Assembly: GCA_016932695.1 (NCBI GenBank)
Contig: JAFGCH010000081.1
Coordinates: forward strand, 15,404-79,403
DNA from: Acidimicrobiia bacterium
Lineage (GTDB): Bacteria; Actinomycetota; Acidimicrobiia; Spongiisociales; UBA11373
DNA: 64,000 nt
Direction of reading: 5' to 3'
Part shown: positions 1 to 64,000 of the stretch, one piece after another
Layout of the letters: every line of letters begins with the position of its first letter
Numbering within the stretch: position 1 is the first letter of the stretch
Notes under the pieces: generated by a model
What the model saw: only the letters and a program-made list of their open reading frames with translations
Database searches by the model: none
Told to the model about the DNA's origin: nothing
Translations under genes and position numbers: made by a program

Positions 1-832
1 GCAGGTCGAGCAAGCCCCGGCCCGCCAGCGCCGCCAGCCCGGCCGCCAGGTCCACTCCGTCGGGGCCCGGCACCACCACCACTTCCCCCGGGCAATCCCG
101 CTCCCCCGGGGCCAGGACTACCGGGGCCCGCTCCCAAAGCCGAGCCCCGGCGGGCAGCGGGCGCCGGCCCGCCACCACCACCGGACGGGGCTGCGGCCCC
201 CGGTACCCCGGCAAGCGCACCGTCAGCCGCGGGTCGTCGACAGCCAGCGTGCCGGCCCCCACCATCACCGCGTCCGCCTCCGCCCGCAGACGATGACCGT
301 CCGCCCGGGCCTCGGCCGAAGTGATCCACTGCGAAGTCCCGTCTGCCGCCCCTGCCTGGCCGTCGAGGGTCAGAGCGGCCTTCAGGGTGAGGCGGGGCCG
401 CCCGGTGCGGCGCTGGTGGAAGTACGCCGGGTCCATGGCCTCCACCGCCGCGGCGGCAATGCCGGAGTGCACTTCGAGCCCTCCCGCCCGGAGCCGGGCC
501 AGGCCCCGCCCCGACACTCGTTCGTCGGGGTCCACCGCTCCCACCACCACCCGCGCCACCCCCGCCGCCAGGATGGACGCGGTGCAGGGCGGGGTCCGCC
601 CGGTGTGGTCGCAGGGCTCGAGAGTGACGACCAGCGTCCCTCCCGCCGCCCGCAGCCCCGCCTGTCCCAGGGCGACCACTTCCGCATGGGGCCGGCCCGG
701 GCCCTCGTGGGCCGCCCGCCCGACCACCATCCCGGCGGCGTCGAGCACCAGCGCGCCGACCCGGGGGTTGGGGTGGGGCCGGGTGGGCGCGGCCAGGGTG
801 ATCGCCTCGCTCATCAGCCGCTCGTAGTCCAT
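1..832 (-). CDS. ribD: Riboflavin biosynthesis protein RibD (deaminase/reductase), 3'-truncated by the window edge; start ATG at 830-832
   Basis: Manual minus-strand translation gives MDYERLMSEAITLAAPTRPHPNPRVGALVLD...GRPHAEVVALGQAGLRAAGGTLVVTLEPCDHTG, which are CMP/dCMP-type deaminase motifs (HAE, PC..C). The frame runs off position 1, so it is absent from the ORF track. Confidence 0.8.
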   Translation of the reverse strand, partial: MDYERLMSEAITLAAPTRPHPNPRVGALVLDAAGMVVGRAAHEGPGRPHAEVVALGQAGLRAAGGTLVVTLEPCDHTGRTPPCTASILAAGVARVVVGAVDPDERVSGRGLARLRAGGLEVHSGIAAAAVEAMDPAYFHQRRTGRPRLTLKAALTLDGQAGAADGTSQWITSAEARADGHRLRAEADAVMVGAGTLAVDDPRLTVRLPGYRGPQPRPVVVAGRRPLPAGARLWERAPVVLAPGERDCPGEVVVVPGPDGVDLAAGLAALAGRGLLDL

Positions 833-879
833 GCCGGTCTCCGCATCATGGGGCGCGCGGCCGCGAACGAGCGGCGCGA

Positions 880-1005
880 GCCCTCCTTCTCCCATCCGGA
901 CTGTCACCGTCGGCCCCGGGATCACACCGGGTCGGCCCCCAAAGGGGGGTTCGCGGGCTCTACCGCCGGTCGGGAATTGCACCCCGCCCTGAAGAAGGGC
1001 CTAAC
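880..1005 (-). ncRNA. FMN riboswitch (RFN element) in the ribD leader
   Basis: The minus-strand leader reads ...CCUUCUUCAGGGCGGGGUGCAAUUCCCGACCGGCGGUAGAGCCCGCGAACC...GGCCGACGGUGACAGUCCGGAUGGGAGAAGGAGGG. It matches the conserved RFN cores GGGCAGGGUGAAAUUCCCGACCGGCGGUA, AGCCCGCGA and GCCGACAGU..GGAUGGGAGAAGG, and lies directly 5' of the ribD ATG. Confidence 0.75.
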
Positions 1006-1043
1006 GAGGGCATTCTACCGGCCGCGCCGGGCCGCCCCAGAGG

Positions 1044-1973
1044 TCAGCGACTGCGGCGGTCCACCTTGTAGCAGGAGCCGGCCTCGTGCTTGGCGTGCTC
1101 CTTCATCTCTGAGGCCACCGCCGACGCTTCCCACTCGCTGGTGAACGTTCGCCGCAGGTTGGTGGCAACGCCCATGGAGATGGAGACGATGGGGAACGCA
1201 TGGCGCTCTCCCCGGCGGTCGATGACCTCCACGAAGCCGCGCAGGGCATCCTGGGGGTCGTAGAAGTCCAGGATGCCATCGTCGAAGCGGTCCACGACCG
1301 TCTTGCAGAAGGTCTCGGCGACGTCGGGCTGCATGACCGCGATGAAGTCGTCCCCGCCTACGTGCCCCACGAAGCACGACGCGTCGTCGGTCTCCACCGC
1401 CGCCTGCACCAGGACGTTGGCGGTGAACTTGATGACGTTGTCACCCCGCATGAAGCCGTAGTGGTCGTTGAAGGCCTTGAAGTTGTCCAGGTCGGCGTGG
1501 ACCACCGCCATAGGCCGCCCGCTGGCCACCCGGCGCTGCAACTCCTCGGCGATGCGGAAGTTCCCCGGCAACGCGGTGAGGGGCGACAGGTCGCGCATTG
1601 CCTTCGAGCGGCGCAGTACCGCGCCCACCCGGGCCACCAGCTCCTCTATGTCGAACGGCTTGGTGATGTAGTCGTCGGCCCCCAGCTCCAGCCCGCGTAC
1701 CCGATCGCGCGAGTCGGTCCGCGCCGTCAGCAGCACCACCGAAACGCTGGACGTGGCCGGGTTCACCCGCAGCCGGCTCAACAGCTCCAGGCCGTCGAGG
1801 TCGGGCATCAGGATGTCGAGCAGGATGAGATCCGGGGGGCGCTCCAGGGCGACACGCAAGCCGGCGATGCCCTCGGTGACCGCGCTCACCTCGTAGCCCT
1901 CGCGCTCGAGGCTCATGCGGACGAAGCGCACGACGTCGGCGTCGTCATCGATGACCAAGATGTGTTCGCTCAT
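1044..1973 (-). CDS. Response regulator with CheY-like receiver domain fused to a GGDEF (diguanylate cyclase-type) domain; signature motif reads GGDDF
   Basis: N-terminal receiver (LVIDDD...LLDILMPDLDG...LLTAR...GADDYITKPF), then D.LT.LPN, ADLDNFKAFNDHYG and HVGGDDFIAV, typical of GGDEF domains. Confidence 0.8.
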   Translation of the reverse strand: MSEHILVIDDDADVVRFVRMSLEREGYEVSAVTEGIAGLRVALERPPDLILLDILMPDLDGLELLSRLRVNPATSSVSVVLLTARTDSRDRVRGLELGADDYITKPFDIEELVARVGAVLRRSKAMRDLSPLTALPGNFRIAEELQRRVASGRPMAVVHADLDNFKAFNDHYGFMRGDNVIKFTANVLVQAAVETDDASCFVGHVGGDDFIAVMQPDVAETFCKTVVDRFDDGILDFYDPQDALRGFVEVIDRRGERHAFPIVSISMGVATNLRRTFTSEWEASAVASEMKEHAKHEAGSCYKVDRRSR

Positions 1974-2636
1974 CTAGTCCCGGACCGCGGCTCGGAGTTC
2001 CTCGACGGCTCCCACCGGATCGGGCGCACGGACGACCGCGGTGCCGGCCACGAAGGCATCGGCGCCGGCTCTCCGGGCGAGCCGAGCGGTATCCGGTGTG
2101 ATGCCGCCATCGATCTCGATATCGGCAGCGAGACCCCGCGAGTCAATGAGCTTTCGGGCCGCCTCGACCTTTTCCAGCACCTCGGGGATGAAGCCCTGTC
2201 CGCCGAACCCGGGGTTCACCGACATCACGAGCAGGAGGTCGCACAACTCCAGGAAGGGAGCCACTGCAGCGAACGGGGTCGGCGGGTTGAGCACCAGGCC
2301 GAACTGGAGGCCCAGGTCGCGGGCCGCCGCGGCCGCCCGGGCCGGGTCGGGGTAGACCTCGATGTGCACCGTCACGCTGTTCGCCCCGGCCTTCGCCAGC
2401 GCCTCGAACAGTGCCATGGGGTTGGTGACCATCAAATGGGCGTCGAAGAACAGGCGCGAGACGTGCCGCAGCGAGGCGATCACCGGAGGCCCGTAGGAGA
2501 GGTTGGGCACGAAGTGCCCGTCCATGATGTCCAGGTGCAGGAAGTCGAGATACGGCTCGATACGGCCGAGCTCCTCACCCAAGCGGGCGAAGTCGGCGTT
2601 CAGGATCGAAGCGGCGATGCGAGCAGGCTTGGCCAC
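1974..2636 (-). CDS. rpe: Ribulose-phosphate 3-epimerase; the ORF-track N-terminus is over-extended, and the likely start is the GTG at 2634-2636
   Basis: ASILNADFARLGEEL...LHLDIMDGHFVPN...HLMV..P...VHIE...GLVLNP.TP...VMSVNPGFGGQ.F...IDGGI are Rpe family motifs. Confidence 0.85.
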   Translation of the reverse strand: MAKPARIAASILNADFARLGEELGRIEPYLDFLHLDIMDGHFVPNLSYGPPVIASLRHVSRLFFDAHLMVTNPMALFEALAKAGANSVTVHIEVYPDPARAAAAARDLGLQFGLVLNPPTPFAAVAPFLELCDLLLVMSVNPGFGGQGFIPEVLEKVEAARKLIDSRGLAADIEIDGGITPDTARLARRAGADAFVAGTAVVRAPDPVGAVEELRAAVRD

Positions 2637-2686
2637 CGGCCGAGTGTATCGCGGGAGTAGCCGCCGGCCGCTCGCGCCTGTGAAGC

Positions 2687-3061
2687 TCACCAGTAGGCGA
2701 AGCGGAGCACCACGGCCGGAATGGCGAGCAGCCAGAACCCGGCGAAGATCAGCAGGCCGCCCCGATCTCGCTTCTCGGCGTAGTAACCCGGCGAGGCAGC
2801 CAGGGAGTAGACGAGGAGCCCGAGGCCGAAGGAGGACAGCACGGCCGACCAGGCGGCAGTGTGATCGGCCAGGATGGCAGCTCCCCCGGCGAGCAACGCC
2901 ACAGCGGTGGCGTATTCGGCGGCGATGTGGAACCAGATGTCGATCCGCCCTGCAGACACCTCGGGCACGCGCCGCGCCGCCAGGGCAACCGTCCAGAAGC
3001 CCCCCATTCCGGCGCCGGTGAGAAGCGACACCACCGCGATGTAGCACAACCCAGGGGGCAT
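2687..3061 (-). CDS. Small hypothetical integral membrane protein
   Basis: 124-aa ORF with 3-4 hydrophobic helices, transcribed divergently from ppk2. I recognise no family. Confidence 0.4.
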   Translation of the reverse strand: MPPGLCYIAVVSLLTGAGMGGFWTVALAARRVPEVSAGRIDIWFHIAAEYATAVALLAGGAAILADHTAAWSAVLSSFGLGLLVYSLAASPGYYAEKRDRGGLLIFAGFWLLAIPAVVLRFAYW

Positions 3062-3138
3062 CGGGGCGACCTCCTTTTCTCGGCAGGCTAGTTCGGGCCG
3101 TTGCCGCCCCGGCCGCCGCCGGGGCCTACGCTGACGCC

Positions 3139-3945
3139 ATGGACCGCTACCGCATCCCGCCCGACACCACCGTGGATCTGGCCGCCTTCGACCCGGGCGA
3201 CACCGCCGGGCTCGAAGAGAAGGAGGCCAAGGAGCGCGTTGCCGCCCTCAACCGCCGCCTGGAGGGCCTCCAGGAGCTGCTCTACGCCGAGGGGAAACAC
3301 CGGGTGCTGGTGGTACTCCAAGCCACCGACACCGGCGGCAAGGACGGGGTCATCCGCCACGTCTTCGACGGGGTCAACCCCCAGGGAGTGAAAGTGGCCT
3401 CGTTCGGACGCCCGACCGAGAAGGCGCTGGCCCACGACTACCTCTGGCGGGTGCACCCGCACACCCCCGGCTCCGGGGAGATGGTGATCTTCAACCGCAG
3501 CCACTACGAGGACGTGCTGGTCGTGAGAGTGCACGGGCTGGTGCCCGAGGGGGTGTGGAGCCGGCGCTATGCCCAGATCAACGCCTGGGAACGCCTCCTG
3601 GCCGAGGAGGGCACCACCATCCTCAAGTTCTTCCTCCACATCTCCCCCGAAGAGCAGGCCGAGCGCCTGGCGGCACGCCGCGACGACCCCGCCAAGCGCT
3701 GGAAGTTCAGCCGGGGCGACCTCGAGGAGCGCGGGCGGTGGAGTGCCTACCGGGCGGCTTACGAGGAGGTCTTGTCCCGCACCAGCACCCCGTGGGCGCC
3801 CTGGTATGTCGTCCCCGCCGACCGCAAATGGTTCCGGAACTTGGTGGTGGCCACGACCCTCGTCGACGCCCTGGAGAGCCTCCACATGGCCTACCCGGAC
3901 CCCGGCGAGGACCTGACCGCCGTGCTCATCCCTCCGGCGGGGTGA
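3139..3945 (+). CDS. ppk2: Polyphosphate kinase 2 family protein (polyphosphate:nucleotide phosphotransferase)
   Basis: Walker A ATDTGGKDG, FNRSHYEDVLVVRVHG and PWYVVPADRKWFRN are characteristic of single-domain PPK2. It is one of the few plus-strand genes. Confidence 0.85.
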   Translation: MDRYRIPPDTTVDLAAFDPGDTAGLEEKEAKERVAALNRRLEGLQELLYAEGKHRVLVVLQATDTGGKDGVIRHVFDGVNPQGVKVASFGRPTEKALAHDYLWRVHPHTPGSGEMVIFNRSHYEDVLVVRVHGLVPEGVWSRRYAQINAWERLLAEEGTTILKFFLHISPEEQAERLAARRDDPAKRWKFSRGDLEERGRWSAYRAAYEEVLSRTSTPWAPWYVVPADRKWFRNLVVATTLVDALESLHMAYPDPGEDLTAVLIPPAG

Positions 3946-4852
3946 ACCGCGCCGGCTGCAGCCTCCGGCCCCGCATCCACTCCCCCGCCGTCATCCGTCG
4001 CCGTCCCTCCGGCTGGACTTCGAGGAGTTCCACTGCGCCGTCGGGGACCCCCAGCAGCACCTTGCCCTCCACCGCCTCCACCCGGCCGGGCTCGGGGCCC
4101 GGGTTCTCGACCGCCCGGGCTCCCCACAGCTTCAGGCGTACCCCGTCCAGTTCGGTCCAGGCGCCGGGCTTCGGATCGAAAGCCCGCACCGCCCGCACCA
4201 CCGCCTCACACCGGTGGCGGGTGGGGTCCACGAAAGCCTCCTCCGCTCGTACCCGAGCGGCGGCGGTGACCCCGGCGGCCGGCTGAGGCCGCGGGGCCAC
4301 TTCGCCGGCAACGTACGCCGGAAGGTGCGCCGCCAGCATCGCCGCCCCGATCTCCGCCAGGCGGGCGGCGAGCTCACCTGCGGTCTCCTCGGGCCCCACG
4401 CCCGTCGGATGCATGGCCAGCACCGGGCCCGTGTCCATGCCGGCATCCAACTGCATGAGGGTGACTCCGGTCAGTTCGTCGCCGGCCAGGATCGCCCTGA
4501 CCACCGGGCTCGCCCCGCGCCATCGGGGCAGCAGGGAGAAGTGCACGTTGACGAACCCGCAGCGCGGCGCCTCGAGCAGCTCGGACGGCAGGATCTGCCC
4601 GTAGGCCACCACCACGGCCACATCGACGGCCAGGGATCGCAGCCTTTCGAGGTCCTGGGCGGCGCGCCCCGGCTGGCTCACCGGCAGGCCCAGCGCGGCA
4701 GCAGCCTCCTTCACCGGCGGCGCCTGGGGCCGGCCGGATCGGCCCCGCGCCTTGTCGGGCCGGGTGGTCACCAGGGCCACCTCCGCCATCTGCACCAGCG
4801 CCCGCAACGACGGCACCGCCTCCACCGGGGTGCCGTAGAAGACCGCTCTCAC
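3926..4852 (-). CDS. fmt: Methionyl-tRNA formyltransferase; the GTG start at 4850-4852 overlaps the def stop (GTGA)
   Basis: VRAVFYGTP...VVAYGQILP...NVHFSLLPRWRGASPV..AI..GD..TGVTLMQLDAGMDTGP are Fmt motifs, and the gene is adjacent to def. Confidence 0.85.
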   Translation of the reverse strand: MRAVFYGTPVEAVPSLRALVQMAEVALVTTRPDKARGRSGRPQAPPVKEAAAALGLPVSQPGRAAQDLERLRSLAVDVAVVVAYGQILPSELLEAPRCGFVNVHFSLLPRWRGASPVVRAILAGDELTGVTLMQLDAGMDTGPVLAMHPTGVGPEETAGELAARLAEIGAAMLAAHLPAYVAGEVAPRPQPAAGVTAAARVRAEEAFVDPTRHRCEAVVRAVRAFDPKPGAWTELDGVRLKLWGARAVENPGPEPGRVEAVEGKVLLGVPDGAVELLEVQPEGRRRMTAGEWMRGRRLQPARFTPPEG

Positions 4853-5352
4853 CGACCTTCCCCTCGCAGCATCTCCTCCTCGCGGATCTCCTTCAACGCC
4901 TGCTTGCGGGCCCGCCGGGGCAGGCGCTCCAGCAGGAGGATGCCGCCGATGTGATCGATCTCGTGCTGCAGCACCCGCCCGAGGAGTTCCTCGCCGGCGT
5001 ACTCGATCTCCTTGCCGGCCAGGTTCAGCCCCCGGGCCCGGGCAAACCCGGGACGGCGGACCGGCCAGTAGCGCCCCGGCACCGACAGGCACCCTTCATC
5101 GAAGGTCCACGATCCGGAGGTCTCCAACAGCACCGGGTTGATCAAGTGATGCGGGCCGTCCCCGATGTCGAAGATCACCACCTGCAGGGCGACGCCTATC
5201 TGTGGCGCCGCCAGGCCCACCCCGGGGGCGCGGTACATCGTCTCGAACATGTCGTCGACCAGGCGCCGGATGTCCCCGTCGATTCGGGCCACCGGCGCCG
5301 CCGGGGTGCGCAGGACGGGGTCCGGGTACACCCGGATGGGGAAGATGGCCAA
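4849..5352 (-). CDS. def: Peptide deformylase
   Basis: GVGLAAPQIG, EGCLSVPG and QHEIDHIGG are the three PDF motifs. Confidence 0.9.
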   Translation of the reverse strand: MAIFPIRVYPDPVLRTPAAPVARIDGDIRRLVDDMFETMYRAPGVGLAAPQIGVALQVVIFDIGDGPHHLINPVLLETSGSWTFDEGCLSVPGRYWPVRRPGFARARGLNLAGKEIEYAGEELLGRVLQHEIDHIGGILLLERLPRRARKQALKEIREEEMLRGEGR

Positions 5353-5388
5353 GGTGCCTCCAGTGCCTCTTCGGCAGACTAGCCCCGG

Positions 5389-7149
5389 TCAGAGGTCGAT
5401 CGGGTCGGCGTCCACCCGCACCCGGGCCCCGGCGTCCCGCCAGTCCTGGACCAGGCGTCGCAGCATCAGACGGGGGCCGTGGAGATCGCGCCCTTGGAGC
5501 AGCCACCTCAGCCGATCGCCCCGTTCCGCCGGCCCGTGCACCTCGGCCCGCCCGGCGACGGCCGACCGCAGGGAGGCGTCGGCGCCCTCCGGCACCCCGG
5601 CCGCCTCCACCACCAGGATCTCCCCCGCCGGTGGGAAGCCGACCGCCGCCCGCCGCGCCATTTCGTCTCCCAGCAGCGGCAGCGGGTCCCCGCGGCGCAG
5701 GGCGCCCAGTGCCGGATGGGTCGGGTCGGCGGTCTGCACCAAGGCCCGGCGCCCCCGCCCCGGGCCGGCGGCAGCGGCAACCCGGGCCAGCAGGCGCAAG
5801 CCATCTTCCACGGCGCGGTAGTGCGGGGCACGCAGCAGTCCGTCGGCGTCTACCACTACCCCCAGGTCCACGGGCTGCAGCCCGGCGAGGTCGCGTTCGG
5901 TGCCGACGACCACGTTCCTGCCGGTCCCCGCCTCTCCGACGGCCCCCCGCCCGAGGAAGCCGCCCAGCTCGGCCACCAGGCGCCCCACCGCCGCCCCGAG
6001 GGCCTCGAAGCGCCGCCCCCCGCAGCGAAGGCAAGGTCCCAGGGCTACCCCGCAGCGCGGGCAGGATCCGCCGGCATCGGGACGAGCCCCGCACCGGGGG
6101 CAGACGCGCAGGGTACGGCAGCTCGTGCAGCGCAGAGCCGGGGCCCGGGTCTCGGCGAGCACGAAGGCCCGCTTTCCCTCGGCCACCACCGCCCGGAGGG
6201 CCTGCCGGCCCCGTTCGCCGATCAACCCGCTCCCGGGCGGCTCGGCAGTGCGATCCACCACCTCGACCAGCCCCCAGAGGCGCCCGCCGTAACGCACCAG
6301 CGCCGGGGCGCGCTCCAGCGCCTCGCCGGTGGGGACCGCCCCACAGAGCACCAGGGGGAAGCGCTGCACCGCCGAACGGCGCCACAGCAGGTCGCGAGCG
6401 TGGAGAGTGGGAGTAGCCCGATCCTTCAGGCCCCGACGGCCTTCGTCGACCACCACCGCCAGGGCCAGGCCGCCCACCGGCCACAGCGCCACTTCCCTGG
6501 TGCCCACCACGAGGCGTCCGGGTTGAGCGGCTGCCTCCCAAGCCGCGGTCAGGGCCGCACCCCCATCTTCGGCAAGGACGGCCACCACCCTCGCCCCGAA
6601 GCGCTCCCCCAGGTGCGCCGCCAGCGAGCGAGCCTCGGCCACCGCGGGCACCACCACCAGCACGCTGCGCCCCGACGCCAGGACCGGTGCCGCCAAGCCG
6701 GCCAGCGGCGCCGCCCAGGGGCCCGGCCCCAGCAGGTATCGGGCCCCCAGGTGCTCCCCGGCCGCGGCCGCCGCCGACACCTCGGGCAGCACCGAAGCCC
6801 CGCACGATGGCACCGGGGGCAACTCCCCTCCCCGTCGGCGCCGCGGCAAGTTGGGCGGGGCCGCCTTCGCCAGCAGCACCGGCAGCGGGGCCACGTAGTG
6901 CGTGGCCGCCCAGCGCATCACCTCGAGCAGGCTGCGGTCGAAAACCGGCATCTCGCCGCGCCGGGAGACAACGGGCCGCAGTCCCGGCCGGGCTGCCTCT
7001 CCTGTGGCAACGACGAAGCCACCCACCCTCCTGCCCCCGAGGGGGATGCGCACCATCGCCCCTACCTCGACGTCGATGCCCGCGGGTACCTCATAAGCGA
7101 AGCCGTCGTCGACGGCGAAGGTAGGGAGATCCGGCACCACCCGGGCCAC
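5389..7149 (-). CDS. priA: Primosomal protein N' (PriA) with degenerate helicase motifs; the ORF-track N-terminus is over-extended, and the likely start is the GTG at 7147-7149
   Basis: The N-terminal 3'-DNA-binding region (VPDLPTFAVDDGFAYEVPAGIDVEVGAMVRIPLGGRRVGGFVV) and the Cys-rich zinc module (CTSCRTLRVCPRCG...CPRCG...CLRCGG) are present. Walker A and DEEH positions read LLGPGPWAAPLAG and VVVDEGRRG. Confidence 0.75.
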   Translation of the reverse strand: MARVVPDLPTFAVDDGFAYEVPAGIDVEVGAMVRIPLGGRRVGGFVVATGEAARPGLRPVVSRRGEMPVFDRSLLEVMRWAATHYVAPLPVLLAKAAPPNLPRRRRGGELPPVPSCGASVLPEVSAAAAAGEHLGARYLLGPGPWAAPLAGLAAPVLASGRSVLVVVPAVAEARSLAAHLGERFGARVVAVLAEDGGAALTAAWEAAAQPGRLVVGTREVALWPVGGLALAVVVDEGRRGLKDRATPTLHARDLLWRRSAVQRFPLVLCGAVPTGEALERAPALVRYGGRLWGLVEVVDRTAEPPGSGLIGERGRQALRAVVAEGKRAFVLAETRAPALRCTSCRTLRVCPRCGARPDAGGSCPRCGVALGPCLRCGGRRFEALGAAVGRLVAELGGFLGRGAVGEAGTGRNVVVGTERDLAGLQPVDLGVVVDADGLLRAPHYRAVEDGLRLLARVAAAAGPGRGRRALVQTADPTHPALGALRRGDPLPLLGDEMARRAAVGFPPAGEILVVEAAGVPEGADASLRSAVAGRAEVHGPAERGDRLRWLLQGRDLHGPRLMLRRLVQDWRDAGARVRVDADPIDL

Positions 7150-7160
7150 GAGGGGCGCGC

Positions 7161-8351
7161 TCAGCGTGTGCCCCGGCTCCTCAGTTCGGCGATCCGCTCC
7201 CAGAGGCGGGCCGCCACCCGGCGCTTGGGAAGGCACTCCCAGGCCTCCACCGTGCCGTCGGGAAGGATCAGTGCGACCTGGTTGGTCTCGGTGCCGAAGC
7301 CCGAGCCGGCGGCCGTGACGTCGTTGGCCACGAGCAGATCCACTCCCTTTGAAGCCGCCTTGGCCACCGCCCCTTCCGCCGGACCCGTCTCGGCGGCGAA
7401 GCCCACCAGGAACGGCCGGTGAGCCAGCGCGGCCACCCCGGCCAGGATGTCCGGGGTGGGCTCCAGGGCCAGAGCCGGCGGGCCGTCGGCACGGCGCAGC
7501 TTGGTCGCGGCCGGCCGCGCCGGGCGGAAGTCCGCCACGGCCGCGGCCAACACTGCCACATCGCAGGCCTCGGCTCGGCCCCACACCGCCCGGGCCATCT
7601 CCTCGGCCGTCTCCACCCGCACCACCTCGAGCCCGGGGATCTCCGGTGGCTCGGCGGCAGTGATCAAGGTCACCGCGGCGCCGCGCGCCGCCGCCTCCTC
7701 GGCTACTGCATGGCCCATCTTCCCCGACGAGCGGTTCCCCAGGTAGCGCACCGGGTCTACGGGCTCGCGCGTCCCTCCCGCCGTCACCAGCACCCGCCAG
7801 CCGGCCAGGGCGCCCCCGCCCAGGGCCTGCTCCAGCGCGGCGAAGACCTCTTCGGGCTCCGCCATGCGCCCGGGCCCCACGTCGCCCCCGGCCAGCGGCC
7901 CGCTGGCCGGGCCCACGATGATGACCCCATCGGCCAGCAGCGCCGCCAGGTTGCGCTGGGTCGCGGGATGCGACCACATTTCCGAATGCATCGCCGGCGC
8001 CACCAGCACCGGGGCCCGGGTGGCCAGGACTACCGCCGAAAGCAGATCCTCACTGAGCCCCTGGGCCAGGCGGGACATGGTGGCGGCCGTCGCCGGGGCG
8101 ATGCACACCGCGTCAGCCCAGCGCGCCAGGTCGAGGTGGGGGGCCGGCGAGGCCTCTCCCCAGAAGTCGCGTTCGGGAGCCGTGCCGGTGATGCCCGCCA
8201 GGGTCGCCGGACCCAGGAAGTGGTGGGCCGAGTCGGTCAGCACCGTGCGCACCGCAGCCCCCGCCTGGACCAGCAGGCGGGCGAGGTGGGCGCTCTTGTA
8301 GGCGGCGACTCCCCCGGTGATGCCCAGGACGATGCGCCGGCCGGCGAGCAT
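7161..8351 (-). CDS. coaBC: Bifunctional phosphopantothenoylcysteine decarboxylase / phosphopantothenate-cysteine ligase
   Basis: RIVLGITGGVAAYKS at the N-terminus (flavoprotein domain), the C-terminal CoaB domain, and 396 aa in length. Confidence 0.9.
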   Translation of the reverse strand: MLAGRRIVLGITGGVAAYKSAHLARLLVQAGAAVRTVLTDSAHHFLGPATLAGITGTAPERDFWGEASPAPHLDLARWADAVCIAPATAATMSRLAQGLSEDLLSAVVLATRAPVLVAPAMHSEMWSHPATQRNLAALLADGVIIVGPASGPLAGGDVGPGRMAEPEEVFAALEQALGGGALAGWRVLVTAGGTREPVDPVRYLGNRSSGKMGHAVAEEAAARGAAVTLITAAEPPEIPGLEVVRVETAEEMARAVWGRAEACDVAVLAAAVADFRPARPAATKLRRADGPPALALEPTPDILAGVAALAHRPFLVGFAAETGPAEGAVAKAASKGVDLLVANDVTAAGSGFGTETNQVALILPDGTVEAWECLPKRRVAARLWERIAELRSRGTR

Positions 8352-8353
8352 CG

Positions 8354-8584
8354 CTACTCGCCGCGGTCGATGATCACCTTGTCGGCAGCGATCTCCTCGA
8401 AGGCGATCGACAGTGGCTTGCGCGACAGGGAGTGCACCTGGGGGGGCACGTAGGAGCCGAGGCCGTCCCCCAGTTGGTGGAAGTAGGCATTGATCTGGCG
8501 GGCGCGGCGCGCCGCCAGCACCACCAGCGCGAAGCGGTTCTGCGTCCGCTCCAGGACGGTCTCGATGGCAGGTTCGATCATCAT
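8354..8584 (-). CDS. rpoZ: DNA-directed RNA polymerase subunit omega; the real start is the internal MMIEPAIE, because the ORF-track ORF is an over-extension into gmk
   Basis: The 76-aa protein ...NRFALVVLAARRARQIN... matches RpoZ, and its position between coaBC and gmk is conserved in actinobacteria. Confidence 0.85.
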   Translation of the reverse strand: MMIEPAIETVLERTQNRFALVVLAARRARQINAYFHQLGDGLGSYVPPQVHSLSRKPLSIAFEEIAADKVIIDRGE

Positions 8585-9150
8585 GCTGCAGTTCCAGGGG
8601 GTGAGGGGGCCGTCAGTATACCGGCCACCTCGTCGATGGCCCGCACCAGGTCGTCGTTCACCACCACATGGTCGAACCAGCGGGGCGCCTGCTCCATCTG
8701 GCCGCGGGCGATGGCCAGGCGCCGGGCGATCTGTTCGTCGTCGGTGTCCCCCCGTCCGCGCAGGCGGGCCTCCAGCACCTCGAGGCTGGGCGGGGCGACC
8801 AAGACCAGCACGGCCTCCGGATAGGCGGCTTTGACTTGCTCCGCCCCCCGCAACTCGATGTCGAGCAGGACGGAGGCACCCGCCGCCAGGTGGGCCTCCA
8901 CCGGCGAGCGAGGAGTCCCGTACAGGTGCCCGCTGTATTCCGCCCACTCCAGCAACTCACCGGAGTCCCGAGCGGCCCCGAAGTGCTCCCGATCCACAAA
9001 GAAGTAGTCGACTCCATCCCTCTCCCCCGGCCTTGCCGGGCGCGTGGTCATCGACACCGAGAAGTGGAACGGGAGTCGAGCGGCGAGCCCCGCCACGACG
9101 CTCGACTTCCCCGCCCCCGAAGGACCGGAGACTACGACGAGGCGGCCGCG
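8581..9150 (-). CDS. gmk: Guanylate kinase; the 5' end is uncertain because there is no canonical start upstream of the P-loop (see findings)
   Basis: FHFSVSMTTR...GVDYFFV...ELLEWAE... are Gmk motifs. Manual translation upstream of the ORF-track start gives the P-loop LVVVSGPSGAGKSSVVAGL encoded at 9097-9140. Confidence 0.7.
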   Translation of the reverse strand, partial: RGRLVVVSGPSGAGKSSVVAGLAARLPFHFSVSMTTRPARPGERDGVDYFFVDREHFGAARDSGELLEWAEYSGHLYGTPRSPVEAHLAAGASVLLDIELRGAEQVKAAYPEAVLVLVAPPSLEVLEARLRGRGDTDDEQIARRLAIARGQMEQAPRWFDHVVVNDDLVRAIDEVAGILTAPSPPGTAA

Positions 9151-9160
9151 GCGGGGCGGG

Positions 9161-9473
9161 TCAGGAGAGGGCGGCGATGAGCGCCTCCTTCTGCTTGACG
9201 CCCAGGCCCCGCAACCGGCGGCTCTCGGCGATACCCAGGCGCTCCATGAGGCGCGCCGCCTTCACCTTCCCCAGGCCGGGGAGCGATACCAGGGCGGCGC
9301 TCACCTTGAGCCCACCCACGGCGTCGTCGGTCTCGGCTCGGGCCAGCAGGCCGGCCAGGGTCAGCGACCCCTCCTTCAGCGCCTGCTTCACCGCCGCCCT
9401 TTGCTGCCGGGCGGCAGCCGCTTTGGCCAGCGCTTGCGCCCGTTGCTCCGGGGTCAGTTTCGGTGGTGCCATC
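9161..9473 (-). CDS. mihF: Actinobacterial integration host factor mIHF; the real start is the internal MAPPKLTPEQ
   Basis: The 103-aa protein ...LTLAGLLARAE...LPGLGKVKAARLMERLGI... matches mIHF, and the mihF-gmk-rpoZ order is conserved. Confidence 0.8.
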
Positions 9474-9498
9474 ACCCCTCCCTCCCTCGGGCTCAACT

Positions 9499-10203
9499 CT
9501 ATAGGACGCCGAGGGCCTCGTGCAGGCGCGCCACCGCCTCCACGGGGTCGGGCGCCCCGGTCACCGCCCGTCCTACCACCAGCAGGTCCGCTCCGCGCGC
9601 CAACGCCTCCTCCGGGGTGGCCGTCCTCCGCTGGTCGTGGGACTCCATGCCCGCCGGGCGGATGCCGGGCGTGACCCGGACCAGGCCGGGAGCCACCTCG
9701 GCTACCACCCCCAGCTCTTTGGGCGAGCACACCACCCCCTCCACCCCGGCCTCGGCGGCCCGCCGGGCCAGACGGGAGGTCAGCTCTCCCGGCGTGCGCC
9801 CAAAGAGGGCGCTGGACGCGGCCTCGTCGATGCTGGTGAGCACGGTTACCGCCAGCACCCCGCATTCCCGGCCCCCCGCCCCGGTGGACAACCCGGCTGC
9901 CGCCGCCTGCAGCATGTCGACCCCGCCCGAGGCGTGTGCCGTGACCCACCGGGCGCCGTACTCCCCCAGGCGCCGCGCCGCCGCCTGCACCTGGCTGGGG
10001 ATGTCGTGCAGCTTGGCGTCGGCGAACACCGGGCCCAGGCGCGCCACGGCCCCCACCAGGCCGGGGCCCGGGCCGTAGAGCAGGCCGAGGCCCACCTTGA
10101 ACCCCGCCACCCGGCCTGCCAGGGCACGGGCCAGGCGGATCGCTTCTTCGCCGCGGCGCAGATCGAGGGCTATCAGGAGAGGGCTGTTCACCACGGTTGC
10201 CAC
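9499..10203 (-). CDS. pyrF: Orotidine 5'-phosphate decarboxylase; the GTG start at 10201-10203 overlaps the pyrD 3' end
   Basis: LIALDL...FKVGL....G.....L...G..VFADAKLHDIP...VTAH..GG... are OMPdecase motifs. Confidence 0.85.
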   Translation of the reverse strand: MATVVNSPLLIALDLRRGEEAIRLARALAGRVAGFKVGLGLLYGPGPGLVGAVARLGPVFADAKLHDIPSQVQAAARRLGEYGARWVTAHASGGVDMLQAAAAGLSTGAGGRECGVLAVTVLTSIDEAASSALFGRTPGELTSRLARRAAEAGVEGVVCSPKELGVVAEVAPGLVRVTPGIRPAGMESHDQRRTATPEEALARGADLLVVGRAVTGAPDPVEAVARLHEALGVL

Positions 10204-11096
10204 GCTCCGATCAGTTCGGCCGCCCGGGCCACCCCGTGCCGGCGCCCGTAGCGGTGCAGATCGGCGATGATCCGCTTCCCCGCCCGCGGGTCGGCGAAGT
10301 GCGCCGTCCCCACCGCTACTGCCTGGGACCCGGCCAGCAGGAACTCCACCACATCGGTGCCGGAGCGCACCCCGCCGCAGCCCACCAGGGGCACCTCCGG
10401 CAGTGCCCGGCGCACTTCCAGCACCGCCCGCAAGGCGATGGGCTTGATGGGCGGACCCGAGTAGCCGCCGATCACCCCCGACAGCCCCGGGCGCCGCGTC
10501 TCGGGATCGAGCGCGGCTCCCCAGACGGTGTTGGCCACCACCAGGAAGTCGGCGCCGGCGGCGACCGCCGCCCCGGCCACCCGGGCGATGTCGGGCGCGT
10601 TGGGCGAGAGCTTGGCCCCCACCGGCAGGCTGGTGGCCGCCCGCACCGCCGCTACCACCTCCGCCGACACCGCGGCGTCCAGGGCGAACAGGGCTCCGTC
10701 GTCCAGGTTGGGGCACGAGAGGTTCACCTCCACCGCCGCCACCCCGGCACCCGACATCGCCGCTGCCACCCGGGCGAACTCCGCGGTGGTGTGGCCCACC
10801 ACCGACCCCCACACCGGGACTCCCAGCCCCGGTAGGCGGGGGGCGACCGTCTTCAGCCAGGCGGCGATGCCGGGGTTCTGGATGCCGATTCCGTTGAGCA
10901 TCCCGCCTCCGACCGGGTAGAGGCGGGGCGGGGGACGGCCGGGCCAGGGCTCCTCGCTCACCGACTTGGCCACCGCGGCCCCGTAGTGCTCCAGGGCGCC
11001 TACGGCGGCGAAGTCCACTACCGACCCCACCGTCCCCGAGGCGGCCACCAGCGGCGTCCGCAGGGTCAGCGGCCCGAGGCGAGTGGTGAGGTCCAC
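10188..11096 (-). CDS. pyrD: Dihydroorotate dehydrogenase, class 1 catalytic subunit
   Basis: LRTPLVAASGT...GAAVAKSV...NGIGIQNPG...EVNLSCPN...GCGGV are DHOD class 1 motifs. Confidence 0.85.
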   Translation of the reverse strand: MDLTTRLGPLTLRTPLVAASGTVGSVVDFAAVGALEHYGAAVAKSVSEEPWPGRPPPRLYPVGGGMLNGIGIQNPGIAAWLKTVAPRLPGLGVPVWGSVVGHTTAEFARVAAAMSGAGVAAVEVNLSCPNLDDGALFALDAAVSAEVVAAVRAATSLPVGAKLSPNAPDIARVAGAAVAAGADFLVVANTVWGAALDPETRRPGLSGVIGGYSGPPIKPIALRAVLEVRRALPEVPLVGCGGVRSGTDVVEFLLAGSQAVAVGTAHFADPRAGKRIIADLHRYGRRHGVARAAELIGAWQPW

Positions 11097-11123
11097 GATC
11101 TCACCCTCGGCGATGGCGCCGGC

Positions 11124-12390
11124 TCACCACTGCACCTCGCCGTCGCGCAGGGTGAAGCGCCCGCGAAGGAGCGCGTGCCGGGCCCGCCCGCGCAGGGCCC
11201 GTCCCCGCCAGGGACTGTTGGCCGAACGCGAATGGAAGCGCTCCGCCACCCACGACACCGCAGGGTCGATCACCGTGATCGTTGCCGGCTCCCCCACCGC
11301 CAGCCACCTCCCCCGGTCCGCCAGGCCCGCCATCCGCGCCGGGGCCAGGGCCATGCGGGTGAACAAGTCCACGGAGCCCAGGCCCACCGTTTCCAGCACC
11401 ACCCCCACCGCCGTCTCCAGGCCGATGACCCCGCGTGGGGCATCTTCGAAAGGCACGTCCTTCTCGTGGGCGGCGTGCGGGGCGTGATCGGTGCCCACCA
11501 TGTCGATCGTGCCGTCGGCCAGAGCCTGCCGCAGGGCCTCCACGTCCTCGGGACGGCGCAGCGGCGGGTACATCTTGAAGGCCGGATCGGTGGAGAGCAC
11601 GGCGCGATGGTCGAAGGCGAGGTGGTGCGGGGCTACCTCGGCGGTGACCGCCAGTCCCGCCTCTTTGGCCGCCCCTACCAGGGCCACGGTCCCCGCGGTG
11701 GAGACGTGCTGCACGTGGTAGCGGCCTCCCGTCAGGCGGGTCACGGCCAGGTCGCGGGCGACCACCACCTCCTCGGCTGCGCCGGGGATGCCCGCCAGGC
11801 CGAGCCGGGCCGACACCTCCCCTTCATGGAGTTGGCCGGCTCCGGCCAGCCCGCGGTCCTCGGCATGCTGCGAGACCACGCCGCCCAGGTCCACCAGGTA
11901 CTCCATGGCGCGGCGCAGCAGCCCCGCATCGGCCACCGAGTCCCCGTCGTCCGTGAACACCCGCACCCCGGCCGCCCACAGCTCGTCGAGGTGGGCCAGT
12001 CGCTGTCCGGCCCGGCCGGCGGTGACGCAACCCGCGGGGAACACGTCCACCAGGCCCACCAGCCGGCCCCGGTCGGCCACGAAGCGCGCTAGGTGACCGG
12101 AGTCGATGGGCGGATCGGTGTTGGGCATGGCCACCACCGCGGTGAACCCGCCGGCGGCCGCAGCCCGCGAGCCCGACTCGATGTCCTCCTTCCACTCCTG
12201 CCCCGGTTCGCGCAGGTGCACATGGGGGTCGACCAACCCGGGCCCCACCCAGCATCCCGAGCAATCCACCACCTCGGCGCCGACCCGGTCGAGATCCGGC
12301 CCGACGGCGATGATGCCGCCCTCTCCCAGGCGCAGGTCGGCAGGCATCGCCCCTGCCGAAGTCATCACGATGCCCGCCGCCAGCAAGATG

Positions 12391-12398
<8 letters not shown>
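11124..12398 (-). CDS. pyrC: Dihydroorotase; the start may be 12398 or 12407
   Basis: GLVDPHVHLREPG...AAAAGGFT.V..MPNT.P..D...DDG...GTDHAPH are metal-dependent amidohydrolase/PyrC motifs. Confidence 0.85.
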
Positions 12399-13934
<1,536 letters not shown>

Positions 13935-13960
13935 CTAGCACGGCGCGGCCCGCCGTCTCG

Positions 13961-14533
13961 TCAGCGCGGCTCCCCCCGGGCGCCAGCCAGCCTCCCGAGC
14001 ACCCCGTTGACGAAGGCACCGCTGCGCTCGGTGGAGTAGGCCTTCGCCAGCCGCACCGCCTCGGAGATCACCACCGGAGAGGAGAGGTCGGGGCGATGCC
14101 GCAACTCCCACAGCGCCAGCCGCAACACGGCCCGGTCCACTGCCGCCAGCCGCTCCACCCGCCAGTCGGTGGCGGCCGCCCCAATAGCGGCATCCAGGTC
14201 GTCACGTTCCGCCCAGGCCCCGCGCGCCAGGGTCGCCCCGAGCTCGTCCAAACCCTCCACCTCAGGCGGCCGGGCCAGCACGTCGGCCTCGTACAGGACC
14301 TCCAGTACCTCGTCGCGCCGCACCAGCTGCGTCACATGAGAGAGGGGCTCCGGGCCCAGGACCGGTGCCGGGACCGCCTCACCGCGCGCCGCGGCTCGCA
14401 ACAGGTCTACCGCTTCACGCAGCTGGCGAGTCCCATCGGCTTCGGTGGCGGCGCGGAAGATGGCTGCCAGCTCCGCGTCGGACGGCGCGTCCGCCAGGGC
14501 CTGGGCTAGCGCCGCCGGGTCGGGTCTGTCCAC
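13961..14533 (-). CDS. nusB: Transcription antitermination factor NusB
   Basis: The C-terminal region AVDRAVLRLALWEL....P..V.I.EAV.LAK.....SGAFVNGVLGRL matches NusB, and it is adjacent to efp. Confidence 0.8.
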   Translation of the reverse strand: MDRPDPAALAQALADAPSDAELAAIFRAATEADGTRQLREAVDLLRAAARGEAVPAPVLGPEPLSHVTQLVRRDEVLEVLYEADVLARPPEVEGLDELGATLARGAWAERDDLDAAIGAAATDWRVERLAAVDRAVLRLALWELRHRPDLSSPVVISEAVRLAKAYSTERSGAFVNGVLGRLAGARGEPR

Positions 14534-14534
14534 G

Positions 14535-15092
14535 TCACACCCGGGTGATGTAGGCCCCGCTGCGAGTGTCGACCTTCACTCGGTCCCCCGCGTCCACGAA
14601 CAGCGGCACCTGCACCACCAGCCCCGTCTCGAGGGTCACCGGCTTGGTCGCCCCGGACACCCGGTCCCCCTTCACCCCGGGCTCGGCATGGGTAACGGCC
14701 AGGACGACCGACGTCGGCAGATCGAGGCCGATGGCCCGCCCGTTGTACATGGCCAGCAGAATGGAATCGCCTTCCTTCAGAAAGCCCGAGGCGCTGGCCA
14801 CCTGGTCCGGGCTCAGGGTGAGCTGGGCGTAGGTTTCCCCATCCATGAAGTGGTAGCCCAGGTCATCGGAGTACAAGTACTGGTGGGCCCGGCGCTCGAT
14901 GATCGCCTGCTGCACCGGCTCGTCGGCCCGGAAGGTGCGCTCGATGACCGCCCCGCTCAGCAGGTTCTTCAGCTTCATCTTGACGAAAGCCTTGCCCTTG
15001 CCAGGTTTGGTGTGCTGGTACTCGACGATCTGGAAGATGCCGTCGTCGAGGTCGAGGGCCATGCCCGGCTTGACGTCGTTCGTTGAGATCAT
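14535..15092 (-). CDS. efp: Elongation factor P
   Basis: The 185-aa protein [19 protein letters not shown] carries the conserved Lys-containing loop, and full-length similarity to EF-P is obvious. Confidence 0.9.
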
Positions 15093-16165
15093 GGGCGCTC
15101 CAACTCCCGGCGCGACCCGGTGAGGATCTCCGGGCCCGACTCCGTTACCAGGACCATGTCCTCGATGCGCACCCCGCCCACTCCGGGCAGGTACACCCCG
15201 GGCTCCACCGTGACTACGTCCCCCACCCGCAGCGGGTCTTCGTTGCCGCGGCGCAGCCAGGGCGGCTCGTGGATCTCGAGCCCCACCCCGTGGCCCGTGC
15301 TGTGGAGGAACTGCTCCTCGTAGCCCGCGGCGCGCAGCACGGCGCGCGCCGCCTCGTCCACCTCATGCCCCGTTGCCCCCGGCCGACAGGCGACGATCCC
15401 CGCCTCCTCGGCTTCCAGGACCACACCGTAGACCTGCCGCATAAGCGGGTCGGCGGGGCCCTCGAGCCACACCGTGCGGCTCATGTCGGAGTGGTAGCCG
15501 TCGACCACACACCCGTAGTCGAGCAGCAGCAGGCCCGACCCCAGGGGCGCCGGCCCGGTCTCGTAGTGGGGTATGGAGGCGGCCGGGCCCGCCGCCACGA
15601 TTGCCTCCCAGTCGGCCCGCTCTCCCCCGTGGCGGCGCATCTCGGCGACGAGCTCCCAGGCCAAGTCGGCCTCGCGGGCCGCTCGCCCCAGAAGCTCGCC
15701 CAGGGCGGCAAAGGCGGCGTCTCCGGCAGCGGCGGCGGTGCGCAGCGCGGCCAGCTCGGGCTCCTCCTTGGCGCGCCGCAGGTCTTCGACGCCTGCGGCG
15801 GCGGGGATCGGGGCCACCCCGGCCTTCTCTTCGAGGCCCCGGGCAAACTCCCAGGTCACCCCGGCCGCTTCCACCTGCACCCGCTCCAATCCGGCGAGCA
15901 GATCCCCCAGCGCCTTCCAGAGATCACCGGTGTAGACCCGGAGATCGAAGTGCGGGAACGCCTCCAGCAACGGCGCCGCCGATTCCCCGTAGCGGCCGTC
16001 GGTGAGAAAGGCCCCTCCACCGCCGGGGCGAACCAGCAGATAGCCGTTGCTGCCCGTGTAGCCGATGAGGTAGCGCAGGTTGGGGGCGCGGGTCACTAGT
16101 AGGGGGGCCTCCAGGCGGGAGGCGAGCGCGTCGATGCGGGCGGGCGTTGGCATGTGGCTCCTCAC
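15089..16165 (-). CDS. pepQ: Xaa-Pro aminopeptidase (M24 family)
   Basis: The C-terminal M24 pita-bread domain [18 protein letters not shown] and GVRIED is present, and the pepQ-efp-nusB order is conserved. Confidence 0.8.
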
Positions 16166-17202
16166 GAGATGCCTACGGCGGCGAGAGCGGAGCTTACGGT
16201 AGCCGTCGGCGCCATCTCCAGGCGCGGCCTCCCTATCACCTCCAGCACCACCATGCGCAGGCCCGCGCCGGAGCGTTTCTTGTCTTGCCCGATGAGACGG
16301 CGGGCCTCCGCACCGTCGAGTCCCGGGGCGGCCACCGGAAGGCCGAGGCTCGCGATCACCTCCCGCTGCCGGGCCTCCTCAGCGAAGCCGGCCAGTTCGG
16401 CCCCGGCCCGGCCGGCGGCCACCATACCCACCGCCACCGCTGCGCCGTGGGACAGGCCGCCGGCCACCTCCACGGCATGCCCGATGGTGTGCCCGTAGTT
16501 CAGGTGAGCCCGTTCCCCGTGGTCTCGCGGGTCGCGCCCCACGATCGCCGCCTTCACCGCCACCGCCCGCCGCACTACCTCCGCCAAGTCGGTATGAGTG
16601 CCGTCGCGCTCGAACATCGCCACCAGGCCGGGATCTCCCACCAGCCCTGCCTTCAGGGCCTCGGCCCAGCCCTCCCGCCGCAGATCCAGCGGCAGGCCGT
16701 CGAGCAGGTCCGCATCGACGATAACCCGAGAAGGGTGATGGAAGGCCCCGACCAGGTTCTTCGCCCCCAGGTTCAGCGCGGTCTTACCACCGATGGCGGC
16801 ATCTACGGCTCCCAGCAACGTAGTGGGCACCAGGATCGCCTCTACCCCCCGCAGGAAGGTGGCCGCCACGAACCCGGCGACGTCGGTCAACGCGCCTCCT
16901 CCCACCCCGACCACGGTGTCCTCCCGGGTCAGTCCCAGACCGGCGAGCCACGCGTAGGCTGCCGCCGCCACCTCGATGGTCTTGGCCGCCTCGCCGTCGG
17001 GCAGCACTCGCACCGCGGAGGCCATCCCCGCCGCCTGCAGCTCTCGAGCCAGGCGCCGGCTCAGGCGTGCCGGCTCCCCCGGCTGGCAGAAGAACGCGGC
17101 CCGGCGGCGCCCCGGGCGCTCCTCCACCACGAGGGACGCCGACAGCAGCCCCCGGCCTACCACCACGTCGGTCGCCCCGGCTACTCGCAGGACTTCCACC
17201 AC
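16162..17202 (-). CDS. aroB: 3-dehydroquinate synthase
   Basis: GGGALTDVAGFVAATFLRGV..ILVPTTLL..VDAAIGGKTALN and NYGHTIGHA.E are AroB motifs. Confidence 0.9.
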   Translation of the reverse strand: MVEVLRVAGATDVVVGRGLLSASLVVEERPGRRRAAFFCQPGEPARLSRRLARELQAAGMASAVRVLPDGEAAKTIEVAAAAYAWLAGLGLTREDTVVGVGGGALTDVAGFVAATFLRGVEAILVPTTLLGAVDAAIGGKTALNLGAKNLVGAFHHPSRVIVDADLLDGLPLDLRREGWAEALKAGLVGDPGLVAMFERDGTHTDLAEVVRRAVAVKAAIVGRDPRDHGERAHLNYGHTIGHAVEVAGGLSHGAAVAVGMVAAGRAGAELAGFAEEARQREVIASLGLPVAAPGLDGAEARRLIGQDKKRSGAGLRMVVLEVIGRPRLEMAPTATVSSALAAVGIS

Positions 17203-17687
17203 AGCACCACCTCGTCGGCCACTTCCTCGGGGCGTCGGTTCGCAGTGGCCACCTGCCGGTGGGCGGCTCCCCGATAGGCCGCTTCCCGGGCGGCCGCGAG
17301 ACTCCGCAAGCTGGGCCGCCCCTCGCCGGCCAGCAGGGGACGGCCGCCGCCGTCGCCCACGCGTTCCTCCAGGACCTCCGGCGGCGCCTCGAGCCAGACC
17401 ACCAGGCCGGTGCGCCGCAGCAGCGCTACGTTCTCCGGCGCCACCACGATCCCACCCCCGCAGGCCACCACCGCCGCGCTCCCGGCCGTTTCCACCAACG
17501 CCGCCGCCTCCCGCCGGCGGAAGCCCGCCTCCCCTTCTGTGGCGAATATCTCCGGCACAGAACGGCCGGCGGCCCCCGCCACCACCTCGTCCAGGTCCAC
17601 GAACGGCCTCCCCAAACGGGCCGCTACCAGCGGGCCGATCCGGGTCTTCCCCGCTCCCATCATTCCCACCAGCCAGAGAGTCGCCAT
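17181..17687 (-). CDS. aroK: Shikimate kinase
   Basis: LVGMMGAGKT.IG..LA..L...FVDLD is the P-loop NMP-kinase fold, and the position between aroC and aroB is conserved. Confidence 0.85.
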   Translation of the reverse strand: MATLWLVGMMGAGKTRIGPLVAARLGRPFVDLDEVVAGAAGRSVPEIFATEGEAGFRRREAAALVETAGSAAVVACGGGIVVAPENVALLRRTGLVVWLEAPPEVLEERVGDGGGRPLLAGEGRPSLRSLAAAREAAYRGAAHRQVATANRRPEEVADEVVLWWKSCE

Positions 17688-18835
17688 CAGAACCCGGCCA
17701 GGCGCTGCCGGTAGGCCTCTACCGCCCGAGCGAAGTCCGCGGCGGTATCTGCCCCGAACATGCGAGACATCTCGACGGCCAGCACCCAGGCCACCATGTG
17801 CTCGGCCACCACTGCGGCCGCGGGCACGGCGCAGACGTCGGAACGCTGCTCCGCGGCCGCTGCGGCCTGCTTGGTCACCACGTCCACACTGGTCACCGGC
17901 CGCCGCAGCGAAGACAGCGGCTTCATCGCCCCCCGCAGACGGATGACCTGGCCGTTGCTCATGCCCCCTTCGATGCCTCCCGCACGGTTGGTGGGCCGCT
18001 CGAACCCGCTCGCGCCGTAGGTGATCGCATCGTGGGCTGCGGAGCCCCGCCGGCCCGCCGCAGCAAACCCGTCGCCGATCTCTACCCCCTTGATTCCGGG
18101 GATCGACATCACCGCCGCGGCCAGGGCGGCATCCAGCCGCCGATCCCAGTGGACGTGGCTGCCCACCCCGGGCGGCACCCCGTAGGCCAGCACCTCCACC
18201 ACCCCGCCCAGAGTGTCGCCCTCACGCCGGGCCGCATCGATGGCGGCGGCCATGGCGGTCGCCGCCTGCGGATCCAAGCAGCGCACACCGGAACGATCCA
18301 CCTTGCCCCGGTCGCCGGCGCCGGGGACCCGCCCGTCGGCCGCTACCTCCCCGATGCCCACCACGTGGCCGATCACCCCCACCCCCGCCTCCGCCAGCAG
18401 TCGCTCGGCCAGGGCCCCCGCTACGGCGCGAGCCGCCGTCTCCCGCCCGGAGGCCCGCTCCAGCACGTCGCGGGCGTCGTGGGTGTCGTACTTGAGCATC
18501 CCGGCCAGGTCGGCATGCCCCGGCCGCGGCCCCGTGAGGGGCGCCGGCACGGGGCCGGGGACCGAGGACATGGCCGCCTCCCAACGGGGCCACTCCGTGT
18601 TGCGCACCACCACCGCCACCGGCCCCCCAAGGGTGCGACCCAGCCGCACCCCGCCCAGGATCTCGACCTCGTCGCGCTCCACCCGCATGCGCGGGCCGCG
18701 GCCGCGGCCCCGCCGCCTACGGGCGAGTTCTGCCGACACCATCTCGCCGGTCACCTCGAGGCCGGCCGGGAGCCCCTCCACGATGGCGACCAGGCCCGGG
18801 CCGTGTGACTCACCCGCAGTCAGGAAGCGCAGCAC
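17687..18835 (-). CDS. aroC: Chorismate synthase
   Basis: MLRFLTAGESHGPGLVAIVEGLPAG...GGRSSARETAARVAAG-like core; the full length aligns to AroC. Confidence 0.9.
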   Translation of the reverse strand: MLRFLTAGESHGPGLVAIVEGLPAGLEVTGEMVSAELARRRRGRGRGPRMRVERDEVEILGGVRLGRTLGGPVAVVVRNTEWPRWEAAMSSVPGPVPAPLTGPRPGHADLAGMLKYDTHDARDVLERASGRETAARAVAGALAERLLAEAGVGVIGHVVGIGEVAADGRVPGAGDRGKVDRSGVRCLDPQAATAMAAAIDAARREGDTLGGVVEVLAYGVPPGVGSHVHWDRRLDAALAAAVMSIPGIKGVEIGDGFAAAGRRGSAAHDAITYGASGFERPTNRAGGIEGGMSNGQVIRLRGAMKPLSSLRRPVTSVDVVTKQAAAAAEQRSDVCAVPAAAVVAEHMVAWVLAVEMSRMFGADTAADFARAVEAYRQRLAGF

Positions 18836-18866
18836 ACCGGCGATGGTACCCCCGCGCCGGGGAGCA

Positions 18867-19508
18867 CTACTTGATGATCGACTGCCCCACCGCCAGGGTG
18901 AACACGCTGTCGCGGTACATGAACACTCCGCTGCTGGTGGCCAGGCTGATCACCTTGAAGTCGGTGGCGAAGGTGTCCCCGACGCCGACGGTGTAGGTCT
19001 GGCCGTCCACGGTCAGCACCGCCTTCTTCACTCCGCCTTCGTCGCGGATCTCCAAGAGCGACACCCGCTTCCCGCTCGGCTGGTCGCCGGTGGTGCTGGT
19101 GGTGCTGCCTCCGGAGGTCGTGGAGGTAGAGGTGGAGCTGGTGGAGGACGTGGTGCCGCCGCCGGTCGTGCTGCTGGTGGAACCGCCGGTGGTACTCGTA
19201 GTGGAACCATCCCCGCCGGTCGTCGTGGAGCCGTCGGGGAGGGTGGTGCTCGTCGGGCTGGTGACCAGAGGAGCGAAGGGATCGCGCGGTTGAGCGACGC
19301 GGAAGCCCCCCGCCGCCGGAATCGTACCGGCGGAGCCGCTCGGGCCCGCCGTCCCCGGGTCCGGGGCCCCGGGCAGACGCCCGTCTCCTCCCAGGGAAAG
19401 CACTCCCGAGGAGGCCATCAACCACACCGAGGTCCCCGCCGTTCCCACCAGCAGCACGGCCACCAGGATCGCTACGAAAGTGCGCCGCAAGGTCCCGCGT
19501 CCCATGTC
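18867..19508 (-). CDS. PilP-like pilus assembly protein: N-terminal signal/anchor, RDPF motif, Ser/Thr/Gly-rich linker and C-terminal beta domain; the real start is the internal MGRGTLRR
   Basis: MGRGTLRRTFVAILVAVLLVG (TM), QPRDPFAPL (PilP-type motif), about 70 aa of S/T/G repeats, then a conserved-looking about 70-aa C-terminal domain. It sits immediately downstream of pilO. Confidence 0.5.
   Translation of the reverse strand, partial: DMGRGTLRRTFVAILVAVLLVGTAGTSVWLMASSGVLSLGGDGRLPGAPDPGTAGPSGSAGTIPAAGGFRVAQPRDPFAPLVTSPTSTTLPDGSTTTGGDGSTTSTTGGSTSSTTGGGTTSSTSSTSTSTTSGGSTTSTTGDQPSGKRVSLLEIRDEGGVKKAVLTVDGQTYTVGVGDTFATDFKVISLATSSGVFMYRDSVFTLAVGQSIIK
19090..19290 (-). repeat. Low-complexity coding repeat (Ser/Thr/Gly-rich linker of the PilP-like protein)
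   Basis: Degenerate repeats of ggt/gga/gtg...acc triplets on the plus strand encode TTSTTGGSTSSTTGGG... in the minus frame. Confidence 0.5.
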
Positions 19509-20187
19509 AGGCCTCCGCGCTCGGGCCGGTGGTCGGCGGCACGGTGGAAGGGACGATCGTCGTCTGCGCCTCCGGCGCCATCTCTTGCTCGCCCGTGCCC
19601 TCACCGGTGTTGCCGGCGCCCCCGTCGTCCGGGAGGGGTTCCAGCGGCACCAGGTCGGCGAGGGTGTACAGCCGCAAGCTGAGGCTCGCCGACAGCGTGG
19701 TCGCCCCGGTCTCATCCTGGCCCGACGACACGGCGATGGCGTCCACCCGCACCAGCCGATCCATGTCCATGATCCCGAAGAGGAAGCCCAGCACCTCGAA
19801 GAAGTCCCCGTCGATGGTGGTAGCCACCGTGATCTGCCGCAGCTCGGAACCGGTGATCGCCACCGGCATGGCCGGCGCCAGGTTCAATAGCTGCACTCCG
19901 GTGGTGTCACAGAGGGCATACACGTCGTCGATGAACTCATCGAGTCGGGGTTGCGCCGGGATCAGGCTCTCCATCTGCCCGATGCCGGCTAGGTACTCGA
20001 CTTCGGCGTCCCGGATGGCCTGCAGCTGGGTCACCTGGGCCCGCAGCGCGGCTTCCTGCTGCTGCGCCGCGTCCAGGTCGTCGCGCGCCTCGGCGATGCG
20101 GCCGTTGCGCGGCGAGATGAGGAAGAACCACCAGGCCACCGCCAGCACCAGCGCCAAAACCAAGGTGAGGATCACCCAGCGGCGCAT
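19507..20187 (-). CDS. pilO: Type IV pilus assembly protein PilO
   Basis: N-terminal TM (WVILTLVLALVLAVAWWFF), coiled-coil (LDAAQQQEAALRAQVTQLQAI), then a PilO-type globular domain. The pilM-pilN-pilO order matches. Confidence 0.65.
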   Translation of the reverse strand: MRRWVILTLVLALVLAVAWWFFLISPRNGRIAEARDDLDAAQQQEAALRAQVTQLQAIRDAEVEYLAGIGQMESLIPAQPRLDEFIDDVYALCDTTGVQLLNLAPAMPVAITGSELRQITVATTIDGDFFEVLGFLFGIMDMDRLVRVDAIAVSSGQDETGATTLSASLSLRLYTLADLVPLEPLPDDGGAGNTGEGTGEQEMAPEAQTTIVPSTVPPTTGPSAEA

Positions 20188-20188
20188 G

Positions 20189-20803
20189 TCAGGGCACCTC
20201 CGGGATCAGCTCCTGGGCGCGGTCGGTGACCGCCCCCGCAGTGAGCGCCGCCGAGGAGCTGAAGTTGACCACCACCTCGTCGCCGATGGCGCTCTCCGAA
20301 GCCATACTCACCCAGGGCCCGGTGACACCGGCGAACCCGCCCGCGCCCAGGGTGCGCAGCCATTCCGAAACGTCCGGGAACTCGAAGGCCACTCCGGTGA
20401 AGGCGACCTGGCCCACCACCCCGCCGATCTGGCCCTCGATGATGCTCCCGTTGAACGACTCCATCCACACCCGCTCGGGAAGAAGCCGGGAGAGGTCGTT
20501 GAGGAAGATGCCCCAGTCGACGTCGTTGGCCAGCGCTTCCTGCACCAAGCCCGCCTTCGAGCGAAACTCCGCCTGCAATGCGGCGGCCTCCGCCAGTGAG
20601 GCCACCTCCTGCTCCAGGCCGGCGTTGACCTCCTGCTGCAGCTCGACGTCGGCCCGCGCTGCCGAAACACGGGTGTTCCAGTAGAACACCCCGGCCACCA
20701 GCACGAGCACGTACGCGATGGCGGCGAGTATCAACAGCCCAATGAGCCGCCGACGGGTTCTCTCTTCGGCGACCTCGGGGGGAAGCAGGTTGATGGGGCG
20801 CAC
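20189..20803 (-). CDS. pilN: Type IV pilus assembly protein PilN
   Basis: MRPINLLPPEV...RR then a TM segment, which is the hallmark PilN N-terminus (INLLP). It is about 200 aa and lies between pilM and pilO. Confidence 0.7.
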   Translation of the reverse strand: MRPINLLPPEVAEERTRRRLIGLLILAAIAYVLVLVAGVFYWNTRVSAARADVELQQEVNAGLEQEVASLAEAAALQAEFRSKAGLVQEALANDVDWGIFLNDLSRLLPERVWMESFNGSIIEGQIGGVVGQVAFTGVAFEFPDVSEWLRTLGAGGFAGVTGPWVSMASESAIGDEVVVNFSSSAALTAGAVTDRAQELIPEVP

Positions 20804-20806
20804 GCG

Positions 20807-21919
20807 TCAGTCCTCCCGAGCCACGTGGGCGAAGCGATTGCCGGGTGGGACCACGTAGCTCCCCCACAACGCCAGGCCCACCGCCGCCGGCAGCACGGGC
20901 TGCAGGTCGAGCAGCTGCGATTCGGTCATGTGCACCCGACCCACACTGACGTGGTCCAGGACCCGGACCGGCTCCACGCGCGTGCCCAGCGCCCGCGCCA
21001 CCCGGTTGGCCAGATGGGGAAGCCGCGCCCCGTTCCCCGACACCAGCAGGCGCTCCAGCGAATGCTCCCCCGCCTGGGTCAGGTAGTAGTTCACCGAGCC
21101 GCGGATCTCCTCGATCAGGCCGTCGGCCGTGCGGGTGAGCAGCCGGCGCAGCGCCGCTTGCTCGTCGTCGCCTTCGGGCAGGCCGGAGGGCACCACTCCC
21201 GCCACTCGCTTCTTCTCCTCGGCGTCCTCCCGACTGAGCGACGCCCCGGCCATGAGCGCTTCGGTGAACTGGTTTCCCCCGGTGGGCAGGATCCGGACGA
21301 AGCGGGTGATACCGCCGCGCACGACGGCGATCTGGGACATAGATGCCCCGATATCCAGGATTCCTTGGGGCCCGTCACCCCCCAGGGTGAGATCCGCCCC
21401 GAACGCCGCCCGCACTAAGCCGAAGGTCTGCAGGTCGATCGAGAGCACTTGCAGCCCGACCTTGCGCGCCACCCCCACCAGGGACTCCACCATCTCGCGC
21501 TGGGCCGCCACCACCAGTATGGAAAGCATGAGGTCGCCGTCGGGAGTGCCGAACTCCTCGAGCGGCACGTAGTCGAGCAGCGCCTCCTCGACCGGGATCG
21601 GGATGGCGTCCTGGACCTGGTACGGCAGGGCCTCGAGCAGCTCCTCCTCCTCCAGGTGAGGCACGTCGACCTGCCGGACGATCACCCGCTGGTTGGCGAT
21701 GCCCACCACAACCCGCTTGCGCGGCAGGCGATGGCGCTTCCACAGCGCGCTCACTGCCTCGGTAACGGCGCCCTGATCGACGACGTCGCCGCCCTGGACC
21801 GCTCCCGGCGGCAGCGGCATCTCGACGAACCGGCGCAGCACCGGAGTGGGCTTGCCGGTTTCGACTACGGCGGCCCGCACCGCCTCCGAGCCAATGTCGA
21901 GGCCGACCGCGATCGGCAT
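20807..21919 (-). CDS. pilM: Type IV pilus assembly ATPase-like protein PilM (actin fold); the real start is the internal MPIAVGLDIG
   Basis: VGLDIGSEAVRAAVV..., ...ILDIGASMSQIAVV.GG, N.YL and LLVSGNGARLP are PilM/FtsA-like motifs. It is followed by pilN. Confidence 0.8.
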   Translation of the reverse strand: MPIAVGLDIGSEAVRAAVVETGKPTPVLRRFVEMPLPPGAVQGGDVVDQGAVTEAVSALWKRHRLPRKRVVVGIANQRVIVRQVDVPHLEEEELLEALPYQVQDAIPIPVEEALLDYVPLEEFGTPDGDLMLSILVVAAQREMVESLVGVARKVGLQVLSIDLQTFGLVRAAFGADLTLGGDGPQGILDIGASMSQIAVVRGGITRFVRILPTGGNQFTEALMAGASLSREDAEEKKRVAGVVPSGLPEGDDEQAALRRLLTRTADGLIEEIRGSVNYYLTQAGEHSLERLLVSGNGARLPHLANRVARALGTRVEPVRVLDHVSVGRVHMTESQLLDLQPVLPAAVGLALWGSYVVPPGNRFAHVARED

Positions 21920-22080
21920 CACTCCTCCGTTGTGGCCGCCCGGGGCGGCTCCTCGCTCGATCACACCGTGGTAACTACACGGGTGTCAGGCAAAAGGCTA
22001 CACAACGGACCGCGCGCCTCCAAGGATCTGGGCTGATCCTGCCGAGCGCGGGCCGCGCGAGGACCGCGCGCCTAAGGTGG

Positions 22081-22851
22081 TCAGCCCAGGTACCAGCCGG
22101 CGATGGTCTCCCCCCAAGCCAGGGCCAGCGCGGCGCCGACGACCATAGCCGGGCCGAAAGGGATCGCATCCTTGCGCCCGGCCCGCCGGGTGACGAGCAG
22201 GCCCGCCGCCACCAGCCCTCCTACGGCAAAGGCGGCGAACGCCCCCACCGCCAGCACGCCCCAGGATCGATAGGCCAGCACCGCCCCCAGGAGCAGGCCC
22301 AGTTTCACGTCGCCGAACCCGAAGCCGCCCCGCGCCGCCAGGGCCACCAGGAAGAGCAGGGCGAAGTACGCCGCCGCTCCCCCGGCGGAGCGCGCCCAGG
22401 CCATGGGTTCTCCGTCCAGGAAAGCCGCCGCCCCCAGCAGCACCAGCGTCACCGCCGCCCCCGGCAGCAGGATGCGATCGGGGATCCGCTTGACGTCGAG
22501 ATCCGTCAGCGTCAGGGCGATGGCGACTGCGGCCGCCCACCAAAACGCCGGCAAGGCCCACGACGGCCCGAGCAGAAGGGCCAGGCCGGCGAAGGCAGCC
22601 CCCGTGCCGGCTTCCACGAACGGATAGCGCACCGAGATGCCGCTCCCGCAATCGCGGCACCGGCCTCGCAGCAAGAGCCAGGACAGCACCGGGATGTTGT
22701 CCCGGGCCCGGATCTCATGGCCGCACGCCGGGCAAGCCGACCGGGGGCGCACCACCGACTTCCGCAGGGGGACGCGATAGGCGACCACGTTGACGAACGA
22801 CCCGGCCACCAGGCCGAGCACCGCACCCACGATTGCCAGCCAACCTGTCAC
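22081..22851 (-). CDS. pilD: Prepilin peptidase (A24 family)
   Basis: The Cys-rich N-terminal zinc module (CPACG...CRDCG) follows N-terminal TMs, with multi-pass membrane helices and conserved Asp positions. It aligns to PilD/TadV. Confidence 0.85.
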   Translation of the reverse strand: MTGWLAIVGAVLGLVAGSFVNVVAYRVPLRKSVVRPRSACPACGHEIRARDNIPVLSWLLLRGRCRDCGSGISVRYPFVEAGTGAAFAGLALLLGPSWALPAFWWAAAVAIALTLTDLDVKRIPDRILLPGAAVTLVLLGAAAFLDGEPMAWARSAGGAAAYFALLFLVALAARGGFGFGDVKLGLLLGAVLAYRSWGVLAVGAFAAFAVGGLVAAGLLVTRRAGRKDAIPFGPAMVVGAALALAWGETIAGWYLG

Positions 22852-22964
22852 CGCCGGTCACCTCCTGCTCCGCTCGCCGGCTCGAGGCCCCCGTCTCACA
22901 GCATCGGACGTGCGAAGGCGAAGGTGAAGGGGTTGATGCCCGGCGGCCTGCCACGCCGGCCGGG

Positions 22965-23432
22965 TCAGAAGCCGCCCTGGTGGTACCCGGCGGGAATCAC
23001 CGCCGGGCAGTCGGCACCGGAGAGGTCCGTGGCCCCGTAGTGAGTTCCCAGTGCGGCGCTGTCCCAAATGGAGAAGACCCGTCCCGAAGCCGAGTCTCGC
23101 GTCAGGCACACGACCTGCGGGTCGGCGTCGTTCAGGTCCACGTACACCCCATCGGCCGGGTCCAGGCTCAGCCAGGAACCCGGGCGCACCGCCCGCAGAA
23201 CACCCCAATCGGCGGTGTAGGCCCCCTCCTCCAGCCACACCATCTTCTCCGCCAGCAGGATGTTGCGCAGATCGGTATGGGCGGCTCGGTCCTGGGCCGC
23301 GTGGCGAACGCCGAGGAAGTAGGGAATGGCCACGGCCAGCAGCACCGCCAGGATGGCCGCCACCATCATCAGCTCGATCAGGGTGAACCCCACATCACCC
23401 CTCGGCCGGTGTTTCACGAGACCCCTCCACAA
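22965..23432 (-). CDS. Type IV pilin (paralog 1)
   Basis: Class III signal ...RGDVG/FTLIELMMVAAILAVLLAVAIP, and a C-terminal disulfide-bonded region (C...C). Confidence 0.8.
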   Translation of the reverse strand: MWRGLVKHRPRGDVGFTLIELMMVAAILAVLLAVAIPYFLGVRHAAQDRAAHTDLRNILLAEKMVWLEEGAYTADWGVLRAVRPGSWLSLDPADGVYVDLNDADPQVVCLTRDSASGRVFSIWDSAALGTHYGATDLSGADCPAVIPAGYHQGGF

Positions 23433-23439
23433 GCGGGCT

Positions 23440-23465
23440 GGGGGCGGGCCGTCGGCCCGCCCCCA
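23440..23465 (-). terminator. Perfect 11-bp GC hairpin (GGGGGCGGGCC gac GGCCCGCCCCC) immediately 3' of pilin paralog 2
   Basis: Inverted repeat seen directly in the sequence. There is no U-tract, which is common for high-GC terminators. Confidence 0.45.
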
Positions 23466-23490
23466 GCAACTCGGTAGACGTTGGGTGTGC

Positions 23491-23955
23491 TTACCAGCCG
23501 CCCTGGACGTAGCCGGCCGGGGCAGCCGCCGGGCAGTCCGCGGCCGACAGGTCGGTGGCGCCGTAGAAGGTGCCCGCCGTCGCGCTCTCCCAGATGGAGA
23601 AGGTGCTCCCCGAATCGGAATCGCGCACCAGGCAGACGATGTCCGCGCTGGCGGCGTTCAGGTCCAGGAAGACACCGTCCGCCGGGTCGGCGGCGATCAC
23701 CGCGTTCGGCTCCAGAGCAGTGATGTCGCCCGCGGTCTGGGTGTAGTCGCCGTCTTCCAGCCAGAAGGCCTTCTCGGCGAGCAGCACGTTGCGGACCTCG
23801 CTCTGGGCCGACCGGTCCTGAGCGGACTTGCGGAAGCCGAGGAACGAAGGGATGGCAATGGCGATGAGGACTGCAATGATCATCACCACGACCATGAGCT
23901 CGATGAGCGTGAAGCCCTCGCTCCCGGCCAGCCGCTTGCGGATGGCCTTGGTCAT
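23491..23955 (-). CDS. Type IV pilin (paralog 2, candidate major pilin)
   Basis: MTKAIRKRLAGSEG/FTLIELMVVVMIIAVLIAIAIP, a strong SD (GAGGAGG) 8 nt upstream of the ATG, and a stable terminator hairpin downstream. Confidence 0.8.
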   Translation of the reverse strand: MTKAIRKRLAGSEGFTLIELMVVVMIIAVLIAIAIPSFLGFRKSAQDRSAQSEVRNVLLAEKAFWLEDGDYTQTAGDITALEPNAVIAADPADGVFLDLNAASADIVCLVRDSDSGSTFSIWESATAGTFYGATDLSAADCPAAAPAGYVQGGW

Positions 23956-24066
23956 CTTGGAAACCTCCTCAGGTTTCTCGGTCCCGGACCGGGGGTTCCC
24001 GATCCGCAGGCTTTATCGGCCGCGCCGCGACGCTTCTTGAGCGGGTTGCGCACCCCCGAACGCGCC

Positions 24067-24091
24067 GCAGCCGGGCTCCCGGCCCGGCTGC
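24067..24091 (-). terminator. GC-rich hairpin (GCAGCCGGGC ...GCCCGGCUGC) 3' of pilC and 5' of the pilin gene promoter region
   Basis: Inverted repeat seen in the sequence, with no U-tract. Confidence 0.35.
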
Positions 24092-24110
24092 GGTTGCCTC
24101 GATGCTCCGC

Positions 24111-25343
24111 TTACCGCTGGATCAGGTTGGCGATGCTGAACATCGGCAGATACAGCGAGATGAGGATGCCGCCCACGCCCACGCCCATCACCACGATCAG
24201 GAAGGGTTCGATGAGGCTGGTGAGGGCGTTCACCGAGTCGTCGACCTCCTGGTCGTAGAAGTCCGCCACCTTGGCCAGCATGGCGTCGAGGGCGCCAGTC
24301 TCCTCCCCCACCGCCATCATGTGGGTCACCATCGGGGGGAAGACCTCATGGCGCGCCAGAGGGCCGGCCAGCGACTCGCCTCGCTTCACCGACTCCTGCA
24401 CGTCCGCCAGGGCCTCGGAGACCACCGCGTTGCCCGCGGTGTCCGCCACGATGTCCAGCGCCTGGAGCACCGGCACCCCGGTCCGGCTCAACACCGACAT
24501 GGTGCGGGCGAAGCGGCTGATGGCGATCTTCTGCACCAGCTTGCCGAAGACGGGGAAGCGCAGCTTCAGGCGATCCCACTTGGCGCGACCCGCAGGAGTG
24601 CGGATCCAACGCTTGAAGCCCACGACCGTGCCGATGGTCAGCAACGCCAGCAGCCACCAGAACTTGGTCAGCATCCCCGAGAGGGTCATGAGCATCTGCG
24701 TCGGCGCCGGCAGGGTGCCCCCCAACTCGTCGTACATCCTCTTGAAGATCGGCACGATGAAAAGCAGCATCGCGCTCAGGATGAGCACGAGCAGCCCGAG
24801 GACCACCACCGGGTAGGCCATAGCCGACTTCACCTTGGAGCGCAGCCGCACCCCGGACTCCAGGGTGTCCGCCAGCCGGATCAGAGTCTCGTCGAGGGCG
24901 CCGCCCACCTCCCCCGCCTGCACCATGGCCACGTAGAGATGCCCGAAGACCTTCGGGTGGCTGGCCAGGCTGGCCGACAGACTGGACCCCTGCTCCACCC
25001 GGGTGCGGACGTCGCCGATCACCCCGGCCAGCGTGGGATTGCGGCTCTGCTCCTGCAGGACGGTGAGGGCGCGCACCAGGGTCAGCCCGGAGTTCACCAT
25101 CGTGGCCAGCTGACGGCTGAAGACCGCGACCTCCTTGGCCTTGACCTTCTTCTTCATCCCGGGGAGCTTGACCTCCTTGTCGAGGGTGCCCACCCGGCGC
25201 TCGGCGATCTTGAGGGGCACGAAGCCCTTGTCACGGAGGGTCTTGGCCACCGCAGCCGACGAGGCGGCCTCCATCTGGCCCGTCTGGACGCCGCCCGCCC
25301 GGTCGCGCACCCTGTACTCGAAGGTCATCGTGGGATTGCTCAC
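24111..25343 (-). CDS. pilC: Type IV pilus inner-membrane platform protein PilC (GspF family)
   Basis: 410 aa with two GspF repeats and 3-4 TMs; ...VNALTSLIEPFLIVVMGVGVGGILISLYLPMF... is the typical PilC C-terminus. Confidence 0.85.
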   Translation of the reverse strand: MSNPTMTFEYRVRDRAGGVQTGQMEAASSAAVAKTLRDKGFVPLKIAERRVGTLDKEVKLPGMKKKVKAKEVAVFSRQLATMVNSGLTLVRALTVLQEQSRNPTLAGVIGDVRTRVEQGSSLSASLASHPKVFGHLYVAMVQAGEVGGALDETLIRLADTLESGVRLRSKVKSAMAYPVVVLGLLVLILSAMLLFIVPIFKRMYDELGGTLPAPTQMLMTLSGMLTKFWWLLALLTIGTVVGFKRWIRTPAGRAKWDRLKLRFPVFGKLVQKIAISRFARTMSVLSRTGVPVLQALDIVADTAGNAVVSEALADVQESVKRGESLAGPLARHEVFPPMVTHMMAVGEETGALDAMLAKVADFYDQEVDDSVNALTSLIEPFLIVVMGVGVGGILISLYLPMFSIANLIQR

Positions 25344-26962
25344 AGCCTCCCCCTCCCCAGGAGATCCATCAGTTCTTCGGCATTCGAGGCCCGTTCTGTA
25401 GCCGCGGCCACCGAGATCTGGCCCGCCCGGACCAGATGGGCCAGCGACTGCTCCATGGTGTGCATGCCGTGCTTGCCCCCGGCCTGCATCGCGGTGCGGA
25501 TCTGGTGCACCTTGCCCTCCCGTATCAGGTTTCGCACCGCCGGGGTGGCCACCAGCACCTCCACCGCGGCCACTCGTCCCTTGCCGTTCATAGTCGGCAG
25601 CAGCTGCTGGCAGACGACACCCTGCAGCGACCCGGCCAGCTGCACCCGCACCTGCTGCTGCTGGTGGGAGGGGAACACATCGATCACCCGCTGCACCGTG
25701 CCCGGGGCGTCCTGGGTGTGCAGGGTGGCGAAGACCAGATGCCCGGTTTCAGCGGCGGTCAGGGCAGTGGCCATGGTCTCGAGGTCGCGCAGCTCGCCCA
25801 CCAGAATGACGTCGGGGTCCTGACGGAGGGCGTGCTTGAGGGCGCTGGCGAAACTCACCGTGTCCGAACCCACCTCGCGCTGGTTCACCACGGCCATCTT
25901 GTGGCGGTGCATGTACTCGATGGGATCCTCCACCGTCATCACGTGCACCGCTCGGGTCCGGTTGATCAGGTCGATCAGGGAAGCCAGCGTGGTGGACTTG
26001 CCCTGACCCGTGGCCCCCGTCACCAGCACCAGGCCCCGGCTCATGCGAGTGAACTCCGCCACCACCGGGGGCATACCCAGCTCTTCGAGAGACATGATGT
26101 GCTCCGGGAGGGCTCGCAGCACCGCCCCGACGGACCCGCGCTGGAAGTAGACGTTGACCCGGAAGCGGCCCCGCCCCGCCACCGGGTGGGAGCAGTCGAG
26201 TTCGCGCTTCTCCTCGAGTTCCTCACGCTGGCGTCCGCTCAAGATGCCGTAGATCAGGGTGCGGAGCGTGCCGGGCATCAGCCGCGCGTACCCCTCGATC
26301 GGCTGGATTTCGCCGTCGATCCGTCGCAACGGCGGTGACCCCGCGGTCAGGTGGAGATCAGAGGAGCCCGAGTCGAGCACCAGCTCGAGCAGCTGGTTCA
26401 GGTGGTATCCCGGGTCCTCTCCCTCAACCGGGGCATCGCCCAGCCGCAGTTCCGGGCTCTCCGAGCCGCGCCGGGCCGGACTGCCGTTGGCCGCCGCCGG
26501 CCGGACCGCCGAGCTCCCCGGCCCGTAGACCCGGGCCAGGACGGCCTCTAGGCCCGCCCGGGGTGCCAGCGCGGGCACCACCCGGCACCGGCTCAGCTTC
26601 TCCACCAGAGACAGCTTGGCCCGGTTCATGGGATCGGCCAGGGCGACCACCAGGCCGTCGGGCCCCTCGCGCCGCAGCGGCAGAGCTTGCTGCCCGGTGG
26701 CGGTGGCCGGGTCGAGGCGACCGAGCGCCTCGGCATCCGGCTCCCATCCGTTCGTAGGGTCGAAGTACTCGATACCCAAGCGCTCGGCGGCCACCCGAAG
26801 CACTTCCTCCGGGGGTACGCGTCCCTCCCCGAGCAGCAACCGCGTGGGGTGGGCCCCGGCGTCCTGCGCCCGAGCCACGATGTGCTCCAGGGCCGATGGG
26901 GCGAGCACGCCCCGGTCCACCAGGAGCTGCCCCAACTGCCGGAAGGCCTTCGGATCGGGCAT
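25340..26962 (-). CDS. pilT: PilT-type twitching/retraction ATPase with an extra N-terminal T2SE_N/MshEN-like domain; the real start is the internal MPDPKAF, and its ATG overlaps the pilB stop
   Basis: PilT core: DLHLTAGSPPLRRIDGE, RFRVNVYFQRGSVGAVLRALP, Walker A GATGQGKSTT, Walker B ILVGELRD and AVRNLIREGK, with no tetracysteine. The N-terminal about 190 aa resemble the GspE N-domain (LGQLLVDRGVL...ALEHIV..AQ). Confidence 0.8.
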   Translation of the reverse strand: MPDPKAFRQLGQLLVDRGVLAPSALEHIVARAQDAGAHPTRLLLGEGRVPPEEVLRVAAERLGIEYFDPTNGWEPDAEALGRLDPATATGQQALPLRREGPDGLVVALADPMNRAKLSLVEKLSRCRVVPALAPRAGLEAVLARVYGPGSSAVRPAAANGSPARRGSESPELRLGDAPVEGEDPGYHLNQLLELVLDSGSSDLHLTAGSPPLRRIDGEIQPIEGYARLMPGTLRTLIYGILSGRQREELEEKRELDCSHPVAGRGRFRVNVYFQRGSVGAVLRALPEHIMSLEELGMPPVVAEFTRMSRGLVLVTGATGQGKSTTLASLIDLINRTRAVHVMTVEDPIEYMHRHKMAVVNQREVGSDTVSFASALKHALRQDPDVILVGELRDLETMATALTAAETGHLVFATLHTQDAPGTVQRVIDVFPSHQQQQVRVQLAGSLQGVVCQQLLPTMNGKGRVAAVEVLVATPAVRNLIREGKVHQIRTAMQAGGKHGMHTMEQSLAHLVRAGQISVAAATERASNAEELMDLLGRGRL

Positions 26963-26964
26963 GC

Positions 26965-28635
26965 TCACACCACCACCCTCAGCACCTCTTCGAGCGTGGT
27001 CAGCCCGAGGCGCACCTTCTCCTGCCCGTCCCGGCGCAACGTGCGCATGCCCTGCTCGATCGCCACCTTCTTGATCTCGTCCGAGGGCCGGCGTTCCACC
27101 GCCATGCGCTGGATCTCCTCGGTGACGGTGAGCACCTCGTTGATGGACAGCCGCCCGCGGTAGCCGGTGCCCGAGCACACCTTGCAGCCCACCGCCTCGA
27201 AGATGGTGGCCGGCTCCCCTTCCGGCGGCAGCCCGATCTGCACCCGGACCTCCGAGGAGGCCTCGTGGGGGCGCCGGCAACGCTGGCAGAGCTTGCGCGC
27301 CAGCCGCTGCGCCACGATGCAGTCGAGGGCGGAGCTCACCAGGTACGCCTCCACCCCCATGTCGACCAGGCGGTTGATGGAAGAGGCCGCGTCGTTGGTG
27401 TGCAGCGTGGTGAGCACCAGGTGCCCGGTGAGGGCGGCTTCCACCGCGGTCTTGGCCGTCTCGGTGTCTCGTACCTCACCCACCAGCACGATGTCGGGAT
27501 CCGAGCGCAGAATCGACTTGAGGGCGGTGGCGAAGAGCAGGCCCGCCTTGCGGTTCACCTGCACCTGGGTGACCCCCGCCAGGCGGTACTCCACCGGGTC
27601 TTCCACCGTGATGATGTTGCGATCCGGCTTGTTGAGCACGTTGAGCGCGGCGTACAGGGTGGTGGTCTTGCCGGACCCCGTCGGCCCGGTGACCAGGATC
27701 GCCCCGTACGGCTTGGCCAGGGACTGGGAGAACCTGTCGAGCGCGTGGGGCATGAAGCCGAGGTCCGACAGCTGCAGGACCGCGTCGTCCTTGTCGAGGA
27801 CCCGGATGACCACCTTCTCCCCGTAGATGGTGGGCAGCGTCGCCACCCGAAGGTCGATCGGCCGGTTGTTCACCCGCAGGCCCACCCGGCCGTCCTGGGG
27901 CACCCGCCGCTCGGCGATGTCGAGGTCGGCCATGATCTTCACCCGGCTCACCACCGCTCCCGCCACCGAGCGCGGTGTGGTCATCACTTCGTGCAGCACC
28001 CCGTCGATACGAAACCTCACCCGCAGGTCCTTCTCCCCGGGTTCCAGGTGCAGGTCCGAAGCCCGTTCGTTGACCGCCCGGGTGATCAGCGTGTTGATCA
28101 GCTTGACCACGGGCGCCTCTTCGACGGCGGCCTCGATCTTGGACAGGTCTTCCACCGCCTCCCCGTCGGCCACCATGTCCGCCAAGTCGGCCACCGACTC
28201 GTCGTAGCGCGCCAGACGCCGGATGGCATCCAGGATGTCGCTCCGGGTGGCGATCCGGGGCGAGATGCGCATTCCCGTGATGGCGCGCAAATCGTCGACC
28301 ACCAGCACGTTGCTGGGGTCGGCCATGGCCACTACCAGGCGATCGTTCTCGAAACCGATGGGGATCACCACGTACCGGCGGGCCAGCGACTCCGGCAGCA
28401 GGGCCGCGGCGGCCGGGTCGATGGTGCTCTCGGCCAGGTTCACATACTCCAGGCCGGAGCGACGAGCCAGCACCCGCACGATGTCCGCTTCGGCGATGAT
28501 GTGCTCCTCGACCAGGATGCGGGTCAGGGGCAGGCCCGATTCGGCCTGTACCGCCGTGGCCCGTTCCAGGTCGCGTCGGGTCAGCAGGCCTTCATCGAGC
28601 AGCAACGACCCGATGTGCTCGGCATCTGCAGGCAC
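26965..28635 (-). CDS. pilB: Type IV pilus assembly (extension) ATPase PilB/GspE family
   Basis: N-terminal T2SE_N domain, Walker A GPTGSGKTTTLYA, and the tetracysteine CQRCRRP...CKVCSGTG. It is 556 aa. Confidence 0.9.
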   Translation of the reverse strand: MPADAEHIGSLLLDEGLLTRRDLERATAVQAESGLPLTRILVEEHIIAEADIVRVLARRSGLEYVNLAESTIDPAAAALLPESLARRYVVIPIGFENDRLVVAMADPSNVLVVDDLRAITGMRISPRIATRSDILDAIRRLARYDESVADLADMVADGEAVEDLSKIEAAVEEAPVVKLINTLITRAVNERASDLHLEPGEKDLRVRFRIDGVLHEVMTTPRSVAGAVVSRVKIMADLDIAERRVPQDGRVGLRVNNRPIDLRVATLPTIYGEKVVIRVLDKDDAVLQLSDLGFMPHALDRFSQSLAKPYGAILVTGPTGSGKTTTLYAALNVLNKPDRNIITVEDPVEYRLAGVTQVQVNRKAGLLFATALKSILRSDPDIVLVGEVRDTETAKTAVEAALTGHLVLTTLHTNDAASSINRLVDMGVEAYLVSSALDCIVAQRLARKLCQRCRRPHEASSEVRVQIGLPPEGEPATIFEAVGCKVCSGTGYRGRLSINEVLTVTEEIQRMAVERRPSDEIKKVAIEQGMRTLRRDGQEKVRLGLTTLEEVLRVVV

Positions 28636-28808
28636 CGAGGGCTCCTCCGCAGTGGTCGACTACGGGGAGTGTCGGCAGGCGGCAGAGAGCCCTTGAGCCG
28701 GTTCGGGATCGGCGAGTCGTGCCCCCGGCGCGACCGGAAGCCGCGATACGCGCCCGCAACGCATCTCGACACGCCTGCCTCGGCAGCGTGATCTCAGCGC
28801 GCCCGGCG

Positions 28809-29582
28809 CTATTCGCCCGTCGCCGCCCGGCGCATCACCTCAATGGGCGCCGGCAGCCCCGTCCACCGCGTGAAGGAGAGGGCGCCTTGCGCCACCAGGT
28901 GATCCCACCCATCCGCTACCGGCAGCCCCCTCCCCCGGGCCAGGAGCACCGCCGGGCTGCCGCCCGGACGGCAGGGCAGGTCGTAGAGGCCGGCGCTCTC
29001 TTCCACCACTCCCGCGGGCAGGCTCTCCCCCTCGCGGCCCAGCGGGGTCGAATTCACCACCACCGCCCCCGGCAGCGGATCACCCCACGGGACCTCCTCG
29101 GCCTCGATCCCCAGCCGCCCGGCGAGCGCCGCCCCCGCCCCGGCGCGGCGGGCGGCGATGGCGAGGCGAGCGCCCCCTAAGGCGGCCAGGACGGCCGCGG
29201 CCGCACCGCCGGCCCCCAGCACCAGGACCGGGCTCCCGGCGGGTAGCCCGGCCGCAGCCCAGACCCCGGGAAGGGCGCCGGCATCGGTGTTGTCCCCCAC
29301 CACCTCCCCTTCCATCGCCCACAGAGTGTTCACCGCGCCGGCCCGGTGGGCCAGCGGCAGCAGCCGGTCGGCGGCCGCGGCGGCGACCCTCTTGTGCGGC
29401 ATGGTCACGTTCGCCCCGTGCAGCGCCCCCGACCGGATCTCGGCACACGCCCGGTAGACCCCCGCGGCGTCCACACGACGCGCCTCATACAGGCCCTCGA
29501 TGCCGACGGCTGCCAAGGCGGCGTTGTGCATGGCGGGCGAGGTCGAGTGGCCGACCGGGTCGCCCAGCAGCACGAGCCTCAC
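28809..29582 (-). CDS. aroE: Shikimate dehydrogenase
   Basis: VLLGDPVGHSTSPAMHNAAL...NVTMPHK...NTDA.G..GAGGAA are AroE motifs. Confidence 0.85.
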   Translation of the reverse strand: MRLVLLGDPVGHSTSPAMHNAALAAVGIEGLYEARRVDAAGVYRACAEIRSGALHGANVTMPHKRVAAAAADRLLPLAHRAGAVNTLWAMEGEVVGDNTDAGALPGVWAAAGLPAGSPVLVLGAGGAAAAVLAALGGARLAIAARRAGAGAALAGRLGIEAEEVPWGDPLPGAVVVNSTPLGREGESLPAGVVEESAGLYDLPCRPGGSPAVLLARGRGLPVADGWDHLVAQGALSFTRWTGLPAPIEVMRRAATGE

Positions 29583-30682
29583 GGGATCAGCCCCGCCTCC
29601 CGAGCCTGCTGTTGGAACTCGAGGAACTCCTGGAAGTCGGCCGTGAAGGCGTGCCGCCCGTCGGCGTCGCTCAAGACGTAGTAGAGGTAATCGGTGTCGG
29701 CAGGCGCCGCCGCGGCCCGCAGCGAGGCCAGCCGCACCCCGGAGATCGGCGTCGGCGGCAGTCCCTTGTAACGATAGGTGTTATAGGGGGAGTCGATCTC
29801 CAGGTCCTCCAGGCTCAGTCCCCCGGCTGGGAGGCCGCCCAGGGCGTACACCACCGTGGCGTCGATCTGCAGAGCCATGTCGATTTCGAGGCGGTTGAAG
29901 ATCACGCTGGCGATCAACGGCCGCTCTTCATCCAGCTTGGCCTCTCGCTCGATGAGCGAGGCGATGATCACCCCGTCGTAGGGAGTGAGCCTCCGGTCGG
30001 CCAGGTAGGACCAGTCCACCGACGCCACCCGCTGCTCGGCCGTATCGGCCAGAAGCTGCAGCACTTCGGCCGCCGGGTCGTTTTCGAAGATCTCGTAGGT
30101 ATCGGGGAAGAGCAGGCCCTCCCAGCCGGCCAGCACCTCCGGGGGCGCGGGAAGCAGATCCGAGGACACCGATCCGTCGAGCAGGGCTCCTTCGAGGGCG
30201 GCCACGGGGAACCCGGCCTGGTCGGCAAGGGAATCGAGCATGGCGGGTACGGTCAGCCCCTCGATCAGAGTGACGCGGAGCACCCCCCCGCCGGGCCCTT
30301 CGACCAACGCGGCGATGACCGCATCGATGCTCATCCCCGTCTCGAGGTCGTAGGTGCCCGCCTGCAGCCGGTCGCTCACCTGCTGCAGCCTCACCGCGCG
30401 CTCGAACTCCGGAGCCGACGAAATGACACCGGCCTCGGCCAGCAGGCGGCCGATCTGCGCCGCCGAAGAGCCGGGGGCGATCTCGACCTGTACCGGCTCC
30501 CCGGCCACTATGTCGTCGTCACCCCCACCCAGGGCGTCGTTGACCATCCCGGCGAGGACCTTCACCCCAATGAAAGCCCCGCCGAACAGCAAGACCACCA
30601 GGCCCACGGTGCCCAGCACCTTCAGACTGGTCTTCAGCCACCGGTTCTGGTCGTCGTCCGTGCCGGGCCGATTCTCGCTCAT
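29579..30682 (-). CDS. mltG: Endolytic murein transglycosylase MltG (YceG family)
   Basis: N-terminal TM, YceG-like domain (...SPYNTYRYKGLPPTPI...), and the conserved neighbourhood aroE-mltG-ruvX-alaS. Confidence 0.85.
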   Translation of the reverse strand: MSENRPGTDDDQNRWLKTSLKVLGTVGLVVLLFGGAFIGVKVLAGMVNDALGGGDDDIVAGEPVQVEIAPGSSAAQIGRLLAEAGVISSAPEFERAVRLQQVSDRLQAGTYDLETGMSIDAVIAALVEGPGGGVLRVTLIEGLTVPAMLDSLADQAGFPVAALEGALLDGSVSSDLLPAPPEVLAGWEGLLFPDTYEIFENDPAAEVLQLLADTAEQRVASVDWSYLADRRLTPYDGVIIASLIEREAKLDEERPLIASVIFNRLEIDMALQIDATVVYALGGLPAGGLSLEDLEIDSPYNTYRYKGLPPTPISGVRLASLRAAAAPADTDYLYYVLSDADGRHAFTADFQEFLEFQQQAREAGLIP

Positions 30683-31091
30683 CGCCCTCCATCCAAGTAC
30701 GACTGCAGCAATACTGCCGCCGCCACCCCGTCGCGCACCGCTCGCCGCCGTCGCCCGGTTAGCCCCGCTTCGACCAGGACTCGCTCCGCGGTGACCGAGG
30801 TGAAGCGCTCGTCCCGCAGCTCCACCGGCAGGCCGGTCGCCGCCGCCACCTCCGCGGCGAAGCGCCGCGCTGCCGCCGCGGCCGGGCCTTCGGACCCGCT
30901 GAGACTCACCGGCAGGCCGACCACGATCCGCTCCACGCCGAGGTCGGCCGCCAGCCGCCCGATCCGGGCCAGTAGCTCTGGGTCGGTGGCGTCCAGCACC
31001 CCGTGCGGCTGGGCCGTGATGCCGAGCGGGTCGCTGACCGCCAGGCCGACCCGGCGGGTGCCGGGGTCCAGCGCGAGCACCCGGCCCGGGA

Positions 31092-31095
<4 letters not shown>
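30679..31095 (-). CDS. ruvX: Putative pre-16S rRNA nuclease / Holliday junction resolvase-like YqgF (RuvX)
   Basis: VLALDPGTRRVGLAVSD...VVGLP is the YqgF fold, and it is 138 aa. Confidence 0.85.
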
Positions 31096-33743
<2,648 letters not shown>

Positions 33744-33825
33744 CGGGCCCTCCTCCGGGCGGCGACCACGGAGAGGGGCGGGTTCTCGCTAGTGATCGGG
33801 TTGGGCGGCACGGGCGGAAGGGTAC

Positions 33826-35165
33826 TCACTCCCTCGGCGGACGCCCCACCCGGCGGTCCACTTCGGCCAGGCCCTCCGCCCGGGCCGCCTCCTCCCCCTC
33901 TCTCCCCGGCCGGTAGAGGATCCGGCCGACGGCGGCGTCCGGCAGGTACTGCTGGGCCACGACGGCTCCCGGGAAGTCGTGGGGGTAGCGATAGCCCACC
34001 CCGTGCCCCAGGGCGGCCGCACCGCGATAGCCGGTGCCCCGCAGATGGGGAGGTACCGCTGCCCCGGGGGTGTCCTCGACCGCCCGGCGCGCCGCTTCCA
34101 TGGTCCGAGCGACCGAGTTCGACTTGGGCGCCGTCGCCAGGTACAGCGCCGCTTCGTGCAGGGCATAGGCCGCCTCGGGCAGGCCGACGAACGCCAAGGC
34201 GTGGACCGCGGCCACCGCCACGCCCAGGGCCGCCGGATCGGCCAAGCCGACGTCCTCCGCGGCCAGGATCACCATCCGCCGGGCGATGAACTCGGGGTCC
34301 TCGCCGGCGGTGAGCATGGTCTCCAGCCAATAGGCGGCAGCATCGGGATCGGAGCCTCGCAGGCTCTTGATGAAGGCCGAGATCACATCGAAGTGCTGAT
34401 CGCCCGCCTTGTCGTAGCGGACCACCCGGCGCTGCAAGGCCTCCTCGATCTCGGCCGTACCGATCCGGGCCCGCCCCCGGCCCGAGGCGAGCAGCGCCGC
34501 CACCTCCAGGGTGTTGTACGCCAGGCGGGCGTCGCCTCCCACCCGCTCCGCCAGGAGGTCCCGGGCGTCGTCCTCGATGCCCGCCACGATCCCCGCCAGG
34601 CCCCTTTCGGCGTCCTGCACCGCCCGATCGATGAGCACCGCCACCTCCGCAGGAGCCAGCGGCTCCAGCCGGAACAGGGTGGCCCGGCTGATGAGAGGCG
34701 AGTTCACCTCGAAGAAGGGGTTCTCGGTGGTGGCCCCAATCAGGGTCACGGTGCCGTGCTCCACCCCGGGCAGCAGGGCGTCTTGCTGGGCTTTCGAGAA
34801 GCGGTGGATCTCATCCAGGAAGAGCACCGTACGCGCGCCGCCGTCCTCGAGGCGGCGCCCCGCCGTGGCGAGCACCTCCCGCACCTCCTTGACCCCGGCG
34901 GTGGTGGCGGAGAGAGCCTCGAAAGCGGCTCCGGTGGCCGCGGCCACTAGAAAGGCCAAGGTGGTCTTGCCGGTCCCGGGAGGGCCCCAGAGGATCATCG
35001 ACAAGGGCCGGCCGGCGCGCACCATCTCCCCGAATGCCGCCCCCGGGGCGAGCAGGTGCTGCTGCCCCACCACCTCCTCCAAGGCCCGGGGGCGCATACG
35101 GGCGGCCAGCGGCTCGGCTGAGCGGCGCCGCGCCGCCCGCTCCTCGCCGAAAAGGTCCCCGGTGG

Positions 35166-35169
<4 letters not shown>
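33826..35169 (-). CDS. rarA: Replication-associated recombination protein A (AAA+ ATPase RarA/MgsA)
   Basis: LWGPPGTGKTTLA (Walker A), FLDEIHRF (Walker B/sensor), and the C-terminal MgsA domain. Confidence 0.85.
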
Positions 35170-36943
<1,774 letters not shown>

Positions 36944-36962
<19 letters not shown>

Positions 36963-38173
36963 GCCGCCACCTCCGCGATCGGCACCGTCTCCTCTTCACC
37001 ATCGGCCATGGCCCGCACCGTCACCCGCCCTTCGGCCCATTCCGCCCCCACCACCGCCGCCACCGCGGCGCCCCGCCGTCCCGCCACCTTGAACTGCGCC
37101 TTCACCGAACGCTCGCCGAGGTCCAGGTCGGCAGACACCCCGGCCGCCCGCAGCATGGCCACCAGGTCGAGGGCCTCGGCCCGCCGCCCCGGGTCGGCCA
37201 GCACCACGAACACCCCTAGGCTCCCCTCTCCCCCCTCCTCGGGCATGGCGGCCACGATCCGATCCACCCCCATCGCCAGGCCCACCCCGGGAATGGGCGG
37301 CCCGCCCAGCAACTCGGCGAGCGGGTCGTAGCGGCCGCCGCCTCCGAGGGCATCCTGCGCCGCGGTGTACGACCGGGCCTGGTACTCGAAGACGGTGCGG
37401 TTGTAGTAGTCCAGGCCCCGCACCAGCCGGGGGGCGATCTCGTACGGGATGCCCCGGCGCTCCAGCCCGAGGCGCACCGCGGCAAAGTGCGCCGCCGCCT
37501 CCGGCCCCAGGTGATCGAGGGTGGCCGGGGCCTCGGCTACCACCGCGACGTCGGCTTTGCTGTCGAGGACCCGCAGGGGATTGGTGTCCAAGCGCCGGCG
37601 GGAGTCCTCGGAGAGCAGATCGGCCCGCTCCGCCAGGTAGGCACGCAGCAGTTGCCGGTACTCGACCCGGTCCTCCGGGTCTCCCAGGGAGTTGAGCAGC
37701 ACCATCACCCCCCTGATGCCCAACTCCTCGAGCAGCCGGTAGCCCACCTCCACCACCTCGACGTCGGCATCGGGCGAGGGCTCGCCCAGGTACTCCACCC
37801 CGACCTGATAGAACTGCCGCCGCCGGCCCGCCTGGGGCTGCTCGTAACGAAACATGGGGCCGGAATAGGCGCACTTCAGCACCCCGGTCCGTCCCTCTTG
37901 CAGATAGGCGCGCACCACCGATGCGGTGGCCTCGGGTCGCAAGGTGAGGGCGCGGCCTGCCTTGTCGGTGAAGCTGTACATCTGCTTGGAGACGATCTCG
38001 GTCTCCTCCCCCACCCCGCGAGCGAACAACTCGGTCGCCTCGAAGAGCGGAGTCAGGGCCAGCCCGTAGCCGTAGCGCTCCGCCAGGGAATCGAAGGCGC
38101 GCAGCAAGCGGCGCCAAGCAGCCGACTCGGGCGGGAGCACATCGATGGTGCCCTTGGGGGCCCGAGTGGTCAC
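36944..38173 (-). CDS. hisS: Histidine--tRNA ligase; the ORF-track N-terminus is over-extended, and the likely start is the GTG at 38171-38173
   Basis: PKGTIDVLP, ...YGY..ALTPLFE..ELF.RGVGEETEIVSKQMY.F.DKAGR.LTLRPE.TA and GGGRYD are HisS motifs. Confidence 0.85.
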
Positions 38174-38817
38174 CGGGGCAGGCCCTGCAGGAAGGGGTTG
38201 GTAGCCAATTCCCGAGCCAGCGTAGTGGCCGGCCCGTGGCCCGGAAGCACGTCCGTCTCCTCCGGCAGCGGCAGGATGCGTTCGGCCATCGAACGCAGGA
38301 GCGTCCGGTAGTCGCCCCCCGGCAGATCGGTGCGCCCGATAGAACCGGCGAACAGGTGATCCCCGGAGAAGAGCACGCCCTCCTCCTCCATCCACAGGCA
38401 GCAGTGCCCCGGGGTGTGCCCCGGGGTGTGGATCACCCGGAAGCGAAGCCCGGCGACCTCGAGCTTGGCGCCGTGGGCGAGAGGCAAGTACTCGGCGGCC
38501 CCTTGGTAATCCCCGCCCCCCAGGCCGAGCAGCAGGCGAGCCTGCCCCTGCAGGTCCGCCGCCAACCACTCGTCGTCGGGGTGCAGGTGAGCCGCGATGC
38601 CGAACGCCGCCACCGTCGGTCCGGCGCCGCCCACGTGATCGAGGTGGCCGTGGGTGAGCAGCAGAGCGCGGGGCTCAACCCCGCTACGGCGCGCCACCTC
38701 GGCAATCGCGTCCGGGTCGGGCGGGGCGTCGATGATGACCCCCGGCCCGCCCTCCTCCACCGACACCACGTAGCAGTTGGTGGCGGCCAGCCAGAGCGGG
38801 GCGAACGCGATGTGCAC
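38170..38817 (-). CDS. MBL-fold metallo-hydrolase (glyoxalase II-like)
   Basis: LLLTHGHLDHVGG and HTPGHTPGH are metallo-beta-lactamase fold motifs. A homolog sits upstream of hisS in other actinobacteria. Confidence 0.75.
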   Translation of the reverse strand: MHIAFAPLWLAATNCYVVSVEEGGPGVIIDAPPDPDAIAEVARRSGVEPRALLLTHGHLDHVGGAGPTVAAFGIAAHLHPDDEWLAADLQGQARLLLGLGGGDYQGAAEYLPLAHGAKLEVAGLRFRVIHTPGHTPGHCCLWMEEEGVLFSGDHLFAGSIGRTDLPGGDYRTLLRSMAERILPLPEETDVLPGHGPATTLARELATNPFLQGLPR

Positions 38818-38862
38818 GGCGGAAGCGTACGGCGGAGCCGGCTCCGGGGCGAAACCCGGCGG

Positions 38863-40203
38863 CTACAACTCGTCCCAGGCCACCACCACCGGCTGCACGA
38901 TGGTTCCGCCGAAGGGGCTGCTCAGCGGCCCGGAGTTGTTCAGGGTGGTGGTGCCGGCGATGTAGTTGCTGTCGATGTAGTCCGCAGGCGAGTCGCAGGC
39001 GTCCTCGGCCAGGAAGCTGCCCTCAGTCACGTGGGTGTGGCCGGTGCTCTCGAGCTGCTCGTGCGCCGCCAGGATCCCTCCCATATCCGGGTCGCCGGAG
39101 ATGTCGATGTCCCGGCCGGCGGCGACCAGCAGGCTGCTGCCCGGGAAGGGGCGCATCACCGGACTACCGGAGATGCTCACGTCGCCTCCGGTGATGGCCG
39201 GGCAAGTGCCTTTGCCCGCCACCAGCAGGGTCGTGTACCAAGGGGTCACCAGCGACCCCGTGTTGGAGGCCAGGTCCACAGAGCCCTGGTGCACGTAGTA
39301 GACCCCGTCGTGGGGAGTGCCCGAGGTCTGCTGCCACCGGGCTTCGAGGCGGGCGTCGCAGCAGCCGAGGAACTTCCACCCCCGGAAGGTGACGGTGGCG
39401 GTATCCGACGACAGCACGAACCCCGTGCAGGGAGTAGCGCCGGCGGTGTACCCCAGTGAGGAGTGGGCGGGCCCAGCCCTCACTGTGCCGTCGGGGCAGA
39501 GATCAAAGTGGCTGGTATGCCACAACTGCCGGGGATCAATCACCGGGATCTGCACGGCCGCCTGATTGCCCGGCGGCTGGCAGGAGGGGTCTTGGACTAC
39601 CGACCCGGTGACCTTCGCACCTCCGGAGGAGCTCATGCAGCCGTCGATGAAGGTGCTGCCGCCCACCTCGAGGTAGCCGTTGCTGTGCACCCCGACGGCG
39701 CTGCCGCCGAAGACGAGGGGATTGCCGATGAACTGCACCGGGCCCCCGGTCAGCACCCCGTAGCGCGCCTTCCAGCCGCCGAACAGTTCCGCGGAGCCGA
39801 GCCGCGCTTGCACCGCCCGCACCCGGCGCCCGTCGGCCTCCCGTCCCGGAACAAACCCCACGGCAAAGACGGCGCTGCTGCTGGTGGGGCGCACAATCAC
39901 GTACTCGCCGTTGAGCGTGATTGCCACCCCGGCCGAAGGCCGCGCATCGGCGGCTGCCACCACCCAGGCTCGGAGCGCCTCGGGCCCGGAGAACGTGTCG
40001 GGCATGGTCTCACCGGTCGTGAAGGAGGCATCGAGGTTCACCAGAGCCAACCCATGATCCAGGCCCGATTCCGCCACCTGGAGAGCCTGCTCCCACTGGG
40101 CGTCGGAGCGGGTGTTGCCCGTTTGTCGCAGCGAGCGCACGCTGACCACCGACGTCAGCAGGATCAGCGTCAGGCCCAGTAAAACCACCGCCACCACGGC
40201 CAT
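38863..40203 (-). CDS. Hypothetical secreted/membrane-anchored protein, last gene of the minor-pilin operon (candidate pilus tip/adhesin-associated); the real start is the internal MAVVAVVLLG
   Basis: N-terminal hydrophobic anchor without a canonical prepilin motif, a 446-aa Gly/Ser/Thr-rich beta-type sequence, and translational overlap/proximity with the upstream pseudopilin genes. Confidence 0.45.
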   Translation of the reverse strand: MAVVAVVLLGLTLILLTSVVSVRSLRQTGNTRSDAQWEQALQVAESGLDHGLALVNLDASFTTGETMPDTFSGPEALRAWVVAAADARPSAGVAITLNGEYVIVRPTSSSAVFAVGFVPGREADGRRVRAVQARLGSAELFGGWKARYGVLTGGPVQFIGNPLVFGGSAVGVHSNGYLEVGGSTFIDGCMSSSGGAKVTGSVVQDPSCQPPGNQAAVQIPVIDPRQLWHTSHFDLCPDGTVRAGPAHSSLGYTAGATPCTGFVLSSDTATVTFRGWKFLGCCDARLEARWQQTSGTPHDGVYYVHQGSVDLASNTGSLVTPWYTTLLVAGKGTCPAITGGDVSISGSPVMRPFPGSSLLVAAGRDIDISGDPDMGGILAAHEQLESTGHTHVTEGSFLAEDACDSPADYIDSNYIAGTTTLNNSGPLSSPFGGTIVQPVVVAWDEL

Positions 40204-40268
40204 GCCATCTTCCGAATGGCGCCGCCCGCAAGGGGTCCATCGGCTTCGCTGTGCCCAGGGTGCTGGTC

Positions 40269-40802
40269 TCACGGCACGTTCCTCAACGCGACTTCGAAGT
40301 CCAGCGTGCGCGCCCCGTCGCCGGGCCCGGCCACCCCCACGACTAGGTGCACAAAGGCCCGGGTGATCTGCGCCGGCAGCGTGCTGTCGTAGGAAAAGCG
40401 GGACTCGGCGCCCGAGAGGCCCCAGGCTTCCACCCGGCCTGCAGAGCTCCCCACCGTCCGCACGAGAGCGCCGCTCGAGTTGACCGACCACGTCACGACC
40501 TCCGCGGCAGGCATGACCGCGTCCCACTCGTAGTCGATCCAAACGCTGAAAGAGGCCGGGCCCGCGGCGGTGAACCGCCGCGCCTCCCTGACGTCCTTGG
40601 CCAACCGGCTCCGGGCGTCGCGCACCGCTTCCTGTGCGGCATCGTCGGCAGCTTGCACCTGCTCTACCCGGGTTGCTCCGACGAAGACGGAGACCATGGT
40701 GGTGGCGACCAGGGCCATCCCGGCCATAGCCAAGGCGAGTTCGACGAGAGTCAGCCCGGCAGCCTCCCGAGGGAAGAGGCGAATCCGGCGATTGAAACGC
40801 AT
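40269..40802 (-). CDS. Minor pilin / pseudopilin (prepilin-type N-terminal cleavage-methylation domain)
   Basis: ...PREAAG/LTLVELALAMAGMALVATTMVSVFV is a class III signal with Glu at +5. Confidence 0.6.
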   Translation of the reverse strand: MRFNRRIRLFPREAAGLTLVELALAMAGMALVATTMVSVFVGATRVEQVQAADDAAQEAVRDARSRLAKDVREARRFTAAGPASFSVWIDYEWDAVMPAAEVVTWSVNSSGALVRTVGSSAGRVEAWGLSGAESRFSYDSTLPAQITRAFVHLVVGVAGPGDGARTLDFEVALRNVP

Positions 40803-40886
40803 GGCGGCTTTCCGGTCGGAGCCGAGGTATTCATCGACCGGGAATGCACCCGGCTTGAACACCTGTGGCATTCGATTGGGCAACTC

Positions 40887-42218
40887 TCAGTTGCAGGTGC
40901 TCTCCGCTACCGGCAGCGGGCGCAGGCCGTCGAGTAGCGTTGCCGTCGGCAGAAGCCCGGCCGGGTACATCACGCTCCCCGCCGTCACCGCCACCCGACC
41001 CAGTCCGGCATCACCGCCCGCCACCAGGGCTCCCCGCCAGGGGTTGGTCCCCGACAGGGTGACACCCCCGTAGGGGGCATAGGCCACCCCCTGCCAGGCC
41101 CCATCCGTGCCGCCCAGGAGGACGAGAGCGCTCGAGGAGCTGCCGAAACCCACCACCCCACCCTGGGTGGCCGTCGCCAGTCGGTACTGCGCCCCGGGGC
41201 GGAACTCCACCACAGTATCCGAGACCAAGGACGCGGCATTCGAGTACACCGTAGAGCCGTCGCGCAGTCGAATCCCCTGGGTGGCGTACACCGGGCCAGC
41301 GCCGTCGATCGTCACCCCCCCGTAGAAGTCGATGCTCCCCGAGACGTACATGGGGGCGCTGATGGTGACGTTGGTGAACGACTGGTTCCCCGACAGCACC
41401 TGGCCCGTCTGCGCCGCTGCCCGCAGAGCGGAGCGCCAGTCCTCGATGGTCATGGTGTCGGGTAGGACGACCACCACGCCTCCGTTCTGCTCGATCACGC
41501 CGCCGACGTTGCTCGGCAACACGGTCGCCGTCCCCCCGGCCCGCACATCGCCGTCCACCACCGAGGTGCCGTCGGAGTAGTTGAAGTTCGTGTGCACCGA
41601 GGCCAGGTGCGAGGTACCTGGGGAGGTGAGAGTGGAGGCACCGCCGGTGAGCGCGGCATCGCCCGCGGCCACCACCGCGGCGTCGGGGAACACCACCGCA
41701 CCGGTGACGATGGCCCCTCCGGCCGACACGTCGGAGATCACAGTGGAAGCCTGGAAGGAACCCGGCGCCCCGTCTTCCTCCCAAGTCACCAGCACCAGCA
41801 CCCGTCGCAGGTCGGCGGTGAGGCGGGTGACGTAAGCCCAAGTGGTGAACGTGACCCCGCCGGCGGTCGCCACCGACTTGGGGGTCATCAGCCCTCCCTC
41901 GCACACCAGGAGGCTTTCGTCCCCCGGCAACCCGGCTTCCTGGCCGAGCAAGGCCTCGGCAACGGGATCGATGAGGGGCGCCGCAGCATCCACCGACGTC
42001 ATCGCCAGCGCGTTCCAGCTGAGCGCCCGAGCCTGCTCCATCCGCCCCACCAGGAGCGCGGTGGCTTCCTGGCGTAACCGGCTGTCTCGCGAGCTGCCGA
42101 TCACCGACCGCAGCGTGCCGGTGATCGCCGCTACCAGCACCGCGGCGAGCACGGACGCCACTACCAGCTCGATCAGGGAGAACCCGGATTCATCGCGGAT
42201 GCGCAAGGGCCGCCTCAT
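40887..42218 (-). CDS. Large (443 aa) prepilin-like minor pilin
   Basis: MRRPLRIRDESG/FSLIELVVASVLAAVLVAAI is a class III signal. The remainder is a Gly/Thr/Val-rich beta-repeat region. Confidence 0.6.
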   Translation of the reverse strand: MRRPLRIRDESGFSLIELVVASVLAAVLVAAITGTLRSVIGSSRDSRLRQEATALLVGRMEQARALSWNALAMTSVDAAAPLIDPVAEALLGQEAGLPGDESLLVCEGGLMTPKSVATAGGVTFTTWAYVTRLTADLRRVLVLVTWEEDGAPGSFQASTVISDVSAGGAIVTGAVVFPDAAVVAAGDAALTGGASTLTSPGTSHLASVHTNFNYSDGTSVVDGDVRAGGTATVLPSNVGGVIEQNGGVVVVLPDTMTIEDWRSALRAAAQTGQVLSGNQSFTNVTISAPMYVSGSIDFYGGVTIDGAGPVYATQGIRLRDGSTVYSNAASLVSDTVVEFRPGAQYRLATATQGGVVGFGSSSSALVLLGGTDGAWQGVAYAPYGGVTLSGTNPWRGALVAGGDAGLGRVAVTAGSVMYPAGLLPTATLLDGLRPLPVAESTCN

Positions 42219-42225
42219 GATCGCC

Positions 42226-43809
42226 TCACGGGCAAGAGCCCTCGGCCCAGCACGGCACGGGGATCTCCCGCCAGGCGGCGTAGTCCCACGAGTCGCCGAG
42301 GAGGGGGAAGAAGGGCGGGCGCAGGCCTTCGAGGCGCAGGTCGAAGTCGTAGTTGCGGGTGGTGAAATGAGCCGAGAGGTTGCCCGTCCTCACCTTGGCG
42401 ATGCCGCCGATGGTGTTGAGCGTCGAGTAGCTGGGGGTGACCAGGTTCCCGGACGTGCCGCAGTCGTAGGAGACCCCCAGGATCCCCCCCTGGCTGAGCA
42501 TGGCGCCGTAGACGTTGAGCACCCGGTCGCTGCCCACGGCGCTCGGGCTCAGGTACACCTCGTCGGAGGCGATGAGGCCCACCACGTCGCTCCCGTTGAG
42601 GCCGCTGGCGTAGGTGATGTCGCTGCCCACGATGAGGTTCTTGGGGGACCCCAGCGTCCCGGCATAGAAGGTGACCGCGCCTTTCACGGTTGCCGGCGCC
42701 GAGGGCCGCCCGATCACCAGGTGGGTGTCGGCCCAGACCACCCCGGTGGTAGGCAGGTCGTAGGTGCCCAAAAGGTTCCAGCTGGCGGTGTCGGACCTGA
42801 CCCACCACCACTCCTCGGTGGTGAGGCAGGAGGTGGAGTAGTTGCCGTAGGACACCCAGACCTTGATGCGGCCCCGGCCGGCCTCCACCAGAGGCTGCAC
42901 CAGGAAGGCTGTCGGGTTCTGGGTCAGGCCGAGGCCGGGGTTGTAGGTGCGGCTCAGGCACAGCCCGGTGCCGTTGCAGGCCACCTCGCGAATCACGTTG
43001 AGGTCGTCCCAGAAGGTGTCGAAGTCCAGCGGCTGGGGATAGGCGACCCGGATGTCGTTGTAGTCTCCGGTGGAGTCGTACCCCTCGGCCCCGTCGGCGA
43101 AGATGGGCGGGCCGTATCTCGAGTTCCGCCCGATGGCCCCCTCGGCATAGGCGTTCTTGTGCACCACGCCGATCGGGGACGAGGTCGAGAAATCCAGGTC
43201 GGCGCCGACGTAGACCTTGCCCCACAGGACCGCGCCGGCGCCGAAGCGCAGGTCCTCCTGCTGGAGGAAGGCGAACTCGGAGATCGCCTGGGGATGGATC
43301 TCGGCCGTGATCGCCCGGGTCCGCCCGAACTCCTCCTGAGTGGTGACGACCGTGAGGGTGAGGCCGGCCTCGCCTGCCGGCGGCTGCACCCCGATCAACG
43401 CCCCTACATCGTCGGCTTCCACCGCGGCCTCCCCGCCGAGGAGGGGATGGTGGAAGAACTCCGCCGCCGCCTCGTAGGTCCAGGTGCGGCAGTCCGGGTA
43501 CCAGGACTCCCCCGGCTGGACCACCAGGTTGTACTGCTCCGCCAGGGTGTCGGAGCAGCGGCGCGGCGCCTCCGCCTCGTCCACCCAGTGCAGGTAGAAG
43601 AGCGGGTCCATGGTCATCTTGGCCGCGTATCGCTCCAGCATGGCCTCGGCCGCCACCGCCAGGGTGTCCTGGCGCCGCAACAACTGGGCATCGCGGTACT
43701 CCTGCTGGGCATTGCGGAACACCAGGGTGACGATGAGCACCAACGCTCCTACCGCCAGCACCACCACGAGCATGGCGAAGCCCTGATCCCGTGCGTCGCG
43801 GCTAGGCAT
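42226..43809 (-). CDS. PilX-like minor pilin (527 aa)
   Basis: ...DQG/FAMLVVVLAVGALVLIVTLVF then NAQQEYRDAQLLRRQDTLAVAAEAMLE, resembling the PilX N-terminal domain, with a large C-terminal region. Confidence 0.6.
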   Translation of the reverse strand: MPSRDARDQGFAMLVVVLAVGALVLIVTLVFRNAQQEYRDAQLLRRQDTLAVAAEAMLERYAAKMTMDPLFYLHWVDEAEAPRRCSDTLAEQYNLVVQPGESWYPDCRTWTYEAAAEFFHHPLLGGEAAVEADDVGALIGVQPPAGEAGLTLTVVTTQEEFGRTRAITAEIHPQAISEFAFLQQEDLRFGAGAVLWGKVYVGADLDFSTSSPIGVVHKNAYAEGAIGRNSRYGPPIFADGAEGYDSTGDYNDIRVAYPQPLDFDTFWDDLNVIREVACNGTGLCLSRTYNPGLGLTQNPTAFLVQPLVEAGRGRIKVWVSYGNYSTSCLTTEEWWWVRSDTASWNLLGTYDLPTTGVVWADTHLVIGRPSAPATVKGAVTFYAGTLGSPKNLIVGSDITYASGLNGSDVVGLIASDEVYLSPSAVGSDRVLNVYGAMLSQGGILGVSYDCGTSGNLVTPSYSTLNTIGGIAKVRTGNLSAHFTTRNYDFDLRLEGLRPPFFPLLGDSWDYAAWREIPVPCWAEGSCP

Positions 43810-44458
43810 TGCGCAGGTTCACCTCCACCAGCAACTCGAAGGGCCCCTCAATCGTGGACACCCCCGGAGGGGCCGCCCGCAGGACGATGGTGACGATGGG
43901 GAAGTTGCACGCCGTCGCCCCCCCGCAGGACGGCACCGTGGTGCGCTCCAGCGGACTACCCGCCCACTTGCTGCCGGCGAACATGGCGGGCGTCGCCGCC
44001 ACCCGCTCCAGCAGTACCACGTCGTTGAAGGGCAAGGTCAGGTAGACCCAATTCGGCGCCGAAGCCGGGTCGGCGGCATAGCGGCGCACCCGCAACTGGC
44101 AGTACTCCCCGGCGCAGGCGGTGCGCTCGTACACGATCTTCTCGGGCCCGGGGAAGTCGTAACGGTCCGAGTAGAAGGTCAGGGCACTCTCGGCCAGGGA
44201 GGCGATGGCCGACATCGTGATTTGCGGGGCCTCGGCCGCTCGTAGTTCGGCGGCCATCTCGGTGACCACTTCCCTGGCCTGCACCTGCAGATCGGCCCGC
44301 TGCCGGGCGTCGGAGGCGTTCTGCCCCACCGCGTTGACTACCAGCACTACTGCACCCAGCACGAGGGTCGACAGGAAGGTGGCCACTCCCATCTCGACCA
44401 GGGTGAACCCCTGCTCGCCGCGAGCGGCACGCCGCAGGCGGGCGATCACGGGCACCAC
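43802..44458 (-). CDS. PilW-like minor pilin
   Basis: ...RGEQG/FTLVEMGVATFLSTLVLGAVVLVV is a class III signal, and the protein is 218 aa. Confidence 0.6.
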   Translation of the reverse strand: MVPVIARLRRAARGEQGFTLVEMGVATFLSTLVLGAVVLVVNAVGQNASDARQRADLQVQAREVVTEMAAELRAAEAPQITMSAIASLAESALTFYSDRYDFPGPEKIVYERTACAGEYCQLRVRRYAADPASAPNWVYLTLPFNDVVLLERVAATPAMFAGSKWAGSPLERTTVPSCGGATACNFPIVTIVLRAAPPGVSTIEGPFELLVEVNLRNA

Positions 44459-46014
44459 CCCCTGATCGACTTGAAGCGGTCCCGATTGGACCTCACCGAC
44501 AGGCGGCCCTCACCTTGGATCCGGCCGTTGGCCAGGCAGCGCTTGGCCACGTAGTAGTTGGCCGGGGGACCCACGAACGACGCCTCCCCTACCGAATTGG
44601 CGGGAAGCGCCGTCCAGGATTCGCTCAGCGTGCGCCGATAGACGAACTCGGCGCGCACTCCCGAACTGAGCACCCCGGTGCCCATCCCGGAAGGCCGGGT
44701 CAGCCAGAGCGCCACCCGGTCGACCTCCTCGGGATCGAAGCTAGCGGTGGCCGGTCCATGGCCCCAGGGGGTGGTGGCAGTAGCTCGGCACTCGCCGGCA
44801 ATGAGGTTGAGCACACTCCGGCCATCGGCGTCGGTCGGGCCGGTCACCGTCTGACCGCCCGGCAGCACCACCTCCACGGTGGCCCCGTTGACCGGACGGC
44901 CCGTGTTGTCGAAGACGGTGAAGGTGACCTGATGGGGAGCCGGCAGCGGGTCCTCCTCTCCGGGAGGGGTCACCGGGCTCAGGCTCACCGTCATCCGGTG
45001 GGCGGGATCGGGGTAGTCCTGAGGGATGTTGATGTACCCCGAGGTGAATGGCTCATAGCCGCTGGCCGTCACCGTCACCTCGTAGGCATCCGGGATCAGT
45101 CCGGAGACGGTGCCCACCCCGGCGGGGTAGGTGGTCTGCTGCCCACTGGGAGAGTGCCGCAGGCCGAGGGTGAAGTTGGTGATGGGCTCCTGGGTCTCCG
45201 CCGACTCGACCGTCACCACCAGGGAGGCCGGTCGGTACACCCGGAAGGCGGCCTCCCCGACCATGCCGATGCGCGCCTCCACCACGTTCTTACTCGCCAG
45301 CACATCGTCGGGATGGATGAGCCAGCCGGCGGCGTCGTCGGTCTGCACCGTCCACGTCCCCACCGTGATCGCCGGGAAGACCTGCACGGCATCGTGGGTG
45401 CCGGAACGGATCTCCGGCAAAGGGGGGCCGACGAGCTTCAGCGAGGGCAACTGCTGCTCACTGGGGGCGAAGGGCTCATGGGGGGCGATGGTGACCCGCA
45501 CGCTGGCCACCCCGTCGAGAGCTCCGATCCTCTCCGGGGCGATGATGGCGTCCATGATCACCGGCTGAGCTCCGGGGCTCAGCGGGGTCACCGACACCGT
45601 CACCACCTTGTAGTTCACCCCCGGGTCCCACACCCCAGGAGCTCCGTCGCCGCCGCCGGGCACGATGTCCAGTCCGGTGAGCGACCCGGCATAGCGCACC
45701 TCCACCTCGACGGTGTAGCGGTGGCCGGACATGTCCACCGTACGGGTCGGATCGAGCACCCCCGACGGCGTCAGCCCCGGCAGTCCGACGTCGTCGTAGG
45801 GCAGCGCCCGGATGGCCTCCATCTCCGATTGGGCCAGCTTCTCCGCCGCCGACACGTCTTCCGAGGCGCGGATGCTGTTTAGTGATGCCATGAGGGGTTG
45901 GATGCTCAAGATGAGGGCGATCGCCAGGATGGTGACCGCCACCATCGACTCCACTACACCGAAGCCGCCGTCGGCCGAACGCCGTCGGCACGTCAAAGCA
46001 GATCGCATGAGCAC
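44446..46014 (-). CDS. PilV-like minor pilin with a large C-terminal extension (522 aa)
   Basis: ...ADGG/FGVVESMVAVTILAIALILSI is a class III signal. The C-terminus has Ig-like/beta-sandwich-looking repeats (TVEVVLPGGQTVTGPTDADGRSV). Confidence 0.6.
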   Translation of the reverse strand: MLMRSALTCRRRSADGGFGVVESMVAVTILAIALILSIQPLMASLNSIRASEDVSAAEKLAQSEMEAIRALPYDDVGLPGLTPSGVLDPTRTVDMSGHRYTVEVEVRYAGSLTGLDIVPGGGDGAPGVWDPGVNYKVVTVSVTPLSPGAQPVIMDAIIAPERIGALDGVASVRVTIAPHEPFAPSEQQLPSLKLVGPPLPEIRSGTHDAVQVFPAITVGTWTVQTDDAAGWLIHPDDVLASKNVVEARIGMVGEAAFRVYRPASLVVTVESAETQEPITNFTLGLRHSPSGQQTTYPAGVGTVSGLIPDAYEVTVTASGYEPFTSGYINIPQDYPDPAHRMTVSLSPVTPPGEEDPLPAPHQVTFTVFDNTGRPVNGATVEVVLPGGQTVTGPTDADGRSVLNLIAGECRATATTPWGHGPATASFDPEEVDRVALWLTRPSGMGTGVLSSGVRAEFVYRRTLSESWTALPANSVGEASFVGPPANYYVAKRCLANGRIQGEGRLSVRSNRDRFKSIRGWCP

Positions 46015-46091
46015 TACTCTCGGTAGCCAACTTGCATACCTTGAGTAGTTCCCGTGCCTTCGGCCTCACCCGGCGGGCGCCGAATTCGGCC

Positions 46092-48284
46092 TCAATCGGC
46101 CCCGGGGAACACCTGCCGGGCCTCGTAGACCCCCTCCACCCCGCGCACCTCGGCCAGAGCCCGGGCCAGGTCGTCCCGGGCCGACACTTCCACCTGGAAG
46201 CGGAGCACGGCGGTGCGCTCCCGCGTCAGGCGGGAAGAGGAGGCGGTGATGTCCAGACCGGTATCCCCCAGTGCCGAAGTCACGTCGCGCAGCAGGCGAG
46301 GCCGGTCCAGCGCCTCCACCTGGATCCAGACGGGGAAGGTGCCGGCTTGCTCCACCCCCCACTCCACCTCGACCATGCGCTCCACCCCCAGCGCCCCTAT
46401 GTTGGTGCAGTCGGCCCGGTGCACCGAGACCCCGCGGCCCACCGTTACGAAACCGACGATGTCGTCGCCGGGGACGGGGGCACAGCACCTGGCCAGCCGC
46501 ACCCACATGTCTTCCAGGCCCTCCACGATGATGCCCTTGCCCAGGGGCCGTTCCCGGGCCGGGGCCGGCAACTCGAAGCCCTCGGCCGGCTCCTCGGGCA
46601 TCTCGGCCTGGGGCCGCACCAGCCGCACCAGGCGGGCCACCACCGTGGCCGCCTGAGCCGAGCCGTCCCCTACTGCCTGGTAGAGGCTCTCCAGGTCGTG
46701 AAAGCCGAGCGACTCCGCCACCTGGGTCATCGCCTCGTCGCGCGCGGCCGCGCTCAGCCCCAGGCCCTCGCGCCGCAGCAATCGGGCCACTTGCTCCCGG
46801 CCCTCGGCCACCGCTACCTCGCGCCGCTCCCGCAGGAACCACTGCCGGATCTTGGCAGCCGCCCGGGTGGTGCGCACAAAGCCGAGCCAGTCGCGGCTGG
46901 GCCCGTGGTCCTCGGAACGAGAGGTCAGGATCTCCACGATATCCCCCGACTCGAGCCGGGTGCTGAGAGGCACCAGCCGCCCGTTGACCCGGGCCCCGGT
47001 GCAGCGGTGCCCCACCTCGGTGTGCACTGCATAAGCCAGGTCCACCGGGGTAGCCCCGCGCGGCAGGCTCTTGACGTCGCCCTTGGGGGTCAGCACGAAC
47101 ACCTCGTCCTGGTACAGGTCCAGCTTCAGGTTGGCCAGGAACTCCTCTGGGTTCTCGTACTCGTGGGGTAGGGCGCTGATGGAGCGCACCCCCTCGACGT
47201 CCTCGGGAGGCGTGCCCTCCTTGTAGACCCAGTGGGCGGCGATGCCCCGCTCCGCCCGCTCGTGCATCTCCTCGGTGCGGATCTGCACCTCGATCGGCTT
47301 GCGGTCGGGGCCCAGCACCGTGGTGTGCAGGCTCTGGTAGAGGTTGAACTTGGGCATGGCGATGTAGTCCTTGAACCGCCCCTGCACCGGCGGCCAGTGG
47401 GTGTGCACCAAGCCCAAGGCGGCGTAGCAGTCCGCCACCCGCTTGGTGATGACGCGGATGCCGATGAGGTCGTGGATCTCCTCGAAGCTGCGGCCGGCAT
47501 CGACCATCTTGCGGTAGATGGAGTAAGCGTGCTTGGGCCGCCCGGTCACCACGGCGACGATGTGCTCCTCGGCCAGCAGGCGCTCCACCTCGGCGATGAA
47601 CTCCTCGATGTAGGCGTCCCGCTTGGAGGCCCGAGTCCGCAGCAGCTCCTGGATCTCGGCGTGGCGCGGCGGGTAGAGGATGGCGAAGCAGCGGTCCTCG
47701 AGCTCGTGCTTGATGCGCTGCACCCCGAGTCGGTGAGCCAATGGGGCATAGATGTCCAGGGTCTGGGCGGCGATGCGCAGCTGCTTCTCCACCGGCAGGG
47801 CGTGCAAGGTGCGCACGTTGTGCAGGCGGTCGGCCAGCTTGATCAACAGCACCCGCACGTCGCGAGCCATGGCAATGACCATCTTGCGGATCGTGGCCGC
47901 CTGGGCTTCCTCGAGGTTGCTGAAGCGGATGCGGTCGAGCTTGGTAACCCCATCGATGAGGTCGGCCACCGTGTCGCCGAACTCCGCCCGCACCTCGTCG
48001 AGGGTGAGGTCGCTGTCCTCGAGGGCGTCGTGCAGCAGGGCGGCCGCCACGGTCTCGGCATCGAGCCCGTACCCCGCCAGGATGCGAGCCACGGCCAGGG
48101 GGTGAGTGATGTAGGGGTCGCCGGTGCGGCGCAGCTGGCCCCGGTGGGCCCGGGCCGCAACCGCATAGGCCCGAAGCAGCAGCCCGGTGTCCCCGTGCGG
48201 GAAGTGACGGCGGAACTCGGCCAGGACGGGCTCGAGCTCCGCGACGTCGGCGGCGTCGACTGCGGCAGGTTCGGGGTCGGTCAT
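46092..48284 (-). CDS. relA: Bifunctional (p)ppGpp synthetase/hydrolase RelA/SpoT family
   Basis: HD hydrolase domain (HRGQLRRTGDPYITHPLAVA...LLHDALED), synthetase domain, TGS and ACT regions, and a length of 730 aa. Confidence 0.9.
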   Translation of the reverse strand: MTDPEPAAVDAADVAELEPVLAEFRRHFPHGDTGLLLRAYAVAARAHRGQLRRTGDPYITHPLAVARILAGYGLDAETVAAALLHDALEDSDLTLDEVRAEFGDTVADLIDGVTKLDRIRFSNLEEAQAATIRKMVIAMARDVRVLLIKLADRLHNVRTLHALPVEKQLRIAAQTLDIYAPLAHRLGVQRIKHELEDRCFAILYPPRHAEIQELLRTRASKRDAYIEEFIAEVERLLAEEHIVAVVTGRPKHAYSIYRKMVDAGRSFEEIHDLIGIRVITKRVADCYAALGLVHTHWPPVQGRFKDYIAMPKFNLYQSLHTTVLGPDRKPIEVQIRTEEMHERAERGIAAHWVYKEGTPPEDVEGVRSISALPHEYENPEEFLANLKLDLYQDEVFVLTPKGDVKSLPRGATPVDLAYAVHTEVGHRCTGARVNGRLVPLSTRLESGDIVEILTSRSEDHGPSRDWLGFVRTTRAAAKIRQWFLRERREVAVAEGREQVARLLRREGLGLSAAARDEAMTQVAESLGFHDLESLYQAVGDGSAQAATVVARLVRLVRPQAEMPEEPAEGFELPAPARERPLGKGIIVEGLEDMWVRLARCCAPVPGDDIVGFVTVGRGVSVHRADCTNIGALGVERMVEVEWGVEQAGTFPVWIQVEALDRPRLLRDVTSALGDTGLDITASSSRLTRERTAVLRFQVEVSARDDLARALAEVRGVEGVYEARQVFPGAD

Positions 48285-48395
48285 CTTCCCTTACCCTCTC
48301 GACCCCGGGGCAGGGCTGGACCGGTGGCCGTCGGCAACGGCATCATCACGAGATTGTACGCCGGGCCGGCCGGGCGGCTTCCGGGGCGCAGGGCT

Positions 48396-49466
48396 TCAGC
48401 GGTGGCGGCGCCGCTTGCGCGGGGGGCGAGGCACCGCCCCGGTAGCGGTAGGCAGCGCGGCAGCCGCCTCTCCCTCGGGTATCACTTCCAATTCCCGCGC
48501 CGCGAACTCATCTTCGGCGCCCTTGCGGCCCAGGCGCCGCCGGATGCGCTGCCAATGCTCCTCGCGCTCCTTCCACACCGCTACCAGCGGCGAACCGAGG
48601 AACATCGAGGAGTAGGTGCCGGCAGCGACGCCGACGAAGAGCCCCAGAGCGAACTCCCGCAGGGTGGCGGCCCCGAGCAGCAGCGACCCCACGAAGAGCA
48701 GGCTGCCCACCGGGAGGAGCGTGGTCAGGGAGGTGTTGATGGAGCGCATCAGTACCTGGTTCACCGACATGTTCACCAGAGCGGAAATGGTGTGTCGGTC
48801 GCCGCGTTCGGCCACGTTCTCGTGAACCTTGTCGAAGACCACCACCGTGTCGTACAGCGAGTAGCCGAGGATGGTCAGGACGGCGATGACCGTGGCCGGG
48901 GTGACCTCGAAGCCCACCAGCGAATAGATGCCCGCGGTGAGCACCAGGTCGTGCAGCACCTCGAGCAGGGCGATCAGCGCCATGCGCCACTCCAGGCGCC
49001 ACCAGAGGAACACCGCGACCACGATGAGGAACACCACTAGGGCGCGCACCGCCGACTCGGTGACCTGGCGGCCGAAGGTGGGCCCCACCGTCTGGTAGCT
49101 GACCTGGTTGAGGTCGGTGACGCCGGCCACCGCCGCCACCGTGGCGATGAGCTCGTCCTGGGCCTCTTCCGTCAGCTCACCGGTCTGCACCCTCACGCCC
49201 GCCCCGCCCCCGGTGACCTGCACGCGAGCCGCGGCCTGCCCGATACCGGCGAGGACGTTGCGGACGTCGGCCACACTCGCCCCGGCGGGGTTGTCGCACT
49301 CCACCAACGACCCGCCTACGAAGTCCACGCTCAGGTTGAGCCCACGGATACCGAGAGCGAGGGCGGAGATCAGCACCAATACGGCGGACAGGGCGAACCA
49401 CCAGCGGCGGCGGCCCACGAAATCGAAATGGGTCTGGCCGTGGTACAGACGCCGGAGCAAGCTCAC
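48396..49466 (-). CDS. secF: Protein translocase subunit SecF
   Basis: N-terminal TM, SecD/SecF C-terminal 6-TM domain, and adjacency to secD. Confidence 0.9.
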   Translation of the reverse strand: MSLLRRLYHGQTHFDFVGRRRWWFALSAVLVLISALALGIRGLNLSVDFVGGSLVECDNPAGASVADVRNVLAGIGQAAARVQVTGGGAGVRVQTGELTEEAQDELIATVAAVAGVTDLNQVSYQTVGPTFGRQVTESAVRALVVFLIVVAVFLWWRLEWRMALIALLEVLHDLVLTAGIYSLVGFEVTPATVIAVLTILGYSLYDTVVVFDKVHENVAERGDRHTISALVNMSVNQVLMRSINTSLTTLLPVGSLLFVGSLLLGAATLREFALGLFVGVAAGTYSSMFLGSPLVAVWKEREEHWQRIRRRLGRKGAEDEFAARELEVIPEGEAAAALPTATGAVPRPPRKRRRHR

Positions 49467-51199
49467 TTCCCCGCCTCCCCGGGTAGCACGATGGCTTCCT
49501 TGGCCACCCCGGCGGCACCGCGGATGCTGAACCGCCCGCCCTCACCCCAGCGGGTGAAGCCGGCCAGGGCCACCGCCGGGCGGGTGAAGAAGAAGGCCAC
49601 CACCAGGTCGGTCACGGTGGCGATGCCCAGAGCCAGGGCGAACCCCTTCACCGACCCCACTGCCAGGATGAAAAGCAGGATGGCCGCCGCCAGCGACACC
49701 GTGTCGGCGGTCAGCATGGTGCGGAAAGCCCGCCGGAAGGCGTGATCGACGGCGGCCCGCATCGATCGGCCGGCGCGGACCTCCTCCTTGATGCGCTCGT
49801 AGTAGACGATGTAGGAATCGGAAGTGATACCGATGGACACGATGATGCCCGCCACGCCGGCCAGGGTCAGGCTCACCCCCTGGTAGCGGCCCAGCAGAGC
49901 GAACACCGTGAGCACCAGCGACCCGAACACGGTGAGGCCGACGACGGCGATGAGGCCCAGGGCGCGGTAATAGAGGAGCAGGGCCAGCGCCACCAGGGCC
50001 AGGCCGCCGAGGCCCGCGATCAACCCGGCACGCAGCGAGTCGGATCCCAGGGTGGCCGAGATCGACTCGACCGTCGGCTGGGAGAAGACCACCGGCAGGG
50101 CGCCGTAACGCAGCACCACCGCCAGGTCGCGAGCCGCCTGTTCGGGGTTGCCCGCCGTGCCCATAGTGATGACGGCCCGCCCCCCGGCGATCCCCTCCTC
50201 CGCACTGACTTCCTCATCCATCTGCGGGGCGGATTGCACCACCGCGTCGAGCACGATGGCGAAGCGCCGGCGCGGGTCGCCCAGGCTGTAGGAGGCCAGT
50301 TCCTTGGTGACGTCCTGGAACTTGATGGCGCCTTCGGCGTTGAAGTCCAGCATCACCACCCACTGGCCAACTCCACCGGTGCTCACCCCGAAGGGCACCC
50401 CGGTGCCCGACGCCCCCTGCTGGATGAACCCGGCCTCGGCGTCCGCCAGATCGCTGCCCAGCACCCGGGCCGGCGCCAGATGGAAGACCTCCCCGGTATC
50501 GGGATCTCCCAGCCAGGCCTCCTTGGTCGGGTCATCGCTCAGGGTTATCGCCGTGGTGCCGTCGACACACCCGGGCTGCAGAACCAGGTCCTGAGCCGGG
50601 TCGCAGATGCTGATGCCCGGAGGCAGCACCGGGGTGAGGTCGGGGGGCTCCGGAGCCGCCGTCGTCGTCGTGGTTTCGACGGCCGAAGTGGTCGTGGTCT
50701 CCCCGGCCGCCGTCGTGGTGGTGGCCCCGTCGGTCCCGGTGGTGGTCGTCGTCTCGCCGGGCACGGTGGTGCTGGTGGTCGTCGTGGTCGTGGTGGACTG
50801 CTCGTATTCGATGGCGTCGAGCAGCAGCGGGCTGGCGCCGAACTGGCTCACCTCGATCACCGGTCGGAAGGCCAACTGACCGATGGTGCCTACTGCCTCG
50901 AGCGCCCGGTCCGGGTCGGTGACTCCGGGTAGCTGCACCTCGATGCTGCGCAGGCCGGTCACCGCGATCTCGGGCTCCTGCACCCGGCCCAGGGCTTCGA
51001 CGCGCCGGCGCATGATCTCGACGGCCTTGTCCAGCACCTCGGGGTCGGTACCCGGTGGGGCTTCGAGCAGCACCGAGAGCCCACCCTGGAGGTCCAGGCC
51101 GAGACGCGGGGTGGTGCCCAATGCCTGGGTGACGATGAGAGAGCCCCAGGCCACCACCACAGTGACGAGCAGGGTAATCAGCGCGCCGCGCCGGGACAT
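49463..51199 (-). CDS. secD: Protein translocase subunit SecD with a Thr-rich insertion in the periplasmic domain; the real start is the internal MSRRGALI
   Basis: SecD TM1, a periplasmic head with an inserted STTTTTTTSTTVPGETTTTTG...ETTTTSAVETTTTT linker, and the C-terminal 6-TM SecDF domain. Confidence 0.85.
   Translation of the reverse strand: MSRRGALITLLVTVVVAWGSLIVTQALGTTPRLGLDLQGGLSVLLEAPPGTDPEVLDKAVEIMRRRVEALGRVQEPEIAVTGLRSIEVQLPGVTDPDRALEAVGTIGQLAFRPVIEVSQFGASPLLLDAIEYEQSTTTTTTTSTTVPGETTTTTGTDGATTTTAAGETTTTSAVETTTTTAAPEPPDLTPVLPPGISICDPAQDLVLQPGCVDGTTAITLSDDPTKEAWLGDPDTGEVFHLAPARVLGSDLADAEAGFIQQGASGTGVPFGVSTGGVGQWVVMLDFNAEGAIKFQDVTKELASYSLGDPRRRFAIVLDAVVQSAPQMDEEVSAEEGIAGGRAVITMGTAGNPEQAARDLAVVLRYGALPVVFSQPTVESISATLGSDSLRAGLIAGLGGLALVALALLLYYRALGLIAVVGLTVFGSLVLTVFALLGRYQGVSLTLAGVAGIIVSIGITSDSYIVYYERIKEEVRAGRSMRAAVDHAFRRAFRTMLTADTVSLAAAILLFILAVGSVKGFALALGIATVTDLVVAFFFTRPAVALAGFTRWGEGGRFSIRGAAGVAKEAIVLPGEAGK
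50630..50810 (-). repeat. Low-complexity Thr-codon repeat inside secD (encodes the poly-Thr linker)
   Basis: Plus-strand runs of gtcgtc/gtggtg (the complement of ACC/ACG Thr codons) are visible directly. Confidence 0.5.
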
Positions 51200-51206
51200 G
51201 GCCGCA

Positions 51207-51650
51207 TCAGCCCTTCGGTCGCACCTTGTTGGACAGGGCGCGCCGAGCCACCCGGATCTTGCCCCCGCCTTCGACCTGAAGCACCGCGGTGTCGGTCTCC
51301 TCGTCGAAGTACTCGATGCGGCCGTAGATGCCCCCGATGGTCTGCACCTCGTCGCCGACACCGAGAGAGGACTGCAGTTCCTGCTGCCGCCGCTGGCGGG
51401 TCCGCTGCGGCCGCACGAGGAGGAAGTAGAAGAGCCCGCCGATGACTACGGCGTACATCACGATGGTGATGATCATGCTGCTGCCGGAGGTCCCTCCGTC
51501 GGCCGCGGTGGTCCCCGTCGTGTCGCCGACCGCGGTGGTGGAGCTGCTCTCCTGAGGCACACAAGCCGCGCCGAGCAGAGCCACGGCGACGATGAGGGCG
51601 AAGACACCCAGGCGGCGGACGAGGGCCCGGGCACGGCTCTTTGACATCAT
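51207..51650 (-). CDS. yajC: Preprotein translocase subunit YajC with an N-terminal extension (extra hydrophobic segment plus Thr/Gly-rich linker); the start is uncertain (51650 or internal 51476)
   Basis: YajC core MIITIVMYAVVIGGLFYFLLVRPQRTRQRRQQELQSSLGVGDEVQTIGGIYGRI, preceded in-frame by MMSKSRARALVRRLGVFALIVAVALLGAACVPQESSSTTAVGDTTGTTAADGGTSGSS. Confidence 0.65.
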   Translation of the reverse strand: MMSKSRARALVRRLGVFALIVAVALLGAACVPQESSSTTAVGDTTGTTAADGGTSGSSMIITIVMYAVVIGGLFYFLLVRPQRTRQRRQQELQSSLGVGDEVQTIGGIYGRIEYFDEETDTAVLQVEGGGKIRVARRALSNKVRPKG

Positions 51651-51702
51651 TCCTCCGAGGACGGTGACGGCCACGGCGCCCGCCAACGGGGCACGGGCCG
51701 CA

Positions 51703-53843
<2,141 letters not shown>

Positions 53844-53897
53844 GGGCCTCCAGTTTGGATGCCGGGCCCTCCGGGCGCCAGCCGAGCCGGGCCGGGT

Positions 53898-54923
53898 CTA
53901 CAGCAAGGTCGCCTGGGCGCCGGGAGGCGGGGGCTCCAGGCCTAAGTGGCGGTAGGTCAGGGCCGTCGCTATCCGGCCTCGCGGGGTGCGCTGCAGCAGG
54001 CCCTGCTGCAGCAGGAAGGGCTCGTAGGCATCCTCGACCGTCTCCGGTTCCTCCCCCACCGCTATGGCGAGGGTGGACAGGCCCACCGGCCCGCCCCCGA
54101 ACTTGCCCACCACCGCCTCGAGGATGGCCCGGTCGACCCGGTCCAGGCCGGCCCGGTCGACCTCGAAGACCTCCAGGGCCCGGCGTGCCGTGGCCTCGTC
54201 CACCCGGCCCTCGGCGCGCACCGCGGCGAAGTCGCGCACCCGCCGCAGCAGCCGGTTCGCCACCCGCGGGGTCCCGCGGCTGCGAGTGGCGATCTCTCGC
54301 CTGCCTCCGGCATCGACGGCAATCCCCAGGATGCCGGCCGATCGACCCACCACCGCATCCAGTTCCCCGGGCGGGTAGTAGTCCAAACGCGCCAGGTAGC
54401 CGAAGCGGTCACGCAACGGGGCCGACACCCGGCCCACCCGGGTCGTGGCCCCGATCAGGGTGAAGCCGGGGAGCGGCAGGCGAATGGAGCGCGCCCCAGG
54501 CCCCTTGCCCACCACCACATCGAGCTGAAAGTCCTCCATGGCCGAGTAGAGGACCTCCTCCACCGCCCTCGGCAGACGGTGGATCTCGTCGATGAACATC
54601 ACATCGCCCTGCTCCAGGTTCGAGAGGATGGCCGCCAGGTCGCCCGCCCGCTCGAGGGCGGGCCCCGCCGTGGAGCGGAACTGGGCGTTCATCGATGCGG
54701 CGACGATGGCCGCCATCGTCGTCTTGCCCAGCCCCGGGGGGCCGGAGAAGAGCAGGTGATCCACCGGCTCCTGCCGTTCCGCCGCCGCTTCGATGAGGAT
54801 GGTGAGGCGTTCCTTGAGCTCCGCCTGCCCCACGAAGTCCTCCATGCGTCGCGGCCGGAGGCCGGCCTCGAACGCCGCCTCGTCGGGTTGCTGGGACCCC
54901 GATAGCAGGCCTTCGTCTCTCAT
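53898..54923 (-). CDS. ruvB: Holliday junction branch migration ATPase RuvB
   Basis: LLFSGPPGLGKTT, IDEIHRL, and a winged-helix C-terminus. Confidence 0.9.
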   Translation of the reverse strand: MRDEGLLSGSQQPDEAAFEAGLRPRRMEDFVGQAELKERLTILIEAAAERQEPVDHLLFSGPPGLGKTTMAAIVAASMNAQFRSTAGPALERAGDLAAILSNLEQGDVMFIDEIHRLPRAVEEVLYSAMEDFQLDVVVGKGPGARSIRLPLPGFTLIGATTRVGRVSAPLRDRFGYLARLDYYPPGELDAVVGRSAGILGIAVDAGGRREIATRSRGTPRVANRLLRRVRDFAAVRAEGRVDEATARRALEVFEVDRAGLDRVDRAILEAVVGKFGGGPVGLSTLAIAVGEEPETVEDAYEPFLLQQGLLQRTPRGRIATALTYRHLGLEPPPPGAQATLL

Positions 54924-55492
54924 CGCTTCCCCAGGCGTTGCAGGGCGGCCCGCAGCAAGCCCTCGACCTCGCCGTCGGCGGCGAGGCCCTCCAGGGCCTG
55001 GCGGATCTCGGCCGGCTGGTAGCCGAGGCCTTCGAGAGCGCCCCGCACCTCGGCCAGGCTGCCGGCGCCGGGGATCTCCAGCAGATCGGGCATCTCGAAG
55101 CGGGCGCGGAGGTCGAGGATGAGCCGCTGTGCCGTCCGCTTGCCCACCCCGGGCACCATGGTCAGGGTGTCGGCGTCGGCGGTGACCACGGCGCGTCGCA
55201 GCTCCGCGGGGCGCAGCGTGCCCAGGATCGCCAGAGCCAGCCGCGGGCCCACGCCGTTGGCCCCCAACAACAGCCGGAAGAGGTCCCGCTCCTCGGCAGT
55301 AGCGAACCCGAAGAGCGACATGCCGTCCTCACGCAGGTGGAGGTGGGTGTAGACCACCACCGGCTCGCCTACCGCAGGCAGGTCGGCCAGGGCCCGCGGG
55401 GGCATGGCCACCTCGAAGCCCACACCGCCGACGTCCAGGAGCGTCCCCTCGGCCCCCATGGCGGCCACCGTACCGCGCAGGCGGCCGATCAT
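54920..55492 (-). CDS. ruvA: Holliday junction DNA helicase RuvA; the real start is the internal MIGRLRG
   Basis: MIGRLRGTV...GVGFEV...LFGF....ER.LF..L....GVGP..AL.IL and the HhH motifs. Confidence 0.85.
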   Translation of the reverse strand: MIGRLRGTVAAMGAEGTLLDVGGVGFEVAMPPRALADLPAVGEPVVVYTHLHLREDGMSLFGFATAEERDLFRLLLGANGVGPRLALAILGTLRPAELRRAVVTADADTLTMVPGVGKRTAQRLILDLRARFEMPDLLEIPGAGSLAEVRGALEGLGYQPAEIRQALEGLAADGEVEGLLRAALQRLGKR

Positions 55493-55989
55493 CGCCCCGC
55501 TCCCGCCACCGCTCGTCGCAGAGCGGAGGACTGGAGATGGCACAAGGCGACGGCCAGGGCGTCGGCGGCATCCGCCGGCCGGGGCGCCGCGGTCAATCCC
55601 AGCCGCCGCGCCACCACGGCCTGCACCCGGTCCTTGGCGGCGTCGCCGCTACCGGTGACGGCCAGCTTCACCGCCGAAGGGGTGTACTCGAACACCGGGG
55701 TCCCGGCCCGGGCGGCGGCCAGCAGGGCTACCCCCACGGCGCGCCCGACGGCGGTTGCGGTCTGGAGGTTGCGGTTCACGAACACCTGCTCCAGGGCCAC
55801 CTCGTCGGGCCGGTACTCGGCCAGCAGCGCCTCCAGGTCGGCGAAGAGCTCGGCCAGCCGCGGCGCGTCGGCCATGGTGGGCGACGTCCGGATGGCACCG
55901 GCGGCCACCGCCCGCAGGCGCAAGCCGCGCGATTCCACCAACCCGTATCCGGTCACCGAGAGGCCGGGGTCGATGCCGAGGACAAACAT
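55489..55989 (-). CDS. ruvC: Crossover junction endodeoxyribonuclease RuvC
   Basis: VLGIDPGLSVTGYGLV has the catalytic Asp, ...EQVF..N...A and ...DAADALAVAL. Confidence 0.9.
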   Translation of the reverse strand: MFVLGIDPGLSVTGYGLVESRGLRLRAVAAGAIRTSPTMADAPRLAELFADLEALLAEYRPDEVALEQVFVNRNLQTATAVGRAVGVALLAAARAGTPVFEYTPSAVKLAVTGSGDAAKDRVQAVVARRLGLTAAPRPADAADALAVALCHLQSSALRRAVAGAGR

Positions 55990-56057
55990 GTGTTCGACAG
56001 GTTAGAGCCTGCGCCCTTCGGGCGCCGGGATCGCCCGGACGGCCCGGTGCGGCCCGG

Positions 56058-56798
56058 TCATCCGGCGACGGCCGCCATCACCTCGTCGCTGATGTCGAAG
56101 TTGGCGTAGACCGTCTGGACGTCGTCGAGTTCCTCGAGGAGGTCCACCAGGCGCAGCACCTTGCGCGCCGTCTCCTCGCTCAGCGGGAGCACGGTGCTGG
56201 GGAGGTAGGTGATCTCGCTCGACTCGACCTCCAGGCCACCCTCCTCCAGAGCTCGACGCACTCGCATGAGGTCGGATGGCGCGGTGATGACCTCCCACTG
56301 CTCGCCGGAGGGGCGTACGTCCTCGGCGCCGGCGTCGAGGGCGGCCAGCATCACCTGCTCCTCCTCCCCCGCCACCAGCAGGTAGCCCTTCTTGTCGAAG
56401 ATGTAGGCCACCGAGCCCGGCTCGCCCAGACTGCCGCCGTTGCGGCTGAAGGTAGAGCGCACGTCACTGGCCGCCCGGTTGCGGTTGTCGGTCAGCACCT
56501 GCACGTAGACGGCCACCCCGCCGGGGGCGTAGCCCTCGTACCACACTTCCTCGTAGCTGGCCCCGCCCGCCTCGCCTGAGCCGCGCCGAATGGCGCGCTC
56601 GATGTTGTCGTTCGGCAGCGAGCTGGCCTTGGCCTTCTCGATCGCTTGGGCCAGAGCGGCATTGCCCGCCGGGTCCCCACCCCCCTGGCGGGCCGCTACT
56701 TCGACGGCGCGCGCCAGCTTGGCGAAGAGCTGGCCGCGGCGGATGTCCTTGGCCCCCTTCTTGTGCTTGATGGTTGCCCACTTGGAATGCCCCGACAT
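56058..56798 (-). CDS. yebC: YebC/PmpR family DNA-binding transcriptional regulator
   Basis: [28 protein letters not shown] is the hallmark N-terminus. Confidence 0.9.
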
Positions 56799-57370
56799 CA
56801 GTGCTCCCCTGCCATGTCGAGCAAGAGTCTATGTACCCGCAGGTCGCCGGTGAGTTCAGGATGAAAGGAGGTTCCCACCACCTTGCCCTGGCGGACCATC
56901 ACCGGGTGCCCGTCCACCGACGCCAGCACCTCGACCCCCTCCCCCACCCGGGCCACCCAGGGCGCCCGGATGAAGACCGCCCGCACCGTCCCCGGGAGCC
57001 CGGCCACCTCGAGGTCGGCCTCGAAGGAGTCCACCTGCCTGCCGAAGGCGTTGCGCTCCACGGTCACGTCGAGCATCCCCAACTGCGGCTGAACCGACGG
57101 GCCCGTGGTACCCGCGGCCAGCAGGATCAGGCCCGCACAGGTGCCCAGGGTGGGCAGGCCCCCGGCAATGGCGGAACGCAACGGCTCGAACAGCCCGAAG
57201 CGCTCGGCCAGGTTGCCCATGGTGGTGGACTCCCCTCCGGGGAGCACCAGTGCCCCCAGCCCGGCCAGGTCTGCGGCGGTCCGCACCAGCACCGGCTCGG
57301 CGCCGAGGGCGCCCACCGCGGCGGCGTGCTCCCGGAAGTCGCCCTGCAGGGCGAGAACCCCGACCCGCAC
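56798..57370 (-). CDS. pdxT: Pyridoxal 5'-phosphate synthase glutaminase subunit PdxT
   Basis: [12 protein letters not shown], the GTCAG catalytic Cys, and the class I glutamine amidotransferase fold. Confidence 0.9.
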
Positions 57371-57372
57371 CG

Positions 57373-58254
57373 CTACCGGCCTCTGGATTGCAGCATCTCC
57401 GCGGGCGGGATCTGGCCGATCTCGAGGCCGACCATGGGGGTTCCCAGGCCGCGCGACACCTCGGCCAGCTTCTGCGGATCACGGAAGTAGGTGGTGGCCG
57501 CCACGATGGCCGCCGCCCGCGGCGCCGGGTCGTCGCTCTTGAAGATCCCCGAGCCCACGAACACCCCGTCACAGCCCAACTGCATCATGAGGGCGGCATC
57601 GGCCGGAGTGGCGATGCCGCCGGCGGCGAAGTTCACCACGGGCAAGCGGCCGGTTTCAGCAACCTCACGCACGAGTTCGTAAGGGGCCCGCAGTTCCCGG
57701 GCGGCCGCCATCAGTTGGTCGCCTCCCAGCGTCTGCAACCGGCGGATCTCGTTGGTCATGGCCCGCATATGCCGCACTGCCTCGACCACGTTCCCGGTGC
57801 CGGCCTCGCCTTTGGTGCGGATCATGGCCGCTCCCTCACCGATGCGCCGCAGGGCCTCCCCCAGGTCCCGTGCACCGCATACGAACGGAACGGTGAAAGC
57901 CCACTTGTCGATGTGGTTCTCCTCGTCCGCCGGGGTCAGGACCTCGCTCTCGTCCACGAAGTCCACTCCTAGGGCCTCCAGGACCTGCGCCTCCACGAAG
58001 TGCCCGATGCGAGCCTTGGCCATCACCGGGATGGTGACCACCGCCTTGATCTCCTCGATGCGGGCGGGGTCGGCCATGCGAGCCACTCCGCCTTCGCGGC
58101 GGATGTCGGCCGGCACCCTCTCCAGCGCCATCACCGCCACCGCCCCGGCCGCCTCGGCGATCTTCGCCTGCTCGGCGGTGGTCACATCCATGATCACGCC
58201 GCCCTTGAGCATCTCGGCGAGGCCTCGCTTGACGCGCACCGTGCCCTGCTCCAC
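57373..58254 (-). CDS. pdxS: Pyridoxal 5'-phosphate synthase lyase subunit PdxS
   Basis: [17 protein letters not shown], ...[18 protein letters not shown] and the remaining (beta/alpha)8 PdxS signature. Confidence 0.9.
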
Positions 58255-58336
58255 GTCGACTCCTTGCGGGGGATACCCAGAGTGTACCGTCGCGCCGGAG
58301 GTGCCCCGAAGCGCCGTGCCCCCCTACGACGGGCCG

Positions 58337-59377
58337 TCAGGCTCCGCCCACCGCCTCCCGGTAAGCGGCGAGATACCCCTCGAGGACCGCCGCCCGGTCG
58401 AAGACGAGGGCGCGGTGCCGCCCCATGCCGGCCAAGCGCGCCGCCTCCCCCTCGTCGGAGAGCACCTCGATGATCGCCCGGCCCAGCGCGGCGGCGTCGC
58501 CGGGGGCGATGAGGCGCGCCGCCTCCCCCGCCACGTGGCGGAAGGCGGGCAGGTCGCTGGCCACCACCGCGCAGCCTGCTGCCAGCCCTTCGGCCACCAC
58601 CAGCCCGAAGCTCTCCCCGCCCAGGTTGGGGGCGCAGAGCACTGCCGCCTCGCCCAGTTCCCGCAGCTTGACCGCCTCGTCCACCCGCCCCAGGTAGAGC
58701 ACTCCCGTCGGGCCCGAATCCCGCCGCGCCCCGAGCACTCGAAGCTCGGCGCCCGGCACCGCGGCCGCCACCACCGGCCAGGCCTGCAGCAGGACGTCGA
58801 GGCCCTTGCGCGGGTCGTCGCGACCCAGGAAGACCACGCGCCGCGCCGCCCGCACGACCGGCACCCGATACCGGGCGGTGTCGAGGCCGTTGGGGATGAT
58901 CCGCACCTTGGTGAACGCCTGCACCCCTGCCGCCGCTACCGGGCTCACCGCGGTAGCCACCGCCAGCCGCCCGGCCAGGCGGCGCAGCAGGGGCGCCGCG
59001 CCGCCGTAGAGGCGCCGCACCACCGCCCCCGGGTCGGCATGGAAAGTGCCCACCCGCGGCGGGCCACCGGGGCGTAGCGCGGCCGGGCCGACCAGCGGCA
59101 CCAGCGGCTCGTGCACGTGTACCACCTCCGCCCCCGCTACGGCCTCGCGCACCCGGGCCGGGACCCGGGGATCCAGGCTGATTGGGGCCCGCGACCGGTT
59201 GGCGGGCACGGTCACCACCCGCCCCACATGCACCGTCCCCGGCGGGCCGCCGCTGCCCGGAGCCACCGCCCAGGCTTCGTGCCCCGCCTCGCGCAGCCAG
59301 GCAACCAGCGAGACCACCTGCCCCTGCACGCCCCCGACGGCGCCGAGGTCGTAGGGGCAGACCAGGGCAATCTTCAC
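58337..59377 (-). CDS. pimA: GT4 glycosyltransferase (phosphatidylinositol mannosyltransferase PimA-like); GTG start at 59375-59377
   Basis: KIALVCPYDLGAVGGVQ..V..L, a C-terminal GT-B domain with EGLAAGCAVVASD and E..G.V, and co-location with patA-like and pgsA. Confidence 0.75.
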   Translation of the reverse strand: MKIALVCPYDLGAVGGVQGQVVSLVAWLREAGHEAWAVAPGSGGPPGTVHVGRVVTVPANRSRAPISLDPRVPARVREAVAGAEVVHVHEPLVPLVGPAALRPGGPPRVGTFHADPGAVVRRLYGGAAPLLRRLAGRLAVATAVSPVAAAGVQAFTKVRIIPNGLDTARYRVPVVRAARRVVFLGRDDPRKGLDVLLQAWPVVAAAVPGAELRVLGARRDSGPTGVLYLGRVDEAVKLRELGEAAVLCAPNLGGESFGLVVAEGLAAGCAVVASDLPAFRHVAGEAARLIAPGDAAALGRAIIEVLSDEGEAARLAGMGRHRALVFDRAAVLEGYLAAYREAVGGA

Positions 59378-60258
59378 GATGCCTCCCGGTCGCTGGGCCA
59401 CACCGGCTGCAGCACGTGCCACTGCTCCGGGGCGCGGCGGATCATGTCCTCGAGTACCCCGGCCAGGCGCCGGCTCCCCAGTTGCACCCGCTCGTCGAAA
59501 GCCCCCTCGCCCGGCACCTCCAGAGGCGGATAGATGTGAAAGATGTGACCGGCCCGGGGCTTGTGGTACACGCCCACCGGGAGCACCACCGCCCCGGTAC
59601 GGCAGGCCAGGGTCAGCGGGCCTGCCGGGATCGTCGTCTGCTCGCCGAAGAGCACTACCGGGATGCCTCGGCCCTTCAGATCGCGGTCGGACATCAGCGC
59701 CACCACGCCGCCGTCCTCGAGGCGCCGTTGCAGGCCCGGCGTCACCGAGATCCCGCGCCTCACAATGACCACGTCGATGTCCATCACCGCCCGCATCTCT
59801 ACGAACCATCGCACGAGGCGTTCGTTGGCCAATCCCTCGGCAGCCGCCAGGACCCGGGCTCCCTCGGCGGCCGAGCGCAAGCCTGCCGCCTCCCAGTTGC
59901 CCAGATGGGCCACCGCCAGGATGATCCCTTGCGGCCCGGCGACGGCCGCCTGCAGCCCCTCGAGGTTCTCCACGATGCTGCTGTCGAGGATCTGCTGCCG
60001 TCGTCGCGGCCTGATCCAGAAGGTCTCGGCGTAGTACCGCCCGTAGTTCCCGAAGACCCGCCGGCCGGCGCGCCGGGCATCGATCTCCGGCCCCTGGATG
60101 CGCCGCTGGTGCCGCTCCGCCATGGCCAGGGCCCGGGGCGAGAGGAAGGACCTCAGGTAGCCGACACCGTAACCGAGGCGGCGCATCACCGGCTCGGGCA
60201 ACAGGGAGGCCAGGCCCGACAGGGCCCGCACCACCAGGTAGCCGAAAAGACCCTTCAC
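59374..60258 (-). CDS. Lysophospholipid (HtrB/LpxL-type) acyltransferase, PIM acyltransferase PatA-like; GTG start overlaps the pgsA stop
   Basis: LPLAT family C-terminal region (...AHLGNWE...RR.......VVALMSDRDL.G.GI.V.LFG...T..GP..LA..TGA.V.P), about 294 aa, between pgsA and pimA. Confidence 0.7.
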   Translation of the reverse strand: MKGLFGYLVVRALSGLASLLPEPVMRRLGYGVGYLRSFLSPRALAMAERHQRRIQGPEIDARRAGRRVFGNYGRYYAETFWIRPRRRQQILDSSIVENLEGLQAAVAGPQGIILAVAHLGNWEAAGLRSAAEGARVLAAAEGLANERLVRWFVEMRAVMDIDVVIVRRGISVTPGLQRRLEDGGVVALMSDRDLKGRGIPVVLFGEQTTIPAGPLTLACRTGAVVLPVGVYHKPRAGHIFHIYPPLEVPGEGAFDERVQLGSRRLAGVLEDMIRRAPEQWHVLQPVWPSDREAS

Positions 60259-60848
60259 GCTTTCAACTGCATCCACGTGTTGTAGAAGCGCTGCAACACG
60301 GTGACCCAGGTGAGCACGGCGAGAGCCCATACCGTGGCCGTGAGGAGCCAGGGATCGCCCACACCGACCCCGGCCAGGCCCACCCCCCAGCAGAACATGA
60401 GGATGCGCTCGGCGCGGCCCATGAGGCCGCCCTTGCCGCGCATGCCTTCGGCCTCCGCCCGCGCCCGTATCAAGGAGATAAGAAGCGAACCACTGGCGGC
60501 CACCAGGCACAGGGTGACCAAGGCCGGCTCGCCCTCCACTGCCAGGTAGTAACCCAGCCCGGTCCACATGGCCACCTCCCCCACCCGGTCGGTGACCGAG
60601 TCCAGGAAGGCCCCGCGCCGAGTCTCCGAGTGGGTCAGGCGGGCAAGGATGCCGTCGAGCACATCGAGGGTAGCCCCGAAGCCGGCAACGGGGGCACCCC
60701 ACTCGAGGTGGCCGAGGCCGATGAGAACCCCGCCCCCGATGGCGATGGCCACCCCCAACAGGGTCACCGCGCTGGGGGTGAACCCAAATCGCGCCAACAC
60801 CCGGGCAATCGGATCGAAGGCGCGGGAGACCCGCCGGCGGGCCCTCAT
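60255..60848 (-). CDS. pgsA: CDP-alcohol phosphatidyltransferase (phosphatidylinositol-phosphate synthase PgsA1-like); the start may be 60848 or 60902
   Basis: D....D.LDG..AR.........GA.LD...D is the CDP-OH P-transferase motif, with multi-TM topology. Confidence 0.75.
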   Translation of the reverse strand: MRARRRVSRAFDPIARVLARFGFTPSAVTLLGVAIAIGGGVLIGLGHLEWGAPVAGFGATLDVLDGILARLTHSETRRGAFLDSVTDRVGEVAMWTGLGYYLAVEGEPALVTLCLVAASGSLLISLIRARAEAEGMRGKGGLMGRAERILMFCWGVGLAGVGVGDPWLLTATVWALAVLTWVTVLQRFYNTWMQLKA

Positions 60849-60933
60849 GTCGAGCACGGCGGGAAGGAAGGTACCACACGGGTAGCCGGCGCCTCGTGGC
60901 AACTACACTCCTCTGGCCCTGTAGGAGGTTTCC

Positions 60934-62976
60934 TTGGCCCGGGATCGCATCAGGAACGTCGTACTCGTCGGCCATAGCGGCAGCGGCAAGACCGCTCTCG
61001 CCGAAGCCCTGCTCCACGTCGCCGGGGTGACCACCCGGATGGGGCGCATCGAAGACGGCAACACCGTCAGCGACTTCGAGCCCGAGGAGATCTCCCGCGG
61101 CTCGTCGGTGAGCCTGGCGATGGCTCCCTTCGAGTGGGCCGGGCATCGCATCAACCTCATCGACACCCCCGGGTACTCCGACTTCATCGGCGATGCGCGC
61201 GCCGCCATGCGGGCCGCCGATCTCGCCCTGTTCGTGGTGTCCGGGGTGGACGGGGTCGAGGTCCAGACCGAGGCCCTCTGGCGGATGGCGGGAGAGGAAG
61301 GTATCCCCCGGGCGTTCTTTGTGAACAAGCTCGACCGCGAGCGCTCCTCCTACTCCCGGACCCTGACCCAGCTGAAAGCCGTCTTCGGCACCGCCGTTGC
61401 CCCCCTGCAGGTGCCGGTAGGGGCCGAGCATCAGTTGTGCGGCGTCGCCCAGACCACCGGCGATGCGGCCTTCACCTACGAGGGCAGCCCCAAGGGCAAG
61501 CAGGGCCCCATCCCGGCTGCAGTCGAAAGCGAGGTCGCCTCGCTGCACACCGCACTGATCGAGGCCGTCGTGGAGACCGACGACTCGTTGCTGGAGCGCT
61601 ACCTGGAAGGCACCGAGCCGTCCGACAAGGAGCTCGTGGCGGCCCTCCACCGGGGGATGGTGGAGGGCACCGCGTTCCCCCTGCTCTGCGGGGCGGCCAC
61701 CCGCCTCATCGGCATCGACCGGCTGGCCCAGTTCATCGTCGACTACGGGCCCGGGCCCGACGAACGTCCGGCCCCGCCCCTGGCCGAGGGAAGCGCCCTG
61801 CCCGACTCGGGCGTGGTGGCCTACGTCTTCAAGACCCAGTCGGACCCCTACGTCGGCCGCATCGCCCTCTTCCGGGTGTTTCGGGGCTCGATCCCGGTGG
61901 ACACCCTCCTGGAGAATGCCACTCGCGGGGGAACCGGGCGGATGCACAACCTCTTCACCATGCGGGGCAAGGAGCACCAGGACCTCACCGAGGTTCCCGC
62001 CGGCGACATCGCCGCCGTGGCCAAGCTGGAGTCGGTCCTCGCCGGGGACACCCTGCGCACCCCGGGGCTGAAGGTCGCCCTCGAACCGGTGCCCATGCCC
62101 CGGCCGGCGATGTCCTTGGCCGTCTTCCCCAAATCGCAGCAGGACGAGGAGAAGCTCTCCCTAGCCCTGCAGCGTGCGGTGGAGGACGACCCCACCTTGC
62201 ATATCGAGCGGCGCGCCGACACCAATGAGACCGTGCTCTCCGGCCTCGGCGACACTCACCTCGACGTCACCGTCTCCCGGTTGTCCGCTCGGTTCGGAGT
62301 GGAAGTGGAGACCGCCCTCCCCCGCATCCCCTACCGGGAGACGATCCGGGGCACGGCCGACGTGGAAGGGAAGCACAAGAAGCAGACCGGAGGCCGGGGC
62401 CAGTTCGGTGTGGCCTTCGTCCGCTTCGAGCCTCTGCCCGCCGGCACCGGCTACGAGTTCGTGGATGCCGTCAGGGGGGGGAACGTCCCCCGCCAGTACA
62501 TCCCCGCGGTGGACAAGGGGGTCCAGGAGGCCCTGTCCCGCGGCATCTTGGCCGGCTACCCGGTGGTGGACATCCGCGCCACTCTCTACGACGGCAAGCA
62601 CCACTCGGTGGACTCCGACGAGCTGTCCTTCCGCATGGCGGGGATCCTCGCCGTCAAGGCCGCCACCCCCACCCTGCGGCCCACCCTCCTCGAGCCGATC
62701 ATGAAGGTCGTCATCCGGATCCCCGAGGACGAGATGGGCGAGGTCATCGGCGACCTGAATTCCCGCCGCGGCCGGGTCCTCGGCATGGACTCCGAGGCCC
62801 AGACCCGGGTGATCACCGCCGAGGTGCCCCTGGCCGAGATGCAGCGCTACAGCATCGACTTGCGCTCCATCACCAGCGGACGCGGCGCCTTCGAGATGGA
62901 GATGAGCCACTACGAGGAATGCCCGCCGCACGAGACCGCCAAGGTGGTGGCCGCATCCAAGGAAGACAAGGAATAG
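60934..62976 (+). CDS. Elongation factor G paralog (EF-G2-like translational GTPase)
   Basis: The G domain (VGHSGSGKTAL, DTPGYSDF, NKLDRE) plus EF-G domains II-V, with a length of 680 aa. It is on the plus strand. Confidence 0.85.
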   Translation: MARDRIRNVVLVGHSGSGKTALAEALLHVAGVTTRMGRIEDGNTVSDFEPEEISRGSSVSLAMAPFEWAGHRINLIDTPGYSDFIGDARAAMRAADLALFVVSGVDGVEVQTEALWRMAGEEGIPRAFFVNKLDRERSSYSRTLTQLKAVFGTAVAPLQVPVGAEHQLCGVAQTTGDAAFTYEGSPKGKQGPIPAAVESEVASLHTALIEAVVETDDSLLERYLEGTEPSDKELVAALHRGMVEGTAFPLLCGAATRLIGIDRLAQFIVDYGPGPDERPAPPLAEGSALPDSGVVAYVFKTQSDPYVGRIALFRVFRGSIPVDTLLENATRGGTGRMHNLFTMRGKEHQDLTEVPAGDIAAVAKLESVLAGDTLRTPGLKVALEPVPMPRPAMSLAVFPKSQQDEEKLSLALQRAVEDDPTLHIERRADTNETVLSGLGDTHLDVTVSRLSARFGVEVETALPRIPYRETIRGTADVEGKHKKQTGGRGQFGVAFVRFEPLPAGTGYEFVDAVRGGNVPRQYIPAVDKGVQEALSRGILAGYPVVDIRATLYDGKHHSVDSDELSFRMAGILAVKAATPTLRPTLLEPIMKVVIRIPEDEMGEVIGDLNSRRGRVLGMDSEAQTRVITAEVPLAEMQRYSIDLRSITSGRGAFEMEMSHYEECPPHETAKVVAASKEDKE

Positions 62977-62986
62977 GTCGGGGCCG

Positions 62987-64000
62987 GTGGAGGAGGAGCG
63001 CGCCGTCCTGCGACACGGGAAGGTCGAACACCCCCTCGAGGTGTTCGTGGGCACCGAAGGAGAGAGCGGCCTCGACATCGGCCGGCTGCTCTCGTCTACG
63101 GGGATGGTGGCCCTCGACTACGGCTTCGCCAACACCGCCTGGTGCCGCAGCGCCGTCAGCTTCGTCGATGGGAATGTCGGGGCGCTGCGCTACCGGGGCT
63201 ACCCGATCGAGCAACTGGCGGAGCACTCCTGCTTCCTCGAGGTGAGCTACCTGCTCTTCCACGGGGAGCTGCCCACCTTGGCTCAGCTGGCGGAATGGCG
63301 CGAGGCCATCACGGTGGAGACCCTGCTCGACGAGGGGATGAGGCAGATGTTCGATGCCTGCCCTCGCGAGGCCCATCCCATGGTGCTGCTCTCCGCGGCG
63401 GTCACCGCGATGGGGGCCTTCCATCCCGAGCTCGAGAGCACCCTGGCCGCCGAGCAGGCCGCCATCCACTTGCTGGCCAAGGTTCCCACCGCCGCCGCCT
63501 TCTCCTACCGGCGCAGCCGCGGGCTGCCCTACGCCTATCCCCGGCGCTCCCTGGACTACTGCTCCCGCTTCCTCCAGATGACCTTCTCCGTCCCAGGGGA
63601 GGAGTACGAGGTCGATCCGGTAGCAGCCCGGGCGCTCGACGTCCTCCTCATCCTCCATGCCGACCACGAGCAGAACTGCTCGACCTCTACCGTGCGGTTG
63701 GTGGGAAGCAGCCGGGCCACCGTCTTCGCCTCGGTGGCCTCCGGCGTCAACGCCCTCTCCGGCCCCCTCCACGGAGGGGCCAACCAGGAGGTGCTCGAGC
63801 TGCTGCAACAGATCCATGCCGACGGGGGCAACTACGCCAAGTACCTCGCTCGGGCAAAGGATCGAGAAGACACCTTCCGCCTGCCCGGCTTCGGCCACCG
63901 CATCTACCGCAGCTACGACCCCCGGGCCGGCGTGCTTAAGACGTTTGCCGATCAGCTGGTCACCCGTCAGGCCGGCCAAGATCCGCTGCTCGAAATCGCC
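62987..64000 (+). CDS. gltA: Citrate synthase, 3'-truncated by the window end; it is absent from the ORF track because it has no stop inside the window
   Basis: Manual translation gives VEEERAVLRHGKVEHPLEVFVGTEGESGLDIG...FVDGNVGALRYRGYPIEQLAE...LLFHGELPT...ILHADHEQNCSTST...GPLHGGAN...GFGHRIY, which are citrate synthase signature motifs. The start choice (GTG 62987, 10 nt after the EF-G stop) is uncertain. Confidence 0.8.
   Translation, partial: MEEERAVLRHGKVEHPLEVFVGTEGESGLDIGRLLSSTGMVALDYGFANTAWCRSAVSFVDGNVGALRYRGYPIEQLAEHSCFLEVSYLLFHGELPTLAQLAEWREAITVETLLDEGMRQMFDACPREAHPMVLLSAAVTAMGAFHPELESTLAAEQAAIHLLAKVPTAAAFSYRRSRGLPYAYPRRSLDYCSRFLQMTFSVPGEEYEVDPVAARALDVLLILHADHEQNCSTSTVRLVGSSRATVFASVASGVNALSGPLHGGANQEVLELLQQIHADGGNYAKYLARAKDREDTFRLPGFGHRIYRSYDPRAGVLKTFADQLVTRQAGQDPLLEIA

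Follow-up and report, generated by a model that had tools for sequence, protein, structure and literature searches.

Can a PriA protein that lacks recognisable helicase motifs still serve the restart of stalled replication forks? This question is raised by a minus-strand gene within the 64-kb stretch of Acidimicrobiia DNA analysed here (the window). An initial annotation had described its product as a PriA with degenerate Walker A and DEEH motifs, predicted to be inactive as an ATPase and helicase and possibly still able to recognise stalled forks.

A divergent PriA in a conserved gene string

The coding sequence (5389–7149, minus strand) comprises 586 codons and a TGA stop (5389–5391). Its GTG start at 7149, which was fixed by homologue lengths and alignment starts, sits 11 nt past the coaBC stop codon, and a homologue with 91% identity (P0001) is of equal length. 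The gene is flanked directly upstream by coaBC (7161–8351, minus strand) and directly downstream by def, encoding peptide deformylase (4849–5352, minus strand), which is followed by fmt. All of these belong to a minus-strand housekeeping run, pyrD-pyrF-mIHF-gmk-rpoZ-coaBC-priA-def-fmt. The order gmk-rpoZ-coaBC-priA-def-fmt recurs in a second locus (L082), and the neighbourhood of a related protein without Walker A (P0174) reads pyrD-mIHF-gmk-rpoZ-coaBC-metK-priA-def-fmt, with metK added. In a Mycobacterium-like locus (L085), coaBC and metK also lie upstream of priA, with other genes between. The conserved gene string thus identifies the gene as the chromosomal priA orthologue, at the position that this gene occupies in the lineage. 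Its nearest relatives among GTDB species genomes all come from uncultured Acidimicrobiia/Actinomycetota MAGs (81% down to 47% identity), indicating that the window is part of an Acidimicrobiia chromosome. The G+C content of the window is 68–76%.

A Pfam scan of the protein returned the PriA 3′ DNA-binding domain as its only match (PF17764, E 8.7e-15; residues 4–98, 6856–7140, minus strand), spanning profile positions 2–96 of 96. Matches to the NCBIfam PriA models range from E 1e-35 to 1e-9, with all scores far under the curated equivalog cut-offs, those of PRK14873 included (best score 119.9 bits versus a cut-off of 921; TIGR00595, 108 versus 230). The protein is a PriA homologue outside every curated equivalog model. 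A phmmer search against PDB sequences found PriA entries only, and the HMMER alignment to E. coli and Klebsiella PriA is collinear (E 3e-27), covering residues 16–515 in the case of E. coli. With 22 relatives as input, AlphaFold2 gave a confident model (pLDDT 88.8, pTM 0.88), which matched the same PriA proteins in Foldseek (E 1e-36 to 1e-28, TM 0.72–0.80; 8fak, TM 0.80), and the next families, Mfd and UvrB, followed at E ~1e-8. The gene product is a PriA orthologue, of a divergent short form common to Acidimicrobiia and Mycobacterium tuberculosis.

Beyond the 3′ DNA-binding domain, the protein consists of two RecA-like lobes, a Cys-rich two-zinc module with four CxxC pairs inserted in lobe 2, and a C-terminal domain. 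The zinc module (residues 341–376, 6022–6129, minus strand; CxxC-x5-CxxC-x9-CxxC-x6-CxxC) aligns to the Cys-rich region of E. coli PriA (C436 to C479), and its eight cysteines (C341 to C376) are invariant in the 22 relatives. The proposal that the N-terminal 3′ DNA-binding domain and the Cys4/Cys4 module are both intact is therefore borne out. The C-terminal domain (residues 506–586, 5392–5634, minus strand), which was assigned from the secondary structure of the AlphaFold2 model, the alignment and the full-length structural match, closes with the PriA-typical VDxDP end.

The circularly permuted winged-helix domain that would be expected between the 3′ DNA-binding domain and lobe 1 is missing, and only ~35 residues are found there. 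The Pfam model PriA-like_WH matches E. coli PriA and neither the window protein nor its relatives. In agreement with the alignment, the best structural match, 6dcr (E 1e-36), is an engineered winged-helix deletion of E. coli PriA, so that the window protein corresponds to a natural PriA without this domain. The initial annotation had missed this absence, as well as the occurrence of the motif-depleted PriA form beyond this genome.

Several DNA-binding and structural signatures are kept, namely GTR, K...HARD, DxD...YRAxE, VDxDP and the eight cysteines. The segment LKDRATPTLHARD (residues 241–253, 6391–6429, minus strand) is homologous to the aromatic-rich loop region YKQQEGWRYHARD of E. coli PriA, the role of which has been described (PMC5778457). 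It retains the lysine and HARD and has lost the aromatic residues; K242, P247, T248 and R252 are invariant among the 22 relatives.

Loss of the helicase motifs

The motif register was taken from HMMER and MAFFT alignments to E. coli and Klebsiella PriA, and both aligners agree. At the Walker A position, where canonical PriA reads GVTGSGKTE, the protein carries LLGPGPWAAPLAG (residues 139–151, 6697–6735, minus strand). Read as LLGPGP-WAA, this GPGPW loop is ~3 residues shorter than GSGKT and contains neither the lysine nor the threonine. Motif II (Walker B) is represented by VVVDEGRRG (residues 232–240, 6430–6456, minus strand; clade consensus vvv.EGRRgmK), in which DEEH aligns to VDEG. D235 and E236 close strand 228–234 in the AlphaFold2 model, so that an hhhhDE-like string (AVVVDE) is kept, with residue 235 being D, G or E across the clade. 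GAVP replaces SATP in motif III (LCGAVPTGE, residues 268–276, 6322–6348, minus strand), GTERDLAG replaces GTQMLAKG in motif V (VVVGTERDLAG, residues 413–423, 5881–5913, minus strand), and RVAAAAGPGRGR replaces QVAGRAGR in motif VI (ARVAAAAGPGRGRRA, residues 455–469, 5743–5787, minus strand).

All three degenerate motifs read out initially, at Walker A, motif II (VVVDEGRRG) and the SAT-like position (GAVPTGE), are thus real and lie at the aligned motif positions. Two details needed adjustment. The region 6425–6740 to which they had been assigned holds Walker A and motif II, and GAVPTGE (residues 270–276, 6322–6342) falls just outside it; the register was correct overall, with DEEH pairing with V-D-E-G, one residue off the D-E-G-R proposed. 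The motif loss was also upheld by an alignment that included both E. coli and M. tuberculosis PriA. An intact GKT or DExH elsewhere in the protein would have spoken against it, and a search of all six frames of the priA gene found no GK[ST] or DExH. Mis-registration or a hidden motif is excluded by the two aligners, the structural match and the six-frame search. P-loops encoded elsewhere in the same window served as controls and are intact, in gmk (GPSGAGKS), rarA (GPPGTGKT) and PilB (GPTGSGKT), the last belonging to one of two PilB/PilT ATPases that both have normal P-loops. The Pfam models DEAD, ResIII and Helicase_C detect E. coli PriA and find no match in the window protein. The sequence hallmarks of an active SF2 helicase (Walker A GxGK[ST], motif II DExH/D, motif III SAT, motif VI QxxGRxGR) are therefore lacking, and the protein shares with the pseudohelicase of D. 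radiodurans the sequence trait of a PriA orthologue with non-consensus Walker A and Walker B.

Compared with canonical PriA (E. coli and K. pneumoniae; 4nl4, 6dgd, 8fak), the fold, the domain order and the GTR, HARD and DxD...[FY]R[AS]xE signatures are shared. In contrast, the window protein lacks the winged helix, Walker A, DEEH, SAT, GTQM..KG and QxxGRxGR. Its Cys-rich loops are shorter, the loop aromatics are lost, and an insert of ~20 residues before motif V is absent.

Selection on a protein without a P-loop

Intact priA reading frames are found across 80 GTDB species loci and across 120 protein clusters. Comparison with four relatives by the Nei–Gojobori method gave dN/dS values of 0.14–0.27 for lobe 1 and for lobe 2 with the zinc module, equal to those of the 3′ DNA-binding and C-terminal domains (about 0.15–0.2 in each domain), the ratios being approximate as dS is near saturation. 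Only the linker, residues 101–134, is relaxed (dN/dS ~0.5). The gene is under purifying selection. A pseudogene is excluded by the dN/dS values together with the conservation across 198 Acidimicrobiia sequences. It is hardly credible that this priA is degenerating, or arose as an error of assembly, while a helicase-active PriA is encoded elsewhere. Such a reading could draw on the fact that our view covers 64 kb of the genome and that canonical PriAs with 31–35% identity are among the matches of the representative search described below. Against it stand the intact frame with low dN/dS in all domains, the recurrence of this PriA form in this gene neighbourhood across 80 species-level genomes and L082, the reported essentiality of the M. 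tuberculosis orthologue (PMC5694481) and the absence of a hidden motif from every frame.

Among the 198 Acidimicrobiia sequences, the 3′ DNA-binding domain is the best-conserved domain, its mean entropy (1.13) being below that of every other domain. Within the clade, the Walker A remnant varies more than average (entropy 2.03 versus a core mean of 1.53), which indicates a decayed loop. In contrast, the remnants of motifs II and V (EGRRgmK, VGTERDL) are well conserved in the same set. Since the hhhhDE string is also kept, the former inter-lobe cleft is not simply decaying, and it could bind some ligand.

This pattern leaves room for a reading in which the ATP cleft was rebuilt as a new conserved site, such as a salt-bridge latch between the lobes or a site for DNA, DnaB or DciA, so that the protein would be neofunctionalised and not merely inactivated. 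EGRRgmK, VGTERDL and GrGRR are conserved over the 198 sequences, and little or no variation is seen at E236, R238, K242, E418, R419, D420 and R468 among the 22 diverse relatives. However, conservation of the five former ATP-site motifs taken as a set does not significantly exceed that of random core segments (324/5000 permutations), and the replacements differ by sub-clade (DEHD, DDGN, ADADD, EHS), with no common new motif. A strongly conserved new site is thus weakly supported, motifs II and V being conserved and the Walker A remnant hypervariable, and we regard this reading as unlikely.

Less probable still is a protein that is still an NTPase or helicase and works through a non-canonical nucleotide site, in which for example AVVVDE, the Arg-rich EGRR and GRGRR would replace the P-loop lysine. 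The hhhhDE string at the end of strand 228–234 and the conserved remnants of motifs II and V would fit such a site, as would a sister sub-clade that retains DEH(D) and SPxPS. Against it, the shortened P-loop has neither lysine nor Ser/Thr and belongs to the most variable stretches of the clade, Asp235 is Gly or Glu in most relatives, the motif VI arginines are out of register, and the Pfam helicase models that recognise E. coli PriA miss this protein. Moreover, one K-to-R change is enough to abolish the ATPase of E. coli and D. radiodurans PriA (PMC4504706). We therefore consider a working nucleotide site very improbable.

With the catalytic motifs gone and the DNA-recognition parts (3′ DNA-binding domain, zinc module, GTR motif, K...HARD segment and C-terminal domain) kept under equal selection, an ATPase-dead, fork-binding protein is the natural reading. 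The initial proposal of an inactive helicase that recognises forks is supported on both counts, and, judging from sequence and model, the protein is likely to act as an ATPase- and helicase-dead fork-binding platform. Canonical ATP binding and hydrolysis would be impossible, so that the protein would neither translocate nor unwind. The 3′ DNA-binding domain would cap the leading-strand 3′ end, making the protein a structure-specific platform, while the helicase-like core, the zinc module and the C-terminal domain would clamp the fork junction and contact SSB. Modelled on D. radiodurans PriA and E. coli priA300, we infer that this platform may recruit the replicative helicase DnaB, probably with DciA. 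Other motors would have to clear the lagging strand and remodel forks, with RuvAB and RarA as candidates encoded nearby; the window contains ruvCAB and rarA. Among the ORFs scanned within the 64 kb, which are all but a few and include three large ones without a Pfam match, no gene for DnaB, DciA, SSB, PriB, PriC or DnaT was found.

Distribution and relation to known PriA systems

The motif loss is common to all 198 Acidimicrobiia relatives examined. When 1.84 billion cluster representatives were scanned in full with HMMER, 7844 matches were obtained, 123 of them at E<=1e-30. From these matches, 98 full-length representatives of 50% identity clusters were aligned, two apparently chimeric sequences having been dropped beforehand. 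Five of the 98 (705–813 aa) keep GSGKT, DEEH, SATP, GTQM and QVAGRAGR, and the remaining ~93 (about 500–705 aa) all lack both GKT and the winged-helix domain. None of ten representatives of the intermediate clades scored above any NCBIfam equivalog cut-off.

M. tuberculosis PriA (655 aa) was rebuilt from GCA_001396615.1 (locus L084), where a frameshift interrupts priA. In this protein, Walker A corresponds to ALPGELWAD, motif II to VWADADD and motif III to GGYART; the eight cysteines, the VDxDP end and the 3′ DNA-binding domain are present, and a winged helix is again missing. The alignment to the window protein is collinear (28% identity over 574 columns, E 6e-16), and at Walker A the Mycobacterium-like locus L085 is in agreement with the M. 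tuberculosis protein. A rough neighbour-joining tree groups all P-loop-less PriAs, that of M. tuberculosis included, in one clade separate from the canonical PriAs. A large sub-clade of them keeps DEH(D) and SPxPS, and this crude tree suggests that the loss of Walker A came first and was followed by decay of the other motifs in individual lineages. Going by the aligned sequences, the P-loop-less PriA is the standard form in Acidimicrobiia, lineage-wide, and probably extends throughout the phylum Actinomycetota. The window gene is thus a typical representative of a little-studied PriA type and not an oddity of one genome.

M. tuberculosis Rv1402 shares with the window protein its domain set, the absence of GKT, DEEH and SAT, membership of the one clade and, in L085, coaBC and metK upstream. 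They differ in length (586 aa in the window versus 655 aa) and in the residues that replace the motifs (GPGPW, VDEG and GAVPT versus PGELW, WADA and GYART). The UniProt entry of M. tuberculosis PriA reportedly carries a caution that helicase domains are not detectable. Actinobacterial PriA had been noted as "smaller and very divergent" by Rocha et al. 2005 (PMC1193525), and reviews on tuberculosis refer to Rv1402 as an essential "PriA helicase loader" or "primosomal helicase" (PMC5694481, PMC5720831). One of these, on drug targets, proposes that inhibitors of the PriA ATPase could provide leads against the mycobacterial homologue (PMC5694481).

The closest functional precedent is the PriA pseudohelicase of D. 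radiodurans, which has neither ATPase nor unwinding activity, binds ssDNA and forks, and interacts with DnaB (Lopper et al. 2015, PMC4504706). Like the window protein, this PriA orthologue has degenerate Walker A and B motifs, and its host is without PriB, PriC and DnaT (PMC4504706). Lopper et al. presented Deinococcus-Thermus as the exception (PMC4504706), and a 2018 review describes PriA helicase activity as conserved "except in Deinococcus" (PMC5778457). However, the P-loop of Deinococcus-Thermus PriA is still recognisable, with Lys changed to Arg (PMC4504706), whereas that of the window protein is shortened beyond recognition; here motifs III, V and VI are gone as well and the winged helix is missing, all of this known from sequence. 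As none of the Walker-less sequences aligned carries a GxGR[ST] loop, the losses in Deinococcus-Thermus and in the window clade look independent.

A second precedent is E. coli priA300 (PriA K230R), which is dead as an ATPase and helicase, yet remains competent for restart, assembles primosomes and supports near-normal growth via the PriA-PriB route (PMC5778457). In contrast to the window protein, this is a laboratory point mutant, and it needs PriB and DnaT, which are reportedly absent from Actinomycetota (PMC5694481). Mycobacteria have been reported to lack DnaC, DnaT, PriB and PriC (PMC5694481, PMC5720831). For E. coli PriA, a second, weaker nucleotide site has been reported, the location of which is not known (PMC5778457). 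PriA-dependent restart had been called poorly characterised in this phylum, and our literature search, with subscription journals outside its coverage, likewise turned up no biochemical work on a restart PriA from Actinobacteria.

For the window itself little is at stake, its priA being the normal representative of the PriA of its lineage. The wider picture, as read from the alignments, is a P-loop missing from the PriA of Acidimicrobiia, of M. tuberculosis and of roughly a hundred intermediate 50% identity clusters. We hold it somewhat more probable than its opposite that the whole phylum Actinomycetota, including M. tuberculosis, restarts replication with a winged-helix-less, P-loop-less PriA that is unable to use ATP. 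As PriB, PriC, DnaT and DnaC are not known in these organisms, PriA would act there purely as a platform for fork recognition and recruitment, and DnaB would be loaded with or without DciA. Restart would then rely on a PriA-DnaB(-DciA) hand-off not described so far, in which a rebuilt inter-lobe site (EGRR/ERD/GRGRR in Acidimicrobiia) might take part. The statement that PriA helicase activity is conserved outside Deinococcus would be wrong for a major phylum, and PriA ATPase inhibitors would be pointless as leads against tuberculosis. Thus, a major bacterial phylum, M. tuberculosis included, appears to rely on a PriA with a dead ATPase and no winged helix, for which a functional precedent is already known.

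Domain loss and the 3′ DNA-binding motif

The window PriA (586 aa) lacks the winged-helix DNA-binding domain, which in the canonical E. coli protein occupies residues about 110-180. At the corresponding site (aa 99-138, window 6736-6855), a linker of only ~35 residues connects the N-terminal 3′ DNA-binding domain (3′BD) to the first RecA-like lobe, and this linker is fast-evolving (dN/dS about 0.5). The deletion is common to M. tuberculosis PriA and all other relatives without a P-loop.

The 3′BD itself carries F-A-Y at aa 17-19 (window 7093-7101), the position of the F-D-Y motif in E. coli and M. tuberculosis PriA, whereas two canonical PriAs have Y-T-Y. Across the clade of the window protein this position reads F-[AS]-Y. 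In E. coli PriA, the Asp of F-D-Y makes contact with the 3′ end. Just upstream of F-A-Y lies an invariant VDD, which may compensate for the loss of this Asp.

Motif retention among P-loop-less relatives and the M. tuberculosis locus

Among representatives P0174-P0268, a large P-loop-less sub-clade of ~500-640 aa has kept DEH(D), SPxPS and GTEAVLHR at motifs II, III and V, respectively. Because these motifs persist without a P-loop, sequence comparison suggests that the motifs decayed in steps, with Walker A lost first. One member of the DEH(D)-keeping sub-clade is found in an actinobacterial gene order, mIHF included.

In the M. tuberculosis locus (L084 4001-5967, GCA_001396615.1), a frameshift divides priA into calls of 114 aa and 554 aa. 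The frameshift may stem from faulty sequencing or may be a genuine lesion; the gene is reported to be essential in this species (PMC5694481). Precomputed annotation assigns Pfam PF27106 to the C-terminal piece, and does not list this family for the Acidimicrobiia-type PriAs.

Gene order and neighboring modules

In the window, coaBC is directly followed by priA with a gap of 11 nt (window 7150-7163). In contrast, metK is next after coaBC in a related actinobacterial locus (L082 3740-4936) and in a Mycobacterium-like locus (L085 519-1727); no metK was seen among those window ORFs that were scanned. The window also encodes a response regulator-GGDEF fusion (1047-1973, minus strand). Its GGDEF match is limited to profile positions 6-89 of 161, which may reflect either a truncation of the cyclase domain or sequence divergence. 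The same gene is present in L082, downstream of fmt-rsmB-rpe. A PPK2 polyphosphate kinase gene (3022-3942) is among the few window genes on the plus strand.

A type IV pilus cluster (about 19500-28660, minus strand), flanked by aroC and aroE, comprises pilM, pilN, pilO, pilC, a prepilin peptidase, two PilB/PilT-type ATPases and one pilin bearing the N-methylation motif. Three large minus-strand ORFs (38866-40830, 42229-43818 and 43805-44509) have good coding statistics (GC3 0.89-0.95) and no Pfam match at E<=1e-5. Together with an adjoining ORF with a pilin-like N-terminal methylation motif (40890-42389, minus strand) and an ORF with a CarboxypepD_reg domain (44449-46065), they may form a second pilus or surface-protein module.

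Fork-processing ATPases

Both rarA/mgsA (33829-35319, minus strand), with an intact P-loop GPPGTGKT, and ruvC-ruvA-ruvB (53901-56001, minus strand) lie in one core block with priA. The co-located fork-processing ATPases RarA/MgsA and RuvCAB could supply the motor activity that the window PriA lacks.

Follow-up and report, generated by a model that had tools for sequence, protein, structure and literature searches.

A gmk reading frame without a start codon and a candidate +1 frameshift at the mihF stop codon in a clade of Acidimicrobiia

Programmed ribosomal frameshifting is, to our knowledge, a necessity for few bacterial chromosomal genes, namely prfB, dnaX, copA and a handful more. In the case of prfB, competition by release factor 2 (RF2) at the UGA codon sets the efficiency of the shift. 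The majority +1 site of antizyme genes is UCC_UGA, with a stimulator located 3 nt 3' of it, and CCC_UGA is known to shift at a level of more than 1% in E. coli genes (PMC5009743). Searches of the literature on mIHF, gmk, start codons and frameshifting turned up no account of a start-less gmk, of a mihF-gmk frameshift or of an mIHF-Gmk fusion. Here, we analyse a mihF-gmk junction at which the guanylate kinase frame lacks any recognisable start and abuts the stop codon of the preceding gene.

The stretch of DNA under study (64,000 nt, hereafter the window) carries on its minus strand the local gene order pyrF, mihF, gmk, rpoZ and coaBC, and the features of the junction are collected in Table 1. 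The mihF product matches NCBIfam NF041260 (actino_IHF) over its full length and above the curated cut-off (positions 3-101 of 102; 4.7e-37; 126.6 bits, cut-off 60), as well as Pfam PF22525 (5.7e-25); this gene would constitute the zero frame of the proposed recoding event. The guanylate kinase domain corresponds to positions 1-179 of the 180 of TIGR03263 (1.5e-61; 207 bits, cut-off 160) and also matches Pfam PF00625, and β-strand 1, the P-loop and the GMP-binding region are all present. Its first codon is GGC 9147-9145 (-), for the G of GRLVVVSGPSGAGKSS. The alignment with the M. tuberculosis enzyme (PDB 1s4q, 1.4e-45) starts from PAAVGRVVVLSGPS, while residue 2 of the yeast enzyme (1ex6) pairs with the R of GRL, this short protein beginning one residue earlier. 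β-strand 1, encoded at 9141-9130, is a feature of all solved guanylate kinases. No second copy of gmk was found in the window.

Table 1. Features of the mihF-gmk junction, in window coordinates.
Feature	Position	Strand	Remarks
mihF (actinobacterial integration host factor, mIHF), 103 codons	9161..9472	(-)	ATG 9472 to TGA 9163-9161
GGAGG, Shine-Dalgarno-like	9184..9188	(-)	within mihF codons K-E-A; -41 to -37 from the G of GRL; ~21 nt before the mihF stop
Candidate shift site CUC_UCC_UGA_C	9160..9169	(-)	last two mihF sense codons, stop and next base
gmk frame if reached by a +1 shift	8581..9162	(-)	D-P-P-R-R-GRLVVVSGPSGAGKSS..., to TGA 8583-8581
Codon -12 (CCG in the window)	9157..9159	(-)	first two bases free in the clade; third base (G) opens the predicted stem
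Predicted GC-rich hairpin	9087..9157	(-)	5' arm GCCCCGCCGCGGC 9157-9145; 3' arm GCGUCGUGGCGGGGC 9101-9087; inner hairpin
GTA, Val in β-strand 1	9133..9135	(-)	aligns with the GTG/ATG called as 'start' of the relatives' 184-aa models
GTG, first canonical start in the gmk frame	9094..9096	(-)	3' of the P-loop; product without the ATP-binding loop
rpoZ	8354..8584	(-)	ATG overlaps the gmk stop (ATGA); ordinary translational coupling, canonical start

The gmk frame is opened by TGA 9264-9262 (-), and none of the 38 codons from there to the G at 9147 is ATG, GTG or TTG, as the initial annotation of this sequence had claimed for the region upstream of the P-loop. CTG, ATT, ATC and ATA are likewise absent from these codons, and a search for near-cognate starts found no NTG or ATH from 9261 to 9133 in this frame of the window. 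The annotation was also right in taking the GTG beyond the P-loop as the first canonical start and in placing gmk in the +1 frame relative to mihF, a relation that recurs in all 28 clade junctions described below and in one further locus, L100. Just 13 nt separate the mihF stop from the first kinase-domain codon. The strong GGAGG reported at 9165-9170 was misplaced: the coding strand reads CCTCTC there, and GGAGAGG sits on the plus strand. By composition alone, 38 start-free codons are not unusual (1.39 starts expected; P(none) = 0.24), and the significance of the missing start derives from the fact that the gene needs one, together with the comparative data.

With the Gmk protein as query, 160 loci were retrieved from GTDB genomes and JGI metagenomes. 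The clade of the window comprises Acidimicrobiia MAGs and contigs of 66-95% Gmk identity, with 28 distinct junctions plus L100, which has an in-frame 9-nt insertion; positions are numbered hereafter from the G of GRL as 0. Comparison with the junctions of relatives, which the initial annotation had proposed as a check, returned the same start-less +1 layout and, in most of them, no restored start. Indeed, an independent Logan assembly (L161, from SRR13394437) is identical to the window over 2144 nt including the junction, and a 95% identical relative (L081) possesses the same start-less arrangement. No canonical start occurs anywhere in the open gmk frame of 19 of the 28 junctions; nine members carry scattered ones at -54, -63 and -84, by-products of synonymous mihF codons, and L103 has a single ATG at -12. 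In five members an in-frame TGA at -33 leaves ten codons, with no conserved near-cognate among them. With two exceptions, L006 and L007, where it lies at -13, the mihF stop is at -16 (26 members). As judged from these assemblies, the start-less gmk is common to this Acidimicrobiia clade.

Gene callers have dealt with this situation by opening the gene at the Val GTG in β-strand 1, which gives 184 aa, at the GTG that follows the P-loop, which gives 171 aa, or at a Met within the gene, which gives 156 aa and is the choice made for the window's own gmk (P0001). The outcome is a clade-wide annotation error, in which dozens of database gmk models are cut to 184, 171 or 156 aa and lack β-strand 1 or the P-loop. 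The codon at +12, where the 184-aa models begin, is GTG in 16 members, GTC in 10 and GTA in 2, and a start there would delete β-strand 1.

The sequence upstream of these called starts behaves as protein-coding. Codons -6 to +6 vary synonymously across the clade (CGC/CGA/CGT at -6, CGC/CGT at -3, GGN at 0 and CGN at +3 with all four bases seen in both, and CTC/CTG/TTG at +6), the one exception being a conservative Arg to His change (CAC) at -3 in L102. Since PRRGRL is conserved at the protein level with synonymous changes, it must be translated. An N-terminus of the form RRG(R/T/K)L is conserved throughout the Actinomycetota, where gmk of other clades starts at -9 (GTG) or -15 (TTG); in some further clades the corresponding site is occupied by a conserved ATC or CTG, and their gmk appears to be started at this near-cognate codon. 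The codon at -12 in the present clade, which alone stands between the stop and the codon at -9, is CGG in 15 members, CCG in 3, GAG in 3, CTG in 2, GGG in 2, and CAC, CGC and ATG in one each, so that CTG or ATG occurs in 3 of 28, roughly the neutral expectation for a free codon. Judged by this pattern, codon -12 is not a selected start and drifts like an unconstrained linker codon. Its drift, combined with an invariant CCC at -9, implies that translation either arrives from upstream or begins without a start codon.

The invariant CCC belongs to a predicted hairpin which begins 3 nt after the mihF UGA. Among 66 conserved four-fold gmk codons (26 sequences), zero synonymous variation was observed only at CCC (-9; 9156-9154) and GGG (+57; 9090-9088), and these two codons pair with each other in the predicted stem; the next-lowest variation also falls in the 3' arm. 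The Gly at +57 is specific to the clade, other clades having Ala, Arg or Glu at this position. Furthermore, 10-13 of the 13 stem positions can pair in all 29 clade members, against 6.3 of 13 on average across 105 other gmk loci. One-sided changes in columns 21-30 and 68-75 all keep pairing, while covariation is weak, with a compensatory change in one pair, so that support for the hairpin comes mostly from invariance. The folding energy is unexceptional for a GC content of 71% (single-sequence z = -1.04), and the hairpin was judged by synonymous-site and clade-specificity tests because folding energy alone is weak evidence. No known RNA family in Rfam matches the region. It seems well supported, on these comparative grounds, that the hairpin is a conserved feature of the clade, and we infer from its placement that it may act as a frameshift stimulator.

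The last codons of mihF also depart from expectation. In the window's own genes CTG accounts for 67% of Leu codons and TCG for 49% of Ser codons, whereas the penultimate mihF codon in the clade is CTC (17), CTT (8) or TTC (1), never CTG, and the last is Ser TCC (22) or TCT (3), never TCG; the end of mihF is thus written CUY/UCY against the genome-preferred codons. The stop is TGA in 27 junctions and TAA in one (L094), a C follows it in 21 of 28, and the usual context is CUC_UCC_UGA_C. The window, like most members, ends mihF with UCC_UGA, and UCU, UUC or CGA precedes the stop elsewhere in the clade: the codon 5' of the stop is UCC in 21-22 members, UCU in three and UUC in two. L006 and L007 have their stop one codon further on (UCC_CGA_UGA), with no spacer left before the hairpin. 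A Shine-Dalgarno-like stimulator positioned 3 nt 5' of the shift codon, as in the prfB subtype, is absent, the nearest GGAGG lying 17 nt upstream of UCC, too distant to act like the prfB motif. This GGAGG (or GGGAGG), at -42 to -37, is kept in 25 of 26 clade members, often by use of the rare AGG codon, and it can pair with the CUCUCC tract downstream.

We employed the hypothetical trans-frame mIHF-Gmk product as a query, and single-ORF mIHF-Gmk proteins of 288-333 aa, combining PF22525 and PF00625, were found in many lineages (for example P0121-P0148 and L162), some of them labelled Candidatus Nanopelagicales. A full HMMER scan with one fusion gave at least 11 full-length fusion clusters at 50% identity. 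The fusions originate from distant lineages, at 47-57% identity, and the locus of L162 reads pyrD-pyrF-fusion-rpoZ-coaBC, which is the synteny of the window. None of the clade members possesses a simple in-frame fusion, and in the window a TGA stop and a +1 change of frame part the two domains. The natural fusions match the window in their two domains and the order of these, have a linker of similar length and occupy the same locus; they differ in being uninterrupted ORFs, and L162 lacks the CCCC and GGGG motifs of the hairpin. Because single-ORF fusions recur at this locus, an mIHF-Gmk polypeptide is, to judge from these homologues, a viable and recurrent architecture. Fused homologues were also used by Antonov et al. 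to support predicted frameshifts (PMC3711429). That the two domains have been fused in frame independently hints that, in Actinomycetota, the nucleoid and GMP/GTP synthesis are functionally linked.

The best explanation of these observations would be that gmk has no initiation codon of its own in this clade and that its translation depends on ribosomes translating mihF. A coupling or frameshift with mihF had been among the options of the initial annotation, and it is the one that the evidence favours, to which the conserved +1 layout and the clade-specific nucleotide signals are now added. As to the route, we tentatively propose that some ribosomes shift frame at the mihF stop, by +1 (or -2), which would yield an mIHF-Gmk fusion, and we assign this model a probability of about 0.45. 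This model is favoured because it is the simplest account that fits every clade member, and the layout is that of a +1 ORF which abuts the mihF stop, lacks a start of its own and is conserved across the clade. In some ribosomes, UCC (Ser103 of mIHF) would occupy the P site and the weak stop UGA-C the A site; a +1 slip would then allow GAC to be read and the gmk frame to be entered, with K.EALIAALSDPPR as the junction peptide. Alternatively, the tRNA-Ser may slip by -2, from UCC to UCU on CUCUCC, to give K.EALIAALSPDPPR. Most ribosomes would terminate and produce abundant free mIHF, a fraction would produce a fusion of ~32 kDa, and the hairpin 3 nt past the stop would serve as the stimulator. 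The slip, its direction, its efficiency and the role of the hairpin are what we infer from the sequence. The model has weaknesses: P-site re-pairing in the +1 frame (CCU) is poor, and the shift codon is not universal (UCU, UUC and UCC_CGA_UGA occur). Counting against it as well, base pairing to the GGAGG further upstream could be the actual reason why the C/U-rich tract is constrained.

Other routes from mihF into the gmk frame, or into gmk directly, need to be weighed against this frameshift. Ribosomes might reinitiate at the NUG that overlaps the mihF stop (CUGA), translate three codons in the third frame and then slip by -1 on C_CCC (slip run 9157-9153; CCCC at -9 to -6), which would release free Gmk beginning M-T-R-P-R-R-G-R-L. 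An NTG does overlap the stop in 27 of 28 junctions (CTG in 22, TTG in 3, ATG in L006 and L007), but any base before TGA makes an NTG, which renders the overlap trivial; moreover, C is the weakest of the possible bases yet the one that the clade employs, the common TCG (which would give GTGA) is never seen, and L094 with its TAA has no NUG. The CCCC is invariant (28 of 28), although its pairing with the invariant GGGG explains this equally well. In E. coli, C_CC.C is among the six tetramers that are prone to -1 slippage if a structure follows them (PMC4066793), and the inner hairpin that remains would lie ~8 nt past this tetramer. For an essential enzyme, however, the route would demand two successive inefficient steps, and we consider it unlikely. 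Direct reinitiation in the gmk frame finds no footing at the junction, where the CUG over UGA is in the third frame and the in-frame codon is CCG, variable in relatives. A rather less likely scenario is that a ribosome held at the hairpin, and not recycled, resumes in the gmk frame without initiator tRNA, which would give free Gmk from about the D/x/P residues. Unscheduled downstream restarts have reportedly been seen in E. coli with the ribosome recycling factor inactivated (Janosi et al., 1998); such a restart would account for translation of PRRGRL where there is no start codon, and the stop lies 0-3 nt from the conserved hairpin. We know of no natural gene that relies on such a restart, which counts against it, and it leaves unexplained both the fixed reading frame, for which a frame-setting signal would be needed, and the choice of UCY and CUY codons. 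If true, it would represent a natural bacterial restart independent of start codon and initiator tRNA.

Ordinary weak initiation, internal or at a lineage-specific near-cognate codon, would produce an N-terminally shortened Gmk, the candidates being GTG/ATG at +12, ACG at -27 in some members, and GTA or GTG 9096 in the window. In its favour, GTG occurs at +9 or +12 in 19 of 28 members, databases annotate 184-aa products from there, and other Actinomycetota clades seemingly use ATC or CTG for gmk. GTG is the commonest Val codon in any case, a start at +12 loses β-strand 1 and one at GTG 9096 loses the P-loop, and the upstream PRRGRL is under protein-level constraint. Furthermore, NTG and ATH are both missing from -117 to +15 in the window, L081 and L091, which leaves the initial annotation's suggestion of a non-canonical start unsupported for the window. 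We regard weak initiation as improbable. The annotation's other suggestion, an indel or assembly error, has next to no probability, as has a decaying pseudogene: one missing base could hide a start, and the assembly is of metagenome type, but sequence error is refuted by 28 distinct start-less junctions from independent MAGs and metagenomes, in relatives down to 66% protein identity, and by the identical L161, and strong purifying selection acts on an intact kinase domain. A single indel from the other frame would not restore a start, the sole candidate in the third frame being CTG, with a TAG 10 codons further on. Several further candidates were rejected. If TGA were recoded as sense, readthrough in the mihF frame would give nonsense and not Gmk. 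A long N-terminal extension from inside mihF is at odds with starts in only 9 of 28 members, with the TGA at -33 in five, and with the lack of constraint on gmk-frame second positions (the mihF Ala codon at -7 uses four bases). Bypassing from UCC to the UCC at +18 would skip the conserved β-strand 1. Transcriptional slippage was also discarded: RNA polymerase slippage needs homopolymer runs longer than four bases, and only four-base runs exist at the junction.

Should the frameshift at the mihF stop prove true, an essential housekeeping enzyme would join the list of bacterial chromosomal genes that depend on frameshifting, and Gmk would be made in a constant, small proportion to an abundant nucleoid protein. 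Among described systems, ATGA/TGATG termination-reinitiation resembles this locus in its packed co-directional genes, in a downstream gene without a ribosome-binding site and in a downstream start region held in a structure that the upstream ribosome would open (PMC6728339, PMC10666635). Such coupling relies on an in-frame start beside the stop, whereas at mihF-gmk the NUG does not share the gmk frame, whose next codon is no start. The gmk genes of other Actinomycetota with a near-cognate ATC, CTG or ATA share with the window the same gene pair, a very short spacer and the lack of a canonical start; they differ in having a conserved codon at -9 or -12, in contrast to the invariant CCC at -9 and drifting -12 of the present clade.

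The likeness of the candidate site to prfB is in a bacterial chromosomal gene with a +1 site composed of a pyrimidine-rich codon and the weak stop UGA-C (CUU_UGA_C in prfB). However, prfB requires a Shine-Dalgarno-like sequence 3 nt upstream of CUU, instead of a GGAGG 17 nt upstream and a predicted 3' hairpin, and its shift joins two parts of one protein, whereas that proposed here would join two different proteins. The antizyme genes differ from mihF-gmk in being eukaryotic, in their demonstrated pseudoknot and in encoding unrelated proteins; the bacterial locus has a predicted simple long hairpin and is known from sequence alone, and the polyamine sensing of antizyme has no counterpart in the evidence at mihF-gmk. 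The two systems nonetheless have in common a UCC_UGA that ends ORF1, a +1 ORF2 without a start and an RNA structure 3 nt 3' of the stop, predicted in the bacterial case, and in both, under the proposal made here, termination would give the ORF1 product and the shift a fusion (PMC5009743). If the frameshift reading is correct, this bacterial recoding cassette would be closer to the eukaryotic antizyme site than to prfB.

The neighbours of gmk, namely mihF, rpoZ and coaBC, begin at ordinary start codons in this organism, and the gmk stop and rpoZ start form a canonical coupling overlap that is followed by a second ATG. In the Acidimicrobiia clade sharing the mihF-gmk junction of the window, the public gene calls for gmk are systematically too short (database proteins P0001-P0045, P0043, P0055, and P0078). 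These shortened models are an annotation artefact, arising because the start codon is missing. Local frame disruptions within gmk were also observed in two metagenome contigs: L090 reads AVASLKKS where SMTTRPAR is expected (~codons 35-42), while L141 contains one N in the 3' part of the gene and is out of frame close to the end. Both are probably assembly errors, and the two contigs were left out of the synonymous-site statistics.

Features of the mihF-gmk region and annotated or candidate gmk start positions (negative values are nucleotides counted from the G of the GRL motif at the Gmk N-terminus, taken as 0)
Feature	Codon or motif	Position	Where found
mihF start	ATG, with strong ribosome-binding site GGGAGGGAGGGG	9477-9488 (site)	window
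rpoZ start	ATG		window
coaBC start	ATG	8351	window
gmk stop/rpoZ start overlap	ATGA	8581-8584 (-)	window
Shine-Dalgarno-like motif within mihF	AAGGAGG or AGGGAGG	9184-9190 (-)	window; equivalent site in clade loci
gmk model, 184 aa	Val codon	within beta-strand 1	clade
gmk models, 177 or 171 aa		within or past P-loop	clade
gmk model, 156 aa	internal Met		clade
gmk near-cognate codon		-9	L027, L037, L039, L040, L044-L046, L048, L053, L058, L060, L064, L065
gmk near-cognate codon	CTG	-9	L061, L069, L071, L076
gmk near-cognate codon	CTG	-12	L041, L043, L072, L074, L012
gmk near-cognate codon	ATA	overlaps TAG stop	L078

Of 26 clade members, 25 retain the Shine-Dalgarno-like motif inside mihF, often through use of the rare arginine codon AGG. 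The CUCUCC tract that precedes the UGA stop of mihF is complementary to this motif, and a small hairpin is predicted between the two; at one locus (L004), AGAAGG occurs with CCUUCU, a possible compensatory pair of motif and tract.

A sister group of three loci (L011, L012, and L104; proteins P0063, P0084, P0093, P0135, and P0144), in which mIHF ends in EEFS, has the TCC_TGA and +1 layout of the clade. Two of the three, L011 and L012, carry an ATG ~90 nt upstream, within mihF, and this candidate start gives gmk models of 216-217 aa that overlap mihF by ~75 nt; L104 lacks it and has just a TTG at -57. The ATG within mihF may be the real gmk start in this group, or recoding may operate there too.

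ATG, GTG and TTG are absent from gmk in several further Actinomycetota clades as well, where ATC, CTG or ATA is conserved at the position at which relatives carry GTG or TTG. At L064, a TGA in the gmk frame at -18 leaves ATC as the sole remaining start option. Because several clades keep these near-cognate codons, weak and probably coupled initiation seems to be the rule for gmk downstream of mihF.

Fusions of mIHF and Gmk encoded by one ORF (~290-330 aa) are widespread; the set comprises P0121-P0148, P0149-P0190, and locus L162 (2501-3391). They fall into at least 11 clusters at the 50% identity level, some from Candidatus Nanopelagicales, and no description of such proteins was found in the literature. 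Their occurrence suggests that the nucleoid protein and the GMP kinase are functionally linked.

Follow-up and report, generated by a model that had tools for sequence, protein, structure and literature searches.

Ten consecutive, intact open reading frames (ORFs) on the minus strand occupy positions 18867-28635 of the 64,000-nt stretch of DNA analysed here (the window), which comes from an Acidimicrobiia metagenome-assembled genome (MAG). They comprise pilB, pilT, pilC, two pilin genes, pilD, pilM, pilN, pilO and a PilP-like gene (Table 1), and are bracketed by aroE and aroC at intergenic distances of 173 nt and 31 nt, respectively. Domain scans identified alaS, ruvX, mltG/YceG and aroE on one flank, and aroC, aroK, aroB, an M24 peptidase gene, nusB and pyrR on the other. 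An earlier note on this DNA had described ten minus-strand pil genes between aroC and aroE, and its coordinates and flanks were borne out by the ORF and domain scans; three families matching the PIM-type lipid genes it reported were also detected in the window (a CDP-alcohol phosphatidyltransferase, a Lip_A-type acyltransferase and a GT4 glycosyltransferase). The GC3 of the pil ORFs is 0.84-0.92, as expected for coding DNA at ~72% GC. Nine of the ten products were assigned by Pfam or NCBIfam, the exception being the PilP-like protein. Profile searches recovered the Pil families that the same note had named, with one ATPase of the PilB type and one of the PilT type, and the motifs it quoted were found on direct reading: the tetracysteine CQRC...CKVC in PilB, AVRNLIREGK in PilT and RDPF in the PilP-like protein.

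Table 1. Features of the pil locus and of the minor-pilin block, with positions counted from the first nucleotide of the window.
Feature	Position	Strand	Evidence
pilB, extension ATPase, 556 aa	26965..28635	-	PF00437 473 bits; PF05157 87 bits
pilT-family ATPase, 540 aa	25340..26962	-	TIGR01420 480.5 bits (cutoff 319.1)
PilT GSPII/MshEN domain (N1D), residues 1-150	26513..26962	-	PF05157 48.9 bits (cutoff 23.1)
pilC, platform protein, 410 aa, two T2SSF domains	24111..25343	-	PF00482 227 bits
pilA1, probable major pilin, 154 aa	23491..23955	-	N_methyl, TIGR02532
GC-rich hairpin directly 3' of pilA1, CTGGGGGCGGGCC-GAC-GGCCCGCCCCCAG	23438..23466	-	Direct reading
pilA2, second pilin paralogue	22965..23432	-	N_methyl
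pilD, bifunctional A24 prepilin peptidase, 256 aa	22081..22851	-	PF06750 116 bits; PF01478 45.8 bits
pilM, actin-like cytoplasmic ring protein, 370 aa	20807..21919	-	PF11104 148 bits; TIGR01175 206.5 bits (cutoff 133)
pilN, 204 aa	20189..20803	-	PF05137 29.6 bits (cutoff 22.8)
pilO, 226 aa	19507..20187	-	PF04350 34.6 bits (cutoff 22)
PilP/GspC-like protein, 212 aa, after pilO	18867..19505	-	Fold match; NCBI 'hypothetical'
Six-gene minor-pilin block, between relA and an MBL-fold gene	38863..46014	-	Class III signal peptides in 4/6
Minor-pilin gene, 522 aa, GFGVVE, CarboxypepD_reg and Big_1 domains	44446-46014	-	Class III signal peptide
Minor-pilin gene, GFTLVE	43802-44458	-	Class III signal peptide
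Minor-pilin-block gene, 527 aa	42226-43809	-	N-terminal TM segment only
Minor-pilin gene, GFSLIE	40887-42218	-	Class III signal peptide
Minor-pilin gene, GLTLVE	40269-40883	-	Class III signal peptide
Minor-pilin-block gene, 446 aa	38863-40203	-	N-terminal TM segment only

PilB has the three parts of a PilB/GspE-type extension ATPase, namely an N1D, an ATPase core (Walker A, GPTGSGKT) and the Zn tetracysteine. Its score of 630 bits on TIGR02538 is just below the cutoff of 675.65 and near the 600 bits obtained with the GspE model. PilC, which has the two T2SSF domains of a T4aP platform protein and whose gene overlaps pilT by 4 nt, scored 404-432 bits on the PilC and GspF models (GspF 404), again under the equivalog cutoffs. 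The orthology of PilB and PilC to the proteobacterial proteins is therefore by family and not by equivalog. The N-terminal MshEN/GSPII domain of PilB (motif I, HIGSLLLDEGLLTRRDLERATAVQ) keeps a predicted c-di-GMP-type motif, passing the c-di-GMP-motif model NF053729 with 43.2 bits (cutoff 38).

The pilins have class III signal peptides (G-1, F+1, E+5; PF07963) and are accompanied by an A24 peptidase (PF06750, PF01478), PilD, in which an N-terminal CxxC...CxxC domain and GFGDVK were read directly. PilA1 has a 14-aa leader, the sequence G/FTLIELMVV and two Cys residues near the C-terminus, and its gene is preceded by a strong SD sequence, GAGGAGG. Since it shares 65-82% identity with its counterparts in related loci, pilA1 is taken as the conserved pilin copy. 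The probable start of pilA2 is a GTG at 23417 with GGAGG before it, which gives a protein of 150 aa with the leader MKHRPRGDVG/FTLIEL. It is just 49-58% identical to the pilin-gene region of the relatives, where pilA1 and pilA2 match overlapping coordinates. The consensus terminator scan did not report the hairpin 3' of pilA1, which from its sequence could possibly be an attenuator or a terminator lacking a T-tail. The start codon of pilM was fixed, and PilN begins with MRPINLLPPE, which we take to be the PilM-binding motif. PilM, PilN and PilO all scored above cutoff (TIGR01175, PF05137 and PF04350), and these alignment proteins are specific to T4aP (PMC6916266). The minor-pilin block that the earlier note had placed at 38.9-46.0 kb was recovered as six genes, four of them with class III signal peptides; a metagenome contig (L028) shows the matching order secF-relA-mp1-mp2-mp3.

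The T4aP retraction ATPase is represented by a PilT-family protein of atypical architecture. The PilT core, including AVRNLIREGK, spans residues ~190-540 and is preceded by an extra N1D, a domain of the 'pilT-like' product that the earlier note overlooked. The ATG of pilT lies 2 nt past the pilB stop codon, and start codon and GC3 were both confirmed. The N-domain is 32% identical to the N-terminus of PilB (E 1e-12), and an AF2 model of PilT gave pLDDT >90 across residues ~10-150. The best Foldseek matches of the domain were MshE with c-di-GMP (5HTL), PilF GSPII-B and the N-terminus of X. citri PilB, with E from 3e-8 to 4e-6. As in the GSPII/MshEN domains of MshE, PilF and PilB (5HTL, 8PDK; PMC11731258), a four-helix bundle is followed by an alpha/beta subdomain; unlike in those receptors, the domain precedes a PilT-family core in the same polypeptide, and the consensus Gln of position 24 is replaced by Ala or Arg. 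The MshEN consensus consists of two 24-residue motifs, (R/K/L)LGxxhhxxGhhxxxxLxxxLxxQ, with 5 residues between them (PMC11731258), and the PilT N-domain departs from it although it has the fold. In motif I, L2, G3 and the hydrophobic residues are conserved and Q1 and A24 deviate; motif II has H/P, P/L and A/V at positions 1-3 instead of RLG, and R at position 24; Q24 is absent in both, and the model NF053729 did not match PilT. More than 100 clusters of PilT homologues, ~520-540 aa long, combine PF05157 with PF00437.

According to a 2024 review, the N1D (GSPII/MshEN) sets extension ATPases apart from retraction ATPases (PMC11656802). Judged from its sequence, this PilT-family motor with a complete N1D is a clade-wide departure from that textbook rule. 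The same rule would make the domain a mark of an extension ATPase (PMC11656802), and the 540-aa protein might then be a second extension motor or a dual-function motor instead of a retraction motor. At a different metagenomic locus (L030), a canonical PilT of 367 aa is accompanied by an MshEN-PilT-like protein of 45% identity, a finding that suggests a non-redundant role, and V. cholerae PilT is reported to promote MSHA pilus extension (PMC9815625). However, the catalytic region scores 480 bits on TIGR01420 compared with 169 bits on the PilB model, an AIRNLIREGK-type motif is present and the Zn tetracysteine is absent, and a canonical PilB gene lies directly upstream. An extension or dual function is thus unlikely, and we regard the protein as the retraction motor.

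The 212-aa product encoded after pilO carries, from its N-terminus, a TM helix (residues 3-32), the invariant motif QPRDPFxPL, a linker rich in Thr, Ser and Gly, and finally a C-terminal beta domain (~145-212). Since Cys is lacking, the protein is not a lipoprotein. It matched no Pfam family, PilP (PF04351) included, scored 20.3 bits on TIGR03021, under the cutoff of 34.65, and found nothing relevant in a profile search of PDB sequences; none of its 151 homologues has a Pfam domain. The AF2 model of the C-terminal domain reached pLDDT 95-98, and the top 11 Foldseek matches in the PDB were all PilP, GspC-HR, GspB or LspC (E 0.017-0.3), with target-normalised TM scores of 0.34-0.77 across these 11, the best being the GspC HR domain (3oss_C, 0.77). 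The designation 'PilP-like' in the earlier note thus holds at the level of fold and falls short of the sequence-model thresholds of Pfam and TIGR03021. The modelled domain supports an HR beta-domain fold, with Foldseek E-values that are modest (>=0.017) for 70 residues. With small beta domains liable to convergent similarity at E-values of 0.017-0.3, and with Pfam, TIGR03021 and the PDB-sequence profile search all failing to recognise the protein, it could in principle be an unrelated small membrane protein that resembles an HR domain by chance. We consider this improbable: the eleven best fold matches belong to the single functional family PilP/GspC/GspB/LspC, the gene lies directly 3' of pilO, the usual place of pilP, in every relative, and the layout of membrane anchor, conserved R-D/S-P-F motif, linker and beta domain appears to parallel that of PilP, as in P. 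aeruginosa.

The scanned ORFs of the 64,000-nt window contain no secretin domain, and hence no PilQ, a component of diderm systems only; the earlier note had made the same observation. The PilP-like gene is followed by aroC, not by pilQ. A secretin, a second PilT, or Tad or Com genes may be encoded elsewhere in the genome, outside the window. In monoderms a secretin is not expected (PMC6668835). PilP is among eight proteins sufficient for assembly, and it stabilises PilN-PilO (PMC10191384, PMC6916266). By analogy with the secretin-independent role documented in Neisseria, stabilisation of PilN-PilO is the most likely role of the PilP-like protein, and a bridge to a secretin is less likely here.

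All related MAG loci that extend far enough have the identical order mltG-aroE-pil-aroC-aroK-aroB, with PilT-core identities of 68-89% among these loci. All ten pil genes lie in the same order from aroE to aroC in L001-L004, L007-L013, L019-L022 and L025, and the shorter related contigs match as far as they extend. Across the related loci compared, no frameshifts or stop codons were seen in the pil genes. The related carriers are all MAGs; no cultured relatives were found. The identical order at 68-89% PilT-core identity indicates that the locus is old and fixed in the clade, and not a recent insertion. The gene order of the aroC/aroE region is regarded as conserved in Actinobacteria. The pil locus interrupts it, and the GC content over 20-28 kb and 40-48 kb (0.675-0.705) is slightly lower than that of most of the backbone (0.71-0.75), as might be seen if the genes were a recently acquired island. 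Such an origin is extremely unlikely, given that the same genes occupy the same site in every relative showing both flanks, down to 68% PilT-core and 61% AroC identity, and that the borders had no obvious integrase, tRNA or repeats. Of the two origins offered by the earlier note, an ancestral locus or an insertion, a recent insertion is excluded by the shared site in every related MAG locus that was compared; an ancient event of insertion, at the base of the clade, is possible.

We conclude, with a probability of roughly 0.85, that the locus is a T4aP gene set of monoderm type, fixed in the chromosome of an uncultured member of the Acidimicrobiia, with extension and retraction motors and a PilP-like protein that is most likely secretin-independent. 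Several features resemble type II secretion: PilB scores 600 bits with GspE and 630 with PilB, PilC scores 404 bits with GspF, PilO weakly matches GspM models, and the topology of the PilP-like protein (TM anchor plus HR domain) is closer to GspC, with the 3oss GspC-HR as best match (TM 0.77). A non-retractile type IV filament, whether a type II secretion or a ComG competence pseudopilus, is nevertheless a very unlikely product of the locus. The locus has a PilT-family ATPase with AVRNLIREGK (480 bits, cutoff 319); PilM is a separate protein above the TIGR01175 cutoff, and PilN begins INLLP without a GspL fusion; GspD was not found in the scanned ORFs, and a PDZ domain is lacking in the PilP-like protein. 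The type II secretion set (GspD, GspC with PDZ, GspL/GspM, GspG-K) was thus not recovered, the GspL and GspM matches being sub-threshold. ComG systems lack PilM/N/O and PilT, and the presence of PilB-type and PilT-type ATPases together with PilM/N/O therefore excludes a ComG-type set. The Tad and ComG models stayed under their own cutoffs and scored far lower than the PilB, PilT and PilC models, and the pilins of the locus (150-154 aa) are not Flp-sized, so that neither a Tad/Flp (T4cP) nor a ComG set was found at this locus. DNA uptake as a T4aP function is compatible with the preferred reading.

The standard PilT of Streptococcus sanguinis and Clostridium T4aP is about 350 aa; the PilT here additionally bears a GSPII/MshEN domain. 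These monoderm systems likewise cluster PilB, PilC, PilD, PilM/N/O and PilT (PMC6916266, PMC10191384), and share with the present locus fairly long pilin leaders, two pilin paralogues, extra minor pilins and the lack of a secretin. They have no PilP, an absence termed 'logical' in monoderms, whereas here an HR-domain protein follows pilO. With the diderm T4aP of Pseudomonas, Neisseria and Myxococcus the locus shares the order pilM-pilN-pilO-pilP, the PilB/PilT pair and the PilB N1D, and the C-terminal domain of the PilP-like protein matches the fold of diderm PilP (P. aeruginosa, N. meningitidis and M. xanthus structures). It differs in having no pilQ after the pilP-like gene, and in that a TM helix, not lipid, anchors the PilP-like protein, whose Thr/Ser/Gly-rich linker is long. 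GspC of type II secretion is also bitopic and combines an N-terminal TM helix with an HR beta domain; in contrast to GspC systems, the protein here lacks a PDZ or coiled coil, GspD and GspL/GspM are absent, and the context is PilMNO plus PilT.

Among actinobacterial pili, those examined by experiment to date are Tad/Flp (T4cP); the T4aP described here is known from its genes. Genomic surveys have reported type IVa pili in monoderm Actinobacteria (PMC6668835, PMC6916266), and MAGs of UBA5794, an order of the same class, carry pilABCEMOTY1 in free-living members (PMC12008989). The statement in the earlier note that T4P are rarely described in this lineage therefore applies to experiments and not to genomics (PMC6668835, PMC6916266; for UBA5794, PMC12008989). 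The accessible part of the UBA5794 report is a gene inventory that mentions neither the position of the locus nor a PilT N-domain or a PilP-like gene (PMC12008989). Since T4aP genes are already reported in Actinobacteria, including an order of Acidimicrobiia, the locus, taken as a whole, is ordinary. What gives it value is a pair of conserved departures, the N1D-bearing PilT and the PilP-like protein with no secretin in the window.

From homology with characterised T4aP systems we infer piliation, retraction, partner contacts and ligand binding. PilD would cleave and N-methylate the prepilins, with PilA1 as the main and PilA2 as the second pilin, together with four minor pilins encoded ~10 kb away. 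A PilB hexamer would dock beneath PilC, within a PilM ring held by the N-terminus of PilN, and drive polymerisation; the PilT-family ATPase would then take the place of PilB, leading to depolymerisation and retraction. PilN, PilO and the membrane-anchored PilP-like protein would form the extracytoplasmic alignment complex. The N1D of PilT may serve in docking to PilM or in regulation, in the manner of extension ATPases. The c-di-GMP motif being present in the PilB copy and absent in the PilT copy, the simplest interpretation is an effect of c-di-GMP on extension and a docking function for the PilT N-domain. We tentatively hypothesize, as a possibility rather than an expectation, that the T4aP machine of this clade is wired unlike any studied so far, in that the two N1D-bearing motors compete for, or stay at, the PilM ring by way of one interface, with a c-di-GMP site on the extension motor only, and that the TM-anchored PilP/GspC homologue is kept without a secretin for its PilNO role or to guide the fibre through the cell wall.

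PilP is generally seen as the connection to the secretin. A PilP/GspC fold encoded after pilO, with no secretin in the window, supports a secretin-independent role, which fits the minimal-machinery result in Neisseria. If the interpretation is true, the locus would be the first case in nature in which the function of PilP is separated from the secretin, and its retraction motor the first to bear an N1D. PilT-family motors with an N1D, present in the whole clade and in at least one unrelated locus, would offer a natural probe for motor recruitment or exchange at PilM. In the NCBI annotation the start of PilT is truncated; as the PilP-like protein is also labelled 'hypothetical' there, automated inventories are bound to overlook both features.

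The ten consecutive minus-strand ORFs at 18867-28635, for which the earlier note had claimed a complete retractile type IV pilus core locus, are present and have a GC3 of 0.84-0.92 in a window of ~72% GC. Pfam and NCBIfam profile searches placed nine of the ten products in pilus families, and the tenth (PilP-like) gave only a sub-threshold match. The motifs that had been pointed out are visible in the translations (the tetracysteine CQRC...CKVC in PilB, AVRNLIREGK in PilT and RDPF in the PilP-like protein), and PilN begins with MRPINLLPPE. The flanking genes also agree with the earlier description, with alaS, ruvX, mltG/YceG and aroE on one side and aroC, aroK, aroB, an M24 peptidase gene, nusB and pyrR on the other, and the absence of a secretin from the window was borne out by the ORFs scanned (0 secretin domains). 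The observation is confirmed and its interpretation supported: on profile and motif evidence, the locus probably encodes a type IVa pilus (T4aP) assembly and retraction gene set (probability about 0.85).

Positions of pilus genes and other features in the window
Feature	Position	Strand	Profile match or description
FMN riboswitch	880-1000	-	RF00050, 112 bits; upstream of a ribD-type gene (deaminase + RibD_C) at the window edge
Response regulator with GGDEF	1044-1973	-	PleD-like; GGDEF model matched in part only
PilP-like gene	18867-19505	-	no Pfam match; TIGR03021 'pilP_fam' 20 bits, below 34.65
pilO	19507-20187	-	above Pfam cutoff
pilN	20189-20803	-	above Pfam cutoff
pilM	20807-21919	-	TIGR01175, 206 bits (cutoff 133)
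pilD	22081-22851	-	A24_N_bact + Peptidase_A24
pilA2	22965-23432	-	N_methyl; G^FTLIEL
Hairpin	23438-23466	-	directly 3' of pilA1
pilA1	23491-23955	-	N_methyl; G^FTLIEL
Hairpin	~24063-24088	-	directly 3' of pilC
pilC	24111-25343	-	two T2SSF domains
pilT family	25340-26962	-	TIGR01420, 480 bits (cutoff 319)
pilB	26965-28635	-	T2SSE 473 bits; MshEN 87 bits; TIGR02538 630 bits (cutoff 675)
hisS	36992-38173	-	TIGR00442, 411 bits
Minor-pilin block	38863-46014	-	between relA and an MBL-fold gene
446-aa protein	38863-40203	-	N-terminal TM segment, no Glu5
527-aa protein	42226-43809	-	N-terminal TM segment, no Glu5
522-aa pilin-like protein	44446-46014	-	class III signal GFGVVE; CarboxypepD_reg + Big_1 Ig-like domains
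Lipid gene cluster	58337-60902	-	GT4 glycosyltransferase, Lip_A-type acyltransferase and CDP-alcohol phosphatidyltransferase in a row

Relatives of the locus comprised two homologue-bearing contigs and 25 genome loci recovered by a search with the PilP-like profile, all of them from MAGs. They are labelled Acidimicrobiia or Actinomycetota, apart from two loci (L016 and L022) whose MAGs bear the names 'Acidobacteria bacterium' and 'Kiloniellaceae bacterium'; these two keep the pilP-like, aroC, aroK, aroB arrangement and are probably mis-binned Acidimicrobiia contigs. Every related locus that was long enough showed the same order by tblastn: mltG, aroE, pilB, pilT (with its N-terminal domain), pilC, pilA, pilD, pilM, pilN, pilO, pilP-like, aroC, aroK, aroB. 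The relatives share 68-89% identity with the window in the PilT core and 61-76% in AroC. Saturated synonymous sites at such divergences, together with a GC3 of ~0.9, make dN/dS unsuitable here. The earlier note had left a choice between an ancestral locus and an insertion between aroE and aroC; the identical order across related loci rules out a recent insertion, and by this measure the pil locus is a stable feature of the clade. An ancestral locus would be favoured by a prepilin peptidase gene between aroE and aroC in other Actinobacteria, as may be the case in Mycobacterium, Corynebacterium and Streptomyces; a genome scan with clade-specific patterns for the aroE-aroC question recovered close relatives only.

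The PilT-family ATPase is 540 aa long, with an ATG 2 nt past the pilB stop codon; a 100% identical NCBI protein from an Acidimicrobiia MAG already carries the name PilT. The PilT core is clear at residues ~190-540 (NCBIfam), and residues 1-150 match both Pfam MshEN (48.9 bits, cutoff 23.1) and the N-terminus of the neighbouring PilB (32% identity, E 1e-12). The NCBI call of 429 aa begins at Met112, within the conserved MshEN domain; since homologues are ~525 aa long and the 111 upstream codons are conserved by tblastn, the true start is the ATG at 26962. The N-terminal domain was found by tblastn in all related loci extending to pilT. Its AF2 model (pLDDT >90 for residues ~10-150) comprises a four-helix bundle and, after it, an alpha/beta subdomain, and its best PDB match is MshE with c-di-GMP (5HTL, E 3e-8), further top matches being Thermus thermophilus PilF GSPII-B, the PilZ-binding N-terminus of Xanthomonas citri PilB and the XpsE N-domain. 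PF05157 and PF00437 occur together in >100 PilT homologue clusters of ~520-540 aa, and a search of 50%-identity representatives gave ~10 further clusters aligning over the full length, with the MshEN plus PilT-like domain pattern in three of the four checked. A 542-aa ATPase of this kind, 45% identical to the window protein, is encoded in another, metagenomic pilus locus (L030, 1-11629) together with PilB, a canonical 367-aa PilT, PilC, a sigma70-GGDEF fusion, pilins and a GAF-HD protein. Given these further clusters, one of them in a distinct pilus locus, the MshEN-PilT architecture is no isolated fusion but marks a broader PilT subfamily that has yet to be described. Close to the L030 pilus genes, the other strand carries aroQ and an M24 peptidase gene.

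The c-di-GMP consensus of MshEN domains is (R/K/L)LGxxhhxxGhhxxxxLxxxLxxQ, occurring twice (PMC11731258). In the window PilB, motif I agrees well with this consensus, and the protein matches the c-di-GMP motif model NF053729 (43 bits, cutoff 38). Across the PilT N-domain family, motif I retains L2, G3 and the hydrophobic core but has Q1 and A24, motif II reads H/P-P/L-A/V...R, and NF053729 gave no match to the PilT N-domain. From these departures and the missing model match we infer a docking or regulatory role for the domain, and not canonical c-di-GMP sensing. Its partner would be PilM, by analogy with GspE-N1/GspL; the alpha/beta subdomain has weak structural matches to 2BH1 and 4PHT. As the GGDEF response regulator near the window edge shows, components of c-di-GMP signalling exist in this organism, a point that bears on the c-di-GMP-type motif of PilB.

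The 212-aa PilP-like protein belongs to a family in which the TM helix is conserved and the motif QPRDPFxPL invariant; a variable-length Thr/Ser/Gly-rich linker and a ~70-residue C-terminal domain complete the layout. None of its 151 homologues has a Pfam domain, and those named in their sources are all hypothetical except for one generic 'membrane protein'; the NCBI entry for the window protein is 'hypothetical protein JW785_06765 [Acidimicrobiia bacterium]'. AF2 predicted a helix (residues 3-32) and a C-terminal beta domain (pLDDT 95-98). A search of the family profile against PDB sequences gave no meaningful match, the fold search alone being informative: the best 11 Foldseek matches in the PDB were all PilP (Neisseria meningitidis, Pseudomonas aeruginosa and the Myxococcus xanthus machine model), GspC HR domains, GspB or LspC (E 0.017-0.3, probability ~1, target-normalised TM up to 0.77), and unrelated folds ranked after them. 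As the protein has no Cys, it is anchored by its TM helix, as in GspC, whereas PilP itself is lipid-anchored. Reviews describe PilP as the connection between PilMNO and the secretin and term its absence from monoderms 'logical'; in Neisseria, they add, PilP stabilises PilN-PilO and is among the eight proteins sufficient for assembly (PMC6916266, PMC10191384). We propose that the window protein might stabilise PilN-PilO. The functions suggested for this protein and for MshEN-PilT are tentative, with even odds at best.

That T4aP occur in monoderms, both Firmicutes and Actinobacteria, is known from genomic surveys, which also record repeated loss of the secretin (PMC6668835, PMC6916266), and a 2025 study lists T4a genes for MAGs of free-living Acidimicrobiia of the order UBA5794 (PMC12008989). 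Given these surveys, the window locus belongs to a known kind; the pilus system is expected and already partly annotated, and its carriers are all uncultured. The experimentally studied actinobacterial pili are all Tad/Flp (PMC6916266). Unlike monoderm T4aP as currently described, the window system has an MshEN-PilT and a bitopic PilP/GspC-like protein, two conserved architectural departures that merit specialist attention.

In relatives, pilA1 and pilA2 align to overlapping coordinates by tblastn, i.e. to one pilin gene; one related locus (L001) has two. With 65-82% identity to relatives for PilA1 and 49-58% for PilA2, PilA1 is the conserved copy and PilA2 the divergent paralogue. Perfect GC-rich hairpins without a T-tail directly follow pilA1 and pilC; the former is in keeping with PilA1 as an abundantly expressed major pilin, and both may be attenuators setting the pilin-to-machinery expression ratio. 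They are absent from the output of a consensus promoter/terminator scan of 18.5-29 kb, which found nothing above shuffled expectation and is weakly informative for a 72% GC actinobacterium. An Rfam scan of the whole window matched the FMN riboswitch alone; no c-di-GMP riboswitch turned up close to the pilin genes.

The minor-pilin block claimed near 38.9-46.0 kb was found, with class III signal peptides in four products (GFGVVE, GFTLVE, GFSLIE and GLTLVE). From its domains, the 522-aa protein would be a 'modular' minor pilin, and it may act as an adhesin exposed on the pilus. The 527-aa and 446-aa proteins gave no match in a family search and may be PilX-like or tip-associated components. A metagenome scan with a protein of the block recovered two loci; the relA-adjacent position was seen in one relative, too few to generalise, on a contig with 75% identity and the window's order of secF, relA and three genes of the block (mp1-mp2-mp3). 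Since the backbone runs relA, [minor pilins], MBL, hisS, aspS, rarA, alaS, the pilus genes occupy two separate sites within it.

The housekeeping backbone further includes ribD, the REC-GGDEF response regulator gene, PPK2, fmt, def, priA, coaBC, gmk, pyrD, pyrC, secF, secD, yajC, tgt, queA, ruvA, yebC, pdxS and fusA. As antisense frames likewise reach a high GC3, gene calling by GC3 was unreliable in several regions, and hisS, fmt and priA were located manually; at hisS the ORF listing showed only wrong-frame ORFs. The PIM lipid genes by which the host had been typed were recovered as a three-gene row matching a pimA/patA/pgsA-type cluster.

Follow-up and report, generated by a model that had tools for sequence, protein, structure and literature searches.

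Paralogous tandem type IVa pilin genes with an intervening conserved stem-loop in an Acidimicrobiia bacterium

The 64-kb stretch of DNA analyzed here (64,000 nucleotides, called the window below) belongs to an Acidimicrobiia MAG and contains a type IVa pilus cluster with the gene order pilB-pilT-pilC-pilA1-pilA2-pilD-pilMNO. At its center, two open reading frames (ORFs) encoding prepilins lie head-to-tail on the minus strand, as noted in a preliminary description of this DNA. The features of the locus, in the direction of transcription, are as follows:

25340 to 28635, minus strand: the pilB and pilT block (TIGR02538, TIGR01420)
26965 to 28635, minus strand: pilB, extension ATPase (TIGR02538 PilB, 630 bits, slightly under the equivalog cutoff of 675.65)
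about 25340 to 26440, minus strand: pilT, retraction ATPase (TIGR01420 pilT_fam, 482 bits, above the cutoff of 319)
24111 to 25343, minus strand: pilC, platform protein (Pfam T2SSF, E = 4e-68)
24065 to 24093, minus strand: GC hairpin after pilC (sequence and minimum free energy [MFE] fold)
24014 to 24042, minus strand: two-block motif GCTCAAG-N15-GCCGATA (equivalent to CTCAAG-N17-CGATAA) upstream of pilA1 (alignment)
23986 to 24005, minus strand: predicted pilA1 5′ untranslated region (5′UTR) stem-loop, GGAUCGGG-AACC-CCCGGUCC (MFE and centroid folds)
23964 to 23970, minus strand: pilA1 ribosome-binding site, GAGGAGG (read from the sequence)
23491 to 23955, minus strand: pilA1, type IVa prepilin, probable major pilin (PF07963, TIGR02532)
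23437 to 23467, minus strand: pilA1 3′ stem-loop of about 14 GC-rich base pairs (fold, covariation)
23424 to 23428, minus strand: pilA2 ribosome-binding site, GGAGG (read from the sequence)
22965 to 23417, minus strand: pilA2, type IVa prepilin paralog, probable lower-level accessory pilin (PF07963, TIGR02532, BLASTP)
22081 to 22851, minus strand: pilD, prepilin peptidase (Pfam A24_N_bact, E = 7e-34, and Peptidase_A24)
19507 to 21964, minus strand: pilM-pilN-pilO, alignment subcomplex (Pfam PilM_2, PilN, and PilO)

The set of type IVa components is complete, with PilB, PilT, a single PilC, and PilM, PilN, and PilO, and a cognate prepilin peptidase, PilD, adjoins the pilin genes. Related loci were collected by scanning metagenome contigs with an alignment of the pilin C-terminal domain, which yielded 42 useful loci. 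Synteny is kept among related loci, with pilC as the final gene of the pilB-pilT-pilC block upstream of the pilins and pilD directly downstream of the pilin slot in all of them.

The products of the two pilin genes had been described as 154 to 155 amino acids long. This size holds for PilA1, which has 154 residues, comprising a 14-residue leader and 140 mature residues, with cysteines Cys108 and Cys141. PilA2 is likely 150 residues long, with a 10-residue leader and likewise 140 mature residues. Its most likely start is the GTG at 23417, which is preceded at 6 nt by GGAGG and was also picked when an identical contig was annotated independently (L001, 2316 to 2768), while the TTG at 23432 merely gives the longest ORF. 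The strong Shine-Dalgarno sequence noted for the upstream gene is indeed present, with GAGGAGG placed 8 nt ahead of the ATG and its AGGAGG core kept in nearly all of 29 aligned upstream regions from relatives. Since the pilA2 site is also good, a strong ribosome-binding site does not single out pilA1.

Both prepilins carry the G|FTLIELM motif and the canonical F1/E5/P22 helix, and both score above the cutoffs of PF07963 (27.1 bits for PilA1 and 21.5 bits for PilA2; cutoff, 21.2) and TIGR02532 (28.3 and 23.5 bits; cutoff, 16.3). They are clear paralogs, aligning by BLASTP with 60% identity and no gaps (E = 8e-67). The preliminary picture of diverged N-terminal halves joined to nearly identical C termini was overstated. 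Identity of the mature proteins is 65% over residues 1 to 55 (67% for 1 to 30 and 64% for 31 to 55), 43% over residues 56 to 85, and 67% over residues 86 to 140 (60% for 86 to 110 and 73% for 111 to 140), and the genes themselves show 71% and 73% nucleotide identity in their two halves. Thus, the central regions do differ, residues 56 to 85 forming a central loop region that is the sole markedly diverged part, but the C-terminal stretch that had been singled out is identical at 35 of its 48 residues by our own count. Alignment of the two clades makes paralog-specific conserved residues evident, and pilins of the PilA2 clade carry on average about three histidines each, while PilA1 has nearly none. 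The PilA1 protein is 100% identical to a protein from an Acidimicrobiia MAG, and more than 120 clusters match it with at least 75% identity.

The AlphaFold2 model of PilA2 is confident (pLDDT 90) and shows the lollipop fold of type IV pilins, in which a long N-terminal α-helix (residues 13 to 64) packs on a four-stranded antiparallel β-sheet, with an additional short helix at residues 71 to 77. A Foldseek search with this model returned a single confident match in the PDB, the major pilin PilA4 of Thermus thermophilus (6xxd; probability 1.00, E = 3.8e-4, TM scores of 0.58 and 0.67), and the sequence profile also matches 6xxd across residues 15 to 139. The model of PilA1, for which the alignment was shallow and made up of near relatives, is poor (pLDDT 50), so that its lollipop fold is deduced from its 60% ungapped identity to PilA2.

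Both genes are under purifying selection, with dN/dS of about 0.2, and the pilA2 values range from 0.16 to 0.33 for pairs with dS of up to 0.97. For the same genome pairs, dS of pilA1 lies 2- to 3-fold below that of pilA2, and its dN is also lower. Constraints besides the level of expression could contribute to the lower dS of pilA1. Codon use follows the same order, as pilA1 has the highest C3 and the lowest Nc of the cluster (GC3 0.92, C3 0.565, Nc 30.7), and pilA2 has the lowest GC3 (0.853) and a codon bias among the weakest (C3 0.42, Nc 35.7).

The weak codon bias of pilA2, its faster evolution, and its absence from many relatives would suit a decaying duplicate, that is, an unexpressed and nonfunctional remnant. 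This is very improbable. The reading frame, G-1, F1, and E5, both cysteines, and the ribosome-binding site are intact across 29 ortholog clusters (64 to 99% identity), the dN/dS range given above is that of a gene under selection, and the predicted fold is a confident one.

A further proposal held that the downstream copy serves as a substrate for recombination. Neisseria pilS copies, which are promoterless and truncated at the 5′ end, donate sequence to the expressed pilin gene by gene conversion, and the present locus resembles pilE/pilS in having at least two pilin-related sequences near an expressed gene. The tandem layout and the shared C-terminal motif could accommodate such an antigenic-variation donor, in which pilA2 would contribute through the C-terminal region, and in one relative (L084) the two genes share an identical run of 32 nt in the C-terminal part. 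In the window, however, no identical run exceeds 13 nt, and over their full length, C terminus included, the genes show about 0.5 synonymous differences per synonymous site. Identity between pilA1 and pilA2 is the same within genomes as between genomes in every region (0.705 versus 0.691 ± 0.028 for the C-terminal part), which argues against gene conversion and hence against a role as recombination substrate. The pilA1 and pilA2 clades are sister groups and reciprocally monophyletic. The duplication is old, and concerted evolution is absent. Unlike pilS, pilA2 is complete, with a start codon, leader, N-terminal helix, and ribosome-binding site, and it is under purifying selection rather than being a silent cassette. 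A donor role is thus extremely improbable, and the similarity of the C-terminal disulfide regions is better attributed to a structural or functional module that both proteins have and on which purifying selection acts.

The surroundings of pilA1 contain several conserved signals. Two GC hairpins flank the gene, as had been described. The first has 12-bp arms (24065 to 24076 and 24082 to 24093) with a 5-nt loop, begins 18 nt past the pilC stop codon, has no U-tract, and occurs in the alignment only in closer relatives; it likely marks the end of the pilBTC transcript. Both blocks of the motif that follows it, and the distance between them, are preserved in the 29 related upstream regions. This motif matches nowhere else in the window, for instance not ahead of the minor-pilin cluster, so that no regulon can be proposed from it. 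A scan with the sigma-70 consensus found no promoter-like site, and the motif does not match that consensus, so that it is a putative promoter. Between the motif and the ribosome-binding site, the 5′UTR hairpin recurs at the same position in relatives despite differing sequence, as judged by eye from the alignment.

The second hairpin lies between the two pilin genes, 23 nt past the pilA1 stop codon and 19 nt ahead of the pilA2 start. Its perfect 15-nt arms (23437 to 23451 and 23453 to 23467) make it the longest perfect inverted repeat with a short spacer in the window, and the fold of the region has a z score of −4.6. Stems of 11 to 17 bp are found at this position in nearly all of 35 relatives, whichever gene comes next, and an RNAalifold consensus of 32 sequences contains 15 pairs, 11 of which show compensatory changes. 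At all 11 loci where the second pilin belongs to the pilA2 clade, the same layout recurs, with the stop codon, about 23 nt, the hairpin, 5 to 10 nt, the ribosome-binding site, and the start codon. An origin as a repeated element was considered and rejected, as the window contains no excess of the hairpin core (4 matches versus 2.6 expected), and the fixed position relative to pilA1 and the compensatory changes also speak against it. The preliminary title had the second gene insulated by hairpins. The flanked gene is instead pilA1, and nothing comparable follows pilA2 (z = −0.6).

A search of Rfam with the hairpins gave no significant family, and a scan for terminators gave no canonical sites. 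The stem-loop has the GC-rich hairpin of a canonical intrinsic terminator, but its tail, CCGCUUGUGG, is not the usual U-tract of 7 to 9 nt, and in relatives 1 to 6 T residues occur within the first 10 nt after the hairpin. In fimbrial operons, such as that of papA, the gene for the major subunit is followed by an attenuating stem-loop, which would give an excess of major-subunit mRNA over that of the genes downstream. The present element likewise is a stable stem-loop directly after a probable major subunit gene; papA, however, belongs to the chaperone-usher class, and the function proposed for the hairpin here, which has no U-tract, is drawn from conservation and covariation. It may act as a leaky terminator or as a stabilizer of the pilA1 3′ end. 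In vitro, intrinsic termination by mycobacterial RNA polymerase depends on a U-tract (PMC3993855). Termination at this hairpin may therefore be inefficient, and pilA1 and pilA2 could be co-transcribed to nearly the same extent.

The second position varies among the relatives. In some, the slot between pilA1 and pilD is empty; in others, it contains a pilin of the pilA2 type, an unrelated “C-type” pilin, or the two together. Whether relatives carry one or two copies had been suggested as a check, and the answer is divided, a second gene of the pilA2 type being present in some and absent from many. About eight lineages have pilA1 as the only pilin gene from pilC to pilD, and in about seven others it is accompanied by the unrelated pilin, although these frequencies are not an unbiased sample because the loci were retrieved with patterns of the PilA1 C terminus. 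No ortholog of the C-type pilin was found in the window, where its similarity to pilA1 and pilA2 is distant. Conservation of pilA1 itself equals that of PilB and PilM.

Taken together, the conserved signals around pilA1, its codon bias and low dS, and its occurrence as the sole pilin in many relatives support the earlier suggestion that the upstream copy is the highly expressed major pilin. The reading preferred here is that pilA1 encodes the major fiber subunit and forms an expression unit of its own, and that pilA2 encodes a functional, faster-evolving accessory pilin made at a lower level (probability of roughly 0.6). A part for the downstream copy as a variant or alternate pilin, which had also been suggested, is plausible.

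Several properties of the pair would also suit a heteropolymeric fiber with two major pilins, in which the two genes would be co-transcribed to a similar extent and their products would co-assemble in comparable amounts. The mature proteins are both 140 residues long, and their alignment has no gaps; each has the F1/E5/P22 helix and a ribosome-binding site of its own, their dN/dS values are similar, and read-through of a hairpin without a U-tract may be high (PMC3993855). There is also a monoderm precedent, as pili of Streptococcus sanguinis are heteropolymers of PilE1 and PilE2 in a 4:3 ratio, with both subunits abundant (PMC6916266). As in the present locus, pilE1 and pilE2 are complete head-to-tail prepilin genes, and the monoderm cluster around them is compact, encoding PilB, PilT, PilC, PilD, and PilMNO but no secretin. 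Co-assembly by one machine is plausible here as well. Unlike in S. sanguinis, however, a strongly conserved hairpin lies exactly between the genes, codon bias is clearly stronger and dS lower in pilA1, and many relatives do without the second gene, which points to unequal roles. The lineages with pilA1 alone or with an unrelated partner further indicate that PilA2 is dispensable for the fiber. Slot occupancy and codon bias thus lean against equal roles, and we regard a fiber with two major pilins as unlikely.

Alternatively, PilA2 could be a second major pilin that forms a distinct filament type with the same machine under particular conditions, with regulated read-through of the hairpin as the switch. 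The nearest solved relative is suggestive in this respect, since in Thermus one machine serves more than one major pilin and builds two filament types whose ratio shifts with temperature (PMC12024867). The wide pili of T. thermophilus are made of PilA4 and the narrow ones of PilA5. The paralog-specific residues and the roughly three histidines per pilA2-clade pilin point toward functional specialization. In addition, predictions in several lineages pair the pilA2 ribosome-binding site in part with bases lying 5′ of the hairpin, which could make expression conditional, although this pairing, which has no matched control, counts for little because high pairing is expected in RNA with 71% GC. PilA4, while the closest solved structure by both profile and fold, shares only 25% identity, and PilA4 and PilA5 are far less alike than the two pilins described here, for which 60% identity and equal size give little reason to expect different architectures. 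No regulator was identified, and a separate filament type is judged rather unlikely, a little more so than a fiber with two major pilins.

Under the preferred reading of a major and an accessory pilin, an old duplication of the pilin gene lies behind the pair in this monoderm Acidimicrobiia bacterium. The pilA1 unit would comprise a dedicated promoter-like element, the 5′UTR stem-loop, a consensus ribosome-binding site, and the GC-rich 3′ stem-loop. The start of pilA2 lies so close behind this stem-loop that there is no room for a promoter, and the gene therefore probably depends on read-through. Neither a sigma-70-like site nor a second copy of the pilA1 motif was found for it, although a promoter within the pilA1 coding sequence may exist, given the limited reach of consensus scans in a phylum with ill-defined promoters. 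pilA2 would be transcribed only by read-through of the stem-loop or, if the transcript is processed, would be carried on its less stable 3′ portion, and either route would yield less PilA2 than PilA1. The adjacent PilD would cleave both prepilins, which would pass to the same PilB/PilC/PilMNO machine, and PilA2 would enter the fiber in a small proportion or only in certain conditions, altering its surface.

A tandem of diverged pilins with a main and an accessory subunit is an ordinary arrangement of type IV pili, S. sanguinis, Xylella, and Thermus being familiar examples of tandem pilin paralogs whose roles are unequal. In Xylella fastidiosa, pilA1, pilA2, and pilA3 are not equivalent, and their knockouts have different and partly opposite effects, which has been read as neofunctionalization (PMC9956873). 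Those genes resemble the present ones in being paralogous and major-pilin-like, but they belong to a diderm proteobacterium with different regulation and are characterized by phenotypes, whereas the present comparison is of genes.

The locus documents a complete type IVa pilus system in an uncultured member of the Acidimicrobiia; according to a 2019 review, the pili of Actinobacteria investigated until then were all of the Tad (type IVc) kind (PMC6916266). It also provides a clean case, backed by covariation, of a stem-loop between the genes for a major and an accessory pilin, and it illustrates that a major pilin can match the motor ATPases in conservation while the adjoining slot varies. More speculatively, and with low probability, the gap between pilA1 and pilD, which follows an unusually conserved major pilin and a covarying stem-loop, could be a site at which accessory pilins are swapped in this Acidimicrobiia clade, with the stem-loop and the pairing that hides the ribosome-binding site acting as a device that sets, or conditionally switches, the ratio of major to accessory pilin. 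If true, pilus composition would be under the control of a defined cis-regulatory module, in a phylum whose type IVa pili have had no experimental study.

The two pilin genes, the upstream pilA1 and its downstream paralog pilA2, are housed in a compact type IVa pilus cluster on the minus strand of the window, whose GC content is 71%. PilA1 is 100% identical to a protein in the NCBI record "MAG: Acidimicrobiia bacterium." No secretin gene is present in the cluster, as expected of a monoderm.

Genes of the pilus cluster, with family matches
26965-28635, minus: pilB (TIGR02538, 630 bits)
about 25340-26440, minus: pilT (TIGR01420, 482 bits; cut-off 319)
24111-25343, minus: pilC (T2SSF)
23491-23955, minus: pilA1 (PF07963, TIGR02532)
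22965-23417, minus: pilA2 (PF07963, TIGR02532)
22081-22851, minus: pilD (peptidase A24)
19507-21964, minus: pilM, pilN, pilO (PilM_2, PilN, PilO)
18867-19505, minus: 212-aa Ser/Thr-rich protein (weak PilP-like match)
downstream of the pilus genes, minus: aroC, aroK-like and aroB-like ORFs, M24 peptidase

The aroC gene and the aroK-like and aroB-like ORFs (17181-19505, minus) directly follow the pilMNO block, here and in all related loci, an arrangement reminiscent of the pilMNOPQ-aroK-aroB linkage in Proteobacteria. The N terminus of PilB matches an MshE-like cyclic-di-GMP-binding domain (NF053729, 43 bits against a cut-off of 38); c-di-GMP may control extension of the pilus. A second pilin-like gene cluster (40269-46014, minus), adjoined by relA/spoT and secDF, encodes two proteins with prepilin motifs (443 and 218 aa), one of 204 aa that carries a G|LTLVEL motif, one of 527 aa without a family match, and one of 522 aa in which CarboxypepD_reg and Big_1 domains were recognized; its pilin-like genes probably specify minor pilins or a tip complex of the same pilus.

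The two pilin ORFs are real and paralogous, as the preliminary description had held. PilA1 and PilA2 align without gaps across 149 residues at 60% identity (BLASTP E = 8e-67), and both carry G|FTLIELM and score above the Pfam and NCBIfam prepilin-motif cut-offs. The accompanying claim of diverged N-halves and near-identical C termini was not borne out: over the 140 residues of the mature protein, identity is 67% (residues 1 to 30), 64% (31 to 55), 43% (56 to 85), 60% (86 to 110), and just 73% (111 to 140), and the central loop region is the sole part that stands out in its divergence. A DNA repeat finder returned two pilA1/pilA2 blocks at 526-nt spacing, 71% identical in the 5' half and 73% in the 3' half. 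The pilA2 start is most likely the GTG at 23417 (150 aa). GGAGG lies 6 nt upstream, and in an identical Logan contig the gene was independently called from this start; the TTG at 23432 simply gives the longest ORF. Both pilins are acidic (pI 4.05 and 4.63). Histidines average about 3 per pilin in the pilA2 clade versus 0.2 in the pilA1 clade; those conserved in the former lie at AAH, GTHYG, and GYHQGGF, and the latter has almost none. PilA2 was modeled with confidence (pLDDT 90), and a single PDB entry matches its fold significantly: PilA4, the major pilin of Thermus thermophilus (6xxd; E = 3.8e-4, TM 0.58/0.67, 25% identity). The PilA1 model is of low confidence (pLDDT 50); the PilA1 family profile matches the 6xxd chain over residues 15 to 139.

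Scanning metagenome contigs with a C-terminal-domain pilin alignment gave 42 related loci (L numbers). The order pilB-pilT-pilC-pilA1-[slot]-pilD-pilM-pilN-pilO-212aa-aroC, in which the slot is the gap between pilA1 and pilD, is found in all those long enough to judge. Whether relatives carry one pilin copy or two, a check proposed at the outset, depends on the lineage.

Slot content of related loci
pilA2-clade pilin: window/L001 (identical contig), L081, L084, L088, L089, L090, L095; more distantly L083, L115, L116
C-type pilin: L097, L101, L102, L103, L105, L110/L111, L112, L121
both types: L104 (three pilins)
empty: L091, L093, L094, L098, L099, L106, L108/L109, L119

The C-type pilins (about 140 aa) are a third, unrelated family and have their own C-terminal Cys pair, with a C terminus reading ...GRHTC...MTLA.C.G..W; the window holds no ortholog. 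In a neighbor-joining tree, the pilA1 orthologs group tightly in one clade, the pilA2-type pilins make up a separate sister clade with longer branches, and the C-type falls far outside. Database searches found >120 clusters at least 75% identical to PilA1 and only 29 clusters 64 to 99% identical to PilA2. Slot census, tree, and searches together argue that the pilin duplication is old and was kept in a subclade.

Alignment of 29 regions 5' of pilA1 revealed a two-block motif, GCTCAAG-N15-GCCGATA (equivalently CTCAAG-N17-CGATAA; 24014-24042), a stem-loop (23986-24005) whose place is kept while its sequence changes, and an almost invariant AGGAGG followed by ATG. The window contains a single copy of the motif, which did not fit a sigma-70 consensus scan, so we infer a promoter role from its position and conservation. 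Period-7 tandem repeats (3 to 9 copies) lie roughly 10 to 90 nt upstream of this motif in the pilC-pilA1 intergenic region of relatives only (L091, L093, L097, L098, L100, L103, L105, L110/L111, and L119) and are absent from window positions 23956-24110. Their unit is lineage specific (GTTTCCA, GTCTGGC, TTGCTAC, GCCAATT, GCGAATT, TCCAAGG, TCGCCCG, CGCTTTC); possible roles are a slipped-strand contingency element or an array of binding sites through which the major pilin is controlled.

With arms at 23437-23451 and 23453-23467, the hairpin 3' of pilA1 is longer than any other perfect short-spacer inverted repeat of the 64 kb, and the fold of its region scores 4.6 SD better than those of shuffled sequences; no comparable structure was found after pilA2 (z = -0.6). 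Both hairpins first described exist, but they flank the upstream gene and not, as the heading of that description had it, the second. Of 35 loci, nearly all have a stem of 11 to 17 bp downstream of pilA1, usually 20 to 33 nt past the stop and regardless of the next gene, and RNAalifold on 32 distinct sequences gave 15 pairs, 11 of them with compensatory double changes. No Rfam family matches the hairpin. Since it has no U-tract, which intrinsic termination by mycobacterial RNA polymerase requires (PMC3993855), it is best seen as a putative leaky terminator, a 3'-end stabilizer, or both.

The 11 loci whose second pilin belongs to the pilA2 clade all share one layout (stop, about 23 nt, hairpin, 5 to 10 nt, ribosome-binding site, 5 to 8 nt, start), which leaves no room for a pilA2 promoter. 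Codon bias is the strongest in the cluster for pilA1 (C3 0.565, Nc 30.7), and pilA2 has the cluster minimum of GC3 (0.853; Nc 35.7). Taken together, upstream signals, hairpin, layout, and codon bias support pilA1 as a highly expressed unit and a dependence of pilA2 on read-through. Folding predictions for several lineages pair the ribosome-binding site of pilA2 with a pyrimidine-rich stretch immediately 5' of the hairpin, a lead that could add translational control of pilA2, weak as such pairing is as evidence in GC-rich RNA.

The downstream copy had also been suggested as a recombination substrate, a proposal that the comparison of the genes rejects. The window's pilA1 and pilA2 show 0.56 (N-terminal), 0.58 (central), and 0.50 (C-terminal) synonymous differences per synonymous site, so that saturated synonymous divergence underlies the C-terminal protein similarity. 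Nucleotide identity between the copies is the same within and between genomes.

Nucleotide identity between pilA1 and pilA2 copies
N-terminal: within genome 0.723, between genomes 0.727
central: within genome 0.524, between genomes 0.534
C-terminal: within genome 0.705, between genomes 0.691 +/- 0.028

Identical runs shared by the window's two pilin genes reach 13 nt at most. These three observations rule out recent gene conversion and indicate that the pair would be a poor recombination substrate. The Neisseria pilE/pilS model was likewise set aside, as both of its defining features that were tested fail here. L084 (390-1340) has a 32-nt identical run in the C-terminal region of its two pilin genes (13 to 17 nt in other genomes), possibly a short conversion tract confined to that lineage.

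Tandem pilin paralogs with nonequivalent roles are already well documented: PilE1 and PilE2 of S. sanguinis form heteropolymers at a 4:3 ratio (PMC6916266), knockouts of Xylella PilA1-3 have divergent phenotypes (PMC9956873), and Thermus produces two kinds of pili, wide and narrow (PMC12024867). Here, the comparative evidence (conserved signals, hairpin, and codon bias) supports the upstream copy as the major pilin, and PilA2 is best understood, with a probability of about 0.6, as an accessory or alternative subunit made at a lower level.

Among six genomes with both genes, dN/dS is about 0.2 in both pilins (pilA1, 0.11 to 0.37; pilA2, 0.16 to 0.33); for the same genome pairs, dN of pilA1 is about half that of pilA2 and its dS 2- to 3-fold lower. 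Across L081 to L121, compared with window positions 19507-28635, PilA1, PilB, and PilM are comparably conserved (75 to 97% identity), with PilD, PilN, and PilO at 43 to 63% at the same distances; in L094, the values are 75% (PilA1), 77% (PilB), 79% (PilM), 63% (PilD), 52% (PilN), and 43% (PilO). The usual pattern in well-studied type IVa pili is the reverse of that of PilA1 here. It is mildly unusual that the major pilin is conserved like PilB and PilM, above PilD, PilN, and PilO, while the adjacent slot varies.

Follow-up and report, generated by a model that had tools for sequence, protein, structure and literature searches.

In a 64-kb window of genomic DNA (64,000 nt; all positions are those of the window), we find on the reverse strand a gene for a PilT-type ATPase with a long N-terminal extension, lying in a type IV pilus operon with the gene order pilB-pilT-pilC-pilA-pilA-pilD-pilM-pilN-pilO (Table 1). 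The part of the operon from the pilins to pilO spans 19507..23955 on the same strand. The PilB encoded upstream scores 630.1 bits against TIGR02538, just under the cut-off of 675.65, and 87.1 bits against Pfam MshEN, and its tetracysteine reads CQRC...CKVC. Downstream, the GTG start codon of pilC shares bases with the pilT stop codon (GTGA). The ATG of pilT (26962-26960) lies two bases past the TGA of pilB (26967-26965), and not across it as the first-pass annotation had proposed; the only start codon that would overlap the pilB TGA is an in-frame GTG at 26968. Tight coupling of pilT with both pilB and pilC in the operon is plausible. A regex search over the ORFs of the window returned no GGDEF, EAL or HD-GYP signatures, which is a weak negative.

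Table 1. Genes and protein features at the pilT locus, in window coordinates
Feature	Position	Strand	Remarks
pilB, extension ATPase	26965..28635	-	556 aa; own MshEN domain and Zn tetracysteine; directly upstream of pilT
N-extended pilT, whole gene	25340..26962	-	540 aa plus TGA stop at 25340-25342
MshEN/GSPII/N1D domain, residues 1-148	26519..26962	-	PF05157, AlphaFold, Foldseek
Motif I equivalent, residues 9-32 (Q9-A32), QLGQLLVDRGVLAPSALEHIVARA	26867..26938	-	9 of 11 relaxed positions
Degenerate motif II equivalent, residues 38-61 (H38-R61), HPTRLLLGEGRVPPEEVLRVAAER	26780..26851	-	7 of 11 relaxed positions
Disordered linker, Ala/Pro/Gly/Ser-rich, residues 149-186 (~38 residues)	26405..26518	-	
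PilT motor core (N2D + CTD), residues 187-540	25343..26404	-	TIGR01420 full-length match
Walker A GATGQGKS, residues 316-323	25994..26017	-	
PilT signature AVRNLIRE (AIRNLIRE-type motif), residues 475-482	25517..25540	-	
pilC, platform protein	24111..25343	-	Pfam T2SSF, 227.4 bits; directly downstream of pilT
Pilin gene 1	23491-23955	-	Pfam N_methyl
Pilin gene 2	22965-23432	-	Pfam N_methyl
pilD	22081-22851	-	Pfam A24_N_bact/Peptidase_A24
pilM	20807-21964	-	Pfam PilM_2
pilN	20189-20803	-	Pfam PilN
pilO	19507-20187	-	Pfam PilO

Translation of this protein begins at the ATG at 26962 and includes the N-terminal region. Codons 1-111 show a coding-like bias (GC3 of 0.865, as against 0.46 in the same frame directly upstream of the ATG), about 80 of the 120 top-ranking relatives in the database (55-88% identity) share the extended architecture, and the start codon used in the public annotation, Met112, is not conserved as Met: 58 of 67 homologues carry Leu or Phe there. 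That annotation is found in entry P0010, a protein of 429 aa from an Acidimicrobiia MAG that is 100% identical to ours, begins at Met112 (MNRAKLSL) and is named PilT. The N-termini of homologues favour the ATG at 26962 as the start, since they begin 7-8 residues ahead of a shared RQLGQ, the same distance as in the 540-aa ORF. At the same time, 66 homologues with 55-88% identity can be aligned from residue 1 onwards, with L55, A88, P111 and Y146 invariant. All peptides quoted in the first-pass annotation occur in the 540-aa translation, and its reading of the region as coding stands. As annotation from Met112 conceals the N-terminal domain, censuses made from deposited proteins will undercount this architecture.

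By its motifs, the C-terminal part of the protein (residues 187-540) is a complete and catalytically intact PilT core, as had been claimed for it. TIGR01420 (pilT_fam) matches residues 188-530 with 480.6 bits (cut-off 319.1), covering model positions 2-343 of 343, and matches 67 of 67 members of the clade to which the protein belongs; the PilB model TIGR02538 reaches 169.3 bits on the same 540-aa protein, far from its cut-off of 675.65. Besides the Walker A motif, in which G316, T318, G319, G321 and K322 never vary across the family and S323 hardly does, we could identify an Asp box (EDPIE at 345), a Walker B motif (DPDVILVGE at 382) and a His box (TGHLV at 406). The residues of the catalytic boxes and of AVRNLIRE are mostly invariant across the family; in the latter, R477 and R481 are invariant and N478, I480 and E482 nearly so. 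The 540-aa protein has just three cysteines (126, 257 and 451), scattered and with no CxxC pair, which bears out the earlier remark that it has no Zn tetracysteine. In Foldseek comparisons the core shares 54% identity with G. metallireducens PilT4 (TM(target) 0.93) and 48% with both T. thermophilus PilT2 and the PilT of P. aeruginosa, but only 25-26% with PilB.

Fused to this core is a complete MshEN/T2SSE_N domain, as judged from profile matches and the predicted structure. The likeness to T2SE_N/MshEN domains suggested by the first-pass annotation is readily detected in profile searches: Pfam finds MshEN and T2SSE domains in the 540-aa protein, with MshEN (PF05157) scoring 48.9 bits over residues 63-150 (cut-off 23.1). 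An AlphaFold model of the N-domain has an MshEN fold (pLDDT 94.0, pTM 0.83) consisting of a four-helix bundle (residues 4-62, with helices at 4-16, 22-35, 39-45 and 51-62) followed by an alpha/beta subdomain (63-146). Its best Foldseek matches, 5htl, 9g1w, 8pdk, 7lkm and 2d27, have TM scores of about 0.6-0.7 over 137-140 columns and include MshE-N (5htl, the top match), PilF GSPII, X. citri PilB-N and XpsE-N. When the N-domain was compared with PDB sequences by phmmer, T. thermophilus PilF (E 2.5e-18) and V. cholerae MshE-N (5htl, E 5.6e-5) were recovered. The N-domain is 32% identical to that of the adjacent PilB (47 bits) and about equally similar to actinobacterial PilB and to other PilT N-domains; being no nearer to its own PilB than to these, it does not look like a recent duplication from the neighbouring pilB. 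The linker that follows is predicted to be disordered (pLDDT < 50 for residues 153-178), and its length varies among homologues, residues 159-170 falling into alignment columns that are mostly gaps.

The MshEN-PilT architecture is kept across a clade of proteins from Acidimicrobiia and other Actinomycetota. In a profile scan of genome contigs, which was a sample rather than a census, 3 of 80 PilT loci among the matches listed carried the fusion, all of them in Actinomycetota. In a neighbour-joining tree of PilT cores, built without bootstraps, the 67 clade members form one pure group; in the same tree, L001 with L006, and L017, stand separately, and 11 short actinobacterial PilTs fall inside the group that descends from their common ancestor. 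Further MshEN-PilT lineages come from metagenomes (P0144, P0132, P0124, P0154 and P0218, the last with two MshEN domains), and all of them exceed the TIGR01420 cut-off. A further candidate with seemingly perfect motifs, P0185, was set aside: it scores as a PilB/PilT hybrid and lies on a 2.6-kb contig, so that it is possibly a chimera. None of the literature that we searched, mostly outside subscription journals, describes a PilT that carries an N1D.

The first-pass annotation had also fitted one stretch of the N-domain to the 24-residue MshEN motif for c-di-GMP binding, and a second stretch to a looser copy. We scored both against the relaxed motif of Wang 2016, [RKPN]hGxxhhxx[GAS]hhxxxxhxxxhxx[QNKRYWST], which has 11 scored positions and occurs in two copies separated by 5 residues. 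The 24 + 5 + 24 spacing is retained. The motif I equivalent retains L2, G3 (G11 of the protein), the hydrophobic pairs and G10, and departs from the pattern at positions 1 (Q) and 24 (A); this terminal residue, A32, is Ala in 56 of 67 clade members. The motif II equivalent misses positions 1, 2, 3 and 11, with HPT where RLG is expected, and the glycine at its position 3 (T40 in our protein) is absent from 67 of 67 clade members. Positions of the Leu clusters are weakened to V29, V54 and A58, and in 0 of 67 clade members do both motifs pass the relaxed pattern. The NCBIfam c-di-GMP motif model NF053729 gives 16.9 bits, below its cut-off of 38, as compared with about 43-45 bits (45.2) for the adjacent PilB; across the clade it matches at E <= 0.01 in 36 of 67 members (best 4.5e-9). 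For both stretches, the fit to the c-di-GMP motif first proposed is imperfect.

How such scores should be read can be gauged from proteins of known behaviour. In V. cholerae MshE, c-di-GMP binding is poor at best in the variants G11L and G40I, and comparable changes have cost XpsE its binding (PMC5013675). The PilF domain GSPII-A, with Ala at motif II position 3, does not bind, while GSPII-B binds c-di-GMP with a Kd of 6 nM without the arginines (PMC11731258). The relaxed-motif counts (I/II) are 11/9 for GSPII-B, the proven binder, which itself misses two relaxed positions, both in motif II, and 10/9 for GSPII-A, the proven non-binder. With binder and non-binder scoring alike, we discarded the count as a test of binding; the sole feature that separates the two in our motif scoring is the position-3 Gly of motif II. 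By its sequence, the N-domain described here no longer has the residues by which canonical c-di-GMP binding is defined, and it is probably not a canonical c-di-GMP sensor, though the conserved R8-Q9-L10-G11-Q12 could be a surviving half-site.

With moderate confidence, we favour the explanation that the gene encodes a retraction-type PilT motor carrying a PilB-like N1D as a docking or regulatory module rather than as a canonical c-di-GMP sensor. The protein would be a hexameric PilT (retraction-type) ATPase encoded in a monoderm-style type IVa pilus operon of an Acidimicrobiia bacterium, with a PilT core that is standard apart from the PilB-like N1D/GSPII/MshEN domain attached to it by the disordered linker. 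The motor presumably still retracts pili, and the N-domain most likely acts as N1 is thought to act in PilB and GspE, that is, as a docking/regulatory module. By analogy with these proteins, its contacts may be with the PilM/PilC platform or with some partner protein, and a possible effect would be to bring the retraction motor to the machine or to set when this motor and PilB are exchanged. The presence of pilM, pilN and pilO in the same operon as pilT supports docking.

It is unlikely, but consistent with several of our observations, that the N-domain is a working receptor for c-di-GMP (or a related cyclic dinucleotide) that binds its ligand in a non-canonical manner and switches retraction directly. 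The complete MshEN fold, the retained spacing and the residues kept in motif I would fit such a role, as would the dispensability of the arginines in PilF GSPII-B and the weak NF053729 matches in about half of the clade. Among the sister lineages, P0144 (56.5 bits), P0132 (45.8), P0124 (48.7) and P0218 (100.2) are all above the NF053729 cut-off, and in the two contexts examined P0132 adjoins a GAF-HD gene and P0144 lies near a GAF-GGDEF gene. The score of our own protein on that model argues against a receptor, as do the clade-wide loss of the motif II glycine, the Pro in place of the position-2 Leu, the weakened cluster positions, the loss-of-binding precedents (G40I, XpsE and PilF GSPII-A) and, weakly, the regex search of the window. 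A wider form of the idea, in which MshEN-PilT fusions are motors that directly sense c-di-GMP or some other nucleotide and the clade described here still binds through a remodelled site (R8-Q9-L10-G11 plus the changed motif II), we regard as decidedly unlikely. If true, it would place second-messenger control on pilus retraction itself, beyond extension alone, and would make this gene a working member of the group and not a degenerate one. Considering that other lineages have near-canonical motifs, with c-di-GMP genes beside the two whose contexts were examined, the fusion may originally have served c-di-GMP sensing.

A docking or regulatory module under selection also has to be weighed against a functionless leftover of recombination between pilB and pilT. 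With pilB directly upstream, an N-domain about equally near to those of actinobacterial PilBs and of other PilTs, and a degraded ligand motif, such an origin might be imagined. We consider it improbable, given that the domain is intact across a clade diverged to 55% identity, with invariant and near-invariant residues, a confidently predicted fold and no disruptions of the frame. Moreover, the length of the linker has drifted whereas that of the domain has not, a pattern pointing to purifying selection on the N-domain. Highly improbable, in our view, is a second extension-type motor, i.e. a PilT-clade ATPase that gained an N1D and does not serve retraction, even though N1D is said to distinguish extension from retraction ATPases (PMC11656802) and, in V. 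cholerae, PilT is reported to be able to promote MSHA pilus extension (PMC9815625). The bit scores of the core as PilT and as PilB, the presence of AVRNLIRE, the missing Zn tetracysteine, the retraction ATPases that are its closest solved relatives, and the PilB-type ATPase gene next door all speak against it. Finally, the reading of the N-region as an untranslated leader, with the downstream Met as the true start, has the 429-aa public entry in its favour and is close to refuted by the codon bias, the homologue starts and the replacement of Met112 described above, and because a start at Met112 would split a confidently folded domain in two.

Since a conserved clade of PilT proteins carries N1D/GSPII, N1D cannot be what makes a motor extension-type. 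It must serve something compatible with retraction, be it PilM/PilC docking, exchange with PilB or control by a ligand, and the clade represents a natural experiment on the role of this poorly understood domain. In related lineages the c-di-GMP motifs are intact, and two of these lineages have GGDEF or HD-type genes next to the fusion, which suggests that in some bacteria c-di-GMP controls retraction directly.

Compared with the retraction ATPases of known structure (PilT4 of G. metallireducens and G. sulfurreducens, P. aeruginosa PilT, T. thermophilus PilT2 and A. aeolicus PilT), the core is 48-55% identical and has the same fold (TM 0.9), the ATPase boxes, an AIRNLIRE-type motif and no Zn site in common with them, and its gene likewise sits beside pilB and pilC. 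On the other hand, the solved PilT chains have about 320-360 residues and match only residues ~187-540, whereas our protein has 186 more, making up the N1D/MshEN domain and the linker. A 2024 review takes N1D/GSPII as part of what distinguishes extension from retraction ATPases (PMC11656802); the two-domain (N2D + CTD) architecture without N1D by which retraction ATPases are recognised is not what we see here, with MshEN at residues 1-148. The N1D fold and its two-subdomain layout are those of the extension ATPases PilB, MshE and PilF, but the motor behind N1D is PilB-type in these and PilT-type, without the Zn tetracysteine, in our protein.

Of the individual N-domains, the non-binders PilF GSPII-A (9g1w) and XpsE (2d27) are among the top fold matches and have, like ours, a recognisable motif I and a degenerate motif II; motif II starts with SLA in GSPII-A and HPT here, position 3 being other than Gly in both. 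They differ in sitting on extension or secretion ATPases instead of a PilT, and motif I of our protein additionally lacks the terminal Gln and has its first Arg shifted by one. The high-affinity receptors V. cholerae MshE-N and PilF GSPII-B share the fold and the 24 + 5 + 24 spacing with our protein, which is without the RLG of motif II, both terminal Gln residues and part of the Leu clusters. A parallel in architecture is offered by the metagenomic lineages P0144, P0132, P0124, P0154 and P0218: the other MshEN-PilT lineages pass the NF053729 cut-off, unlike the protein described here, but the order of domains, MshEN and then the PilT core, is the same.

The N-extended pilT gene, a minus-strand ORF of 540 codons plus TGA whose coordinates had been given exactly in the first-pass annotation, belongs to a minus-strand operon ordered pilB-pilT-pilC-pilA-pilA-pilD-pilM-pilN-pilO (19507-28635), in a window of about 70% G+C throughout. 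Its start had been described as overlapping the pilB stop; the 5' junction in fact reads ...GTG GTG TGA GC ATG CCC..., with the stop at 26967-26965 and the pilT ATG at 26962-26960, 2 nt apart, and it is an in-frame GTG at 26968 that would overlap the stop as GTGA. At the 3' junction, the pilT TGA overlaps the GTG start of pilC. Putative aroE and aroC bound the operon, and beyond them lie on one side what we take, from their translations, to be alaS, ruvX and mltG, and on the other aroB and an M24 peptidase gene. The adjacent pilins (155 and 154 aa) resemble each other at the N-terminus (GFTLIELM...) and at the C-terminal end (...PAGY.QGG[FW]), a resemblance that points to a tandem duplication.

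Features of the pilus gene cluster (window positions) and MshEN-PilT fusions outside the clade of the window protein (positions in their own loci)
Feature	Positions	Strand	Remarks
putative aroE	28809..29582		one side of the pilus operon; taken to be aroE from its translation
pilB	26965..28635	-	upstream of N-extended pilT
N-extended pilT	25340..26962	-	540-codon ORF + TGA
pilC	24111..25343	-	downstream of N-extended pilT
two pilin genes	22965-23432 and 23491-23955	-	downstream of pilC, adjacent
201-aa ORF	18820-19425		directly 3' of pilO; no Pfam match; perhaps one more pilus component, or else no gene
aroC (chorismate synthase)	17687-18835		bounds the pilus operon opposite putative aroE
fusion P0144	L082 6001-7596		NF053729 56.5 bits; GAF-GGDEF gene two genes away
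fusion P0132	L081 6001-7629		NF053729 45.8 bits; GAF-HD gene directly upstream; sigma70-GGDEF and pilin genes near
fusion P0124			NF053729 48.7 bits
fusion P0154			NF053729 38.1 bits
fusion P0218			NF053729 100.2 bits; 887 aa, two MshEN domains ahead of the PilT core

Profile, sequence and fold searches agree on the N-terminal T2SE_N/MshEN-like domain proposed earlier. The Pfam MshEN model (PF05157) matches residues 63-150 at 48.9 bits against 23.1, and a search of PDB chain sequences returned T. thermophilus PilF (E 2.5e-18, all three GSPII domains matched), GSPII-B as an isolated domain, and MshE-N of V. cholerae (5htl, E 5.6e-5); the N-domains of the window PilT and the adjacent PilB are 32% identical. 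Modelled alone (pLDDT 94.0, pTM 0.83), the domain shows four helices (4-16, 22-35, 39-45, 51-62) and then an alpha/beta subdomain, and the top 20 Foldseek matches in the PDB (about 137-147 aligned columns, TM 0.5-0.7) are all MshE-N, PilF GSPII-A or GSPII-B, X. citri PilB-N or XpsE-N. Judged by sequence and model together, residues 1-148 are a complete MshEN/GSPII/N1D domain. Residues 153-178 are predicted to be disordered in the full-length AlphaFold model, and homologues carry there an Ala/Pro/Gly-rich stretch of varying length.

The fit of this domain to the 24-residue c-di-GMP motif, also claimed at first, holds for the spacing and is imperfect in the residues. Wang et al. (2016) described two motifs, RLGxx(L/V/I)(L/V/I)xxG(L/V/I)(L/V/I)xxxxLxxxLxxQ, with 5 residues between them, together with a relaxed search pattern (PMC5013675). 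The window PilT retains the 5-residue spacing (motif I Q9-A32, motif II H38-R61), but motif I fails at position 1 (Gln; an Arg sits just one residue before it) and at position 24 (Ala, as in 56 of the 67 relatives), and motif II has HPT in place of RLG and an Arg at position 11. NF053729, the NCBIfam c-di-GMP motif model (cut-off 38), gives it 16.9 bits, and the adjacent PilB N-domain 45.2. Within the clade of 67 (the window PilT and 66 homologues of the same architecture), 36 members still match NF053729 at E <= 0.01 (best 4.5e-9), none satisfies both relaxed motifs, and all lack the Gly at motif II position 3, with A, V, L, P, T, I or M instead. This Gly is important: VcMshE carrying G11L or G40I binds c-di-GMP poorly, if at all, and XpsE binding was lost through changes including R38G and G40L (PMC5013675). 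A raw tally of matched motif positions did not tell binder from non-binder, and PilF GSPII-B binds c-di-GMP at 6 nM without arginines (PMC11731258). The operon PilB passes NF053729 in spite of a His at position 1 of motif I and a Thr for Gly at position 3 of motif II (residues 1-57, 28465-28635), so that its own c-di-GMP binding is also uncertain. With these caveats, canonical c-di-GMP binding has probably been lost in the window PilT; a receptor that still works through a remodelled site seems unlikely to us.

Named relatives of the window PilT are Acidimicrobiia, Actinomycetota or 'Actinobacteria' MAGs. A scan of species-representative genomes gave at least 80 PilT loci, and among those listed three have N-domain and PilT-type core in one ORF, each with pilB upstream: an Actinomycetes MAG (L001), Egicoccus sp. 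(L006, with a pilC-sized ORF directly downstream) and an Acidimicrobiaceae MAG (L017). The many other actinobacterial PilTs among the loci listed (Cellulomonas, Leifsonia, Actinoplanes and Rubrobacter included) are short. When 1.84 billion representatives of 50%-identity clusters were searched exhaustively by profile, about 15 fusion representatives stood among the best 150 PilT-like proteins. In a rough neighbour-joining tree the clade of 67 is one pure group, from which L001 + L006 and L017 are separated by short actinobacterial PilTs; the window N-domain is about equally close to actinobacterial PilB N-domains and to other PilT N-domains. Conservation counts against the N-domain being a functionless remnant, which we hold to be improbable.

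The C-terminal two-thirds of the protein, as first read, is by its profile and structure matches a standard PilT. TIGR01420 (PilT/PilU family) covers residues 188-530 with the whole model at 480.6 bits (cut-off 319.1), and the PilB and GspE models reach 169 and 147 bits, both far under their cut-offs. The full-length AlphaFold model, made with 67 sequences as input, has a mean pLDDT of 89.7; its best matches among solved structures are PilT4 of G. metallireducens (54% identity, TM 0.93 relative to target), PilT-4 of G. sulfurreducens, PilT2 of T. thermophilus and PilT of P. aeruginosa (48%), and PilU (41%), with PilB structures at 25-26%. The core has Walker A and Walker B, the EDPIE Asp box, the His box and AVRNLIRE, all of them invariant or almost so among relatives. 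The Zn tetracysteine is absent, as had been noted: the neighbouring PilB has CQRC...CKVC, whereas the window PilT has only three scattered cysteines. Sequence tests placed the protein within the PilT and MshEN families and outside PilB and the c-di-GMP-binding MshEN receptors. Every core feature counts against a second extension motor, a reading to which we give very little weight.

That the N-region is an untranslated leader, with the true start at a downstream Met, is hardly credible. GC3 is 0.865 for codons 1-111, 0.884 for the core, 0.919 for pilB and 0.46 in the same frame directly upstream of the ATG. Of the best 120 database relatives, about 80 have lengths of 513-543 aa and precomputed PF05157 and PF00437, and for 66 of these, at 55-88% identity, the alignment begins at residue 1, L55, A88, P111 and Y146 being invariant; homologues start 7-8 residues ahead of RQLGQ, as does the ATG at 26962. 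Residue 112 is Leu/Phe in 58 of 67, and therefore Met112 is no conserved start; it is further disfavoured because the confidently folded N-domain would be cut in two. By its coding signature and homology, the N-region is translated. The identical deposited protein P0010 ('MAG: Acidimicrobiia bacterium', 93-kb contig) is annotated as 429 aa from Met112 (MNRAKLSL...), which, against window 26629-26962, splits the MshEN domain and hides the architecture in that record. In a close relative, P0012 (527 aa, 93% identical over only 68% of the query), residues ~108-170 are a different, Gly/Pro/Ala-rich sequence, which looks like a double frameshift or assembly error inside the N-domain and linker.

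Several of the fusion representatives from the profile search, of metagenomic origin, lie outside the clade and pass both TIGR01420 and NF053729 (table; gene contexts were looked at for P0132 and P0144). P0185 (539 aa, 2.6-kb contig) scores 435 bits with the PilB model over its N-terminal 430 residues and 390 with the PilT model, has a near-perfect c-di-GMP motif (57.4 bits), and is perhaps a natural hybrid of PilB and PilT, perhaps a chimera of assembly. Many 715-770-aa proteins (P0023, P0029, P0030, P0032 and P0121-P0128 among them; one representative has 1024 aa), including some from Chondromyces crocatus and other Myxococcota, score very high, have two stretches that fit the PilT profile and look like tandem double-PilT fusions. 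Five PilT-core proteins of 538-637 aa (P0136, P0145, P0151, P0160, P0174) have N-terminal extensions of 150-260 residues without a Pfam domain; these may be modules of an unknown kind, or they may reflect starts called too far upstream in high-GC genomes.

In the literature that we searched, a PilT with an N1D/MshEN domain is nowhere described; automated databases already display the domain pair. We regard the window gene as a well supported, moderately interesting architectural exception, and the fusions with intact motifs, two of them beside c-di-GMP enzyme genes, as the more interesting lead. In the window protein, a PilT core with intact catalytic residues carries a folded N1D, shorn of the canonical c-di-GMP residues, on a flexible tether, in a conserved fusion linked in an operon to pilB, pilC and pilMNO. 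We infer that it would form the usual hexamer and retract pili, and that its six tethered N1Ds would most likely contact a PilM/GspL-type stator or another partner, which could keep this motor docked at the machine or regulate how it is exchanged with PilB. Such a contact has been proposed for the N1Ds of PilB and GspE (PMC11656802), and the GspE-GspL structures 4pht and 2bh1 are among our fold matches. As for the ligand site, T. thermophilus PilF offers a comparison: GSPII-B and GSPII-C bind c-di-GMP and GSPII-A does not (PMC11731258), the non-binder's motif I being near-perfect and its motif II degenerate, with SLA at positions 1-3.
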